A stretch of 37,727 nt of DNA from a virus. How positions within the stretch are numbered: position 1 is the first letter of the stretch; each line of letters begins with the position of its first letter. The DNA is taken from positions 1 through 37,727 of the IMG/VR virus record IMGVR_UViG_3300048848_000022; one strand, 5' to 3'. A program made the position numbers and the translations under genes. Below are positions 1-37,727 of the stretch, one piece after another. The notes below the pieces were generated by a model that worked only from the letters and a program-made list of their open reading frames with translations, ran no database searches and was not told where the DNA came from.

Positions 1-127
1 CTGAATCTGACGGCTGTTGGCCAGATGCAGCGCGCGGGAGCTATATGCGTTAAGCTCATCCTGCGGCGACAGCATCGAACGCGTCAGGCCATAGCGCTGA
101 TTATCGATGTCGATGAAGCACGACCCC
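1..127. repeat. Terminal direct repeat, copy 1 (identical to 37601..37727); circular-assembly overlap
   Basis: Base-by-base identical 127-mer at both window ends. It lies inside the portal ORF and is needed to keep that ORF in frame. Confidence 0.9.
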
Positions 128-1008
128 ATAACGATAGGACAGCAGGGCGCGTTGTTGTCATTCAGATACGGCGACACGTCCTGTTCCAGCACGCCGCCAA
201 CATAGAACACGCTGCGCATCCACTCGCCGCGCTCCAGGTGGTACAGCTCCACGACGTACAAACGACGCTTGGCCTTGTCGAGCCAGTTGGTAGAAATCTG
301 GTCGGGCTTATCCGGTCGATCCAGGCCCATGTCTCCGCCCCAGCCTGTCCCCGTGTAAGAGTTGGCTAGATCGTCGGCAAAGTGCGGATACATGGCCGCA
401 ACGTCGCCTTCGTACATCCATTTGCCTACGCCCTTATAGGCCGCATCTGCAAAGTCAGCTTGACGGGCGCGCGGATCATAAATCCACTCGTCCTCCATGA
501 TGCGGGTGATGAGCGGATCGTTATTCTCATCTACCCCGACGATAGCGCAGGAGATACCCTCAATCAGATGGTTTTCTGCAACGTCGATCTTGGTCTTGTG
601 GAATTTATTTTTATCCCCGACAAAGCGCAGGGCCTTGGTCGCAACGTCAGCCTGCTCCTCATTCTGAGGATTGCGAGGGAACGCCTTTGGATCAACGCGG
701 GCCTGCTGCAACACGCCAAGCAGGCCATTGATCGCGGGCTTGATCTCATTGCGGATGACGCGAGGCTGACGAGAGCGAGTGAGAGCCCGGACCTTCGGAG
801 CGTCAAGCTGGTCGCCATCGTAATAGCGCCGACCACGCTCGCCAATGTCACGGCTGATCTGCGTGCCGTCCCGGAAGTCGTCAACGTATTTCTTGAGCGG
901 AGACGGGTCGATCTGGCGAAGGCGATAAAGCTCAGCCTCAATCGCGGCCTCTTCTTCGGTCAGGATGACTTCTTCGTCAGCCCATTCGCCTAGCGCCAGA
1001 TCAGTCAT
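1..1008 (-). CDS. Portal protein, N-terminal 336 codons (continues in 36692..37600 across the circular junction)
   Basis: Open minus frame from ATG 1008..1006 to base 1 (MTDLALGEWADEEVILTEEE...). It is absent from the ORF track because it runs off the edge. Its last 25 codons (MLSPQDELNAYSSRALHLANSRQIQ) equal the start of ORF 36692..37675. Joined size is 638 aa, next to TerL and the scaffold gene. Confidence 0.8.
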   Translation of the reverse strand, partial: MTDLALGEWADEEVILTEEEAAIEAELYRLRQIDPSPLKKYVDDFRDGTQISRDIGERGRRYYDGDQLDAPKVRALTRSRQPRVIRNEIKPAINGLLGVLQQARVDPKAFPRNPQNEEQADVATKALRFVGDKNKFHKTKIDVAENHLIEGISCAIVGVDENNDPLITRIMEDEWIYDPRARQADFADAAYKGVGKWMYEGDVAAMYPHFADDLANSYTGTGWGGDMGLDRPDKPDQISTNWLDKAKRRLYVVELYHLERGEWMRSVFYVGGVLEQDVSPYLNDNNAPCCPIVMGSCFIDIDNQRYGLTRSMLSPQDELNAYSSRALHLANSRQIQ

Positions 1009-1151
1009 TCGGTTTTGCCGTTCAGAGTGTTGAGCAGAAACGCCGCAGCATTAACGGACGTGTGCGCTTCATAGCGCGTCATGCCCATTTTTGCTAGGAT
1101 GCGCTCTTGGGCTTGGCGACGCTGCTTGCGGGTTGGGCTGGCTTTAGTCAT
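1005..1151 (-). CDS. Small hypothetical protein (48 aa, MTKASPTRKQRRQAQERILAKMGMTRYEAH...)
   Basis: Hand-translated ORF below the track cutoff. ATGA stop/start overlaps at both ends (1148-1151 and 1005-1008) fill the gap between two genes. Confidence 0.55.
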   Translation of the reverse strand: MTKASPTRKQRRQAQERILAKMGMTRYEAHTSVNAAAFLLNTLNGKTE

Positions 1152-1411
1152 GATGGGCGTGAACCAAATGCGTTTTCTTCGTTAACAAAGGCGGAGCCTT
1201 CGGCGTTTGCCTTCAAAAGCTCAAGGCCAAAGCTTGAGCCTGTGTAATGCCACGGATTTCCAAGCGATCCGGTGTAGTGCCTTGTCGGCTTGCTCATAAG
1301 CTTCACGCCATCCCAAGAAACAGTAAGCATGTCTGGACGCTGACTATCGCACCAGCGCTCAACTAAAAGACCAGACGGCTTCCCGCTTTTAAGCCTGCAC
1401 AGCTCAATCAT
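1148..1411 (-). CDS. Hypothetical protein (87 aa)
   Basis: ORF track; 4-nt overlaps with both neighbours in the packaging operon. Confidence 0.6.
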   Translation of the reverse strand: MIELCRLKSGKPSGLLVERWCDSQRPDMLTVSWDGVKLMSKPTRHYTGSLGNPWHYTGSSFGLELLKANAEGSAFVNEENAFGSRPS

Positions 1412-1635
1412 CCCATCGCCTCCAACTGCGCACGAATAGCATTGGCCCGCTCGGTCTGCCCCTCAACCCCGTCGATCTTGGCGAGGATGCGGGTCAGGTC
1501 TTCTTTCGACTTCTCGGTGGCCATCGGCGTGTCTTCGCCAAGAACGGCCCCGGCCAAGCGAAGGACCTCTTCATCGGTCGCCTCGCCTGTCGCAAGCACG
1601 TGACCGGCAACGGATCGGATGGGGGCTTTGGTCAT
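1408..1635 (-). CDS. Hypothetical protein (75 aa)
   Basis: ORF track; GAGGA 7 nt upstream of the ATG; co-directional with TerL and portal. Confidence 0.6.
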   Translation of the reverse strand: MTKAPIRSVAGHVLATGEATDEEVLRLAGAVLGEDTPMATEKSKEDLTRILAKIDGVEGQTERANAIRAQLEAMG

Positions 1636-1776
1636 TGATTTTCCTCAGGCAGCTTACGGCATTCCACGACAGGAAATATTCCATACCAACCGGTCAATCT
1701 CTCACCGTCTGCAAGGCCAAACACAACTTTATAAAATTGCGTATCCTGCTCGGTGGCTGGCCTCCATAGACATGCC

Positions 1777-3381
1777 TCACCCATAGAAACCTCCATCGTC
1801 ATGCTCTTCGCGGCTCCTGCTGTAGCGGTCGCTTGGTTTGTTAGTATCTACGATTTCGCTGACCGGAACAATGGCCGGATGCGCCATGTCTAGAGCACGG
1901 CCCATGTTAGACGCCGCGTCAACCTCATCATCATGCTTTCCACCTGGGAACGCGACGTATTCGTTAATGATCTCGTCGCCCTCCATTCCGGCGCGAATAT
2001 AGACCTCACCCATGGTGGCTTTAGCCTGGAATGGTTGAGCCTTGTTCGCCTTATCACCGCCCTGCGTGCTGATCTCTTCGATCCGGCACCTGATTTTATG
2101 CTTGCGCATTGCGGCCCTGACGAATGGAGCTGACGACTTCCAGTTGTTGTCGTTCTCAGGGAACCAGCAAAGAGGCTTCCATTTCTTGATGAGCGGCAAC
2201 GCTCCCTGATCCGCTACCGTTTGTTCGCCGGTTCGCTCGTCCAGCTTGACGCCCATCGCCTTGTCAATCGTTCCCTGGACGCGGTAGCCGTCCACTTCCC
2301 ACAGGTTCTGATCCTTATCGACGCCCCACACCCTAAACACGTTCCAGTCGCTGTCCTGCGTTCCGCCTGGAGCGTGATCGCTCGTCATGTAGTAGTTCAG
2401 GCGGACGGGGCGTTCAGACACTCGATAGCGTTTGAACCAATCGCGCTTAAAGAACGTCCCTTCAGGCGCTGAAGGCTTCTGTTGATAGAGGCTTGTCCAG
2501 GTTCGGTTGTTCTTCTGGAACGGCTTCCAGTGATCTAATGTAAACCATTCTGGCCAAAGGGTTTCTCCGATCTCTCTGCCCAACGGGTCATCATGACGAT
2601 CTGCAATGGCTGGAAGACACACGACGTGCCACACGCGACCATCGCGCCCCTGAAACACGCCAGTCTCACCCGACCATTCTTCCGGCAAAATGCGACCGGC
2701 AGGGTCATCGGCGTGCCAGCGTGTAAGGATCATCACCTGGGGCGCGCCGGGGATCAGGCGGGAGCAGAAGTCATCAACATACGCGTCCCACGTCTTGTCG
2801 CGGATTGTCTGCGATTCTGCGGCCTCACGCCCTCGGATCGGGTCGTCAAGGATGCCAAGCGCCGCCCGGTTGCCAGTCAGTCCAGATAGGATGCCACCCG
2901 CCATGAACTCTGAGCCGTTGCTCATAGCCCACTGATCTACAGCGCTCGTCGTGTTGCTGAGCGTCACGTCCATAAGGCGCTCAAAGCCACGTGACTTGAC
3001 CAGCGTTCTAGCGCGCCTCCCCTGCTTGGCGGCGATGTCCGAGGCGTAGGATGCGAGGATAACGTTGCGGCGCGGCTTGCGGGCCATGTACCAAGGCACG
3101 AACACAACGTCGGCATATGTGGACTTGGCGGACCCTGGCGGCAGCAGCAGCATCAGGTTCGGAACGCTGCCGTCTTCAACGCCCTGTAGCTTGCGTAGAA
3201 CCAGCTCATGGTGCGCCACAAGCTTGCCGAGCTTCATGACGCTGAAGCCGTCCTCGTCGCTCTCGTCGGATAGCGGAACGGTCGGAATATCAACCAGACA
3301 GGCGAAGTCGCAGACGTTGCGCTGAGCCAGCAACTGACGCGCTCGCATGACGTGGGCTGCTGTTATCTCCATCCCCCACAC
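1777..3381 (-). CDS. terL: Terminase large subunit
   Basis: 534 aa. Walker A-like LLLPPGSAKST, Walker B-like GILDDP, C-terminal nuclease-type DDEVDA. The start is uncertain (GTG 3381, ATG 3372 or ATG 3348). Confidence 0.9.
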   Translation of the reverse strand: MWGMEITAAHVMRARQLLAQRNVCDFACLVDIPTVPLSDESDEDGFSVMKLGKLVAHHELVLRKLQGVEDGSVPNLMLLLPPGSAKSTYADVVFVPWYMARKPRRNVILASYASDIAAKQGRRARTLVKSRGFERLMDVTLSNTTSAVDQWAMSNGSEFMAGGILSGLTGNRAALGILDDPIRGREAAESQTIRDKTWDAYVDDFCSRLIPGAPQVMILTRWHADDPAGRILPEEWSGETGVFQGRDGRVWHVVCLPAIADRHDDPLGREIGETLWPEWFTLDHWKPFQKNNRTWTSLYQQKPSAPEGTFFKRDWFKRYRVSERPVRLNYYMTSDHAPGGTQDSDWNVFRVWGVDKDQNLWEVDGYRVQGTIDKAMGVKLDERTGEQTVADQGALPLIKKWKPLCWFPENDNNWKSSAPFVRAAMRKHKIRCRIEEISTQGGDKANKAQPFQAKATMGEVYIRAGMEGDEIINEYVAFPGGKHDDEVDAASNMGRALDMAHPAIVPVSEIVDTNKPSDRYSRSREEHDDGGFYG

Positions 3382-3390
3382 ATAGCGAAA

Positions 3391-3418
3391 CCCCCGCTCC
3401 GGGGCAATGGAGCGGGGG
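3391..3418 (-). terminator. Perfect 10-bp GC hairpin + UUU just upstream of terL (putative leaky or antiterminated terminator)
   Basis: CCCCCGCTCC (3391-3400) / GGAGCGGGGG (3409-3418) with an 8-nt loop. On the minus strand it is followed by TTTCGC. It lies after a 130-nt non-coding spacer. Confidence 0.55.
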
Positions 3419-3552
3419 TGGTTAGCAGAATTCCTTGCGATATTCTGGCGTGAATTTTATTCGATCTGGCCGAGGTTTAGGACCCTTCATTAAGGTCTCG
3501 ACCTGCTCTAGATTTCTAGCCTTAGTCCATCCTGGTGGAATTAGAGGAAACA

Positions 3553-3795
3553 TCACTCACCCTCGCCTTCTCGGCTTGCCCGAAAGATAATAACGCCGTC
3601 GTCACTTTCTCCGGGATTATATGGCCCGTTATCGACAGAAGGAACGATCTCGAACTGCATGTCGTGGATAAGTCCGCAGCCGCAGCATTGGAGTCTGTAC
3701 CCTGGAAGCGGGTGAATCCAGTCCGACCAACCGTCGTCGTTCTGGTACATGATCTCCATGCCCTCGGGGCTGTGTGTAGGTTTTCCGGCCATCAC
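3553..3795 (-). CDS. Hypothetical Cys-containing protein (80 aa; ...LQCCGCGLIHD...)
   Basis: ORF track; GTGA overlap with the upstream gene. Confidence 0.6.
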   Translation of the reverse strand: MMAGKPTHSPEGMEIMYQNDDGWSDWIHPLPGYRLQCCGCGLIHDMQFEIVPSVDNGPYNPGESDDGVIIFRASREGEGE

Positions 3796-3959
3796 TCCCC
3801 CCTCAACTCAGCCGCCACCCGCATATGAGCGGGAGCGCCGGTGTCTTCTAGGATGGAGGCGATGGCTGCAATGACGATGTCTGGGTCGTAAATCGACACG
3901 TCTAGTGCGTCATCAACCGCCGTCCGCACCTTCTCCCGCAGCGTCAGTTCCTCGGTCAT
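3792..3959 (-). CDS. Hypothetical protein (55 aa from MTEELTLREK...)
   Basis: ORF 3792..3977. The internal ATG 3959 has AAGGA 8 nt upstream, so it is the preferred start. Confidence 0.5.
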   Translation of the reverse strand: MTEELTLREKVRTAVDDALDVSIYDPDIVIAAIASILEDTGAPAHMRVAAELRGE

Positions 3960-4200
3960 TGGTCGTGTCCTTTTCATTGAGGATGGCGTCGATCATGGTG
4001 GTGAAGTCGCAATCAAGAAACTCCGTCCTGTAGAGTTGCCCGCGTTGCTTGCCGATAAATTCGGTTGGCAAATCACGCACCGCCATCAGAACGGCGTGGG
4101 CGATGTCTGCCGCGCTGATTTTCTGCTCTTCAGTTGCCGTATCGTAGTCGATGGCAAACTTACCGGCTACAGCCCTAGCCGCTCGCTCAAGTGCGGTCAT
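3913..4200 (-). CDS. Hypothetical protein (95 aa)
   Basis: ORF track; ATGA overlap with the upstream gene; its 3' end overlaps the next gene out of frame. Confidence 0.55.
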   Translation of the reverse strand: MTALERAARAVAGKFAIDYDTATEEQKISAADIAHAVLMAVRDLPTEFIGKQRGQLYRTEFLDCDFTTMIDAILNEKDTTNDRGTDAAGEGADGG

Positions 4201-4529
4201 GGCTGGGTGGCTTTCGCGATGGCTGCTTTAGCCGCGTCTTGCAGATCAAGGTGTTCATCCGACGCAATGCACCCCGCCTCTTTCTCTGCGTAGGCCAGCA
4301 TACCAATCAGCGCCTCCAGCAAACATGGCGCGGCGGCTATTAGGCGAACGTTGGCTTCATCGACTTTCCAGAAGTCGCGGCGCAACTCTTCCATGTGGGT
4401 GGCAGCCACAACCTTGTGCTGCGGTTGGTCTGGCGACCAGTAGTGGCGCACCTCAAAGCTGACATCGAGGCCGCGCAAGTAGTCGATGCGCTGAACCGCC
4501 CAAGGCCCCGGCGCATGCCCCGCCATCAC
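4197..4529 (-). CDS. Hypothetical protein, 'GPW...ANxRLIAAAPxLLEAL' family (paralog of 11881..12165)
   Basis: MMAGHAPGPW...EANVRLIAAAPCLLEAL; the same motifs occur in the plus-strand gene at 11881. Confidence 0.6.
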   Translation of the reverse strand: MMAGHAPGPWAVQRIDYLRGLDVSFEVRHYWSPDQPQHKVVAATHMEELRRDFWKVDEANVRLIAAAPCLLEALIGMLAYAEKEAGCIASDEHLDLQDAAKAAIAKATQP

Positions 4530-4738
4530 TTACCCCCTCGGGCTGCGAGCATGGCGTCGGCGAGTTCGTAAGCTGTGACGGCGAACTTGTCCTTGTTCGC
4601 CTTGTAGTCTGGATTGGCGCACAGCCCCGTCAGCGCCGCCATAGCGAACTGATCGCGGAGTGTTGGAGCGGAATGGTTTATACCTCCACCCGACCACTCA
4701 ATGCCACCAGGAATGAAACCATCATCTAACATCATCAT
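4526..4738 (-). CDS. Hypothetical protein (~70 aa; ...TLRDQFAMAALTGL...ELADAMLAAR)
   Basis: ORF 4526..4762. A triple ATG at 4738/4735/4732 follows AGAGGAGAG and promoter P4. Confidence 0.6.
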   Translation of the reverse strand: MMMLDDGFIPGGIEWSGGGINHSAPTLRDQFAMAALTGLCANPDYKANKDKFAVTAYELADAMLAARGGK

Positions 4739-4757
4739 CTCTCCTCTTTCTTGCACC

Positions 4758-4785
4758 ACCATACGACAGGATGTGGAATGGTCAA
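4758..4785 (-). promoter_or_regulatory. Promoter P4 of the repeated cassette (TTGACC-N16-TATGGT)
   Basis: Minus strand reads CTTGACCATTCCACATCCTGTCGTATGGTGGTG, then AGAAAGAGGAGAGATG. The stop codon of the MTase lies inside the -35. Confidence 0.55.
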
Positions 4786-5480
4786 GCGGTTTCGTCTAGA
4801 ATGGCCCTCATTAGAGCTTCCGGGATTTGCGAGACAATGGCGTTTCTGAGTGTGTCAGTTCGGTCCACCGATCTTTGAAGCCCATCATCCATTCCTCGAA
4901 GCGCGGAGAGTGCAGCTTTCCAATCTCCGTCTTGCGAAACGGGTTTGAGGAACCGCCCCACTCGTCCAAACGACCCGAGACGTGGTTTTTCCCGTGATTG
5001 CTCGTCCCGCTGGGAGTAGGCAGCAACCCAGACGCGAAGCCGTCTGTGGGGAAGACCAACGGCGGTCGCCGGTATGCAATCCCATTCCGCATCATACCGC
5101 TCGGCGGCCACCTCCCCGAGTATCTCGCAAAGCCCTCGATTGCACAGGGCCGCCACGTTCTCCAGCATGAAGAGCTTTGGTCGAACCAGGCGAACGGCTC
5201 GCATAGCCTCCCGCCACAGTCCTGAACGGGCTCCGGACAATCCGGCGCGCTTGCCAGCGTTGCTGAGGTCTTGGCAAGGGAAACCAGCTGTAACGACATC
5301 TGCATCCGGGAAGTCCTCAACCTTGGTTATGTCTCCAAGGTTTGGCACATCGGGCCAATGCTTCTTGAGGACCGCTGATGGGTATGGCTCGATCTCTGAG
5401 AAGGCGACGGTTTTTACGCCCGCGCGTTCAAGGCCAAGAGCGAAGCCGCCTATTCCACTGAACAGGTCTATTGATCGCAC
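4782..5480 (-). CDS. dcm: DNA (cytosine-5)-methyltransferase (frame A)
   Basis: Motifs I DLFSGIGG, IV GFPCQDLS, VI ENV, VIII GLPHRRLRVW, and X-like LRNAIVSQIP. GTG 5480 with AGAGG 8 nt upstream is the preferred start; the track ORF begins at TTG 5504. Confidence 0.85.
   Translation of the reverse strand: MRSIDLFSGIGGFALGLERAGVKTVAFSEIEPYPSAVLKKHWPDVPNLGDITKVEDFPDADVVTAGFPCQDLSNAGKRAGLSGARSGLWREAMRAVRLVRPKLFMLENVAALCNRGLCEILGEVAAERYDAEWDCIPATAVGLPHRRLRVWVAAYSQRDEQSREKPRLGSFGRVGRFLKPVSQDGDWKAALSALRGMDDGLQRSVDRTDTLRNAIVSQIPEALMRAILDETA
4811..5320 (-). CDS. +1-frame ORF inside the MTase gene encoding a TRD/motif-IX-like peptide (status unclear)
   Basis: ...RWPPSGMMRNGIAYRRPPLVFPTDGFASGLLPTPSG...SPRFEEWMMGFKDRWTEL. 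In-frame ATG 5305 has GAGGA 8 nt upstream. Hand-counted GC3 is higher than in frame A downstream of ~5100. Confidence 0.35.
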   Translation of the reverse strand: MRTSRMQMSLQLVSLAKTSATLASAPDCPEPVQDCGGRLCEPFAWFDQSSSCWRTWRPCAIEGFARYSGRWPPSGMMRNGIAYRRPPLVFPTDGFASGLLPTPSGTSNHGKNHVSGRLDEWGGSSNPFRKTEIGKLHSPRFEEWMMGFKDRWTELTHSETPLSRKSRKL

Positions 5481-5629
5481 TTGATCGCCTCTGGAGAGTA
5501 GCAAGCACCTCCGCCGATTTCGAAAAGATCTCTCGCGGCCTGCGCAGCTTCGGCCATCGTATCAAAGCGACGCTCAATCTGTAGGCCGTTAGCGTCGGTC
5601 CCGTTCAGAGTCCAAACAACCTTGGTCAT
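5468..5629 (-). CDS. Hypothetical protein (53 aa, MTKVVWTLNGTDANGLQIERRF...)
   Basis: ORF 5468..5695. The ATG at 5629 follows the P3 leader GAAGAGGAGGGATTGAG. Confidence 0.6.
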   Translation of the reverse strand: MTKVVWTLNGTDANGLQIERRFDTMAEAAQAARDLFEIGGGACYSPEAIKCDQ

Positions 5630-5653
5630 CTCAATCCCTCCTCTTCTCCCTCC

Positions 5654-5682
5654 ACCATACCCCCCCCTTTTCCAATGGTCAA
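5654..5682 (-). promoter_or_regulatory. Promoter P3 (TTGACC-N17-TATGGT) with a G8 tract in the spacer
   Basis: Minus strand reads CTTGACCATTGGAAAAGGGGGGGGTATGGTGGAGG. The 8-C run on the plus strand is 5660-5667. This is the only copy with a 17-nt spacer. Confidence 0.55.
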
Positions 5683-5701
5683 GCGCCAATCTCACTCCAG
5701 G

Positions 5702-6184
5702 CTATTCTGCCCTGAAAAACTCTCCGTGCATGGATTTAGCAGCCGCCAAATATGCTTGATAGGCCTCCTCTGGGGAGGCAAACCGGCCTAGCCGATGTAT
5801 CTTTCCGCCGCTCGTAATCTGAGCCCTGTAGCGTCCGCTCTCTTTTTCCAGGTAAACTCCCTTATAGCCGGATGCGTTGTTTTTATGTTTGCGCCTGTTT
5901 TGCATGTTTTGAGAGTGGGTGGCAGTTCTCAGGTTTGACCTTCTGTTGTCTAAACCGTCGCCATTGATGTGGTCGGTCATCATTTTGTCGGGTGTTTTGT
6001 TCACGACCCTGTGCATAAACACCCTATATGTCTTACCGCCGAAATACTCGTATCGAACCGCGTAATTTCTCGAATCGTTGCACGTCACGCTCCATACAAA
6101 TGGAGACACCAAATGGTAATCACTCTCGTCTACCAGTGCGATCAACCCGTTTTTTAGGGGAACTGTTACGGTCTTGTTTTCCAT
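5702..6184 (-). CDS. HNH (HNH_3-type) + AP2-domain homing endonuclease
   Basis: HRVV...DHINGDGLDNRRSNLRTATHSQN (HNH), then SGYKGVYLEKESGRYRAQITSGGKIHRLGRFASPEEAYQAY (AP2). The gene is visibly AT-richer than its flanks. Confidence 0.9.
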   Translation of the reverse strand: MENKTVTVPLKNGLIALVDESDYHLVSPFVWSVTCNDSRNYAVRYEYFGGKTYRVFMHRVVNKTPDKMMTDHINGDGLDNRRSNLRTATHSQNMQNRRKHKNNASGYKGVYLEKESGRYRAQITSGGKIHRLGRFASPEEAYQAYLAAAKSMHGEFFRAE

Positions 6185-6223
6185 AACCCATACGTTCGCA
6201 CATCAATCCGCCCCGGGCAAGCG

Positions 6224-6256
6224 AAAAACCCGGCACCCGAACTAACGGACACCGGG
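6224..6256 (-). terminator. Rho-independent terminator of the P5 transcript
   Basis: Minus strand reads CCCGGUGUCCG-UUAGUU-CGGGUGCCGGG (11 bp including 3 G.U pairs; 6256->6229) followed by UUUUU (6228->6224). It lies 40 nt upstream of the HNH-AP2 ATG. Confidence 0.7.
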
Positions 6257-6412
6257 GCTATGCGAGGCCAGGATTGATACTGGCTGTCCGATCACACTGC
6301 GGTTGCGACCCGCGCCTATTTTCAGATCGGTCATTAGGCGGACTATGCACTTCCATCAGTGCTGCTCGCATTCTCGTTACGATTACTGTGTCCGCAAACC
6401 CCTTTGGGACAC
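6224..6412 (-). ncRNA. Putative ~187-nt structured RNA (5' hairpin, 4-way-junction core, terminator); function unknown
   Basis: Starts ~7 nt after the P5 -10. The 5' hairpin spans 6388-6412. A 7-bp closing stem pairs 6365-6371 with 6260-6266 and encloses hairpins 6347-6362, 6288-6330 (inner 6299-6313) and 6267-6284. It ends at the terminator. It contains only a 37-codon ORF without a usable SD. Confidence 0.45.
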
Positions 6413-6416
6413 CACC

Positions 6417-6444
6417 ACCATACGCGATCAGGCTGGCGGGTCAA
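6417..6444 (-). promoter_or_regulatory. Promoter P5 (TTGACC-N16-TATGGT)
   Basis: Minus strand reads CTTGACCCGCCAGCCTGATCGCGTATGGTGGTGG. The -35 lies in the last codons of the Lar gene. Confidence 0.5.
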
Positions 6445-6634
6445 GGCCGTCCACATTCCAGGCCATTATAGCTCTGTGTTCGTAGTTCTGCATCAGCGGA
6501 CCTCGAGCACGGCATTTGTTGCAAACCACTTGATAGTTGTCCCCAACGCGCCTGTAATTCCCGCGTCGAATCGCATTGCATTTAGCCTTGCCGCCACAAA
6601 ACCGGCACGGCTTGATTTCGACGGTGTCCATCAC
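6428..6634 (-). CDS. lar: Lar-family restriction-alleviation-like zinc-ribbon protein
   Basis: KPCRFCGG...VVCNKCRARGP...AIMAWN matches the Lar pattern (PCPFCG...C..Cga.g...Ai.aWN). Confidence 0.65.
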   Translation of the reverse strand: MMDTVEIKPCRFCGGKAKCNAIRRGNYRRVGDNYQVVCNKCRARGPLMQNYEHRAIMAWNVDGLDPPA

Positions 6635-7065
6635 CCCTCCTCCACCCTCAACGCCGCAATCTCCCGCAGCGCCGATTCGCTCAGCCCCTCAACCTTGATC
6701 GAGCCTTGCGACTGGATGGGACCACCCTCTGGGCCGCTCATTTCTGTGACAATCTTGTCTTGCCAGCCGTGGTTGGCTTTCAGGTCGAATATGATGCCCG
6801 TGCAAGCCGGGTTTGCCAGTCGCTGGTGCCTGTCGTCCTCGATCCGAAGCCGCGCCTTTTTAACCGTTAGGGAAAACGGCTCTTCGTAACTCTCGTAGTT
6901 GCTAAAGGATTGCTTGTCTACGAACCCCAGGTGAAGACACAGCCCCGATAGCGTGGGGAGCTTTCCCTTACCCTCAACCTCAGCGAAATACTCCTCTACG
7001 GCCAGTGCAAACACGACTGGATCGGGGTAGGCGCGCGGTCGTCCGGTGGTCTTAGCCTCGCTCAC
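6631..7065 (-). CDS. terS: Terminase small subunit (P22 gp3-like DNA-packaging protein)
   Basis: TTGRPRAYPDP...EEYF...LPTLSGLCLHLGF...SFSNYE...VKKARLRIEDD...GIIFDLKANHGWQDK. GTG start with a GTGA overlap. Confidence 0.7.
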   Translation of the reverse strand: MSEAKTTGRPRAYPDPVVFALAVEEYFAEVEGKGKLPTLSGLCLHLGFVDKQSFSNYESYEEPFSLTVKKARLRIEDDRHQRLANPACTGIIFDLKANHGWQDKIVTEMSGPEGGPIQSQGSIKVEGLSESALREIAALRVEEG

Positions 7066-7373
7066 GCCTCACCCGCCATTCCTGCAACAATCCGTTCAAT
7101 AGGCACGTAGTAGGGACCTTCCCATTCGCCGATCAGGCGGCAACCGATCTTCTTTCGGCCATCAGTCACCACGGCGATGTCCATGCCGTAGAAGTTGCTG
7201 AGCTGATCCTTGTAGCCTGCGTTGCCCAACGCCACGACACCACCAGCACGAAGCTCATCGTATTTCTGGCGAAGGACAGTTCCAGGCTTAGGCTTGCCGT
7301 CGCTGTTGCGAGAGGCCGCGCCCTGCTTTTTGCCCTTCATGGCTGAGATGCTTGTAACCGCCGTCATTTTCAA
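7062..7373 (-). CDS. Hypothetical protein (103 aa; start uncertain, TTG 7373 or ATG 7367)
   Basis: ORF track; GTGA-coupled to terS. Confidence 0.55.
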   Translation of the reverse strand: MKMTAVTSISAMKGKKQGAASRNSDGKPKPGTVLRQKYDELRAGGVVALGNAGYKDQLSNFYGMDIAVVTDGRKKIGCRLIGEWEGPYYVPIERIVAGMAGEA

Positions 7374-7433
7374 ATCTCGTTTTCGACCGCTGGCCTTGCG
7401 CCGTAGCTCTTTGCTCAGGATCGGTTGATGATG

Positions 7434-8258
7434 TTAGCGCGTTTTCTTCTCGGCCTCAAGCCAAGCCTCTTTGGCCTTCGTGGCTTCTGCTAATGCCGCT
7501 TTCCAGCCTTCGATACGTTCTCCGCGTTCTCCAGTGTCTTGGGCCGGACCAGGTCCAACCTTGTAACCGAGACGCGTCGCCCTGTCCTGTATCGCCATGT
7601 AAGCGCCTTCCAACCGTTTGGCCTCCAACTCATCAGCCGAAGGCTCTCGCCAAGCCCTGATCGCGTTCAGCATGGATTCCCGTGGCGATGAGAGGTTACG
7701 GCAAGCCTCCTCAATCTCCGCAGGAGCAGGGAACCACGATCCGTTAGCGCGAGGTTCCATGATGAATCGCCGAACTACCTCCTTGGCGATGTCTGCCGGA
7801 TGCTGCGTCAGGACGTGAACGTAAATATCCAGCGCCATGTCGGCTGAGTCTTGGCTGTTGCTGCGCCGAGCAAGCACGGTATGCATCTGCGCAACCATCA
7901 GCTCGGCATCAGAACGGGAAGTCGAGGTCATGGCCGCTTCGACCTTCCGAAGGGCTGCCGGTAACGACTCCTTCGATAGCCCCTTCAGACCAGTTGCAAC
8001 CGTCACCTGATACGGCTTCCTGCCCTCCGGAAACATCCACTCCTTGCTCTCGCTCACGGCGACGCCTAGCGATGACATCAGCGAATGACGTATCGCCGCG
8101 TCCACTTGATCCGGCGCTTTGCCGCTGAGCCACTCTCGGGCTTTCAGGTTCGTCTGTCCATCGCTCTGCGTTAAGCCACGTTGCGGGGTGCGGGACGAAT
8201 CCGTCGGTCCAGGTTCTCCAACCGCGTTGAGCATGGACTGCGGCGACAAGCGTTGCAT
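7434..8258 (-). CDS. Hypothetical replication-module protein (274 aa)
   Basis: ATG 8258 with GGAG 10 nt upstream. In 8101-8160 I counted GC3 of 13/19 in this frame against 9/20 in the overlapping DUF1376 frame. Confidence 0.6.
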   Translation of the reverse strand: MQRLSPQSMLNAVGEPGPTDSSRTPQRGLTQSDGQTNLKAREWLSGKAPDQVDAAIRHSLMSSLGVAVSESKEWMFPEGRKPYQVTVATGLKGLSKESLPAALRKVEAAMTSTSRSDAELMVAQMHTVLARRSNSQDSADMALDIYVHVLTQHPADIAKEVVRRFIMEPRANGSWFPAPAEIEEACRNLSSPRESMLNAIRAWREPSADELEAKRLEGAYMAIQDRATRLGYKVGPGPAQDTGERGERIEGWKAALAEATKAKEAWLEAEKKTR

Positions 8259-8817
8259 GGTCTGTTTTCTCCAGTGCCTTGGCGTATGCCTTCAGGGCTT
8301 GGGGTTTGGCTTTTTTGTTCGGGTAGGCTTTCCAAAAATCATCGAACAACTCGGTCTTCTTTGGATAAGACGTAGTCTTATCTTTCTTACTATCTGATTC
8401 TGGTTCTGAAGAATGGCATGGCAAATCGCTGGCATTTGCCGCAGCCGCCTTCTTATCTTTCAACGACTTAGCTATCCCACCCTGAGTTCCAGAAACGCTA
8501 CGTTTGATCGACTTTTCTTGCGCTTTTTCGAGTTCAAACATCAGCCTTTTGTGTGTGATTTCCTCACCATCGACTGAAAAGAACCCGACCACTTCAGCTT
8601 TGATTTTCGCCCAGCGGGACGAAGTGCAGCCTGTGATCCTGGCAAGCTTCTTGTCTTCATTCGGCAAGCGCCCGCCAGCCCTCCACATGGTCATGAGGAG
8701 CAAAAGATACGCGCCGTGTTGTTCGGTTGTGAGGTGCCGCGTGTCGCCTAGATAATCAGCGACATAAAGCTGCATGAACGGCTGGCTCACGCTGAAACGT
8801 TTCTTGAAACGTTGCAC
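7909..8817 (-). CDS. DUF1376-type phage replication protein
   Basis: N-terminus YVADYLGDTRHLTTEQHGAYLLLLMTMW (DUF1376). C-terminal FDDFWKAYPNKKAKPQALKAY...PATWLNAERWTDE. The last ~80 codons overlap the next gene out of frame. The start is uncertain (GTG 8817 or ATG 8775). Confidence 0.7.
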   Translation of the reverse strand: MQRFKKRFSVSQPFMQLYVADYLGDTRHLTTEQHGAYLLLLMTMWRAGGRLPNEDKKLARITGCTSSRWAKIKAEVVGFFSVDGEEITHKRLMFELEKAQEKSIKRSVSGTQGGIAKSLKDKKAAAANASDLPCHSSEPESDSKKDKTTSYPKKTELFDDFWKAYPNKKAKPQALKAYAKALEKTDHATLVAAVHAQRGWRTWTDGFVPHPATWLNAERWTDEPESPRVAQRQSAGSSGRGDTSFADVIARRRREREQGVDVSGGQEAVSGDGCNWSEGAIEGVVTGSPSEGRSGHDLDFPF

Positions 8818-8871
8818 GGGTTGCGGTATATCCGCTTGGTCACGTCAGGCTCCTTCAAAGCCGGTGGCAAA

Positions 8872-8917
8872 GGGCGGGGATCGACGCGACTTCCCTGAAG
8901 CGTCTCCCTGCCCGCCC
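8872..8917 (-). terminator. GC-rich nested hairpin with short U-tract between the DnaA_C-like and replication genes (weak terminator or attenuator)
   Basis: Minus strand: GGGCGGG...CCCGCCC outer stem, GACGC...GCGUC inner stem, then UUUGCC. Confidence 0.35.
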
Positions 8918-8928
8918 ATTCTTAGCAC

Positions 8929-9336
8929 CTAAGAAGCCAAAGAACAACGCAAAGAGCGCGGCGGGATACTCCCTGCGTATGGCGTGGGATTCGGAGAGCT
9001 GGACCGCTTCAAAATGATAGGATCAGCAATCCCGGTAAGCCGAAACTTCTCTTTCGCCACACCGTAGAGAACGCCCGTGTGATCCTTGTTCAACATACGG
9101 CCAGCCTCGGTCGATGACTTACCCATGACGTTGACGATGTGCGCCATGAGCATCCAGCGCGCCGAGACAACGGACCGCTTGCGGCTTTCACCCCGCACTT
9201 GCTCCAGAGACACGCCTGTAGGCTCTAGGATAGCCCGTAGAGCCTCATCCGTCCTGAACTTGGGTGTTACCCCTTCTGGACCCAGGAACAGCCAGTCTCG
9301 GCCATTGCTGTCCACCCTGTAGAAATGCCCGCTCAT
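8929..9336 (-). CDS. DnaA domain IV (Bac_DnaA_C)-like DNA-binding protein
   Basis: GESRKRSVVSARWMLMAHIVNVMGKSSTEAGRMLNKDHTGVLYGV resembles the DnaA C-terminal HTH (sR...v.aRqiamyl....S...iG..f.rdHsTVl.a). Confidence 0.6.
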   Translation of the reverse strand: MSGHFYRVDSNGRDWLFLGPEGVTPKFRTDEALRAILEPTGVSLEQVRGESRKRSVVSARWMLMAHIVNVMGKSSTEAGRMLNKDHTGVLYGVAKEKFRLTGIADPIILKRSSSPNPTPYAGSIPPRSLRCSLAS

Positions 9337-9704
9337 TTGGTTCTCCTCGGCACTACGCTGCCGTCAAATCGTTTTGTGAGATTGGTCTGAAAGCCGCGAG
9401 ACTGCATCCGCGATGGCTTGCGGGTTAACGGGTCCGCTTTCTTTTCGAGGCGCTTGGCCTTGGCGATTGAACTAACGTCTGCTTTCGTTTTTGCCTTGTG
9501 CGGATCGCAGAGGGCTAGGCGAAGGTTGTCATCGTCATTCGTGCCGCCGAGCGCGAGGGGGATTACGTGCTCTACGTCCCACGCATCCCCCGGCACGATC
9601 TTGGCCCCGCTCAGATAGCAAATGCCGTCATACAGGGCGAATAGCCTAGCGCGCTCCTTCTTGGAGAAGGTCTTGCGCTTATGGATTTCGACAGGATCAC
9701 GCAC
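9333..9704 (-). CDS. HNH endonuclease
   Basis: CYLSG...WDVEHVIPLALGGTNDDDNLRLALCDPHKAKT (HNH/His-Me finger). Confidence 0.8.
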   Translation of the reverse strand: MRDPVEIHKRKTFSKKERARLFALYDGICYLSGAKIVPGDAWDVEHVIPLALGGTNDDDNLRLALCDPHKAKTKADVSSIAKAKRLEKKADPLTRKPSRMQSRGFQTNLTKRFDGSVVPRRTK

Positions 9705-9927
9705 GCTTACCGTTGTGCGCCATTTCGATCTCCAGCCGACGAGCCGTGTTCTTGGCTAGTGCTTCGATCAGGTGCGAAGATTTTTTCTTCTGGCGTTTGG
9801 CTGCGTCAATCTCGACATACAGCGCCTCGCGTTCCCAGCACAGATTGAACAGTTCGTCGTTCCATGTTTGGTCGATGGAAGGCTCAGAAACTTTTTTCTT
9901 TCCGAAGAAATCTGCAAACCACTTCAT
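9697..9927 (-). CDS. Hypothetical protein (76 aa)
   Basis: ORF track; ATGA overlap with the Cro-like gene. Confidence 0.55.
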   Translation of the reverse strand: MKWFADFFGKKKVSEPSIDQTWNDELFNLCWEREALYVEIDAAKRQKKKSSHLIEALAKNTARRLEIEMAHNGKRA

Positions 9928-10124
9928 TTGATTCTCTCGTATTTGATGGTTGTGACGATATGCTTGCGAACGCCGACCAACTCACACATTCGAGCGGTAG
10001 GGGCGCGGCCTCCGAGGACATCGCAGAGAACGGTTTTGTTTACCCCGTTCTGCCGAGCCCATTCCGTCTGCGATAGATTGCCGATGGATCGCACCAGTGC
10101 TTTACGAACTTGATCTTCTGTCAT
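9924..10124 (-). CDS. Small Cro-like HTH regulator (66 aa)
   Basis: ATG 10124 preceded by AGGAGG. LSQTEWARQNGVNKTVLCDVLGGRAP is HTH-like. It is the first gene of the leftward operon at a divergent intergenic region. The track ORF's 61-aa N-terminal extension is rejected. Confidence 0.6.
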   Translation of the reverse strand: MTEDQVRKALVRSIGNLSQTEWARQNGVNKTVLCDVLGGRAPTARMCELVGVRKHIVTTIKYERIK

Positions 10125-10241
10125 TGAACCTCCTGAACTTTCGCCACAGTGAACAAACTTTCTTTGCGGGTCAAGCCGAAGTTTGAGCTTGCGTGGTTTG
10201 TTTTGTCGTGCGTATATAGGGGAAGAAAGAGGAGAATAATT
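10125..10241. promoter_or_regulatory. Divergent early control region (candidate promoters and operators)
   Basis: Plus strand: TTGCGT (10189-10194)-N18-TATATA (10213-10218), then AGAGGAG and ATG 10242. Minus strand: CTTGACCC (-35 at 10169-10174) with a poor -10. Inverted repeats CAAACTT (10154-10160)/AAGTTTG (10179-10185) and AACAAAC (10152-10158)/GTTTGTT (10196-10202). Confidence 0.45.
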
Positions 10242-10967
10242 ATGACACACGGAAAGAGCGTCGTCGTGCCGTTGTCTGGCGCACCCTACGGCGACGACTT
10301 CCTGCAAGCCATCAACGGCTTTGCAACCGGAGGATCTACGCGCTGCCGTGACGCCATTGAGGAAGCGGGGGCGTCGGTCGCCTTCGGCGCGCTGTCGGGG
10401 GGAGACTATACGATGGTGCTGGCAGAAAAGCAGCCTTTCGAAGCCTTCCCGGCGCTAGCGCAGCATATCGAGCGCATGGCCGTTGGAGGATCTGTCGGGT
10501 CGCTGATCGAGTGGGACGCCTTCCTGCGCGAACTGAACGCCGCCATCGCAGCCGCCCCCGCCCCGTCATCGCTGGCGGGTGGTTCGTTCGGACGGGACCA
10601 AAGCACACTGGCCGACCTGACGCGGACGCTGGAAATGTGCGAGCGCGGAGAGGGTCACAACCCTGAAATGGTCTCGGTCCACGTCTCCACCTTCCGCGAC
10701 CTTCTCGCCGCCCTATCCCCGGAAGCCCCAGCCGAGGGGGCGGGGGAGCTTCTGCCCTGTCCGTTCTGCGGCGAGGATACGGCCAATGCTTATGTATTCG
10801 CCCGCCCCGGCGTCACTGCTTGCGGTGAAAGAGGCAAATGGCACGGGATAAAGTGTCATCACTGCGGAGCGGAAGGCGCCACATCGAACAATGCAGAGAA
10901 GACGGCCCAGATGTGGAACCGACGCGCCCGTTCGTCTGCGCCGGAAGCCCGCGATGCAGCCAATTAA
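10242..10967 (+). CDS. Multi-segment protein with C-terminal Lar-like zinc ribbon; carries linker repeats A, B, C
   Basis: ATG 10242 after AGAGGAG. LLPCPFCGEDT...IKCHHCGAEG...AQMWNRR is Lar-like. The segments are separated by APAPSSLAGG, LSPEAPAEGAGE and RARSSAPEAR. Confidence 0.65.
   Translation: MTHGKSVVVPLSGAPYGDDFLQAINGFATGGSTRCRDAIEEAGASVAFGALSGGDYTMVLAEKQPFEAFPALAQHIERMAVGGSVGSLIEWDAFLRELNAAIAAAPAPSSLAGGSFGRDQSTLADLTRTLEMCERGEGHNPEMVSVHVSTFRDLLAALSPEAPAEGAGELLPCPFCGEDTANAYVFARPGVTACGERGKWHGIKCHHCGAEGATSNNAEKTAQMWNRRARSSAPEARDAAN
10551..10581 (+). repeat. Linker repeat A, copy 1 (31 nt, identical to 17284..17314)
   Basis: ccgcccccgccccgtcatcgctggcgggtgg; encodes (A)PAPSSLAGG; internal CCCGCC/GGCGGG hairpin potential. 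Confidence 0.9.
10705..10749 (+). repeat. Linker repeat B, composite copy 1 (10705-10732 = 17461-17488; 10722-10749 = 17705-17732)
   Basis: tcgccgccctatccccggaagccccagccgagggggcgggggagc; encodes AALSPEAPAEGAGE. Confidence 0.9.
10923..10953 (+). repeat. Linker repeat C, copy 1 (31 nt, identical to 17868..17898)
   Basis: cgcgcccgttcgtctgcgccggaagcccgcg; encodes RARSSAPEAR. Confidence 0.9.
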
Positions 10968-11163
10968 ATCAGACGGACGCATAGCCATCGCGATTGATGG
11001 CGTTCCGATGCGTGACGAGGGCGGATACTACTGGCCTATGTCCGATATTGGCGCATGGGCGTGGGAACGTATCTTTCGCGATCAAGGCCATACGAAATGG
11101 GCTGACGAGGTAGCAGCGGCAGTTGCCGAGGCTAAGAAACAGAGAGGAGAAGACGATGAGTGA
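10954..11163 (+). CDS. Hypothetical protein (69 aa, MQPIKSDGRIAIAIDG...)
   Basis: Internal ATG of ORF 10891..11163; the sequence upstream of it is out-of-frame overlap with the previous gene. Confidence 0.55.
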   Translation: MQPIKSDGRIAIAIDGVPMRDEGGYYWPMSDIGAWAWERIFRDQGHTKWADEVAAAVAEAKKQRGEDDE

Positions 11164-11884
11164 TAAGATTGATGGATCGCCAAACATGGCGACGTGGGAA
11201 GCGCTTTGCGTTACGGACCCGGCCCACACAAAGGGCTTCAAGCGGGCCGGGGGCTTCTCAGGGACGGCGGTTAAGCCGCAATGGGTGGTGCGCCGCCTTA
11301 CGGAACATTTTGGCGCTGTTGGCGTCGGCTGGGGCATGGGTGAGCCGTCGTTCCAGATCGTTCCGACAGGACAGGAAGTCCTTGTCTTCTGCAAAGTCAG
11401 CGCGTGGCACACTGATGAGACTAACGTGTTCTGGGGCGTCGGCGGCGATAAGGTGGCTGTGCAGCGTCAGTCTGGTATGTTCACCGACGACGAGGCCTTC
11501 AAGAAGGCATACACCGACGCCGTCATGAACGCCTTCAAGTTCCTGGGTGTGGCCGCTGACGTTCATATGGGTCTGTTTGACGACAACAAGTATGTGGCGG
11601 AGGCTAAGGAGGCCTTTGCCCAGCCCAAGAATCCCACCGTTTCTGTCCAGCCTGAGGGTTTGGACTGGTACGGGGCTTCTGGAACCGGAATGTCGGCCTA
11701 CGCGGCCAAGCAGAAGAAGCTTGATGTCGTTCATGACCAGTGGCGGCAGGAGATTGCTTCTATTCCCACAACGGAAGCATTGCAGGTATGGGCCAGAAAC
11801 CATGATGAAGAAATCAAGGCCCTCCCTTGGTCTTGGCGCGTGGAGATTCGCGAAGAGTGGGACGCACGAAAGGCAGAGCTATGA
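11156..11884 (+). CDS. Single-strand annealing protein, Rad52/Sak-like
   Basis: ATG 11156 after AGAGAGGAGAAG. VKPQWVVRRLTEHFGAVGVGWG...DEAFKKAYTDAVMNAFKFLGVAADVHMGLFDDNKY is typical of Rad52-fold phage recombinases. Confidence 0.65.
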   Translation: MSDKIDGSPNMATWEALCVTDPAHTKGFKRAGGFSGTAVKPQWVVRRLTEHFGAVGVGWGMGEPSFQIVPTGQEVLVFCKVSAWHTDETNVFWGVGGDKVAVQRQSGMFTDDEAFKKAYTDAVMNAFKFLGVAADVHMGLFDDNKYVAEAKEAFAQPKNPTVSVQPEGLDWYGASGTGMSAYAAKQKKLDVVHDQWRQEIASIPTTEALQVWARNHDEEIKALPWSWRVEIREEWDARKAEL

Positions 11885-12165
11885 GCGGCCATACAAAAGG
11901 GCCTTGGTTCCTTGAGGGTGAGGGTGACTTCCGCGAAATCAGCGCGCCTGAACATCAGGCACTCGCCCGCGTCGTCTGGCAGATGGAAGACGACCGTATT
12001 TGCGGAGAAAGCTCACCGACACAGGAAGCCAACGCCCGCCTGATAGTCGCCTCTCCCGATATGCTGCACGCCCTCCGCCTAGTTCGCGCTTCGACAGAAT
12101 GGGCCTGTATGGAATCCTCAACGCAAGACGCTGTTTTGGCAGCAATTAACAAGGCAGAGCTATGA
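11881..12165 (+). CDS. Hypothetical protein, 'GPW...ANARLIxAxPDMLxAL' family (paralog of 4197..4529)
   Basis: MSGHTKGPWF...EANARLIVASPDMLHAL; ATGA overlap with the recombinase stop. Confidence 0.6.
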   Translation: MSGHTKGPWFLEGEGDFREISAPEHQALARVVWQMEDDRICGESSPTQEANARLIVASPDMLHALRLVRASTEWACMESSTQDAVLAAINKAEL

Positions 12166-12401
12166 CCGACAGCATTCCTAACAACCAGCTCAAGTCCATC
12201 GTTGACCGCCTGGAGCGCATCAACGAGGAAAAGGCCGCAGCTCGCGACGACTATAATGAGGTGTTAGCTGAGGCCAAGGCTAATGGATGGGATCAAGGGG
12301 CGTTACGACGACTGATCCGCCGCCGAGCCAAGGACCCGTCAAAGCGTGAGAATGAAGACGCGCTAGACGCACTTTATCAGTCGTCTGTTGGCGATCTGTG
12401 A
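12162..12401 (+). CDS. gapR: DUF2312 / GapR-like nucleoid-associated protein
   Basis: NNQLKSIVDRLERINEEKAAARDDYNEVLAEAKANGWDQGALRRLIRRRAKDP matches the UPF0335/GapR pattern (QLrsfieRIErLEeEK...EAK..GfD.kalR). Confidence 0.75.
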   Translation: MTDSIPNNQLKSIVDRLERINEEKAAARDDYNEVLAEAKANGWDQGALRRLIRRRAKDPSKRENEDALDALYQSSVGDL

Positions 12402-12457
12402 TACACTGAACGTGCGTTAAATGGCCCTTATGGGCGGACAGATAGGAAGGCTGACAG

Positions 12458-12802
12458 ATGGCATACGAAAAGAAGAATGGCGACCTTGCTGTGTTCAAGA
12501 ATGACCGCAAGGAAAAGGACAGCCACCCCGACTACACGATCTCTGGGCTTGGCCTCGATGGCTTTCCGATCAAGGGGGCGCTGTGGCTCAAGGAAGACCG
12601 CAACGGCAAGAAGTTCATGGCCGGTAAGATCGAAATTGATCAATACCTGATCGACAAAAACCCTGATCAATTTCGTAGCTCGGGTACTCGATCTGTGGCC
12701 GGGGGCGGTGGCGGTGGAGATTATCAGGAATCGGGCGGGCGCGATCTGCGCGAGAAGGCCTATAACATTCTAGATGATGATCTACCGTTCCTGATCTGGT
12801 AG
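12458..12802 (+). CDS. Putative ssDNA-binding protein: DUF736-like body + Gly-rich linker + SSB-type acidic tip
   Basis: GGAAGG 7 nt upstream of the ATG. ...HPDYTISG...GALWLKEDRNGKKFMAGKIE resembles DUF736. The C-terminus reads GGGGGGDYQESGG...DDDLPFLIW (compare the SSB tip DDDIPF). It sits between the SSAP and NinB genes. Confidence 0.5.
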   Translation: MAYEKKNGDLAVFKNDRKEKDSHPDYTISGLGLDGFPIKGALWLKEDRNGKKFMAGKIEIDQYLIDKNPDQFRSSGTRSVAGGGGGGDYQESGGRDLREKAYNILDDDLPFLIW

Positions 12803-12808
12803 CCAGCC

Positions 12809-13207
12809 GTGACCGACCAGATAACTCTAGCCCTGACTTCTTCGGATGTCAGGGCGAAAGCCGTTAAATGGTGTCAGGGATGCTCTGACGGCACGCGGGT
12901 TACGTTTGAGGGGCCTAAGCGGTCCTTAGACCAGAATGCGGCTATGCACGCGGCTCTAGCCGACATTGCCAAGCAGAAAGACTATCACGGGATTAAGCTA
13001 TCAACGGACGATTGGAAGTTGGTGTTCCTTGACGCGCTGATACGTGAGGTGCGCGTCGTGCCGAACCTGGCTGGTAATGGCTTTGTTAGCCTTGGCCGGT
13101 CGTCCTCACGCCTTAGCAAGCAGGAGTTTAGCGATCTGCTGGATCTGATCTATGCGTGGGGCGCTCAACATGGCGTCGAGTTCCGCGATCCTAGGCCGCC
13201 TCAATAA
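12809..13207 (+). CDS. ninB: NinB/Orf recombination mediator
   Basis: KRSLDQNAAMHA...DDWKLVFLDAL...VVPNLAGNGFVSLGRSSSRLSKQEFSDLLDLIYAWGAQHGV is near-collinear with lambda Orf (RSLDQN...VVPNLAGNGFVVIGQSTSRM). GTG start. Confidence 0.9.
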   Translation: MTDQITLALTSSDVRAKAVKWCQGCSDGTRVTFEGPKRSLDQNAAMHAALADIAKQKDYHGIKLSTDDWKLVFLDALIREVRVVPNLAGNGFVSLGRSSSRLSKQEFSDLLDLIYAWGAQHGVEFRDPRPPQ

Positions 13208-13547
13208 CGATGTGGACGCACGCACCAGGGCCGCTAGGACGACCTGACCACCGAGCCACTATCTCCATGCATTCGCTGTCGTCCCTGACCACGCCACAGG
13301 CTACTAGCGCATCCTCAGGCCCCTTGATGTAGTTCGACAGGTCGCGTTCTGCTTTTGACGGGCGGTCAAACGAAAGCGACATACGATAAGGACCGAGAAT
13401 CGCTTCCCGGCCCTCCATGTATTTTTTTATTTCTGGCTCTGCGATCTTGCGCCACTTTCGGTAAGCGGCCCCCATGATCTTCCGGCCCCGCACAACCGTG
13501 AACATATGATTCCCAGTCGGGGGCATAGGGAGTGAAAGCTTAATCAC
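13191..13547 (-). CDS. rusA: RusA-type Holliday-junction resolvase
   Basis: GTG 13547 after GGAGGAGG. LSLPMPPTGNHMF...AERDLSNYIKGPEDALVACGVVRDDSE matches RusA (LP.PPS.N...RRDLDN..Ka..DAL...DD). Its 3' end overlaps ninB tail-to-tail by 17 nt. Confidence 0.8.
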   Translation of the reverse strand: MIKLSLPMPPTGNHMFTVVRGRKIMGAAYRKWRKIAEPEIKKYMEGREAILGPYRMSLSFDRPSKAERDLSNYIKGPEDALVACGVVRDDSECMEIVARWSGRPSGPGACVHIVIEAA

Positions 13548-13690
13548 TTCCTCCTCCAAAGCCCGCACGACAGCGACATTCCAGCCCGCCTGACGTTCTT
13601 CGCCAGAACTCCAGCCTGCTTGAATACGTCGTTGTGGATGCGCCCTGGTGTCGTTTCGATGATGCGCTTGGCGCGTTCTAGCTGAGTCAT
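13544..13690 (-). CDS. Small hypothetical protein (48 aa, MTQLERAKRIIETTPGRIHNDVFKQAG...)
   Basis: Hand-translated; ATGA overlap upstream and GTGA overlap with the rusA start. It replaces the implausible R/H-rich N-terminal extension of track ORF 13191..13718. Confidence 0.55.
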   Translation of the reverse strand: MTQLERAKRIIETTPGRIHNDVFKQAGVLAKNVRRAGMSLSCGLWRRK

Positions 13691-13923
13691 GCAACCCTCC
13701 AAACACGAACGCCGCCATCCATAGATCGGGAAATGAAACTGTAGTTATCAGCGTACGAGACTTTCATGTAGGCGTTTGCCAGCCTCATTCGGTCTATGCT
13801 GCGCGTAAACAATGACTCTCCAACCGACATTTTAGAGAATGCAGCGCGCAGTTCTCCATTCGGCGATGTGGCGCGGTCAACGACTGGGATCATATGTCCG
13901 CGCTCGATTACCCACTCAGTCAT
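13687..13923 (-). CDS. Hypothetical protein (78 aa from MTEWVIERGH...)
   Basis: ATG 13923 overlaps the stop of the upstream ORF. Confidence 0.55.
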   Translation of the reverse strand: MTEWVIERGHMIPVVDRATSPNGELRAAFSKMSVGESLFTRSIDRMRLANAYMKVSYADNYSFISRSMDGGVRVWRVA

Positions 13924-14095
13924 CGAACGCCTCAATCACACCAGCTTCCGTAGCCGCGTCGATCCCCATCGAGAAGCCGCCTTGGCATCTAGGCGCAAAC
14001 TCAAATGCTCCGAAAACAAGCTTTCCGTCAAGGTGGATCGCTCTCGTACCGGCAGGAATGACGATGTCCCGCGTTGTCTTATACTCGCTCAGCAC
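13916..14095 (-). CDS. Hypothetical protein (59 aa from GTG; VLSEYKTTRDIV...)
   Basis: AAGGAG 8 nt upstream of GTG 14095. ATG 14152 of the track ORF lacks an SD and lies inside the GcrA-like gene. Confidence 0.45.
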   Translation of the reverse strand: MLSEYKTTRDIVIPAGTRAIHLDGKLVFGAFEFAPRCQGGFSMGIDAATEAGVIEAFDD

Positions 14096-14480
14096 GCGTT
14101 GCTCTCCTTTCTTGGTTCCATTTTTTCCAAGCCGGATAAGGAAGGAAAACATCAGACGCTGAATGCGTAGGGACCTTCCTGGATTTTACCCAAGCCAGAT
14201 TTCGATATTTGATGCAGTCTCTGACCTGTCGATAATGAAGGCCCATTTTGTCGGCTATTTCGTTGATGGTCATGCCTTGAGTGCAAAGCTTTGAAAGTTC
14301 CTCAATGCGACCCGGAGTCCATTTTACGCGACGGTCGTTACCACCTCCAGTTTTAAGGCGGTTGAGTTTACCGATGACGGCGTTTCGGCTGATGCCAGTC
14401 TTTTCAGATATTTGCCTTGCGTTGAGGCCCGATTGCTTCATCCTAACGACACGGCCTGTAAGTTCGTCGTCCCAAATCAC
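14079..14480 (-). CDS. gcrA: GcrA-like cell-cycle regulator homolog (two HTH-like repeats)
   Basis: IWDDELTGRVVRMKQSGLNARQISEKTGISRNAVIGKLNRL matches the GcrA N-terminus (W.de....L..lw.eG.SasqIA..lG.vSRNAViGKvhRL). A second repeat reads WTPGRIEELSKLCTQGMTINEIADKMG. Confidence 0.75.
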   Translation of the reverse strand: MIWDDELTGRVVRMKQSGLNARQISEKTGISRNAVIGKLNRLKTGGGNDRRVKWTPGRIEELSKLCTQGMTINEIADKMGLHYRQVRDCIKYRNLAWVKSRKVPTHSASDVFLPYPAWKKWNQERRATRAERV

Positions 14481-14638
14481 GACTTAACCCCCGCCGCCTT
14501 GCATGTCCGCTTACCGGGCGGCATTCGACCGGCCATGACGGCATGGATGTGTCCGACCTGGATTCCGATTTTAGCCGCAAACTTATCCGGTCCGCCTGAT
14601 GCGGTGACGGCGGCGATGACTTGATCGCGGGGGGTCAT
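14477..14638 (-). CDS. Small Cro/YdaS-like HTH protein (53 aa)
   Basis: MTPRDQVIAAVTASGGPDKFAAKIGIQVGHIHAVMAGRMPPGK; ATGA and GTGA coupling on both sides. Confidence 0.55.
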   Translation of the reverse strand: MTPRDQVIAAVTASGGPDKFAAKIGIQVGHIHAVMAGRMPPGKRTCKAAGVKS

Positions 14639-14883
14639 GCTGCGGTGCCGGGATGCGTCGGGAATGGTTGCCACGCGACAGGCAACTCTTTCTTGCCGAG
14701 CATATTCCACCGCTTTTCATCGGGAATCCAGCGTGAGACTGTGACGGTTTTCCCATCAGCGGACGCAACGATTACTGGCTCGGACTGATGAACTTTTCGC
14801 ACCGACCCCTTTGGACCCGGAAGTTCAATCATCTTGCCGCGTGGCGCGTTCTCTAAATCAGTTCTCCACTCGCTCATCATCAT
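14635..14883 (-). CDS. Hypothetical protein, DUF551-like (W..enAP.g...W.P.P)
   Basis: Triple ATG 14883/14880/14877 after GGTGAGGAG. SEWRTDLENAPRGKMIEL...PVAWQPFPTHP resembles 15894..16109. Confidence 0.55.
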   Translation of the reverse strand: MMMSEWRTDLENAPRGKMIELPGPKGSVRKVHQSEPVIVASADGKTVTVSRWIPDEKRWNMLGKKELPVAWQPFPTHPGTAA

Positions 14884-14912
14884 CTCCTCACCGACCCAAC
14901 GTCGGCACGCCC

Positions 14913-14940
14913 ACCATATCGCAGCGGTGGATATGCTCAA
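14913..14940 (-). promoter_or_regulatory. Promoter P7 (TTGAGC-N16-TATGGT) for the inverted island
   Basis: Minus strand reads CCTTGAGCATATCCACCGCTGCGATATGGTGGGCG; divergent from P1. Confidence 0.5.
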
Positions 14941-14973
14941 GGGAAATATGTGCGTCGGTGTCGATTTATGCAC

Positions 14974-15001
14974 TTGACCATAACTCGGGCCGGTGTATGG
15001 T
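14974..15001 (+). promoter_or_regulatory. Promoter P1 (TTGACC-N16-TATGGT)
   Basis: CTTGACCATAACTCGGGCCGGTGTATGGTTGAGG followed by GGAAGAGGAGAGATTGAGATG (15029). Confidence 0.55.
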
Positions 15002-15028
15002 TGAGGTATTGGAAGAGGAGAGATTGAG

Positions 15029-15427
15029 ATGGCCGTAACGGTTGGATCGAAAGAGCACGTCGAGGCGCAACGGACGCTTAACGAGCTGGCTTCAAAGGAA
15101 GTAGGCCTTATCCACCTTCAAACCCCCGCACAGAAAGCCCAGCAAACCGCCTATAACGAGTTCATCGCGGACTACGTTGAGCGGCATGGCGAATGCAAGG
15201 CGACGCGCGATGAGGCGCATGAGGTGGCGGAATGGATTGAGACGATGGCTAAAGAGGTTCTGTCGTTATGCCGCAAATACGCGGGAGACGATCTTGTAGC
15301 TAGTGATGCTGCAAATGACCTTGCTGCGGGATTTATCTGCGACGGATACAACGACATCGACGGCAAAGACGAGGCCAAGTTTCTAGCGGCCTGCGCGATT
15401 GCTGCGGCTTTGGAGGTGTCGGCATGA
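15029..15427 (+). CDS. Acidic hypothetical early protein (132 aa)
   Basis: First gene after P1; D/E-rich. Confidence 0.6.
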   Translation: MAVTVGSKEHVEAQRTLNELASKEVGLIHLQTPAQKAQQTAYNEFIADYVERHGECKATRDEAHEVAEWIETMAKEVLSLCRKYAGDDLVASDAANDLAAGFICDGYNDIDGKDEAKFLAACAIAAALEVSA

Positions 15428-15606
15428 TCCCCCACCCCGCAAACTACGAGCAATCCCTATCCCTGCTCACCTTCGCCATCGGATGCATCGAAGCTCATGC
15501 GCCGACCACGAAAGACGAGGCGGATAGGCTTTATTGGGCGGTAAGTCGCCTGGATCGCGCGGCTGTTAAGGCGGCTGGTGCTTTGAAAGAGGAGAAGGTG
15601 TGGTGA
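15424..15606 (+). CDS. Hypothetical protein (60 aa)
   Basis: ORF track; ATGA overlap. Confidence 0.55.
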   Translation: MIPHPANYEQSLSLLTFAIGCIEAHAPTTKDEADRLYWAVSRLDRAAVKAAGALKEEKVW

Positions 15607-15773
15607 TCAAGCGCGTTCTAAGCAATAAAATTACATGGCAGATAGCAAGGGGCGGCCTCCTTGGGGCGGCGGCATCTGGTGCTTTTCAAAGCAGCCTAAT
15701 GCACGGCGTTTTGATGTTCGTCGCCATGCTTTCTATCCACTCATCGTTGATGTTTTTGGAGGCGAGCAAATGA
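15603..15773 (+). CDS. Small membrane protein (56 aa, VIKRVLSNKITWQIARGGLLGAAASGAFQSSLMHGVLMFVAMLSIHSSLMFLEASK)
   Basis: Hand-translated; GTGA overlap upstream, ATGA overlap downstream; AGAGGAGAAGG upstream; two hydrophobic stretches. Confidence 0.5.
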   Translation: MIKRVLSNKITWQIARGGLLGAAASGAFQSSLMHGVLMFVAMLSIHSSLMFLEASK

Positions 15774-15892
15774 CCCGCCCCAGCATCCGCACCGCCGTAG
15801 AGATAGCGGCATTCATCGTCATGGTTACGGCCATGGCAGCAGTTTCATTGGTCAGCTTTTTGTTTCTGGCCGTTATGTTGGGAGGGGGTTGA
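15770..15892 (+). CDS. Small membrane protein (40 aa, MTRPSIRTAVEIAAFIVMVTAMAAVSLVSFLFLAVMLGGG)
   Basis: Internal ATG of ORF 15635..15892, coupled to the previous ORF; one long TM segment. Confidence 0.5.
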   Translation: MTRPSIRTAVEIAAFIVMVTAMAAVSLVSFLFLAVMLGGG

Positions 15893-15893
15893 G

Positions 15894-16109
15894 ATGTGGT
15901 TTCCGATTGAGAGCGCGCCTAAGGGCGGTACATATGTGCTGGTGTCTGATGGAGTAGAAGTCGAAAAAGCGAAGTTTCATGAATGGGAGCATTTTTTTAC
16001 CGAACAAAAAATTAGGGGATGGGTATTGAACTGGAACACTGAGTATGGATGTCCAGATGAATGGATGACGGCCACCCACTGGCAACCCCTACCGGAGCCC
16101 CCGCAATGA
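15894..16109 (+). CDS. Hypothetical protein, DUF551-like
   Basis: MWFPIESAPKGGTYVLV...THWQPLPEPPQ. Confidence 0.6.
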   Translation: MWFPIESAPKGGTYVLVSDGVEVEKAKFHEWEHFFTEQKIRGWVLNWNTEYGCPDEWMTATHWQPLPEPPQ

Positions 16110-16375
16110 CCGTCCGTATCGCAGTAACCCCAGCCATCCACCAATCCGTTCACAACGCCTCACAGGCCCTCAGCAGGGCCGCTACAGGGCTTAGCGGGTG
16201 GACGACATGGGAAAGCCTTCACCAGTCGGAGACGGCTATCAACCGAGCGATGGATGACCTTCGCAAGCTGCGTGGTCCAATCCGTGCGATGAAGCTGGAG
16301 ATCAAGCAGGCCGAGCGTCGGGCTGAGGTTGATCGGGATATTGTGGCGCGGAGTCAGAGGGGGGTGTGCGCGTGA
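16106..16375 (+). CDS. Hypothetical protein (89 aa)
   Basis: ATGA-coupled internal start of ORF 16061..16375. Confidence 0.55.
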   Translation: MTVRIAVTPAIHQSVHNASQALSRAATGLSGWTTWESLHQSETAINRAMDDLRKLRGPIRAMKLEIKQAERRAEVDRDIVARSQRGVCA

Positions 16376-16548
16376 TTGTCGAGAGAACTCAAAAGTATCA
16401 ACGCGCCATGAACTTTCGTTCATCTCACGCCCTTCGCATTCTCAGCGGAGAATCGTTCATAATTGCCGTTAGAGCGCCATGGTATAAAAGAATGATCGGC
16501 ATCAAGACCGTGAATAAGCGCTTTGGCGTCGTAAAGGATAAGGCATGA
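16366..16548 (+). CDS. Basic hypothetical protein (~58-60 aa)
   Basis: ORF track; GTG start at 16366 or 16372. Confidence 0.45.
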   Translation: MRVIVERTQKYQRAMNFRSSHALRILSGESFIIAVRAPWYKRMIGIKTVNKRFGVVKDKA

Positions 16549-16733
16549 CTACCCCAACCAACAACATCCACAAGCGCGGTTTCGCCAGCATGGACAAGGA
16601 CCGACTGCGGGAGGTCTCAAGCAAGGCCGGTGCGGCTGTTCCTGCTCATAAACGCTCGTTCGCAAAAGACCCGGAACTGGCAAAACGTGCCGGGGCTTTG
16701 GGTGGTGCAAAGAAGCTGGATAAAGACGCTTGA
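16545..16733 (+). CDS. KGG-repeat (YciG-like) stress-protein homolog
   Basis: KRGFASMDKDRLREVSSKAG...KRSFAKDPELAKRAGALGG fits the KGG-motif repeat (RGFASMD...SKGG...F..D.e.A.eAG.KGG). Confidence 0.5.
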   Translation: MTTPTNNIHKRGFASMDKDRLREVSSKAGAAVPAHKRSFAKDPELAKRAGALGGAKKLDKDA

Positions 16734-16757
16734 CCATAACCATGCGTGGTGTATGGT
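16730..16757 (+). promoter_or_regulatory. Promoter P2 (TTGACC-N16-TATGGT)
   Basis: CTTGACCATAACCATGCGTGGTGTATGGTTTGG, then AGAAGAGGAGAGAGAGATG (16780). The stop codon of the upstream gene lies inside the -35. Confidence 0.55.
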
Positions 16758-16779
16758 TTGGATAGAAGAGGAGAGAGAG

Positions 16780-17010
16780 ATGACGTATCGTATTGCAACG
16801 CTGGACCCGACTGACGCGCGGCCTATGCGACATAACGACGGATCAATGATTATTATGTACGGCGAGCCTGGAGGCGACGGTACGCGACCGGCATTGCTGG
16901 TTCCGATGATTATTCGCCCCAAACGAGGCGATGCATGGAAGACGCATGATCCGCAACAAGAGGAGTTTGCCAAGAAGGTTGTTGATCTTCTGAACGGAGA
17001 CGCAGCATGA
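16780..17010 (+). CDS. Hypothetical protein (76 aa, MTYRIATLDPTDARPM...)
   Basis: Internal ATG of ORF 16630..17010, directly after the P2 leader and RBS. Confidence 0.6.
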   Translation: MTYRIATLDPTDARPMRHNDGSMIIMYGEPGGDGTRPALLVPMIIRPKRGDAWKTHDPQQEEFAKKVVDLLNGDAA

Positions 17011-18230
17011 CCCGCGACGCTGAGGGCAGATCCACCCAGAGCGTCGTCGTGCCAGTTGAGCTAGTTAATAAACTTGTTCAGGAGCTGGCCCCCGACCAGG
17101 GCCAATCCGCAAGCATTGCCTTTGGGCTTGCTTTGGAGCTTCAAGGCGAGATTGCCGTGCCTCCATCTATCTCAACATTGCGCGCGGACTTGAATAACTA
17201 TGTGACGCGCTGCATCCGATCAACACCAGAGGCCGATATGAGCCTTGAGGAAGCGCTTATTTCTCGGGCTGCAAGGGCATTGTCCGCCCCCGCCCCGTCA
17301 TCGCTGGCGGGTGGGGAGGTGTGGGCTGCGTTGGAGCCATTCGCCAAGGTTGCGGATACGGCGCTGTGTCCGTCTGATGAGCCCGACGACAACGATTTCA
17401 TTCGTCTGGACGAAACGATTGCGATCACCGTTGCAGACATTCGCCGCGCCGCATCTGTGTTCGCCGCCCTATCCCCGGAAGCCCCAGCGCGGGAGGGGGT
17501 GGACACGTTGCGTGACGCCTTACAAGAGGCTGCGGACGCCCTATCGTTCATAGGGCGTAACGAGTTCAAGGTTCAGCCTGACGACACAGGACCGGGTGGA
17601 AGCGGGCGAAAGTCTTGGACGCGGACCATGGTGGAAACGGTCTCTTTCGCCAAACGTAAGGGCGCGGATGCTGCGTACGCCCTCACCCCCCGCCATGAAG
17701 CCCCAGCCGAGGGGGCGGGGGAGCGTGAGAGACTGACTGACGCGTATATTGCTGGCGCGATGTCGGTGCACGAATACTGGACCGAGAACCCCGGCGAAGC
17801 GCCGCGCGGCGACCCTGAGTTTGATGAAACGGCGGGCGACTACGCCTATTCCATCCTCTCGGACCTCCGCGCCCGTTCGTCTGCGCCGGAAGCCCGCGGG
17901 GAAGCGCTAGGAAACCTGCTGGCAGTCATTCACGGCGACGGCGGACACAGGGCACTGGAAGTCGGAACCAAACAGGCTGCGCTTGAGGCTGAAAAGATCG
18001 TTGCTGGTTTATTTGCCGCCCCGAGCGCCGACAAGCTGCGGGAGTTCGGCCAGCACACGAACCTCGAACTCAGCTACCACTACAGCGAGGAGGGCGACAG
18101 CGACGGCTGGCAGGTTCACCGCGTCAACGGCGGCGTAAACGACCGCGAATGGGACTTGATCGGATCGGGCGCAACGCCTGCCGACGCCATCGATCAAGCC
18201 CTAGCCGCCCTGAAAGCGGATGGTGCGTGA
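17007..18230 (+). CDS. Multi-segment hypothetical protein (407 aa) carrying linker repeats A, B, B', C
   Basis: ORF track. The same linker peptides as 10242..10967 occur in the same order (APAPSSLAGG; LSPEAPAREG; EAPAEGAGE; RARSSAPEAR) but separate unrelated segments. Confidence 0.65.
   Translation: MTRDAEGRSTQSVVVPVELVNKLVQELAPDQGQSASIAFGLALELQGEIAVPPSISTLRADLNNYVTRCIRSTPEADMSLEEALISRAARALSAPAPSSLAGGEVWAALEPFAKVADTALCPSDEPDDNDFIRLDETIAITVADIRRAASVFAALSPEAPAREGVDTLRDALQEAADALSFIGRNEFKVQPDDTGPGGSGRKSWTRTMVETVSFAKRKGADAAYALTPRHEAPAEGAGERERLTDAYIAGAMSVHEYWTENPGEAPRGDPEFDETAGDYAYSILSDLRARSSAPEARGEALGNLLAVIHGDGGHRALEVGTKQAALEAEKIVAGLFAAPSADKLREFGQHTNLELSYHYSEEGDSDGWQVHRVNGGVNDREWDLIGSGATPADAIDQALAALKADGA
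17284..17314 (+). repeat. Linker repeat A, copy 2
   Basis: 31/31 identical to 10551..10581. Confidence 0.9.
17461..17488 (+). repeat. Linker repeat B, copy 2 (5' half)
   Basis: 28/28 identical to 10705..10732. Confidence 0.9.
17705..17732 (+). repeat. Linker repeat B, copy 3 (3' half)
   Basis: 28/28 identical to 10722..10749. Confidence 0.9.
17868..17898 (+). repeat. Linker repeat C, copy 2
   Basis: 31/31 identical to 10923..10953. Confidence 0.9.
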
Positions 18231-18565
18231 TGGCTGGTCAGCACTGCTTCGACAAGCGAGGCACCCCCATTGAGCGTGGGGACGTAGTGAAGGTTTTCCA
18301 CTTCATCGGAGGTAGGGGCAAGCGGCACTACATGTTCAAGCAGTGCTTGGGCCTGAGCCGCTATCCTTCATCTCCCGAGGGATGGGCTGGCGTCTTTTTC
18401 TCGCACCTGAATTTCCGCGAGATCGGCGACCGCGACAACGGGCCGTATCACGAGGAGCCCGGCAAGTTTCTGTCCGGGTATGAAATCGTCCAGTCGATCA
18501 AATGTGACCACGAGGAACGTGAGCGCGCCACCCCTGACGCCCTGAAGGGGGATGCGAAGCCATGA
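18230..18565 (+). CDS. Hypothetical protein (111 aa)
   Basis: TGATG-coupled internal start of ORF 18149..18565. Confidence 0.55.
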   Translation: MAGQHCFDKRGTPIERGDVVKVFHFIGGRGKRHYMFKQCLGLSRYPSSPEGWAGVFFSHLNFREIGDRDNGPYHEEPGKFLSGYEIVQSIKCDHEERERATPDALKGDAKP

Positions 18566-18762
18566 GCGAAGAACGCGAAGTCACGACCCATGACGCGACG
18601 ACCGGCGAGACCGTAACGCGAACTCAGGTCGTCCACGTCATCGACACCGGCCACGAGCCAGGAGAGCAGGTCCAGGACAGCGAGACGGGGGAGATTATAT
18701 TTCCTGGCTGGCGTCGGCCCCTGCGGTTGATCGAAGGCGGACTGAATGGGGATGCGAAATGA
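18562..18762 (+). CDS. Hypothetical acidic protein (66 aa)
   Basis: ORF track; ATGA overlap. Confidence 0.55.
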   Translation: MSEEREVTTHDATTGETVTRTQVVHVIDTGHEPGEQVQDSETGEIIFPGWRRPLRLIEGGLNGDAK

Positions 18763-18896
18763 TCGGGTTCGAGGTGTCCGACATTGCGATTGTTGCCGCC
18801 TGCGCGCTGATCGCCGTTGCCATCATCTGCCGAACCGTGACCCATCTGAGCCGAAAGGATGATCGGCAGACCTTCTGGAGCGAATGGGATGACTGA
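18759..18896 (+). CDS. Small membrane protein (45 aa, MIGFEVSDIAIVAACALIAVAIICRTVTHLSRKDDRQTFWSEWDD)
   Basis: Hand-translated; ATGA overlap upstream; overlaps the next start by 8 nt; one TM segment. Confidence 0.5.
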   Translation: MIGFEVSDIAIVAACALIAVAIICRTVTHLSRKDDRQTFWSEWDD

Positions 18897-19353
18897 CGCC
18901 CCCACCACCCGAGAGACAGCCGACCATGCGGAACTCAAGCGGCTGGCTGAGGCTGCGAAGGCGCTGTGGTTAGACGAGGGATGGTTCGATTACCGAACTC
19001 TTTCTCTCGGGTTCGAACTAGATAGCGAAGACGCCGCCTTCATCGCCGCCGCCAACCCCGCTCGCGTCCTCGCCCTCCTGTCGGAGATAGCGGCGCTGCG
19101 TGGTGAGGTTGCGGCGTTAGACGAAATGCGCGGTGTTGTCCGCGTAGTCACAGCCAGAGCCACCCAAGCCGAGCGCCAGCGCGGCGAGTTGCGGAAGGCG
19201 CTGGAGCCGTTCGCCGACATAGGAAGCCGCTACCGGACAGGCGGGCTCCGTCAGGACATTGAGAGCCGCGCGCCCAGCTTCATGCGGCTGCTCGATTTCA
19301 AAGCGTTCCGTCACGCTGACAGCCTGATCGCCAACCAGGGAGCCGACCAATGA
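18889..19353 (+). CDS. Coiled-coil hypothetical protein (Ead/Ea22-like pattern AANPARVLALLSEIAALR)
   Basis: Internal ATG 18889 of ORF 18859..19353. Confidence 0.5.
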   Translation: MTDAPTTRETADHAELKRLAEAAKALWLDEGWFDYRTLSLGFELDSEDAAFIAAANPARVLALLSEIAALRGEVAALDEMRGVVRVVTARATQAERQRGELRKALEPFADIGSRYRTGGLRQDIESRAPSFMRLLDFKAFRHADSLIANQGADQ

Positions 19354-19508
19354 CCGACCGCGTGAAATGGATCGTGACCTATACTGCTGTGGCCGTCGTC
19401 AGCGCGCCGATATGGTTGTTTTGGGGGCGAATGTGGTGGGAGGGAGTCAACCGCATTCTGACAGCGCCGCTTTCCGAACTCATCTGCGTAGGGATGCAGT
19501 GCCAATGA
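19350..19508 (+). CDS. Small membrane protein (52 aa, MTDRVKWIVTYTAVAVVSAPIWLFWGRMWWEG...)
   Basis: Hand-translated; ATGA overlaps at both ends. Confidence 0.5.
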   Translation: MTDRVKWIVTYTAVAVVSAPIWLFWGRMWWEGVNRILTAPLSELICVGMQCQ

Positions 19509-19708
19509 CCGACCATAGCGCGGCGGCTTGCGGCTGTTACGACTGCCTGAAGGGCAAGGTGAACCCCGACACGGGTTGGCCGATCACGGCTTCGCGCTTC
19601 ATCGTCTGCCCTGACTGCGGGAACAAACGCTGCCCGAAAGCGACCAATCACGACAACGCCTGTACCGGATCGAACGCGCCCGGCCAGAAAGGGAGCCGTT
19701 ACGCATGA
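19505..19708 (+). CDS. Cys-rich zinc-ribbon-like protein (67 aa)
   Basis: CGCYDC...CPDCGNKRCPKATNHDNAC; ATGA-coupled internal start of ORF 19367..19708. Confidence 0.55.
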   Translation: MTDHSAAACGCYDCLKGKVNPDTGWPITASRFIVCPDCGNKRCPKATNHDNACTGSNAPGQKGSRYA

Positions 19709-19962
19709 CCTCCGACCATAGCGCGCTCATAGAACGGCTGGCGGAAACTCTCACGGCTATCGGCGGATGCTCGGACGGCGACTGCAAGGTCATTCCCCCG
19801 CGTGGAATGCACACGAACGGCGGCTGCAAGTGCTTCTACCGCGACCCCATGAAGGCCAACCGCGTCGTTCTGGCCTACCGATCCTTCGTCGGTCGTGCCG
19901 AGCTTCTGGCTGCTCGCCCCCTCCCATCCGCCCCTAACCAAGCAAAGGAGGCTGGAGAGTGA
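19705..19962 (+). CDS. Cys-rich hypothetical protein (85 aa)
   Basis: GGCSDGDCKV...GGCKCF; ATGA overlap. Confidence 0.55.
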   Translation: MTSDHSALIERLAETLTAIGGCSDGDCKVIPPRGMHTNGGCKCFYRDPMKANRVVLAYRSFVGRAELLAARPLPSAPNQAKEAGE

Positions 19963-20243
19963 TGGTTCATTCCGACGCCAAGAGCGGCTCCATACATGGC
20001 GGCGCGTGCGCCATCGTTGCAATCTTGCTGCTAGCTGGGTGTGCAGGCCCCTACGACGATTGGCCCCTTCGCCCTGCTGGATACGCGGGAGACACGCAGT
20101 TTTGGGAGGAGGCATTGAGCGGCTGCCTCTACGCATCCAGCGCCAAGGGCCGCTTCGAGCCCATGCCCCTGCTACGTCCAGACGGAACGCAAATGGGATG
20201 CCGCTCTAATCTCAACCCCAAGGCACAGGGAGAGGGACGATGA
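19959..20243 (+). CDS. Putative lipoprotein (candidate superinfection-exclusion factor)
   Basis: Signal peptide with lipobox: ...ACAIVAILLLAGC|AGPYDD. Confidence 0.55.
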   Translation: MMVHSDAKSGSIHGGACAIVAILLLAGCAGPYDDWPLRPAGYAGDTQFWEEALSGCLYASSAKGRFEPMPLLRPDGTQMGCRSNLNPKAQGEGR

Positions 20244-20410
20244 ACCCCATAGCCCAAGCCATCCACGACGTAGCCGAAGCTTGTGAGCAGCGCGTAGCTT
20301 ATCCCGGTCTATGGCGCGTTTATGCGGAGAACGGTCTAGTCTATTTCGAGAACATGGCTCATGGTGAGCCTGCCGTTGTGATCTGCACGGTTACGGGAGA
20401 GGTGGAGTGA
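20240..20410 (+). CDS. Small hypothetical protein (56 aa, MNPIAQAIHDVAEACEQRVAYPGLW...)
   Basis: Hand-translated; ATGA overlap upstream and TGATG overlap downstream. Confidence 0.5.
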   Translation: MNPIAQAIHDVAEACEQRVAYPGLWRVYAENGLVYFENMAHGEPAVVICTVTGEVE

Positions 20411-20637
20411 TGACCGACAACGTGATCCAGCTTGTTCCTGACTCGGTCGGAGAGGCGTATGAGGTTCAAGTCGTGGACGTACTGGATGGAGCCGCAGCCG
20501 AGGGGCTAACCATGGTTGGTGTGATTGGATATGACGCCGATGGTGGTCTGTTCGTCGCTGGATCACACGGTGATGGGGAGCTGATTATGCTCTTGGAGAG
20601 AGCCAAGCACTACATTCTGTTTGGAGAAGGCGGCTAA
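20410..20637 (+). CDS. Hypothetical protein (75 aa); last gene of the rightward operon
   Basis: ORF track (ATG 20410). Its stop overlaps the stop of the convergent Rz1 gene. Confidence 0.55.
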   Translation: MTDNVIQLVPDSVGEAYEVQVVDVLDGAAAEGLTMVGVIGYDADGGLFVAGSHGDGELIMLLERAKHYILFGEGG

Positions 20638-20906
20638 AACACCCACCACCGCTTCTTACCAGCCTCCGCAATCGTAACGACGGCCTCACGACGAGCATCG
20701 CACACGCGGAGGTCGCCGTCAGACTGGATCAGCGCGCGGCCCAGATCACCGACGGTCTGGGCCGCAGACACGTCAACGGTCGAGACACATGGCGCTTTTA
20801 GGCTTGCAGGAATCTCAATCGTGCTTGCGGTCGCGCACCCGCTGCAAATCGCGAGCGAACCCATCAGGCAAGCGAGTGTCAGAGCCTTCGATTGCGGAAA
20901 CTTCAT
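20634..20906 (-). CDS. Rz1: o-spanin (Rz1-like outer-membrane lipoprotein)
   Basis: ATG 20906 with AAGGA upstream. MKFPQSKALTLACLMGSLAICSGC has a lipobox. It starts inside the Rz gene in another frame and extends beyond it. Confidence 0.65.
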   Translation of the reverse strand: MKFPQSKALTLACLMGSLAICSGCATASTIEIPASLKAPCVSTVDVSAAQTVGDLGRALIQSDGDLRVCDARREAVVTIAEAGKKRWWVF

Positions 20907-21114
20907 TCTCTTTTTCCTTCTGTTCCTGGCGGATGACGGGCGTTTGTTCGGCCACACGGTCCAGCGCCTTACCCGTCGTTTTGGCAACCACAGCGTCTCG
21001 CTTCTGGGATTGTACGCCGTGTAAACATGTGGACAGGGTGAAGCCTAGAACGCACAGGGCGATGATGACGGCGAAGATGATGATGGCTTTGCGGGCGAAT
21101 GCTTTGGTGATCAT
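20815..21114 (-). CDS. Rz: i-spanin (Rz-like)
   Basis: N-terminal TM segment AIIIFAVIIALCVLGFTL followed by a charged periplasmic domain; downstream of the endolysin gene. Confidence 0.65.
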   Translation of the reverse strand: MITKAFARKAIIIFAVIIALCVLGFTLSTCLHGVQSQKRDAVVAKTTGKALDRVAEQTPVIRQEQKEKENEVSAIEGSDTRLPDGFARDLQRVRDRKHD

Positions 21115-21196
21115 TCCAAGCCGCTCCAGCCATCAATGAAGAAGCCCTCTCCGGCGACCCCGCCCGGAACCTGCTCGATAATCGTCTCAGTCGCTC

Positions 21197-21751
21197 TCAT
21201 GATGCATACATCTCCGCTTCTGCCGCGCGCCTCCGAATGAGGCCGTTCATGACTTTACCATCATTCTTGTTCCAGCGCGCAAACTCAGACCTAGCCCCCG
21301 CGTAATCGCCAGCTAGATGCTTTTTGAGCAGCGTGGACGACTTAAACGCCGATAGTCCCACGTTGTAAGCAAACGACACCACGGCGTCGATCTGGCCCTG
21401 CGTGGATGGCCCAGCTATCTCGCGAACGCCAGCCGCAAACTTCTCAATGTCCTGCGCGAACTTGGCGTCTGCTTGCTCGCGGGTCCACACGGTGCCGAGC
21501 TTGATCGGACGGCCATTCAGGTCAGACGTACTGCCCCAGCCAATCGTAACTGGCAAGCCATTCTTAGAGCCTGGATCGGGATATGCATTCGCCTTGAACG
21601 ACTCAAACGAATGGATCAGGTCGATTGCGTCCTGACTGACGGTCGCTGTCTCTGGTGCACTCAGAGCGCTGTTAACGCGGTCAACGTCCTGCTGAGTGAG
21701 CGCCGATCCTTTGATGACGCGAATGGCGTCGAATAGGGCTTTCTGGGTCAT
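21197..21751 (-). CDS. Endolysin, GH24 lysozyme family
   Basis: SFESFKANAYPD...TIGWG...IDAVVSFAYNVG...GLIRRRAAEAEMY. Confidence 0.85.
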   Translation of the reverse strand: MTQKALFDAIRVIKGSALTQQDVDRVNSALSAPETATVSQDAIDLIHSFESFKANAYPDPGSKNGLPVTIGWGSTSDLNGRPIKLGTVWTREQADAKFAQDIEKFAAGVREIAGPSTQGQIDAVVSFAYNVGLSAFKSSTLLKKHLAGDYAGARSEFARWNKNDGKVMNGLIRRRAAEAEMYAS

Positions 21752-21990
21752 TGCTTAGCCTCCGCAATCTTCACCTCTGCATCCGCCTTGTTGGTCTTCC
21801 ACGACTCGACGGCCTTCGCGGTGTAGATGCCAGTCACGATCAGGGCGATTGCCCCGACCAGAACGCCGCCGTCGTTTCCATTGTCAACGCGCCACGACGT
21901 AATGACCATGGCGATACCTCCGCAAAGGGAGGTCCAGATGATCGCGAACGGCCTCGCAACCTCTCCAATGAATGTCGCCAGATTCATCAC
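21748..21990 (-). CDS. Holin (two TM segments)
   Basis: 80 aa with 2 hydrophobic helices and a charged C-terminus; ATGA-coupled to the endolysin gene. Confidence 0.6.
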   Translation of the reverse strand: MMNLATFIGEVARPFAIIWTSLCGGIAMVITSWRVDNGNDGGVLVGAIALIVTGIYTAKAVESWKTNKADAEVKIAEAKQ

Positions 21991-22175
21991 AACCCTAACG
22001 CCGCAGCCAGCTTAGGAAGCACAATCGGGATCAGCGCGCCCATGCCAGCGCAGGCCCCCATGCCCCACCTAAGCATCCGTTGATTCCCAAGGGCCACCGC
22101 CTTTACTTCCTCGTGATCCATCCTGAGATGCTTTAGTTCGTTTTCCAGAACTGCGATCTTCATGTCGGCAGTCAC
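21987..22175 (-). CDS. Small protein with C-terminal TM (lysis-cassette accessory, possibly an antiholin)
   Basis: 62 aa; an amphipathic N-terminus followed by GMGACAGMGALIPIVLPKLAAALGL. Confidence 0.45.
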   Translation of the reverse strand: MTADMKIAVLENELKHLRMDHEEVKAVALGNQRMLRWGMGACAGMGALIPIVLPKLAAALGL

Positions 22176-22657
22176 TTACGACCTCCCAGAGCAGGAGAGC
22201 GCCGTAGCACAAGCAGATAATGGGAAATGCGAGCCACAGCATGACCAAGACCCGCACTCCCGACCACGACAAGTTGCGCCGCGAAACTAACATTCAACAT
22301 GACCACATAGTTGTAAGCGCCTGCGCTGGTCATAGTGCCTAGCTTCCATGCCGCAATACATAGCATATGCAAGGCGAGCTGGAAAACGATCAGGGCCAGC
22401 AGTGCAACCTTCCACTTCCTGACGTGGCGCTTGCACGCTCTCCAGACCATGAACGCAAATATCGCGTCCAGGATCGGGAACGCCAGAACAGCCTCTGGGA
22501 AGCCGTAGAGCGATGCTATTGAGTTTGTCATGCCGTATGACAGACAGAGAAGGGAAGCCACCCCAGCCGCGTCGGCATGGCGTGGTTTAGCGTCTGCCGC
22601 AGCCCATGCGTTAATCGCATAGACGAACAGACACGCAATGCCGAACGCGACCATCAT
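22172..22657 (-). CDS. Polytopic membrane protein (about 5 TM segments), unknown function
   Basis: 161 aa, five hydrophobic stretches; located between the tailspike and holin genes. Confidence 0.6.
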   Translation of the reverse strand: MMVAFGIACLFVYAINAWAAADAKPRHADAAGVASLLCLSYGMTNSIASLYGFPEAVLAFPILDAIFAFMVWRACKRHVRKWKVALLALIVFQLALHMLCIAAWKLGTMTSAGAYNYVVMLNVSFAAQLVVVGSAGLGHAVARISHYLLVLRRSPALGGRK

Positions 22658-22660
22658 GGG

Positions 22661-22906
22661 TTAAGGCTCAATCGGAAGACTGGGATCGTCAACCGGAGGC
22701 TTGTTCGTGCCGCCAGTGAAGGGGACGATCATGCCACCACCCTGGTAAGGCTCTGCGGCGTATGCCTTCTGCGCAGCGTCAAGCAACTCGTGATGCTTCA
22801 GAAGGGCTGCATCGAGCTTGCGAGCAGCCTTTCTTACATCCTTGCTTCGCTCTTCAATCTCAAGAAGGGACGCCCCGATAGCGTTGATGTGTTTCTGAGC
22901 TGTCAT
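22661..22906 (-). CDS. Hypothetical coiled-coil protein downstream of the tailspike gene
   Basis: ORF track, 81 aa. Confidence 0.5.
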   Translation of the reverse strand: MTAQKHINAIGASLLEIEERSKDVRKAARKLDAALLKHHELLDAAQKAYAAEPYQGGGMIVPFTGGTNKPPVDDPSLPIEP

Positions 22907-22938
22907 GTTTTTTCCTATTCAGTGGGTTGAGTGTATAA

Positions 22939-24960
22939 CTAGGTCTGCGTACCAACAACTGTTCCGTCGGTTCCAGAAGTCGGAGCGCCATTCTTCATGT
23001 AAAGCTTCGTTGCCTCAACCCAGAAATGGAACGGCCCCATGACGAGGTGCGGAGTGCTCCATGTTCCCGCTGACCCACCGCCAATCGCTAGGTTGCCGCC
23101 GTCGAGATTAAACTGCGTCGGTTGGTTGGGGTTGCCAGAAATCCGGTGACGAACCGTCGAGGTGCCCGCGCTTTGGATGTCGATAAGAGTTGTACTCGTC
23201 GCCTCGGTGTCCCGGAAGAAGCGAACCGTCTTGGTCCCCGTACCATCAATAGACTTCGGCGAAATGTCGAAGATGGTGTTAGAGCCTCCAGACGACCGAG
23301 CGCCAATAACGCCCATCGCATTGTTGAAGGCGAAGGCTCGCGCCTCGGGCGGAAGCTGGTTGAAGCGCCCAGGTTGGTAATCGACGTTGAAGCGCGAGAA
23401 GGTGGCCGCCGCGTCCAGAACGTAAGGCCACTCCGTCGTCCAGAACCCGTCCGTTCCGACCGCTGTCTTATAGGTGAAGTCGCTTAACTCCACGGTAAGG
23501 CGGCGTGCCGCAGAACCAACGCGGAGATTTGTGTGAATGCGGCTGGACTCGCCCTCCTGTCCAAACGCTTTGTATCCGTTCTGGTTGGACGAGCCGATGA
23601 TAACGCTGTCAGAACAGTTCAGGTAAATTCCGTCACCGTAGCCATCTTGGGCCTCCAGCATAGCCGTTTCAATGCCTTGGCCCGCGCCAATCCAGATGTT
23701 CGCATAGGTTCCTGGGGTGGCGTCTTGGCGGCAGTTGAAAATCGACTTCAGGCCGTAAATCTTGGTTGCACCCACGACGTTGTGGAATCCAGACCAGCCG
23801 TTCTTTTCGATGTATCCAAGCGAGAAGATGCTATCTGTCGATGAGTTGTAGATGCCGTGTTCTAGGCAGTGTGAAACGCGGTAGTCGTGGAAACGAACAT
23901 CAAAATCGTAGCCGTTGATGTAGATGCCTGTCTTACGGCAGTGTCCAACAGCGAATGACCAGCACGAGGCCATCTTGTACGAATACTCAGCCTGAGTGAC
24001 CTTGTCGCCAAACGGGCTGAACGACTGACCAGAGATTGCGTTCGTGACCTCAAACTCAATGCCGTGGCCCGAGCCAGCCGCTATTGTCGAGTTGCCGTCG
24101 AAGCAGATGTTATCCCAACCAAACAGCGTCGCACTCTTTGGAATGAACAGGAGCGACCCCGTGCCGGTATCCGTTCGGCGGATTTGAGTTACGCCGTAGC
24201 CCATGCCACGCAACCGCACGCGCGACTTGAGGCTAAGGTTGCTGGCCCGGTAACAGGCTGATCCGAATAGCACTACTCCGCCCGCCCGGTTGGCCGGAAG
24301 TGCGGCGACGTAGTCAATGGCCGCCTGGATCGCTGCCGTGTCATCCGTGACGCTGTCGCCAACGGCTCCGAACCACTCAACCCGAACACCAGAACCAAGC
24401 GCCACATCAACAAGCGACTGAGCGTAGGTCAGGCTGGCTGACGAAATAGTCGCCGCGCCGAGGATCGTTGAAAGTACGTTCGACAGGTCGGTGTTGGCCT
24501 TCCCGGCTACAACAGCCTCTGCCGCAGCTTGACCAGCTATGGCCCCCGCAACAGCCGCAACACCATCAGCGTCTTGAGCGGCCTGAATGGCGGCTTCTAT
24601 ATCCGCCAAAGATTGCGCGGCCTCATTTGCCGCAGTTTCTGCCGCTCCAGCAATAAGAATGTCAGCCCCAAGAGAGGCCGACAAATTGTCATAGGTGAAC
24701 GGCACGCCAGCCGGTCCGTACGGAGCCTCAACGCTGGCGCTATAGAGCGCGTCCCCGTCTGCCCATACAGCGGGGAACCTACCAGATGAGTTGGCCTCTA
24801 CCGGATTGGCAAGAGGCGTTGTTAGTGCCTCATCCGCGTAAACCGGGGCAAGCGTCGTCGTCAGGTTCAGGTAGAAATAAACCTTGGCGTTCGGAATGGG
24901 GAAGCCATCGCCATCAAGGGCGGGCATCCAGCTAGGGAGGAGAAGACGGCCTGCTGCCAT
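22939..24960 (-). CDS. Tailspike / tail fibre with pectate-lyase-type beta-helix (putative depolymerase)
   Basis: VEWFGAVGDSVTDDTAAIQAAIDYV is the pectate_lyase_3 signature. The N-terminus AKVYFYLNLTTTLAPVYADEALTTPLANPVEANSSGRFP is typical of alphaproteobacterial phage fibres. Confidence 0.75.
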   Translation of the reverse strand: MAAGRLLLPSWMPALDGDGFPIPNAKVYFYLNLTTTLAPVYADEALTTPLANPVEANSSGRFPAVWADGDALYSASVEAPYGPAGVPFTYDNLSASLGADILIAGAAETAANEAAQSLADIEAAIQAAQDADGVAAVAGAIAGQAAAEAVVAGKANTDLSNVLSTILGAATISSASLTYAQSLVDVALGSGVRVEWFGAVGDSVTDDTAAIQAAIDYVAALPANRAGGVVLFGSACYRASNLSLKSRVRLRGMGYGVTQIRRTDTGTGSLLFIPKSATLFGWDNICFDGNSTIAAGSGHGIEFEVTNAISGQSFSPFGDKVTQAEYSYKMASCWSFAVGHCRKTGIYINGYDFDVRFHDYRVSHCLEHGIYNSSTDSIFSLGYIEKNGWSGFHNVVGATKIYGLKSIFNCRQDATPGTYANIWIGAGQGIETAMLEAQDGYGDGIYLNCSDSVIIGSSNQNGYKAFGQEGESSRIHTNLRVGSAARRLTVELSDFTYKTAVGTDGFWTTEWPYVLDAAATFSRFNVDYQPGRFNQLPPEARAFAFNNAMGVIGARSSGGSNTIFDISPKSIDGTGTKTVRFFRDTEATSTTLIDIQSAGTSTVRHRISGNPNQPTQFNLDGGNLAIGGGSAGTWSTPHLVMGPFHFWVEATKLYMKNGAPTSGTDGTVVGTQT

Positions 24961-25047
24961 TTTATGACGCCTTATGGTAGATGATGTTCATGAAGATATT
25001 TTTTCTGTCGGCTCTGTTCTGGTGGCCAGCCAATCCGCTTCTTTTTG

Positions 25048-27177
25048 TCATGGCTGCGTTTCTGTTTCTTGAGCTGGCGAGATTGCGGGCAGAAGAAGCT
25101 GCTGAAGCTCTCTTGCCGCAGGGTTGTTAGCACCAAGGCGAGCGGTTGCGTTAGTCAGCCAAGCCCTGACCTCGCGAGGAGGTGGGCGATTCGAGGCTCT
25201 CGCTTGATCGGCCAGCATGACGATGCGTTCAAGTTCGTCAGCAGACCCAAGCCCCATCTGAACGATAGCGGCACGCTCTTCTGGGGACATAGTTGTACGC
25301 GCTCGGATGCGGTCAATGGTCCTGGCGATTCCGCCAAGATTGCCCATCACGCCAGTCGCCGCGTCGGTAACAGCCCCTAGCCGTTCTGCAACACCTAGCG
25401 TCTCCTCATCCATGCCGCGTCCGAATGTCTGGCTGTTCGTGTTCGGAGACACGCGCTGTGCGCGCTGTGCGCCCTGAACACGAGCCGCGATGCTGTCGAG
25501 GTAGCGTTGAGCTTCTTCCGGACCCAGAAGAGCGGAAAGGTTGTCGCGGCTGTATTGAGCCTGCGTTAGCGTGTCCAGCGAACCCGAACCGGCGTTCCGT
25601 TGCCGTCCGAGAGTGTCAAGAATATCCTGCCTGACGCCGATAATCGCCGCATCTCGTGCCTCAGGAGAAAGCGTGTCCACCCATGAGCGGAAGTCCTGCG
25701 GATCGGTCGAGAAAATGTCGGGGCGATTGTCGATGACATCTGCGGCTCCAGACAGCGCCCGATATTGCGCACGGGCAGGAGCTAGAGCCTCCACCCCTTC
25801 TAGTGCCGTGTCAATCTGAGCCTCGCGCCCGAACAGTCCGCCCGCAATGTCACGCGTGTCAGGCCGCTGCTGCATGGCCTGAGCGCGACCGCGCATAGCA
25901 ATACGAACGCGGTCAATCGTTCCTGCCGAAACAGGAGCGGTGTCGCCAGCAATCAGGCCGTCAATCTCTGCAACCTGATTGGCATCTTGGCGGGCCACAG
26001 CCGCAGACCGAGCACGACGAAGGGCAGCCCGGCCCGGCTCGTCGGAGATGGCCGCAAGCAGGTCGTTGGTGACCTCCACGGGCGTCGCGTAGGCCTCCGG
26101 ATACATTTCGTCAGCCAGACGACTGCGTGTATCTAGCAGCCCCTCACGCACAGCCTCTGCCGAGCGAGGATCATCAGAAAGACCACGCGTCACGCTCATG
26201 ACTTCAGGACGAAGATTGGCTTGGCGCTGCACCGCACCCTGAACTGCCATCTCCGCACCTGGACCAGCAGGACCGGCAGCGGTGCGAACAAGGCGCTCCG
26301 CAGTCCCGCCGAGAACATCCATGGCTGCGGGCTCAAGGCCAAGATCAATCAGGCGCTGGCGTTCAATCAGTGATTCTGGAGTGACGAACTCAGAGAGACG
26401 CGACGCAGCGGACATTTCAGGCGTGACGTTTCCGCGAGCACGCACACGCCCAGAAGGATTGACAATGGAGTTCAGACCGCGACTTGCGGCACCCGTCGCG
26501 CGAGATACCAATGGCGCGGCAGCTTGCAATGCACCACCAGTCACGCCACCGACAGCCGCGCCGGTTCCTAGGCCAGCCAAACGACTTGCGTAGCCATCTT
26601 CTGCCGCGCCTGCTCCATACAGGCCACCATACCCAGCGCCAAGAGTTGCAGCCCGAACGATCTGTGTCGCACCTTGAGCACCGCGCACATAGGCGGAGCC
26701 TGGGGCAGCAACACCAGCCGCGAAGCCTGATACGCCGCCAATGTTGCGCGCTAGTGGCTGCTCTTCGCGGTCGATCTGACTGGCCATGCGCTGCGTTTCA
26801 CGAACGTAGTCGTATGAGTCTCCATTCAGCTTTGCAACCGTCCAAGCAGCGGCCTCGTCTAGGAACGGGATTTGCTCTGCCGCACCCGCAGCAAACGCGC
26901 CGAGAGGATTGGCGTTGGCGCGGATTGCTTCTGACCCCGGAGTGACTTGCAGGTCATTAGCCCACGGCATGTTGCCACGCACAACCACATCAGCCTCTGG
27001 AAGGTATTGCCCTGATCCAGCATAGCCCTCTTCACCGGGCAGAATAACAGGCCGAGCAAGCGGGTTCGCATCTCCAGTCAGGTTACGATAGCGCGTCTCA
27101 GCCTGCTCGCGTTCTTCAATGCGCGGGTCAGTTTTGCGTGAACGCACAATGGGGTCATTGTCCCACGGATTCGCCAT
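25048..27177 (-). CDS. Ejection / internal virion protein (P22 gp16 position, 709 aa)
   Basis: Size, synteny and Ala/Gly-rich composition; TAATG overlap with the upstream gene. Confidence 0.5.
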   Translation of the reverse strand: MANPWDNDPIVRSRKTDPRIEEREQAETRYRNLTGDANPLARPVILPGEEGYAGSGQYLPEADVVVRGNMPWANDLQVTPGSEAIRANANPLGAFAAGAAEQIPFLDEAAAWTVAKLNGDSYDYVRETQRMASQIDREEQPLARNIGGVSGFAAGVAAPGSAYVRGAQGATQIVRAATLGAGYGGLYGAGAAEDGYASRLAGLGTGAAVGGVTGGALQAAAPLVSRATGAASRGLNSIVNPSGRVRARGNVTPEMSAASRLSEFVTPESLIERQRLIDLGLEPAAMDVLGGTAERLVRTAAGPAGPGAEMAVQGAVQRQANLRPEVMSVTRGLSDDPRSAEAVREGLLDTRSRLADEMYPEAYATPVEVTNDLLAAISDEPGRAALRRARSAAVARQDANQVAEIDGLIAGDTAPVSAGTIDRVRIAMRGRAQAMQQRPDTRDIAGGLFGREAQIDTALEGVEALAPARAQYRALSGAADVIDNRPDIFSTDPQDFRSWVDTLSPEARDAAIIGVRQDILDTLGRQRNAGSGSLDTLTQAQYSRDNLSALLGPEEAQRYLDSIAARVQGAQRAQRVSPNTNSQTFGRGMDEETLGVAERLGAVTDAATGVMGNLGGIARTIDRIRARTTMSPEERAAIVQMGLGSADELERIVMLADQARASNRPPPREVRAWLTNATARLGANNPAARELQQLLLPAISPAQETETQP

Positions 27178-28958
27178 TAGCGTTTCTGCCTCAGTTGGCC
27201 GTCAGGCGTAAGGAAGTACGAACCCGAGGGAATGTTGTTGTAGCTTTGCGTGGCGCTTGACGGATTGATCAGGCGAGGATTTTCACGCGATCCTGCACGT
27301 CTTGCGGACCCGCCAGATTCAGCGCGTCCGTTCTGGCTTACCCACGCTTGCTGTTGCGGAGACAGTTCAAAGCGAACGCGTGGACCTTGCTGTCCGCCAC
27401 CGGGCTGAGCTGGTGCAACCCGGTCAGGACTCAGGCCATACTGAGCCGCCAAGTCGCGCTGTCGATTAACCACCTCTTGATAGTTAGCCTGACGGTCACG
27501 CATCATGCCGTTTGCCGTGCGGAAGAACTCCGAGCGCTGCCTATCCGTCAATCGCTCACCATTCAGCGCCTTGTTATAGGCGTTGACGACGTTCTCAGCG
27601 ATTCCGCCCGTATTCTGAGCGTTGGCGAACTCGCCTTCACGCACAACGGACGTAGGGTCAAGCACCTTCATGAAGGCAAAGATCAACGCCAGATCGTCCT
27701 GAGCGCTGACGTTGCGACCGTCGCGAACCTGGCCAGCAATCCGACCTATGGTCTGGATATGGGGGCGGACAAGCGCCAGCTCTTTTGCTGCCGGGTTGTT
27801 GCCGATGTCGGTGCGAAGTTGCCTCTCTTGCGTGAAGTTTCTTGCAGCCGAAGCCGCCTGTTGCGCAGCGGTTTCTTGCGGTGCCTGCGCGGCGGACACA
27901 ACGCGTGCTCCGCCCGATCCTTGCGAAGGACCGCGTGTTCCGTTTTCAAACTCATTAATGGCCTGAAACGCTTCTGCTCGACGACTTTCAGGAATAGGAT
28001 CATCAACCCCGATCCCAAGGCGCTGAGCTACATACTGCGCGTAAGCCTGCGTTGGATTGTTGTCGGATGGTGGAGCCCATCGGTTAATGACCTGAGCAGG
28101 GGTAACCACGCCACGACGTGCATAGGAGCCGAGAAGCTGTGCGCCAGCGTTCACACCGTCCTGAGGCGTCTCAAAAACAGCAAAGCGCCCATCAGACCCT
28201 TTATAACCAGGAAGAGAACGAGCAAACGGCCCGTCTTCGATGTTACCTGGGTTGTTGTTGCGAATCCCGCGTGGCTGGCCACCACCCGCTGAAGCTGCGC
28301 GAGGCGTGACCTCGATTAGTTCTCTGGTCGGATCGCGCTGGATATACTCAGGCGAACGCGTATCAACAAGCGCCTCCCCCCTGACCGGGTCATACAGAAC
28401 GCTATTGTTAGCAACCGTAATGGGCTGTTGATCGGGATTAAGGCGGCGAACCTCTTGGCCAGTGATCGTGTCAACCACCGACGCCCCTCGACCTGAGCCG
28501 AAGTTTACAATCTCAAGCTTACGCGCCTGCTCTCCAATGACATTCTCGATCTGGTCGAGGAGGGCGGGGTTAGCGGCGATCTGCTGAGCGATGGCGTCGA
28601 ACTGCGCGGGATCGGTTCCCATCGCAGCAAACGCGGGACGATACTGCTCCACGAGCGCGCCAAGGTCTTGGTTTTCTGAACGGGCGCGTTTGAGCGTTCG
28701 CACGACCTGAAGTGTCGTTGCAAGCTGCTGCGCTTGCTGCTCTTTCGTAGCCGCCGCCTGCCTATCCTGCATAGCGATCTGGTCGCCCTGCAACTGACGA
28801 ACGCCTTGGATGTTTCCACCGGCTCCAAGAGCCTGCATCGCCTGTGCATAGTTGCCGCCAGCCAGCGCACGACCGGCGCGCATCTGGTCCTGCTGCTGAA
28901 ACAGGCCATCAACAAGCTGTTGACCTTGTTGGACGCCTTGCCAAACGTTAACCGCCAT
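27177..28958 (-). CDS. Ejection / internal virion protein (P22 gp20 position) with conserved RNNNPGNI domain
   Basis: GIRNNNPGNIEDGPFA...GRFAVFETPQDGVNAGAQLL...INRWAPPSDNNPTQAY. ATG 28958 is preferred over the track start 29021. Confidence 0.5.
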   Translation of the reverse strand: MAVNVWQGVQQGQQLVDGLFQQQDQMRAGRALAGGNYAQAMQALGAGGNIQGVRQLQGDQIAMQDRQAAATKEQQAQQLATTLQVVRTLKRARSENQDLGALVEQYRPAFAAMGTDPAQFDAIAQQIAANPALLDQIENVIGEQARKLEIVNFGSGRGASVVDTITGQEVRRLNPDQQPITVANNSVLYDPVRGEALVDTRSPEYIQRDPTRELIEVTPRAASAGGGQPRGIRNNNPGNIEDGPFARSLPGYKGSDGRFAVFETPQDGVNAGAQLLGSYARRGVVTPAQVINRWAPPSDNNPTQAYAQYVAQRLGIGVDDPIPESRRAEAFQAINEFENGTRGPSQGSGGARVVSAAQAPQETAAQQAASAARNFTQERQLRTDIGNNPAAKELALVRPHIQTIGRIAGQVRDGRNVSAQDDLALIFAFMKVLDPTSVVREGEFANAQNTGGIAENVVNAYNKALNGERLTDRQRSEFFRTANGMMRDRQANYQEVVNRQRDLAAQYGLSPDRVAPAQPGGGQQGPRVRFELSPQQQAWVSQNGRAESGGSARRAGSRENPRLINPSSATQSYNNIPSGSYFLTPDGQLRQKR

Positions 28959-28960
28959 GT

Positions 28961-29764
28961 TTAGCGCCTCCCAAGGAACTGATTGACTCCAGCCCCGACA
29001 GCCCCGCCAATACCCGACCACAGATTGGCGTTGTTAGCACCCTGTTGAGCGTAGCTAGACGCCAAGTTCTGAGCGTTGTTTCCAAGAACCTGACCCATGC
29101 TGTTCGCGAAGTTCTGACCTGCGGCGGCTGTGTTTTGCGCCGCCGTCTGGCCAACACCTGCCAGAGCAGACAGGCGGTTGGCGTAATTGTTGAACTCGCC
29201 GCTGGCTAAGTTGCCGGATAGCTGCAATGCCGACCTTTGGGCCGCGCCGCTGTCTTGAATGCCCAAGGCCGCGTTACGCGCTGTCAGCGCACGCATTTGC
29301 TCATTCTGACGGAAATTATAGTCAGGCGACGTGAAGAAACCGGCCATTCCGCTGGCAACTGGCGTAGCACCAGCTTGGGTCGTCCCTACTTGTGGGCTTG
29401 AGTTCGGGCTTGCGTAACCATAAGACCCATTGGAGAAGTCCATTCCTCCCTGCGATAGCATTTTTGCAGTCGCCGGTAGGCCCGCGTTATATCCTGAGGA
29501 CGCACCCTGACCGGTCGTAGGCGTCATTCCGGTTGGAAGACTATAAAGAGATGCCAACTGACCTAGTGCGCCAGTTCCGACGTTAAGCCAGGGCTGTTGA
29601 TTGGCCTGACCAATGTCAAACTGTCTGCGCTGTTCGGCTATGGTGGCGTCAGTCGCTTGTTGGGATGCCTGAGCGCCTTGCTTAGCTGCTTTGTTCTGCG
29701 CGTTAGCGCCGATGGCTGCACCTGCGACGCCAGCAATGGCCGGGATGAACGGAACTACTGGCAC
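28961..29764 (-). CDS. Gly/Ala/Gln/Asn-rich ejection protein (P22 gp7 position)
   Basis: 267 aa of low-complexity composition; synteny. Confidence 0.5.
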   Translation of the reverse strand: MPVVPFIPAIAGVAGAAIGANAQNKAAKQGAQASQQATDATIAEQRRQFDIGQANQQPWLNVGTGALGQLASLYSLPTGMTPTTGQGASSGYNAGLPATAKMLSQGGMDFSNGSYGYASPNSSPQVGTTQAGATPVASGMAGFFTSPDYNFRQNEQMRALTARNAALGIQDSGAAQRSALQLSGNLASGEFNNYANRLSALAGVGQTAAQNTAAAGQNFANSMGQVLGNNAQNLASSYAQQGANNANLWSGIGGAVGAGVNQFLGRR

Positions 29765-30213
29765 GTTTTAAATCTCCGACCCACAGCAGAAGCAAACCAT
29801 GCTTCTCTCGGCAAAATCCATAACCTAAGCTTATAACCGAAACCACAGTCTTTGTAATCCCCTACGGGCTTCCATCCATGTGACCTCGGCGGACGTGTTC
29901 TCCAGCGCCCCTCTTGTTCATGCGTAGTGATGAGAGAGCAATGATTAAACGCCTCATTCATGAAGTGAGGGGCGTTCTTCGCTACCTCTCTCCCCCATCC
30001 GGAAGGACGATACATAGTGTGAAGTTCACGTACCAACCCAACCAAGTCCATACGGACAAAAAGGAGTCCTCCGTTCTCGCTTGCCAGAGGAAGGCACCCG
30101 TCATGCTCTACTAGACCCGCCAGCGATCCCGCTTCTTTTCCCATGAATACATATGGCGCAACCTCTGGATGCTGCGCCACCGAGTCCCAGAAAGAAGCGT
30201 CGCGGTTAATCAT
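29755..30213 (-). CDS. Hypothetical virion-module protein (P22 gp14 position)
   Basis: 152 aa; ATGA overlap with the upstream gene. Confidence 0.45.
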   Translation of the reverse strand: MINRDASFWDSVAQHPEVAPYVFMGKEAGSLAGLVEHDGCLPLASENGGLLFVRMDLVGLVRELHTMYRPSGWGREVAKNAPHFMNEAFNHCSLITTHEQEGRWRTRPPRSHGWKPVGDYKDCGFGYKLRLWILPREAWFASAVGRRFKTCQ

Positions 30214-30890
30214 GCGGAGCGCCTTGCAAAGAGATAGAATCGCATCCCGGCCATGTCTGCACCAGACACACGGCGAACCTCGGCGCGGTAGCTGATGGCC
30301 CCGGTCGTGGTTCTGGGGTCAGTGAACGCTGCAACCGCAGAGGCCGAGACGTGATTGATAGAGAAAATTTGGTTGGGCTCGTCGGTCGTCACATCGGTAA
30401 CTATGAACGTTCCAGTAAAGACCGTGCCGTTATCAACGCCGTTGTCGATCTCTATAATCTGATACTCGCCATTCATGACCGTTCCGCCCGTCATGGTCGT
30501 CGTGCTTGGCAATGTGGTTGGGCTTGTGCCCGGTATCGTCAGATCACCAGCAGACACACCTGTCAGGGCAACCGTGGCCGCATTGACGAATGACGTTCCA
30601 GACAGGCTGACTGTTCCGGTTGCTGATCCTGATTTGGTAGGGGAGCCGCCGTCAGCCGTCTCCAGCGCCAAGCCTGCAAGCTCTAGAGCTTGGTTTATAA
30701 GCTCCAGCTGCTGTGCCTGTTGCGTCTGGATCGTCTGAATAGCCGCTAGGGTGGATTCCTGGGACTCTTCCTGCCTCTCAATCAGCGGAGCCACATCGAT
30801 ATTCCAGAACCGCAGGAAGTAATCTATCGGCTTGCCTTGCCCGTTCACGATGGCAAGGTTGGCCTTGAGGCGAGGGAGTCGGAAAACCAT
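30210..30890 (-). CDS. Tail needle/plug-like protein (coiled-coil N-terminus, Thr/Gly-rich C-terminus)
   Basis: 226 aa directly after the gp10-like gene, as P22 gp26 is. QESTLAAIQTIQTQQAQQLELINQALELAGL is coiled-coil-like. Confidence 0.35.
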   Translation of the reverse strand: MVFRLPRLKANLAIVNGQGKPIDYFLRFWNIDVAPLIERQEESQESTLAAIQTIQTQQAQQLELINQALELAGLALETADGGSPTKSGSATGTVSLSGTSFVNAATVALTGVSAGDLTIPGTSPTTLPSTTTMTGGTVMNGEYQIIEIDNGVDNGTVFTGTFIVTDVTTDEPNQIFSINHVSASAVAAFTDPRTTTGAISYRAEVRRVSGADMAGMRFYLFARRSA

Positions 30891-32263
30891 CAGCCCACAG
30901 GCTCATTGTAGGAAGCCGCCGTAATCGTCGCCACCACATCATCCGTGATGGCGAACTCAAACAGGCGACCAGGGTAATACATTGCACCAAGGCGGGTGAT
31001 TTGAACGGGACGCCCATACTGGCCCTGACGGCCAATATCTACATCTTCCCAGTCCCCATAGGTCTGCAAGTCGTCCGACCAGCGAACGCGAACCTTAGGG
31101 TAGGTTTCTGGATCGGGCGAGGTTCCGGTCGTGACGTAGAGAGATAGCGTGTCACAACGATCAGGACCGCGAAGTACCGTAATGCCGCCCGTCAGGATGC
31201 GTTCAAGAGGCTCTCCGTCATCATTGCTGACTTCTGGATCAATACGCCACAGCTTTCCAGTTTCAGCGTCTCCGCAGACCGTAAACGTCTCGCCTTCGTC
31301 TCCTACGTGCGCGCGCCAATATGTTCGGCTGTAGGAGCGAAACTCACTCCACTGCTGCGAGGACGCGTCATAGACATAAGTTCCCTGCTCGGTCGTTAGG
31401 CAGTAGAGCGTGTGACCATCGACTGCGAACTGCCACGCCCGAAGGGTGGACGGCTCGCTCTTCCTGATTTGCTCCTCAAGGGCATTGTCAGAGATGCGGA
31501 TAGGCGAGTTATCCGCCCGATATACAACGCCATCATTTCCAACCCAGACAAGCGTGTTGTCGAACCGAACAGCCGTGTCTCCGTTACGGCACCCCTTGTC
31601 GTAGTTTCGGCCCGGAACTCGCTGGAACGGCAAGTCTGCGTCTCCGGTCGGAACCCAGACCTCAGCCCCCTCTTCCTTCAGGAACCAAAGCTCATCCCCT
31701 ACGCGAACGACAATGACGATGTCTCCGGGGGTGGATTCTGTCGTGGCAAATGACAGGCCGTCAGGGTCGGTCTGACCGGGCTCTATCCAATAGAACCGAG
31801 CCGACCCGTACTCAGGAATGATGAAGTAGCCGTTTAGCTGCGCGACAGAGCCAGCGGGACGGCTGTCGGGCATCACGACAGAGGTTACAGCCGTCCCGTT
31901 CGTAGAGTATGCCACCGCGTCGCTTACAATGATCGCGCGGGATGATGTGGCGGCAAATGTCGTACGAAGCGAACCTGGGACAGCGCCAACCAGAGCGAAG
32001 CCGCCGATGTCATCTACGCGATACAGCTCATCGCCAGACACAACGACAAAGTCGCCATTGAACGTTCCTGCTTGGCGAGACAGGCCGCGAATAGGCCCAT
32101 CACCAACTTCAGAGAAAGGCGACAGACCCGCACGCTGAATGTGGGTTACACCATCAAACTGATTCGTCTCGTCTTTCTCGACGAGATAGTTCACCACGCG
32201 AACTTGAGGCATCCACGCCGTTTTGCGTCTCTTGCTAGATAGTCCGAGAGGAAGTTGTGGCAT
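30890..32263 (-). CDS. P22 gp10-like tail hub / packaged-DNA stabilisation protein
   Basis: From MPQLPLG... (P22 gp10 starts MPIQQLP). ...VNYL...GxxRG...LYRV...VGAVPG follows the gp10 order, and the size is similar (457 aa). ATG 32263 is preferred over 32278. Confidence 0.5.
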   Translation of the reverse strand: MPQLPLGLSSKRRKTAWMPQVRVVNYLVEKDETNQFDGVTHIQRAGLSPFSEVGDGPIRGLSRQAGTFNGDFVVVSGDELYRVDDIGGFALVGAVPGSLRTTFAATSSRAIIVSDAVAYSTNGTAVTSVVMPDSRPAGSVAQLNGYFIIPEYGSARFYWIEPGQTDPDGLSFATTESTPGDIVIVVRVGDELWFLKEEGAEVWVPTGDADLPFQRVPGRNYDKGCRNGDTAVRFDNTLVWVGNDGVVYRADNSPIRISDNALEEQIRKSEPSTLRAWQFAVDGHTLYCLTTEQGTYVYDASSQQWSEFRSYSRTYWRAHVGDEGETFTVCGDAETGKLWRIDPEVSNDDGEPLERILTGGITVLRGPDRCDTLSLYVTTGTSPDPETYPKVRVRWSDDLQTYGDWEDVDIGRQGQYGRPVQITRLGAMYYPGRLFEFAITDDVVATITAASYNEPVG

Positions 32264-32290
32264 GGCCCGTCCGCGCATCCGTTATCTGAG

Positions 32291-32319
32291 GTTATACTAA
32301 ACGCTCAAGCCATAAGCAA
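32291..32319 (-). promoter_or_regulatory. Candidate sigma70-type promoter for the tail/ejection genes (TTGCTT-N17-TATAAC)
   Basis: Minus strand reads TTGCTTATGGCTTGAGCGTTTAGTATAAC, 25 nt downstream of the terminator at 32343-32380. Confidence 0.3.
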
Positions 32320-32342
32320 ATGTTCGGATGCAGGCATAGAAA

Positions 32343-32380
32343 AGCCCACCGGGCGGAGATGGGGGAACACCCGGTGGGCT
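32343..32380 (-). terminator. Strong intrinsic terminator inside the structural operon
   Basis: Perfect 11-bp stem AGCCCACCGGG / CCCGGUGGGCU with a 16-nt loop, followed on the minus strand by UUUCU. It lies in a 208-nt non-coding gap. Confidence 0.7.
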
Positions 32381-32471
32381 GATCACCGAACCCTAGGGCC
32401 GGGAAAGTGCGCGCTAATCGGAGGAGAAACGGCGCTGCACAAAAGGATATTGCGTTAAGCCTACAGCGGCG

Positions 32472-33125
32472 TCAAGGGACGAAGCTGGGGTTTGAGCTAT
32501 ACAGACACGAAACCGCCGCGTTCCATGCGCCGCCTGACGTGTGCAGGAACCGGACGACAATGTCTCCCACGGCAGGAATAACGGTTGCGGGTCCAAGCGG
32601 GCTTTCAAGCGCAACGTCGGACTGAATGCCCGTATCGTTCAAGATGCGGTTAGATGTCAGAAAATTAGGCGTTATACCGCCCGATACTTCAGTTCTGATT
32701 TGGCTTGGCGCAAAGTTCTCTGTTCTATCTACGCGACCAGACCCGTCATCCTTGTCGAAGATAATCCCACGAAACACGCTGACATCGCCATTCGTGGCGT
32801 TGACCCGCGTAACAACGCCAATCTGGAACCGCCCCAGCGTGTTGATAGCCTTATCCACCTGGAGCGACATATATGAAATGTCGATCCCCGCGCCCGGCTC
32901 ATGTGGCCAGTTCACCGTATCAGATAGATCGATCAGAACAGCCCAAGACGTAGCTGAGATGTCAGGTTTGGAGTGACTGACCTGAACATTGATGAACTCT
33001 GGCTGCTGGACACGCAGATGACCGTCTTGGCTGACGTTGAGGGCCGTGTCGTCAAGCGTGTTTGGATTGACGATGACGGTTCGCGATGCAGGCGATCCAG
33101 GATTATAGCTACCCGACATAATCAC
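32472..33125 (-). CDS. Hypothetical beta-rich virion protein (217 aa)
   Basis: ORF track; last gene before the internal terminator. Confidence 0.55.
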   Translation of the reverse strand: MIMSGSYNPGSPASRTVIVNPNTLDDTALNVSQDGHLRVQQPEFINVQVSHSKPDISATSWAVLIDLSDTVNWPHEPGAGIDISYMSLQVDKAINTLGRFQIGVVTRVNATNGDVSVFRGIIFDKDDGSGRVDRTENFAPSQIRTEVSGGITPNFLTSNRILNDTGIQSDVALESPLGPATVIPAVGDIVVRFLHTSGGAWNAAVSCLYSSNPSFVP

Positions 33126-33777
33126 CGCACCATGCGTTGTCAGCCTCGCCGTAACGAGACACCAGAGCCATTTTATATCGGTTCGCCGCCTGTAGCGTCA
33201 GGGCGCTGAGAAGGTCTTGCCCGAACTGGTCTGCGATCCGGGTTGCTAGCAGAGCGGAAAGGCCATCCATATTGCGCGACGAAAGCGGGGCCTCACGATT
33301 CAGCACTGCGTTCTGGTCGGGGATATTCAGGTTATCAATCCGCATCCAGCGCTGAACCGGGGCGTCATAGAGATAGGTGGCGCGGTTGTCGTCGTTCTTG
33401 CTGGTAATGCGCACGACAGACATATCGGGCGGCATACGCTCACCGACATTGTACGGGATGCTCAGACCCCAACCATAGTCTCTCGACGGCCTCCAGTTGC
33501 AGCACCACGCCCACGGCATCAGGTCTGGAAGCGCGACCCCTACCGTGTCATCCGTGATGATGTTGATGTGCTGATTGTGGCCCGCGTTCCCATCGAACGC
33601 CTGCGTCACGGGAACAGCCCAGACCCGGCCACACGTTCCGTTGCTGATCAGCTCGTTATAGAATGACGCCAAGGACGCCAGAGCATCCGCCGCATCCTGC
33701 GCCTTAGGCTGACCGCTTCCACGGATAACCGAAATCTTCTTGAGGGCGAGGGTGATGACGTCCCTGATCGTGTTCAT
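33109..33777 (-). CDS. P22 gp4-like head-to-tail adaptor
   Basis: The N-terminus IRDVITLALKKISVI...AADALASLASFYNELISNG parallels gp4 (LVRAALRKLGV...AVDDLEAMMAEWYQDG); synteny. Confidence 0.5.
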   Translation of the reverse strand: MNTIRDVITLALKKISVIRGSGQPKAQDAADALASLASFYNELISNGTCGRVWAVPVTQAFDGNAGHNQHINIITDDTVGVALPDLMPWAWCCNWRPSRDYGWGLSIPYNVGERMPPDMSVVRITSKNDDNRATYLYDAPVQRWMRIDNLNIPDQNAVLNREAPLSSRNMDGLSALLATRIADQFGQDLLSALTLQAANRYKMALVSRYGEADNAWCGDYVG

Positions 33778-33779
33778 GA

Positions 33780-34115
33780 TTAGTCTTCTTGCGCGGCGGC
33801 TTGGCGCTTCTCGTAGTCCTCACGAGCCTCACGCAGGGACTTCAGCGAAGCATTAGCGCGAAACGGGACGTTATGCTCGTCCAGCCACGCACGCAGGGTT
33901 TCGGTTTCAGCTTCTTCAGCCTCCGCCTGACCCGCCTTCACGTCGTCCTTGTCGGACTCGCCTGACACCTCGAAAAAGCGATTGGTGGCGAAGCGCGACA
34001 GAAGGTCTTTGTCCTTCACGTCAACAGCCTTGCCGCCTCGCTCAAAAGTGTAGCCGTGCTGGACGATCTCTTCCTGACCTTCGGGGAACTCGCCGTGGTA
34101 TTTTACGCTAGCCAT
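33780..34115 (-). CDS. Hypothetical head-module protein with C-terminal HeH/SAP-like motif
   Basis: ETLRAWLDEHNVPFRANASLKSLREA. Confidence 0.5.
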   Translation of the reverse strand: MASVKYHGEFPEGQEEIVQHGYTFERGGKAVDVKDKDLLSRFATNRFFEVSGESDKDDVKAGQAEAEEAETETLRAWLDEHNVPFRANASLKSLREAREDYEKRQAAAQED

Positions 34116-34180
34116 ATGGACCTCTCCTGTAGAATGGGGCGACCACCACTATAGCAGCCGCCCCACCTTAACGCATGAGC

Positions 34181-34633
34181 TTACTGTTGGGGCTCTTCGT
34201 ATTCGTACTCAATCGAAACGGAGATGGTACCAGCAGTGGCGACCGTTCCCGCTGCGAAAGCAGCCGTGACCAGCAGTCGGTTGGCCGACGCACCAGTCGA
34301 GAAGAAGACGCCGGTCGTCGCCATAACATCGACCACGCCGCCTGCCGTGGTGACGGTGTTGGCCGCAAGGTAGCGGTCAACGTCGGCCACAACCGCGCCG
34401 TAACCGTTGTCTCCAATGTTCAGCGTGGTCGCGCCGCCGAGAGCGTCAGACTTGACGATCAGGGAGCGAACGAGAGCGCCGTAGGGAAGGTAGAACAGCG
34501 GCATGGTGTCAGTTGTGGTTGCACCGACAGGCACATCGACAATGGCGTGTTGAGCGCGAACCTGACCACCGCCAGCACCGAATGCTGGAATGGGAGCGCC
34601 GCGCGCGATTTGACGGGAGTTGATAACAGCCAA
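34181..34633 (-). CDS. Hypothetical beta-rich capsid-associated protein (150 aa; TTG start)
   Basis: Immediately downstream of the capsid gene; AGAAGGA 8-9 nt upstream of TTG 34633. Confidence 0.5.
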   Translation of the reverse strand: MAVINSRQIARGAPIPAFGAGGGQVRAQHAIVDVPVGATTTDTMPLFYLPYGALVRSLIVKSDALGGATTLNIGDNGYGAVVADVDRYLAANTVTTAGGVVDVMATTGVFFSTGASANRLLVTAAFAAGTVATAGTISVSIEYEYEEPQQ

Positions 34634-34654
34634 GTTAGTATTCCTTCTATCGTT

Positions 34655-34684
34655 CCCCGGCCTAGCGGTATTGCCAGACCGGGG
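34655..34684 (-). other. 12-bp hairpin without U-tract right after the capsid stop codon (RNA stabiliser or attenuator candidate)
   Basis: Minus strand: CCCCGGUCUGGC-AAUACC-GCUAGGCCGGGG (2 G.U pairs). Confidence 0.45.
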
Positions 34685-34697
34685 GAATGACTAGTGG

Positions 34698-35828
34698 TTA
34701 GACGCTAGCGGGTGCAGCGGTGAAAATGCTGTACGTGCCATATTGGACCCCGCGATACGAAGTCTTCTTGATGCCGATGCACTCTTCGATGGCCTTGGCA
34801 GGGCGGAACTCATAGTCTTGCGAGTTGTCCGTGATCAGGCGTGGTTGTTGACCCCACGCGACAGCCAAAGCCGATTGACCAACCAGGGTGGCTTGAGCAA
34901 CGTCAGTGCCAGCAGCACCAGCACCAGGAATCAGCGTCAAGTCTGCCAGTTCCTTGATGATCATGCCATTCCACAGCAGGTCGCCATTGCGGAACAGAGG
35001 ATTGTCCTTGCCGCGCTCCATGGCGTCCCGATTGGCTTGGAACATCGTTGGGTCACGGCGAAGGTCGCGCATTTGACGACGGTGGACGAAGACAACGTAC
35101 CACTCTTCGCCGTCCTTGGTCATGTACGGGTTGATGGCTGGTCCCGTCGCGGCGATGTCGGCAGTTCCAGCAGCGCGTTCACGGGCCAGATCAAGAACAG
35201 CCGTGCTCATCTTGTCGGCGGTGTCATCCAAGGTCGCCAGAGCCGTGGCCATGACGTTGGACGAACCGTTCGACACCAGAACGCCAAACTGAACACGGTC
35301 AGCGTTGTTGACGAGGAAGGCGTTGCGCTCGGCAGCGGTGGCGTCGGTGTAGCGAACCACAGAGTCCGGCGAGTAATAGCCGTCAGCTTGCAGCGCGCCG
35401 CGAACGACGATGCCGTTCATCTGGTCGATCAGGCCGACCTTCAGAACAAGGCGAGCGGCCCAGTCACGCAGCGAAGGACCAGCAAGGCGCAGAATGTCCA
35501 TATTGCTGCGATAGCTGGACGACTTCGGAACCTTTACGGCGTTACGACGCCAACGCGTGGTGATCTTATCCGCGAACTGCTCAAGATCAACTTCGTTGCC
35601 CTCAAGCACTTGGCCGTCAGACACGCCGCCATTCTTGATGACACCCAGCAGCGGGACAATGATGTCCATGCCGCCATCAGTCTTGGACTCACGGAAGACG
35701 CGGATGATCGCGTCAGCACCTTCACCCATGAACCGATCAAAACCGGACTGACGGATGTAGGGCTTGTAGTAGTCGTTAATGAGCCACTTGGTCTCATTAA
35801 GGGCTGAGTTAATTACGGCTTCGGCCAT
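34698..35828 (-). CDS. Major capsid protein (N4-gp56-like family)
   Basis: 376 aa. The N-terminus NETKWLINDYYKPYIRQSGFDRFMGEGADAIIRV...LEGNE fits that family's pattern. It follows the scaffold gene. Confidence 0.8.
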   Translation of the reverse strand: MAEAVINSALNETKWLINDYYKPYIRQSGFDRFMGEGADAIIRVFRESKTDGGMDIIVPLLGVIKNGGVSDGQVLEGNEVDLEQFADKITTRWRRNAVKVPKSSSYRSNMDILRLAGPSLRDWAARLVLKVGLIDQMNGIVVRGALQADGYYSPDSVVRYTDATAAERNAFLVNNADRVQFGVLVSNGSSNVMATALATLDDTADKMSTAVLDLARERAAGTADIAATGPAINPYMTKDGEEWYVVFVHRRQMRDLRRDPTMFQANRDAMERGKDNPLFRNGDLLWNGMIIKELADLTLIPGAGAAGTDVAQATLVGQSALAVAWGQQPRLITDNSQDYEFRPAKAIEECIGIKKTSYRGVQYGTYSIFTAAPASV

Positions 35829-36586
35829 TAGTTATCCAATGCGAATTTCACCTCCCCCCAATCCGCATTTGCCGGAACCTTGCTGCCCGATCCTGGGACG
35901 TTTGCGAGACTACGCGGCGCTCTAGGGAGAGACGGTTTCTGGGATGCAGACGTTTCCGTATGCGGTTGAGAAACAATCCAGCCCTGGCTAACAGCGTAGT
36001 CTTTGGCGAACTCCTCAGGAGATTTGCCATTCAACGTCTGGTGGGTCAGTGATCGTTGGTATTTCTGGACGACGTATTCGACGGGTGACGCTTCATTGTG
36101 AACCTTGATGCTAAGCGTCGGATCGGTCTTGGCTTGATCCTGCGCCCATGCAATCGCGGCCTCAACGGTTTCCTTGCCGTACTTAGTTTCGGCCTTGAAA
36201 CCGCTGATCTCAGCCCGAGAAGCAAACTGCTCCTGAGCCCGCTGATCTAGCCACCACTGGTTAAACCCTTGCGGGTCTTCGTATGCATCTGGAATGGCTT
36301 GGGGCTGCTGCTGGACAACAGGCGCTGCCTGCACCGGCTTACTGGCCTCAAGGGCCGCTAGCCGACGCTCTAGCTCCTGCCTTGCCTCGCGCTCCTTCTT
36401 CATCGTCGCGTATGGAACCATATGCGGCGCTTCAGTGGATGGCTCAGCAGTCTCCGTGACTTCTGGCGTCTCAGGCTCTTCGACTGTCTCTACCGCTACC
36501 GGCTCAACAGTTTCAGCGACTCCCTCAACGTGATCACCAGCTTCTGCAAGCCAGTCATCGCCCATAGTGTCAACAGCATCAACCAT
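35828..36586 (-). CDS. Scaffolding protein
   Basis: 252 aa, very acidic N-terminus, helical/charged; located between the portal and capsid genes. Confidence 0.6.
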   Translation of the reverse strand: MVDAVDTMGDDWLAEAGDHVEGVAETVEPVAVETVEEPETPEVTETAEPSTEAPHMVPYATMKKEREARQELERRLAALEASKPVQAAPVVQQQPQAIPDAYEDPQGFNQWWLDQRAQEQFASRAEISGFKAETKYGKETVEAAIAWAQDQAKTDPTLSIKVHNEASPVEYVVQKYQRSLTHQTLNGKSPEEFAKDYAVSQGWIVSQPHTETSASQKPSLPRAPRSLANVPGSGSKVPANADWGEVKFALDN

Positions 36587-36691
36587 TCGTATTCCCGTCC
36601 TGCCCGATTATCGGCGGCAATCCCGTGTACGCCCTGTTATCGGAGGCGAACCGTGGTTGTATAAATACAGCCTATCGACACGCTGCGCAAG

Positions 36692-37727
36692 TTAGGTTGC
36701 GTCTATGGTCTGCCCCATCTGGAACTGAGCGGCCTTCAGCACTGTATCGGCCTCTGTACCGCGCGCCTGAGCCTCGGTCAGTTCGGCCTTGGCGTTGTCC
36801 ATGCGGATTTTTGCCTCTGCTGTCAGTTTGGCAAGCTCGGCCTGCATCTGCTGCATTTGCTGCTGCATCTGAGCCTGCTGTTGCGCAGCCGGATCATCCC
36901 CGCCCTTCGCCTCCTCAATGATGTCGCGGACAGCCTGCTTGTCGGAGATGGCAGACAGGGCCAGCCCGACTTTGAACGACGCCTCGGGGCCAATCGCAGC
37001 GGCCAGAGCGGGCAGCATGGGCGACAGGGCCTCAAACTGTTCAGCTTGCAGGTTCGCCGTGTCAGGAACCGTCTCGACCTCAATGTCGATGTCCATCGTG
37101 GCGAGGTTGTTCATGATCTGCGGAGGGGCGACGCCTTGCTGCTGCATAGCCTGCATAATTTCGGGCGGAACCGGATTGCCCTCGGCGTCGGCAGGTTGAT
37201 TGACCGGCAGGAACTCTTGCTTGCCCTCTGCCCCCGTAATACGCACCCACCACGGTTCGGTCTTGAATTGCTTGAGGCGCATCCAGACTTGGTCCCAGAT
37301 GCCTCCCTCCCAGTCTTCCAGGCGACCAAGGGCGCGAGCAATCTCGGTCATACCTGCCTGTTGCTGGATCAGCTTGGCGCGTCCCGAGGCAGATGCAGTC
37401 GATGCGTCAGACAGCACAGCGGGCGTAGGGGCTTGGCGAACAAGGGCCTGCCTCGCATCGCCAATCATCATCTGGATGCTCTGCATCAGGTCTTGCGTCG
37501 GCACGATTGACCAACCCGCAGGCAATGCGCCGTCAGGTTTAGCGGCCTCCGCCTTGGCTGTCTGTGCAGTAGCGTCAGGCGGGAAGTTCGGATCAGTCAC
37601 CTGAATCTGACGGCTGTTGGCCAGATGCAGCGCGCGGGAGCTATATGCGTTAAGCTCATCCTGCGGCGACAGCATCGAACGCGTCAGGCCATAGCGCTGA
37701 TTATCGATGTCGATGAAGCACGACCCC
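36692..37727 (-). CDS. Portal protein, C-terminal part (37601..37727 duplicates 1..127)
   Basis: The frame stays open to the window end and is in phase with 1..1008. The Gln-rich helical tail QQQAQMQQQMQQMQAELAKLTAEAK recalls the P22 portal barrel. Confidence 0.8.
   Translation of the reverse strand, partial: GSCFIDIDNQRYGLTRSMLSPQDELNAYSSRALHLANSRQIQVTDPNFPPDATAQTAKAEAAKPDGALPAGWSIVPTQDLMQSIQMMIGDARQALVRQAPTPAVLSDASTASASGRAKLIQQQAGMTEIARALGRLEDWEGGIWDQVWMRLKQFKTEPWWVRITGAEGKQEFLPVNQPADAEGNPVPPEIMQAMQQQGVAPPQIMNNLATMDIDIEVETVPDTANLQAEQFEALSPMLPALAAAIGPEASFKVGLALSAISDKQAVRDIIEEAKGGDDPAAQQQAQMQQQMQQMQAELAKLTAEAKIRMDNAKAELTEAQARGTEADTVLKAAQFQMGQTIDAT
37601..37727. repeat. Terminal direct repeat, copy 2
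   Basis: Identical to 1..127. Confidence 0.9.

What the first reader, a model, noticed from the sequence alone, without database searches (positions are those of the whole stretch)
6224..6444. Promoter-to-terminator unit encoding a ~187-nt structured RNA upstream of the HNH-AP2 homing endonuclease
The 243-bp gap between Lar and the homing endonuclease is not empty. Cassette promoter P5 is followed by a 10-bp 5' hairpin (6388-6412, GGGG loop). Next comes a core closed by a 7-bp stem (AUGCGAG 6371-6365 / CUCGCAU 6266-6260) that holds three hairpins: 6347-6362; 6288-6330 with inner 6299-6313; and 6267-6284. The unit ends in an 11-bp terminator with U5 (6256-6224), 40 nt before the endonuclease ATG. 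The only internal ORF is 37 codons and has no usable SD. The RNA may be an abundant phage sRNA, a lambda PR'/6S-like antitermination leader, or a cis-regulator that keeps the nuclease silent. I do not recognise it as a known RNA family.
Basis: partly seen in the sequence, partly recalled or inferred. Interest (0 to 1): 0.7.

Follow-up and report, generated by a model that had tools for sequence, protein, structure and literature searches.

The report
Widespread phage RNA with tRNA-like core
The 243-bp gap holds a real gene, with its own promoter and terminator, for a folded non-coding RNA that belongs to a large family of phage RNAs absent from Rfam, whose conserved core resembles a tRNA without its anticodon arm.

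Summary
A sigma-70-type promoter (6444..6417, minus strand) is followed by a 5' hairpin. Then comes a 7-bp closing stem (6371-6365 / 6266-6260) that encloses hairpins P1 (6362-6347) and P3 (6284-6267) and a variable middle. An intrinsic terminator follows (6256-6224).

Rfam 15 has no match. I still found homologues in more than 130 phage contigs and in cultured phages of Caulobacter, Komagataeibacter and Acidovorax.

The closing stem, P1 and P3 are kept by many compensatory changes: 96.5% of cells are paired and 12 of 17 pairs change on both sides. The loops GAWGGA and UAUCAAGC are invariant. The 52-94 nt middle ("cargo") evolves freely, and in two relatives it is itself tRNA-like.

The core geometry matches the acceptor/D/T core of tRNA. 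It has a 7-8 bp stem, a 2-nt spacer, a hairpin with a GG loop, and a 5-bp hairpin with a T-loop-like loop that abuts the stem.

The HNH-AP2 gene is a later ~0.5-kb insertion that a close relative lacks, so the RNA is not its dedicated regulator.

Most likely this is a stand-alone, trans-acting tRNA-core mimic. Its function is unproven.

The parts
6417..6444 (-). Promoter: -35 TTGACC (6444-6439), 16-nt spacer, -10 TATGGT (6422-6417). The whole 34-nt block CTTGACCCGCCAGCCTGATCGCGTATGGTGGTGG is identical in relative L002.
6388..6412 (-). 5' leader hairpin (10 bp, GGGG loop). It is present here but replaced by other sequence in relatives, so it is not part of the conserved RNA.
6373..6387 (-). Leader motif AGUAAUCGUAACGAG. 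The consensus AGUAAGCGUAAC recurs after promoters of this type in the window-type phages, once before an ORF. It occurs once more in Caulobacter phage DMCA, just 3' of that phage's RNA core. Role unexplained.
6365..6371 (-). Closing stem, 5' strand AUGCGAG (acceptor-stem-like, 7 bp).
6347..6362 (-). P1 hairpin GCACU-GAUGGA-AGUGC. It sits 2 nt (CA, 6364-6363) after the closing stem, in the D-arm position. The loop GAWGGA is invariant.
6285..6346 (-). Variable 'cargo' domain (62 nt). It differs in sequence and fold among relatives and shows no better-than-shuffled antisense target in the window.
6267..6284 (-). P3 hairpin GCCAG-UAUCAAUC-CUGGC (T-arm-like). It abuts the closing-stem 3' strand with no spacer.
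6260..6266 (-). Closing stem, 3' strand CUCGCAU.
6224..6256 (-). Intrinsic terminator: 11-bp stem with 6-nt loop (6256-6229) and U5 (6228-6224). It does not overlap the closing stem, so there is no switch geometry.
5692..6203 (-). Insertion of about 0.5 kb that carries only the HNH_3+AP2 endonuclease gene (6184..5702). It is bounded by GATTG at 6208-6204 and 5691-5687 and is absent from L002 and L017. It is not part of the RNA unit.

Best explanation
The unit is an independently transcribed gene for a stable, structured non-coding RNA. The primary transcript is about 187 nt (about 6410 to 6224, minus strand) and the conserved core is 6371-6260.

The RNA belongs to a large family carried by phages of alpha- and beta-proteobacteria that is absent from Rfam 15. 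The conserved core has four parts:
- a 7-8 bp terminal helix;
- two unpaired nucleotides (C, R);
- a 5-bp hairpin with the loop GAWGGA;
- a 5-bp hairpin, closed by G-C, with the loop UAUCAAGC, stacked directly on the 3' strand of the terminal helix.

This is the geometry of the acceptor stem, D arm and T arm of tRNA, including the 7+5 = 12-bp acceptor/T stack. The anticodon arm is replaced by a freely evolving 52-94 nt domain.

I infer that the RNA acts in trans as a mimic of the tRNA core. Enzymes or factors that read the tRNA 'elbow' and acceptor end would recognise it. Examples are RNase P, which would trim the leader, the CCA-adding enzyme, or a host tRNA-directed defence or stress protein. 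It would serve as a decoy or adaptor rather than in decoding.

Shown: the anatomy, conservation, covariation, family size, the contexts, and independence from the nuclease gene.
Inferred: tRNA mimicry, processing, trans action and the partner.

My confidence in each step:
- real conserved structured RNA: 0.95;
- stand-alone gene: 0.8;
- tRNA-core mimic: 0.55;
- trans decoy or adaptor: 0.35.
For: Unit boundaries. The promoter and terminator bracket the unit.

Homologues.
- Five close relatives have the same ends and a different middle.
- Divergent members come from IMG/VR.
- Cultured phages phiKX1/phiKX2, DMCA and AP1 also carry it.
- A scan that left all stems free returned at least 120 contigs.
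- Covariance model R1 scores the window copy at 89.9 bits. It hit all 100 further loci searched at E <= 6.8e-6.

Covariation, first set of 15 sequences.
- 96.5% of cells are paired, against 31-41% when the partners are slid.
- 12 of 17 pairs change on both sides.
- 0 of 500 shuffles reach the observed score.

Covariation, 112 further scaffolds.
- Closing-stem pairs 1-7 are 88-99% paired, using all four Watson-Crick types.
- Pair 8 is 77% paired, and pairs 9-11 fall to 40-55%, against 33-47% in the slid controls.
- P1 is 97-99% paired and P3 99-100%.
- G.U pairs are tolerated but A.C is almost absent, so selection acts on the RNA of this strand.

tRNA likeness.
- The stem is 7-8 bp, followed by a 2-nt spacer.
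- The T-arm-like hairpin carries a UUCAAGC-like loop and abuts the stem.
- R1 cross-hits a tRNA-like element in L027. Rfam scores that element as tRNA at 38.9 bits, with an insert replacing the anticodon arm.
- The nucleotide after the 7-bp stem is A (48) > G (25) > C/U (15 each). The nucleotide before it is mostly U.
- When a locus has tRNA genes, they lie next to the RNA: within 500 nt in 11 of 18 loci. In phiKX1/phiKX2 the RNA follows tRNA-Met.

Trans rather than cis.
- The terminators do not overlap the closing stem.
- Members occur in tandem with different cargo.
- Some members have no operon downstream.
- Contexts are diverse.
Against: - There are no expression data, so transcript ends, abundance and processing are untested.
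- Rfam's tRNA model and default ARAGORN do not call the RNA. Only relaxed ARAGORN settings use the closing stem as an acceptor stem, and those settings also give false calls on the opposite strand.
- The T-like loop has 8 nt rather than 7.
- The D-like arm has 5 bp and a 6-nt loop.
- Position 8 is C, not U.
- No CCA is encoded.
- The closing helix is often 8 bp or longer.
- No partner protein is identified, and no gene co-occurs consistently except terminase.
- About 40% of members lie 0.5-3 kb upstream of packaging genes on the same strand, which also fits a cis role in the late operon.
- In L028, L029 and L023 the RNA is followed directly by a ribosome-binding site and an ORF.
- Part of the loop invariance in the large set was imposed by the search pattern.
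Confidence: 0.45

Rival explanations
1. Cis-acting leader of the packaging/late operon. The nascent RNA would modify RNA polymerase (processive antitermination, as HK022 put does). Alternatively it would act as a tRNA-like processing or stability signal that punctuates the early-to-late transcript upstream of the terminase genes. In the window it would let transcription from the 6444 promoter pass the 6256-6224 terminator into the HNH, methylase and TerL genes.
For: - The commonest neighbour is the large terminase, downstream on the same strand (median +1.6 kb). TerS is at +0.8 kb and portal at +2.8 kb.
- 36 of 91 loci with enough downstream sequence have a packaging gene within 4 kb.
- In L029 a TTGAAA-17-TATGAT promoter ends about 10 nt before the RNA, and a ribosome-binding site and ORF follow it. 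L028 and L023 also have an ORF directly after it.
- In the window the RNA lies between the replication/TerS genes and TerL.
Against: - In phiKX1/phiKX2 the order is int, tRNA-Met, RNA, terminator, then convergent genes. In DMCA the RNA is followed by a terminator and a convergent integrase. Neither has an operon downstream.
- Tandem copies with different cargo occur.
- More than half of the members are not next to recognisable packaging genes.
- Within the window, downstream genes have their own promoter cassettes at 5682 and 4785.
- The fold needs a long-range closing stem, unlike the two adjacent hairpins of put.
Confidence: 0.22
2. DNA-level element rather than an RNA. Candidates are a cos/pac or terminase-binding site, an attP-related sequence, or simply the conserved target of the neighbouring homing endonuclease.
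For: - It lies near terminase genes in many phages and near integrase in three cultured phages.
- The window-type phages share a 33-nt block that is 100% identical, next to the endonuclease insertion point.
Against: - Stems are kept by compensatory changes while the loops stay constant.
- G.U pairs are tolerated on this strand but A.C is almost absent, which is a signature of RNA rather than duplex DNA.
- In the loci whose flanking genes were examined, the element lies in the same orientation as those genes.
- Promoters and terminators bracket the element in several members.
Confidence: 0.05
3. Lambda 6S-like by-product. The RNA would have no function of its own and would only be what accumulates when transcription from a late promoter stops at a regulated terminator.
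For: The arrangement is a promoter followed by a terminator about 187 nt downstream, upstream of late genes, which is similar to lambda PR'-tR'.
Against: - The family is conserved across more than 130 phages with invariant loops and compensated stems.
- Many members lack an adjacent terminator.
- No Q-like gene was found among the upstream ORFs tested.
Confidence: 0.03
4. Dedicated cis-regulator that keeps the HNH-AP2 endonuclease silent, or alternatively a small protein-coding gene.
For: - The nuclease gene starts 39 nt after the terminator and has no promoter cassette of its own.
- ORFs of 30-37 codons overlap the unit.
Against: - L002 and L017 have the RNA and terminator but no nuclease gene.
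- The nuclease is a 0.5-kb insertion flanked by GATTG.
- The small ORFs are not conserved: indels that are not multiples of three and different middles break every frame. One of the ORFs also starts upstream of the promoter.
Confidence: 0.02

Closest known systems
tRNA, and tRNA-like domains of non-decoding RNAs (bacterial Y RNA YrlA, the tmRNA tRNA-like domain)
   Same: - A 7-8 bp terminal helix, then 2 unpaired nucleotides, then a hairpin with a GG-containing loop.
- A 5-bp, G-C-closed hairpin with a UUCAAGC-like loop abuts the 3' strand of the terminal helix, giving a 12-bp stack.
- The distribution of the nucleotide after the stem resembles a tRNA discriminator.
- The genes sit where phage tRNA genes sit.
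- Like YrlA, the RNA has a conserved module plus a non-decoding remainder. YrlA is known from more than 250 bacteria and phages (PMC4201824).
   Different: - There is no anticodon arm, and no CCA is encoded.
- The T-like loop has 8 nt, the D-like arm has 5 bp with a 6-nt loop, and position 8 is C.
- It is not detected by Rfam tRNA, tmRNA or YrlA models, or by default ARAGORN.
- No Ro60/TROVE gene is present.
- In YrlA the RNA ends lie in the Ro-binding stem, not in the acceptor-like stem.
Lambda PR'-6S RNA-tR' late leader
   Same: A constitutive-looking promoter with a terminator roughly 190 nt downstream, located between early and late genes.
   Different: - Here the RNA itself is conserved and structured across distant phages.
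- Many members have no terminator or no downstream operon.
- No Q-like gene was found.
HK022 put antiterminator RNA
   Same: A phage RNA, sometimes close to a promoter, that could act without a phage protein (PMC9378689).
   Different: - put is about 70 nt and consists of two adjacent stem-loops without a closing helix.
- This RNA is a multi-helix junction closed by its 5' and 3' ends, with a variable insert.
- There is no sequence or model similarity.
phi29 packaging RNA (pRNA)
   Same: A phage RNA with a helix junction, a helix formed by the 5' and 3' ends, and two hairpins with conserved loops. It is often encoded near packaging genes.
   Different: - The hallmark of pRNA is complementarity between its two loops for ring formation (from my own knowledge). 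Here GAWGGA and UAUCAAGC share at most 2-3 complementary bases (my reading).
- The phages here have TerS/TerL packaging systems.
Large phage-associated RNAs that can nest tRNAs (GOLLD, ROOL)
   Same: They are phage-borne, lie near tRNA genes, and have a variable region that in some members contains a tRNA-like sequence (this comparison rests on my own knowledge).
   Different: Those RNAs are more than 500 nt long and are in Rfam. Neither matches here.

Membership tests
The new family (model R1 built here) | A 7-8 bp closing helix, then C+R, then a 5-bp P1 with loop GAWGGA, a variable domain, and a 5-bp P3 with loop UAUCAAKC that abuts the closing helix. | tested here: met
   The window copy 6375..6256 scores 89.9 bits, E 7e-19, though it was part of the seed. 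All features are present. It is the only copy in the window.
tRNA (Rfam RF00005 / ARAGORN) | Detected by tRNA covariance or heuristic models. | tested here: not met
   No hit in the window at the gathering threshold or at E <= 10. ARAGORN finds 0 genes. Only relaxed intron-allowing settings call it, and those also give false calls on the opposite strand.
tRNA (Rfam RF00005 / ARAGORN) | A 7-bp acceptor stem stacked on a 5-bp T stem with no spacer. | tested here: met
   Closing-stem pairs 1-7 are 88-99% paired, pair 8 is 77%, and pairs 9-11 are 40-55% against 33-47% in slid controls. P3 is 99-100% paired with zero spacer.
tRNA (Rfam RF00005 / ARAGORN) | A T loop of 7 nt (U-U-C-R-A-N-N) and a D loop with G18 G19. 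| tested here: inconclusive
   The P3 loop is UAUCAAGC, which equals UUCAAGC plus one A. The P1 loop GAWGGA has an invariant GG but only 6 nt on a 5-bp stem.
tRNA (Rfam RF00005 / ARAGORN) | An anticodon arm with a 7-nt loop, and a CCA end. | tested here: not met
   A 52-94 nt variable domain stands in its place. No CCA follows the stem.
Bacterial Y RNA (YrlA, RF02553) | Matches the YrlA model and is encoded next to a Ro60/TROVE gene. | tested here: not met
   No YrlA hit in the window even at E <= 10. None of the large window ORFs scanned has a TROVE domain. No such neighbour cluster appears in 122 loci.
Lambda-type late leader (PR'-6S-tR') | A promoter plus terminator upstream of late genes, with a Q-type antiterminator gene just upstream. 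| tested here: inconclusive
   The promoter and terminator are present. The upstream ORFs are Lar, a gp3-like protein and a 103-aa protein with no match, and none matches a Q family. Action of Q cannot be tested with these tools.
HK022 put RNA | About 70 nt, two adjacent stem-loops with no closing helix, acting in cis on a downstream operon. | tested here: not met
   The architecture differs (PMC9378689). Members exist without a downstream operon.
Transcription-terminating riboswitch | The closing-helix 3' strand overlaps or competes with the terminator or ribosome-binding site (an expression platform). | tested here: not met
   The closing stem ends at 6260 and the terminator begins at 6256, and both form in the minimum-free-energy fold. 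In phiKX1, DMCA and L029 the terminator or ribosome-binding site is separated from the closing stem and left free.
phi29 pRNA | Intermolecular complementarity between the two hairpin loops. | tested here: not met
   The loops GAWGGA and UAUCAAGC are invariant and not complementary beyond 2-3 nt (my reading).

The most novel reading that the evidence does not exclude
A previously uncatalogued, widespread class of phage-encoded tRNA-core mimics. A constant acceptor/D/T 'elbow' handle would carry an exchangeable cargo domain, which is sometimes a second tRNA-like fold and sometimes differs between tandem copies. The RNA would work as a modular decoy or adaptor. It could titrate or redirect a host factor that recognises tRNA, for example an anti-phage toxin that attacks tRNA acceptor ends. 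Alternatively, like Y RNAs, it could tether a partner protein to a nuclease.
Probability: 0.3. Interest if true: 0.85.

Novelty: new variant of a known kind. Interest (0 to 1): 0.72.

Why it matters
If this holds, phages of alpha- and beta-proteobacteria commonly carry a compact RNA that keeps only the part of tRNA read by processing enzymes and tRNA-directed defence or stress proteins.

That would add a new RNA class to the current debate on why phages carry tRNAs and how they evade tRNA-targeting immunity.

It is directly testable. Three cultured phages with tractable hosts carry it: Caulobacter phage DMCA on CB15, Komagataeibacter phages phiKX1/phiKX2, and Acidovorax phage AP1.

More than 130 sequences with rich covariation give a ready seed for a covariance model. 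That model would annotate a recurrent 'empty' gap upstream of terminase genes.

Tried and rejected
- Rfam at the gathering threshold on the window and on 12 related loci found only true tRNAs and tRNA-like cargo. Rfam at E <= 10 on three members gave only unrelated weak hits.
- blastn of the 1.1-kb region against 50,697 phage records found no match.
- The 18-mer scans produced chance hits inside genes (L003, L009-L012, L014-L016, L018), which I discarded after inspection.
- Small-ORF reading: rejected, because the frames are not conserved.
- Nuclease-silencing role: rejected, because the relatives lack the nuclease gene.
- Riboswitch with a terminator platform: rejected, because there is no overlap.
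- Loop-loop (pRNA-like) pairing: rejected, because the loops are not complementary.
- Antisense sRNA against the phage's own genes: the best duplex of the cargo with the window is -56.6 kcal/mol, against -50.5 to -57.0 for shuffled cargo.
- A conserved partner gene: all-against-all clustering of neighbours in 122 loci gave only packaging genes as recurrent neighbours.
- A common flanking promoter or terminator motif: no enriched 8-mers.
- Literature searches for the loop sequences and for tRNA-like RNAs upstream of terminase found nothing specific. The supplements of the 2023 catalogue of about 10,000 candidate viral RNAs (PMC10690425) are not held, so I could not check whether the motif is listed there without a name.
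Full report
**1. The observation**

All genes around the finding lie on the minus strand. These are the gp3-like small terminase-type ORF (7065..6631), a Lar-family ORF (6634..6428), then a 243-bp gap, then an HNH_3+AP2 endonuclease ORF (6184..5702).

The gap contains a sigma-70-like site, TTGACC-N16-TATGGT (6444..6417). It also contains an intrinsic terminator with an 11-bp stem (6256..6229) followed by T5. The promoter pattern occurs five times in the window against 0.01 expected. The other four copies are each followed within about 15-20 nt by a strong ribosome-binding site and an ORF. Only the 6444 copy is followed by non-coding sequence.

- a 5' hairpin;
- the closing stem AUGCGAG/CUCGCAU;
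- hairpins at 6362-6347 and 6284-6267;
- a branched middle;
- the terminator.

The z-score is -2.31. The whole gap is not unusually stable (z = -1.08). Thermodynamics alone is therefore weak evidence, and the case rests on comparison with relatives.

**2. No known family**

Rfam 15 gives nothing at gathering thresholds for the whole window. At E <= 10 for 6100-6500 it gives only unrelated hits with E > 2. ARAGORN finds no tRNA or tmRNA. The window itself is a P22-like podovirus genome: it has the P22_portal family, a capsid protein, TerL at 3381..1777, an endolysin and a tailspike.

**3. Close relatives**

I found five homologous units using a neighbouring protein and short DNA patterns:
- L002 (the same contig as L004; IMG/VR);
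- L006 (Logan);
- L013 (a 38.8-kb contig binned in a MAG);
- L017 (a metagenome contig), which carries one full unit and a second, partial copy.

In L002 the promoter block is identical. The 5' hairpin is replaced. The block AGUAAGCGUAACGAGAAUGCGAGC is conserved. The middle has diverged at constant length. The 3' part, from P3 through the terminator, is identical.

Across the five units a 33-nt stretch (CCTCGCATAGCCCCGGTGTCCGTTAGTTCGG) is invariant, while the middle exists in three unrelated versions.

No reading frame survives these differences, so the unit does not code for protein.

**4. The nuclease is an insertion**

In L002 the terminator is followed by ...GCGATTGGCGCTTGACC..., which is the next promoter cassette, and then the C5-methylase gene. 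L017 is similar.

In the window the same junction is split. GATTG occurs at 6208-6204 and again at 5691-5687. The roughly 0.5 kb between them carries only the HNH-AP2 ORF. The RNA therefore predates the nuclease and exists without it.

**5. A much larger family**

A divergent copy in L019 showed which parts are essential. Patterns built on the two hairpin loops then retrieved further members:
- L021-L025, L028 and L029 from IMG/VR;
- by blastn, Komagataeibacter phages phiKX1/phiKX2, Caulobacter phage DMCA and Acidovorax phage AP1, always in unannotated gaps.

A final scan fixed only the loops and a few flanking bases and left all stems free.

Covariance model R1, built from 15 members, gave these results:
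- the window copy scores 89.9 bits, and there is no second copy in the window;
- a hit at E <= 6.8e-6 in every one of the 100 further loci searched;
- two copies in L054, L077, L078, L080 and L096.

**6. Structure and covariation**

The common scaffold is, in order:
- a closing helix;
- C plus a purine;
- P1, a 5-bp stem with loop GAAGGA or GAUGGA;
- a variable domain of 52-94 nt;
- an invariant A;
- P3, GCNNG-UAUCAAGC-CNNGC;
- the 3' strand of the closing helix, with no spacer.

On the first 15 sequences:
- 96.5% of cells are paired, against 31-41% when the partners are slid by 1-3 columns;
- 12 of 17 pairs show changes on both sides;
- the covariation score is 0.48 against 0.16 in shuffles, and 0 of 500 shuffles reach it.

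The closing helix is entirely different in sequence yet fully paired in phiKX1 (GCUGCGG/CCGCAGC) and AP1 (CACAUCGGGAG/CUCCCGAUGUG).

On 112 further distinct scaffolds, whose stems were not part of the search pattern:
- closing pairs 1-7 are 88-99% paired, with all four Watson-Crick types;
- pair 8 is 77% paired;
- pairs 9-11 are 40-55% paired, against 33-47% in the slid controls;
- P1 is 97-99% paired and P3 99-100%;
- G.U is tolerated but A.C is almost absent, so selection acts on the RNA of this strand.

Caveats:
- Some loop and junction positions in the second set were fixed by the pattern.
- For each locus in that set, the best-pairing match to the pattern was the one scored.
- Extraction of the first set required partial pairing.

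**7. What is and is not conserved in the finding**

Conserved:
- the closing stem (6371-6365 / 6266-6260);
- P1 (6362-6347);
- P3 (6284-6267).

Not conserved:
- the 5' hairpin (6412-6388);
- the fold of the middle (6346-6285). The middle typically forms one or two hairpins, with a median z-score of only -0.64.

The terminator is shared only by the window-type phages. Other members have different terminators or none.

The motif AGUAAGCGUAAC (6387-6376 here) recurs in the window-type phages downstream of promoters of this type. In L017 and L013 it occurs once each before an ORF. It also occurs once in DMCA, immediately 3' of that phage's RNA core. It is not found in the flanks of the other members. 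I cannot explain it. A loading site for an elongation factor is one idea.

**8. The core looks like tRNA**

- The conserved closing helix is 7-8 bp.
- Two nucleotides then separate it from a hairpin whose loop has an invariant GG.
- The last hairpin has 5 bp, is closed by G-C, and carries UAUCAAGC. That is a T loop (UUCAAGC) with one extra A.
- The last hairpin abuts the closing helix, giving the 12-bp stack that tRNA-measuring enzymes read (background: PMC4919913, listed).
- Model R1 cross-hit an element in L027. Rfam scores that element as tRNA at 38.9 bits, with a 39-nt insert replacing the anticodon arm.
- The base after the 7-bp stem is A 48, G 25, C 15, U 15. The base before it is most often U.
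- In L022 and L024 the cargo itself is a cloverleaf with a 6-nt anticodon loop.

Against full tRNA identity:
- there is no anticodon arm and no encoded CCA;
- the T-like loop has 8 nt;
- the P1 stem has 5 bp with a 6-nt loop;
- position 8 is C;
- standard tRNA detectors do not call it.

I therefore treat 'tRNA-core mimic' as an inference, at about 0.55.

**9. Context**

- Neighbour clustering in 122 loci gives the large terminase as the only widely recurrent neighbour. It lies downstream on the same strand, at a median of +1.6 kb. TerS and portal also recur.
- 36 of 91 loci with at least 2.5 kb of downstream sequence have a packaging gene within 4 kb.
- About 27 of the 73 largest downstream ORFs are TerL, portal or capsid. 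The rest are diverse: methylases, UDG, ThyA, PolA, RecT, integrase and GemA.
- In phiKX1/phiKX2 the order is integrase, tRNA-Met, RNA, terminator, then convergent genes.
- In DMCA the RNA lies between a transposase gene and a convergent integrase gene.
- 18 of 107 loci have a tRNA gene, and in 11 of those it is within 500 nt of the RNA.

These are the places where phage tRNA genes and other accessory genes accumulate.

**10. Mechanism**

The terminators and ribosome-binding sites next to the RNA never overlap its closing helix. That rules out riboswitch-type geometry.

Three observations argue against an obligatory cis role and for an independent, trans-acting RNA:
- some members have no downstream operon;
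- copies occur in tandem with different cargo;
- the window copy has its own promoter and terminator.

The cargo of the window copy has no better-than-random antisense target in the phage genome.

My best reading is a tRNA-core mimic that is probably trimmed by RNase P and binds a factor that recognises tRNA. The variable domain would be either inert or a specificity module.

The main rival is a cis role at the head of the packaging operon (0.22). It fits the terminase association and the members that directly precede ORFs.

**11. Novelty**

- The family is absent from Rfam 15.
- I found no paper that describes it.
- It may be among the unnamed candidates of a 2023 virome catalogue (PMC10690425), whose supplements I could not read.
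- The kind of thing is known: phage-borne structured RNAs and tRNA mimics such as YrlA (PMC4201824). This architecture and its spread appear to be new.

Noticed in passing
window 4758-4785(-), 5654-5682(-), 6417-6444(-), 14974-15001(+), 16730-16757(+): There are five copies of a promoter cassette, TTGACC-N16/17-gTATGGT. Four of them are followed within about 15-20 nt by a near-identical ribosome-binding cassette (AGAGGAGAGAT..ATG) and an ORF. These look like portable expression modules at which the mosaic relatives recombine (L002, L013 and L017 carry the same cassettes).
   Followed up: partly
window 5692-6203 (-): The HNH_3+AP2 endonuclease gene is a minimal free-standing insertion of about 0.5 kb, bounded by GATTG on both sides. 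It sits just after the RNA terminator and before the next promoter cassette. It has no promoter of its own, so its expression would need read-through of the terminator. The adjacent invariant RNA/terminator block could be its homing target, but I did not test this.
   Followed up: partly
window 4782-5504 (-) and 4811-5320 (-); L002 4272-5096 and 4483-5061: The C5 cytosine methylase gene carries a second long ORF in another frame. That ORF is also conserved in L002, with motifs such as LPTP(T/S) and MGF(P/K)D(S/R)WTEL in both. This suggests a frameshifted or dual-coding methylase rather than a simple pseudogene.
   Followed up: no
L022 2049-2116; L024 4028-4101: In two family members the variable domain is itself a tRNA-like cloverleaf with a 6-nt anticodon loop (Rfam tRNA 41.4 bits; ARAGORN 'tRNA-???'). 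This is a tRNA-like fold nested inside the tRNA-like scaffold.
   Followed up: partly
L027 8374-8850; L019 7134-7777; L020 9095-9475; L007 11037-11457: Relatives have non-coding stretches of 380-640 bp after the TerL (and HNH) genes. In L007, L019 and L020 these share conserved blocks and T-arm-like pieces. L027 holds an element that Rfam scores as tRNA (38.9 bits) with a 39-nt insert in place of the anticodon arm, which ARAGORN misses.
   Followed up: partly
L030 (phiKX1) ~335-360; L032 (AP1) ~3190-3215: A second small hairpin with the same loop (GCGGG-UGGAAGC-CCCGC in phiKX1, GCAGG-UGGAAGC-CCUGC in AP1) lies close to the RNA in two unrelated cultured phages. It is upstream of the RNA in one and downstream in the other.
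   Followed up: no
L078 1701-1832 and 1914-2038; L096 11485-11608 and 11626-11777; L077 5067-5191 and 5213-5336; L080 13035-13111 and 13135-13272; L054 4355-4522 and 4781-4915: Some phages carry two copies of the RNA. Four of the pairs are in tandem, and in L078 both copies have the same closing helix but different variable domains.
   Followed up: partly
window 10149-10967 (+): A second Lar-like domain (PHROG 599, E 5e-11, residues 198-264) is found in a plus-strand ORF. The ORF lies in a region otherwise read on the minus strand and overlaps minus-strand ORFs, so the gene calls there need care.
   Followed up: no
L017 10489-10581: This is a partial copy: the leader motif, the 5' strand of the closing helix and an 8-bp P1 hairpin. 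It serves as the 5' untranslated region of a 78-aa ORF (10565-10801). The full unit in the same contig (11965-12134) has lost the P3 hairpin and the P1 loop consensus, and an 82-aa ORF lies between its promoter and its core.
   Followed up: partly

Follow-up and report, generated by a model that had tools for sequence, protein, structure and literature searches.

The window, that is, the whole 37,727-nt stretch of DNA analyzed, carries the 37.6-kb genome of a Brevundimonas phage, and its ends share a 127-nt terminal overlap. When this overlap is excluded, the five longest internal exact repeats (16–31 nt) all connect two genes, orfA and orfB (Table 1), and the next longest exact repeat is 15 nt. 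All five are direct, collinear and in frame. None of 100 dinucleotide shuffles gave any repeat match with up to 3 mismatches allowed.

Table 1 Features of the orfA and orfB loci, of the genes between them and of the region 3′ of orfB (window coordinates)
Feature	Position	Strand	Remarks
orfA	10242..10967	+	241 aa; opens rightward early operon; exact protein match P0281
orfB	17007..18230	+	407 aa
Linker N	orfA 10255..10270 = orfB 17038..17053	+	16 nt exact; K/Q-SVVVP
Linker A	orfA 10552..10582 = orfB 17284..17314	+	31 nt exact; APAPSSLAGG; AF2 pLDDT <50 at orfB residues 93-104
Linker B1	orfA 10705..10732 = orfB 17461..17488	+	28 nt exact; AALSPEAPA; AF2 pLDDT <50 at orfB residues 155-162
Linker B2	orfA 10722..10749 = orfB 17697..17724	+	28 nt exact; EAPAEGAGE
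Linker T	orfB only, 17678..17707	+	ALTPRHEAPA; AF2 pLDDT <50 at residues 227-233
Linker C	orfA 10923..10953 = orfB 17868..17898	+	31 nt exact; RARSSAPEAR
Linker D	orfB 18015..18041	+	AAPSADKLR
Lar-family restriction-alleviation zinc-ribbon module	10749..10928	+	orfA residues 170-229
M module (EALGNLLAVIHGDGGHR...GLF)	17901..18014	+	constant framework module; 97-99% nt identity in other contigs
SPDY/DUF317-like module	18063..18224	+	orfB residues 353-406
Tail ALAALKADGA + stop + overlapping next start	18189..18234	+	conserved gene-boundary junction
Gene-boundary junction island	18528..18568	+	…TPDALKGDAKP*, Shine-Dalgarno, ATGA overlap
Gene-boundary junction island	19324..19359	+	
Gene-boundary junction island	19918..19965	+	…APNQAKEAGE*, GTGA overlap
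Gene-boundary junction island	20206..20246	+	right edge of hypervariable array
Candidate recombination protein	11153..11884	+	matches PHROGs annotated 'exonuclease'
NinB/Orf recombination mediator	12809..13207	+	between orfA and orfB
RusA-like Holliday junction resolvase	13191..13718	-	between orfA and orfB

The order in orfA is N, module, A, module, fused B1/B2, Lar zinc ribbon, C and end. In orfB it is N, module, A, module, B1, module, fused T/B2, module and C, followed by the M module, D, the SPDY-like module and the tail. B1 and B2 of orfA overlap by an 11-nt core, GAAGCCCCAGC (10722-10732), and T of orfB is fused to B2 through the same core, of which the window contains three copies (0.02 expected). 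Linkers C and C2 also have a common core, TCGTCTGCGCCGGAAGCCCGCGAG. The sequence-only reading had described exact, in-frame and collinear repeats of three classes, A, B and C. The classes were recovered, B being B1 fused to B2, but the 16-nt N had been missed, the orfA copy of A (given as 10551-10581) was off by 1, and the orfB copy of B2 (given as 17705-17732) was off by 8.

The segments between the linkers are unrelated in the two genes, as had been claimed. BLASTP gave no alignment between them or only E ≥ 0.13, they match different PHROG families and small stand-alone homologues exist elsewhere, and the module types are unlike (zinc ribbon vs helical). As modelled by AF2 (pTM 0.33), orfB consists of helical modules, with pLDDT below 50 at A, B1 and T/B2, three of the four internal linkers. 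The Lar-like zinc ribbon of orfA also holds up. It scores 39.9 bits with NCBIfam TIGR03655 (cut-off 39.6) and E=4e-11 with PHROG 599, although its Pfam score of 25.9 bits is under the 28.6 cut-off, and it has the CPFC...CHHC and WNRR motifs of the Lar family (TIGR03655 / PF14354). Lar is usually a stand-alone protein of ~60 aa, whereas in orfA it is one of three beads; orfB has no Lar module. The SPDY/DUF317-like module of orfB has stand-alone homologues of 74–92 aa elsewhere.

The repeats also occur in other genomes. Linker DNA that is nearly identical, down to the choice of codons, and arranged in the same sequence was found in about 20 other contigs of phages and prophages, including phages with unrelated backbones, and also in an isolate genome, B. 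bullata NZ_JACHLM010000007.1. The ordered linker peptides are SVVVP, APAPSSLAGG, AALSPEAPA, LTPRHEAPA, EAPAEGAGE, RARSSAPEAR and APSADKLR. The set is present in at least 60 proteins of Brevundimonas phage, prophage and metagenome origin, where it parts ~190 module families. The orfB homologues number 58, and searches with orfA and with dialect 2 likewise recover the same ordered linkers, which come in two host-species dialects, a B. bullata type and a B. diminuta type. When 70 proteins were cut at the linkers, 378 modules resulted, forming 194 clusters, 140 of them singletons. The modules match 26 different PHROG families and are also found as stand-alone proteins of 74–118 aa. Members vary in how many modules lie between T and B2, and some modules occupy different slots in different proteins.

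The linkers are conserved at the level of codons. Eighteen contigs were found through a protein pattern, an exact protein look-up or a scan with degenerate codons, routes that carry no bias toward exact nucleotide matches. Of the 642 codons in their 74 linker occurrences, only 10 differ from the window. The codon usage of the phage alone predicts an identical share of 0.31, i.e., ~69% of codons different, and by that usage the linkers contain many minor codons. A degenerate scan for APAPSSLAGGE found eight family members, seven of which have identical codons. In the closest relatives, backbone genes are 72–95% identical to the window (77–95% for L012 and 73–95% for L038), and linkers A, C and D are identical to L038 at 98 of 98 positions. 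Another contig, L036, has all seven linkers without a single mismatch in 184 nt; its backbone, with its primase and Terminase_3 genes, is a different one, and nothing beyond the array matches the window at the nucleotide level. A module common to L012 and L036 contains ~20 mismatches in ~180 nt, and the cores of both flanking linkers contain none. By a matched count drawn from few independent pairs, synonymous differences were 100/1092 in modules and 14/344 in the linkers beside them (Fisher p=0.002). Because the folded M module varies about as little as the linkers do (synonymous differences of 3.5% vs 3.8%), part of the linker invariance could reflect the recent spread of a common framework.

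Footprints of exchange coincide with the linkers. Of 201 interior HSP ends, 177 (88%) map no farther than 12 nt from a linker, vs 44.6 expected, non-independent pairs dominating these counts. Variant junctions, whose existence had been suggested, were also found. L056 carries the N–A cassette of orfA (window 10255-10582, 99.1% identical) at its orfB locus, within a backbone 86–95% identical to the window, and the limits of the alignment fall precisely on the opening base of repeat N and the closing base of repeat A. The orfA-locus equivalent of L012 contains a hybrid A/C linker, GCAGCCGCCCCCGCCCCG|GAAGCCCGCGATGCAGCC, in which A is joined to C. This sequence comparison of relatives shows modules that appear to have been swapped, deleted and moved between orfA and orfB at linkers. 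The 6.7-kb deletion or duplication that recombination between the direct repeats was expected to yield was not seen. Downstream of orfB, the junction island at 18528 is 95–100% identical in unrelated contigs, and the backbone becomes similar to that of L038 again at 20229, within the rightmost island.

We propose from these comparisons that the linkers are probably in-frame homologous-recombination junctions in a cassette-like family of beads-on-a-string early proteins. Each protein is a chain in which small modules with no relation to one another (Lar and other zinc ribbons, helical hairpins, SPDY-like and MazG-like domains, and others) are connected by flexible Pro/Ala/Ser/Glu/Gly linkers. 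The elements follow the order N, A, B1, T, extra 'xEAPA' separators, B2, C, M module, C2, D and tail, and the 24–31-nt DNA of each linker hardly varies from phage to phage, even at synonymous sites. Crossovers in two linkers would replace the module between them, and a crossover between core-sharing linkers (GAAGCCCCAGC in B1/T/B2; TCGTCTGCGCCGGAAGCCCGCGAG in C/C2) would delete or insert modules. Because orfA and orfB have the same linkers, cassettes could also move between both loci. On the 3′ side of orfB, the same principle would operate via conserved stop/Shine-Dalgarno/start junctions between small genes. Illegitimate events would also contribute, because slot-specific linker exchange cannot put modules in different slots. 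The sequence-only reading had put forward recombination or gene conversion at the linkers of a domain-shuffling scaffold, and this is supported; of the two outcomes it had named as contrary, neither repeats restricted to this genome without variant junctions nor diverged homology between the linkers was found.

The exchange would presumably proceed by homologous recombination with host RecA or with the phage NinB, RusA and putative annealase, and frequent exchange or gene conversion would keep the linkers identical. NinB and RusA are encoded as had been noted, but the supposed Rad52-like SSAP matches only PHROGs annotated 'exonuclease' and gave no Pfam, NCBIfam or PDB sequence match. Minimal pairing segments are 23-27-bp for Red-beta and 31–34 bp for RecA (PMC3945230); the linkers are longer than the former and near the latter, except that N (16 nt) falls short of both.

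Other explanations were weighed. It is scarcely credible that orfA and orfB are paralogues that diverged and stayed conserved only in patches, or that the repeats are an assembly artefact: the shared blocks do keep order and frame, but such readings are refuted by the dissimilarity and different types of the segments between the blocks, by the occurrence of the repeats in an isolate genome and many independent assemblies, and by the codon invariance in 18 contigs, and the repeats are shorter than the 127-nt contig-end overlap. A dedicated site-specific or programmed rearrangement within one genome, as in integrons, shufflons or cassette antigens, would suit the cassette-like layout, the repeated separators and the variable module number between T and B2. 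It is nevertheless very improbable, as no recombinase or invertase gene was found adjoining either locus, no silent cassette donor array exists in the window, and the linkers differ mutually and are direct rather than inverted and non-palindromic. The hairpins once ascribed to the repeats are no more stable than those of shuffled sequence (z from -1.7 to +1.3).

Under ordinary mosaicism, illegitimate joining plus functional selection might leave the linkers as remnants of one recently spread scaffold gene, identical since the whole pool is young and without a special recombination role; the invariance of the M module and the modules sitting in different slots agree with this, and genome surveys find homology traces beside only about 30% of phage mosaics (PMC3945230). 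We consider it quite improbable, however, since linkers are 100% identical where shared modules are 79–92% identical and backbones are unrelated or 72–95% identical, breakpoints at linkers are four times the expectation, and the ends of the fused linkers, of the hybrid linker and of the L056 cassette all coincide exactly with repeat boundaries. Random joining and selection would also hardly yield ~190 module families between the same junctions. Alternatively, the linkers could be conserved for a protein-level function, as protease sites freeing the modules of a true polyprotein or as host-bound short linear motifs, with nucleotide identity a by-product of recent common ancestry and linker recombination incidental. 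Their peptides are strongly conserved, ordered and predicted to be exposed and disordered, the two dialects are expected if a host factor reads them, and processing into functional parts has been suggested for polyvalent phage proteins (PMC5512222). As the sole explanation this is unlikely, because it cannot account for synonymous invariance (10 of 642 codons against ~69% expected) while modules and backbone diverge by 5–27%, and no peptidase domain was found among 60 family members. Protein-level function does not exclude a recombination role, and both readings may coexist.

The proposed recombination junctions resemble several known systems. The modular-evolution hypothesis of Susskind and Botstein reportedly invokes conserved boundary ('linker') sequences at lambdoid gene junctions, short module borders proposed to target homologous recombination between unrelated neighbours; those are intergenic, few and weakly conserved, whereas the borders here lie mostly inside ORFs, are synonymous-invariant and number 7–10 per gene. 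In T-even gp38 adhesins and tail-fibre genes, glycine-rich motifs (GRMs) or His boxes part hypervariable segments (PMC3157838, which cites work of Tetart et al. on such motif-separated segments). There too, strictly conserved motifs in fixed order bound variable segments within one ORF, and phage–phage exchanges in or near them produce chimeric proteins (PMC3157838). However, gp38 motifs form the structural core of one folded receptor-binding domain with variable loops of one kind, instead of disordered linkers between whole unrelated domains of 20–250 aa, and gp38 is a virion adhesin, whereas orfA and orfB are early or accessory genes with junctions common to two loci per genome.

The PeSL regulatory cassettes of T4-type phages are short, conserved, repeated elements flanking small non-essential genes in hyperplastic regions (PMC2839356, PMC4122927). 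Recombination between PeSL copies inserts, deletes or replaces the enclosed genes, and the islands at 18528-20246 behave similarly. PeSLs are intergenic promoters with stem-loop terminators, whereas the linkers are translated, in frame, distinct, ordered and without significant secondary structure. Polyvalent proteins of phages and conjugative elements likewise combine many unrelated domains, some anti-restriction, in one phage-encoded polypeptide (PMC5512222, where conserved linkers are not described). Their hallmark MPTase peptidase, helicases, methylases and ParB are all absent here, and the present proteins are small (200–600 aa) and built of mini-modules, with genes that belong to the early operon and not to a virion-associated set.

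The family proteins may be multi-effector host-takeover or anti-defence proteins, and the linkers of orfA and orfB would represent a form of conserved-motif-mediated modular shuffling.

Two early genes of the genome, orfA and orfB, share five exact direct repeats (N, A, B1, B2 and C), which are the five longest internal repeats present, the next longest being 15 nt. They are collinear and in frame between the two genes, and shuffled sequences yielded no match to them. The sequence-only reading had described linker repeats common to both ORFs in the same order and frame, and exact matching bears this out; its coordinates were off by 1 for A and by 8 for the second B pair, and N had been missed. 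The repeats encode P/A/S/E/G-rich peptides, and orfB has three further elements of like kind: T (ALTPRHEAPA), D (AAPSADKLR) and the tail ALAALKADGA. In orfA, B1 is fused to B2 via a shared 11-nt core, GAAGCCCCAGC, to make a composite B. In orfB, B1 and B2 are separated by 219 nt, and there the same core joins T to B2. It has 3 copies in the window versus 0.02 expected, and 1-5 copies in each beads gene elsewhere, as we call a gene of linker-joined modules.

Coordinates of the two genes, their shared repeats and the junction islands of the downstream array
Feature	Position in window	Description
orfA	10242-10967	241 aa
orfB	17007-18230	407 aa
Repeat N, 16 nt	10255-10270 = 17038-17053	exact direct repeat; peptide xSVVVP
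Repeat A, 31 nt	10552-10582 = 17284-17314	exact direct repeat; peptide APAPSSLAGG
Repeat B1, 28 nt	10705-10732 = 17461-17488	exact direct repeat; peptide AALSPEAPA
Repeat B2, 28 nt	10722-10749 = 17697-17724	exact direct repeat; peptide EAPAEGAGE
Repeat C, 31 nt	10923-10953 = 17868-17898	exact direct repeat; peptide RARSSAPEAR
Gene-boundary junction islands	18528-18568, 19324-19359, 19918-19965, 20206-20246	

The first and last 127 nt of the window (1-127 and 37601-37727) form an exact terminal direct repeat, so the genome is circularly assembled and complete at ~37.6 kb. On the JGI contig, orfA is labelled 'Lar family restriction alleviation protein' (P0281), and the exact orfB protein is not on record in the contig index. 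Megablast of window 10000-18500 found nothing among 50,697 phage records.

A search at the protein level with orfB yielded 58 matches, of which the named ones come from Brevundimonas bullata. All 58 keep one linker order, N, A, B1, T, (xEAPA), B2, C, (M), (C2), D and tail, in which extra xEAPA separators, the 38-aa framework module M and C2 (LLSSAPEAREGEAV) are optional, and the tail reads ALAALKAEGAK or STPDALKGDAKP. C and C2 have 24 nt in common and, where both occur, lie on either side of the M module. Seventy proteins keep the order N-A-B1-T-B2-C-(C2)-D, and cutting them at the linkers yielded 378 modules of 15 aa or more (194 similarity clusters, 140 singletons), with 3-9 modules per protein. 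A second set of linkers with the same architecture (APVREEGGAV / ATREEAPAEAGE / RAQPQAREEAQPV / PAPEAEKLR / ALAALQQEG), or dialect, is found in B. diminuta, B. naejangsanensis and related prophages. At one locus (L036, 10001-11329) the beads gene is not in an early operon; it has many small genes around it, with the terminase gene on one side and the portal gene on the other.

Matches of the modules are spread over 26 PHROG families and no more than a handful of Pfam families: Lar, SPDY, UPF0175, a DnaJ-type zinc finger, MazG-like (sub-threshold) and FtsK-gamma. A Pfam scan of 60 members returned only Lar, SPDY, UPF0175 and weak others, with neither a peptidase domain nor any hallmark conflict domain (MPTase, SNF2/helicase, MTase, ParB, ART, lysozyme). 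MazG-like (21.4 bits versus a cut-off of 22), FtsK-gamma (63.8 bits) and DnaJ-type CxxCxGxG zinc finger matches came from family members on three metagenome contigs (L048, L051, L054) and from two further proteins (P0187, P0025); in all of them, these enzyme-like or DNA-binding modules sit behind the same linkers. An exhaustive search of 1.84 billion representatives gave 551 proteins, many of them stand-alone proteins of 74-118 aa, each matching one orfB module, which indicates that the modules are independent small phage proteins that became fused in this family. The M module (17901-18014; EALGNLLAVIHGDGGHR...) has no Pfam family, and distant relatives of about 40-68% identity occur in ~20 unrelated viral contigs (L014-L034). 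A sub-module of orfA, GDYTMVLAEKQPFEAFPALAQHIERMAVGGSVGSLIEWDAFLRELNAA (window 10400-10549, residues ~54-103), recurs in different slots and in both dialects (P0018, P0034, P0283-P0292).

In an AlphaFold2 model of orfB from a 60-sequence alignment, the modules are helical, and pLDDT is below 50 at A (residues 93-104), B1 (155-162) and T/B2 (227-233). The pTM of 0.33 points to no fixed overall shape. Foldseek of this model against BFVD gave no match with E<1, and an orfA model from the single sequence was uninformative (pLDDT 40.8). Residues 353-406 of orfB match SPDY/DUF317 weakly. Residues 170-229 of orfA are a Lar-type zinc ribbon, scoring 39.9 bits with NCBIfam TIGR03655 (cut-off 39.6) and E=4e-11 with PHROG 599. 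By profile this module would belong to the Lar family, the match being marginal because the Pfam PF14354 score (25.9 bits) is below the 28.6 cut-off. A four-cysteine ribbon with a W-N-R-R motif is the defining feature of the Lar family, and the module has both, the latter at its C-terminus (LLPCPFCG...IKCHHCG...MWNRRA).

Linker conservation was examined at the nucleotide level on loci collected from other phages, prophages and metagenomes by exact linker scans (L001-L005) and, so as to avoid codon bias, also by a protein-pattern scan (L007-L013, L035), by exact-protein look-ups (L036-L039, L056) and by a metagenome scan with the APAPSSLAGGE codons left fully degenerate (L040-L055). Related loci were sought by alignment of the C-M-D framework; a search with whole orfB hit module-specific peptides and one locus only. 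Linkers occur 74 times in the 18 contigs that were collected free of exact-nucleotide bias, and of their 642 codons only 10 differ from those of the window, mostly at the last wobble position. Codon usage of the phage is weak, and independent choice predicts just 31% identical codons. Many linker codons are minor ones, such as CTA for Leu (0.11), TCA for Ser (0.12) and GGG for Gly (0.15).

The closest relatives, L012 and L038, have backbone genes 77-95% and 73-95% identical to the window, respectively, and their orthologous beads genes have only the linkers, M and short junction islands in common with it. L036 differs in its backbone, which includes primase and Terminase_3 genes; outside the array, nothing in it matches the window at the nucleotide level. 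Its seven linkers (N, A, B1, T, B2, C, D) show 0 mismatches over 184 nt. A module common to L012 and L036 carries about 20 mismatches in ~180 nt, mostly synonymous, with none in the flanking linker cores. In a matched module/flank design, shared modules had 100/1092 synonymous differences and their flanking linkers 14/344 (p=0.002). This count was used because one over all HSPs (nucleotide match blocks between members) is inflated by weak HSPs; with a strict HSP filter, too few columns were left (p=0.14). The linkers are thus more conserved than their surroundings, except for the M module, which is as invariant at synonymous sites as they are within the Brevundimonas pool.

Similarity between family members breaks off at the linkers: 177 of 201 breakpoints lie within 12 nt of a linker versus 44.6 expected, the pairs not being independent. 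At the orfA locus of L012, whose flanks match the window at 95% identity, the gene has N, a different module, and a hybrid linker in which the left half of A is joined to the right half of C. In L056, synteny places the gene at the orfB locus (window 15580-16783 matched at 86-95%), yet it begins with the N-to-A cassette of orfA (window 10255-10582, 99.1% identical). The alignment of this cassette runs exactly from the first base of N to the last base of A, beyond which only linkers match. Such footprints, as read from the alignments, appear to be those of module replacement, deletion and inter-locus transfer. The L056 junction is of the type that the sequence-only reading predicted, and the idea of recombination at linkers put forward there gains support and is extended. 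The 6.7-kb deletion or duplication that it expected to join the two genes was not seen; the deletion may not be viable, as NinB, RusA, the GapR-like gene and regulators would be lost.

Across window 16784-20229, only islands of 27-84 nt match the backbone relatives (L038/L040/L012). These are the in-frame linkers of orfB, parts of ORF 18859-19353 and gene boundaries, where conserved tail codons double as a Shine-Dalgarno sequence next to an overlapping stop/start. The region is a hypervariable cassette array with conserved junctions. ORF 18859-19353 (+) encodes an Ead/Ea22-like protein (PF13935, E=8e-9) and is itself mosaic, with islands 18889-18958, 19036-19109 and 19159-19214 common to otherwise different genes in L008, L035, L037 and L038. 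A promoter-like TTGACC-N16-TATGGT occurs twice (14974-15001 and 16730-16757, +), each time inside a 45-nt direct repeat whose copies are 71% identical. The second copy is inside a block (16543-16783) that is conserved in L012, L038, L040 and L056 directly upstream of the array. Between the two loci, 12162-12401 (+) encodes a GapR-like DNA-binding protein (PF10073, E=1e-20), a Caulobacterales-type nucleoid-associated protein consistent with a Brevundimonas host, which may be a host-mimicking regulator.

Other origins of the repeats were considered. Paralogy of orfA and orfB was rejected, as the inter-repeat segments have no detectable similarity, and so was an assembly artefact. An integron, shufflon or other site-specific cassette system, in which a recombinase lies beside palindromic or inverted sites, was also rejected: the scanned neighbours include no dedicated recombinase, and the repeats are direct and non-palindromic. 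Hairpins had been proposed at the repeats, an idea rejected on the z-scores of -1.7 to +1.3 that the six linker regions folded gave; promoter or terminator matches at linkers were not found.

We infer that modules would be exchanged by homologous recombination at the linkers, which measure 24-31 nt, or as much as 46 nt when adjacent identity is counted. For efficient pairing, the reported minimum is 23-27 bp with Red-beta and 31-34 bp with RecA (PMC3945230), so that the linkers exceed the former and approach the latter. NinB and RusA are encoded between the orfA and orfB loci. The gene at 11153-11884 (+), earlier read as a Rad52-like SSAP or annealase, could not be confirmed as such; its PHROG matches (7838, 2489) are annotated 'exonuclease', and it has no Pfam, NCBIfam or PDB sequence match. 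Recombination modules of related phages with beads genes include RecT in L039 and YqaJ in L038. The junctions would stay identical within a host-associated pool if exchange or gene conversion recurred, and the existence of two dialects fits this view. Modules found in different slots imply that illegitimate events also occur, since slot-specific linker exchange cannot explain them.

The nearest known systems are gp38 motifs, PeSLs, lambdoid boundary sequences and polyvalent proteins, and the beads family would work like all but the last, by recombination at conserved junctions. T-even gp38 adhesins have conserved glycine-rich motifs between hypervariable segments (PMC3157838), and both systems have strictly ordered motifs bounding variable segments, with exchanges in or beside them, as in the breakpoints, the L056 cassette and the L012 hybrid linker. 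However, gp38 motifs form the core of one domain, with variable loops of one receptor-binding fold, whereas beads linkers are predicted to be disordered and join unrelated domains. PeSL cassettes occur in T4-type hyperplastic regions (PMC2839356), where recombination between copies inserts, deletes or replaces small accessory genes; the islands of the array and the fused linkers are the counterpart here. A PeSL, though, is an intergenic early promoter with a stem-loop terminator, and beads linkers lie inside ORFs. Polyvalent proteins (Iyer et al. 2017; PMC5512222) likewise carry 2-15 domains per phage or plasmid polypeptide, but with the hallmark conflict domains that the beads family lacks. 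What is new relative to gp38, PeSLs and lambdoid boundaries is that the junctions are translated, disordered, ordered linkers joining unrelated whole domains in early proteins, that they are common to two loci of one genome, and that their synonymous sites do not vary between unrelated phages. No description of the family was found in open-access papers.

orfA is the first gene past the divergent control region, and modules in other members include zinc ribbons, MazG-like, RNase H-like and Ead/Ea22-like ones. Our working view is that beads proteins are multi-effector early proteins for host takeover or anti-defence. A further proposal, which we hold to be rather unlikely, is that the linkers are a selected evolvability device: in-frame 'sockets' for recombination, held identical in nucleotide sequence among unrelated Brevundimonas phages, by which modules can be inserted, or moved between loci, with the reading frame intact. 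If so, the expressed early polyprotein of any phage could take up any one of hundreds of small effector modules. The linkers would then be the counterpart, within coding sequence, of integron or PeSL cassette arrays, and no natural example would illustrate the 'linker' model of Susskind and Botstein more clearly.

It has long been debated whether phage mosaics are mainly the product of illegitimate joining at random, with selection acting afterwards, or of homologous exchange where short sequences are conserved. The beads family bears on this unusually cleanly, with 7-10 junctions of 24-31 nt per gene that do not vary at synonymous sites in ~20 contigs, hundreds of unrelated modules between them, and the footprints of exchange described above. 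It makes the origin of mosaicism directly testable. The family also suggests a natural design for in-frame modular assembly, and it points to a large untapped catalogue of small early-gene modules, one of them Lar, which may be anti-defence or host-takeover effectors.
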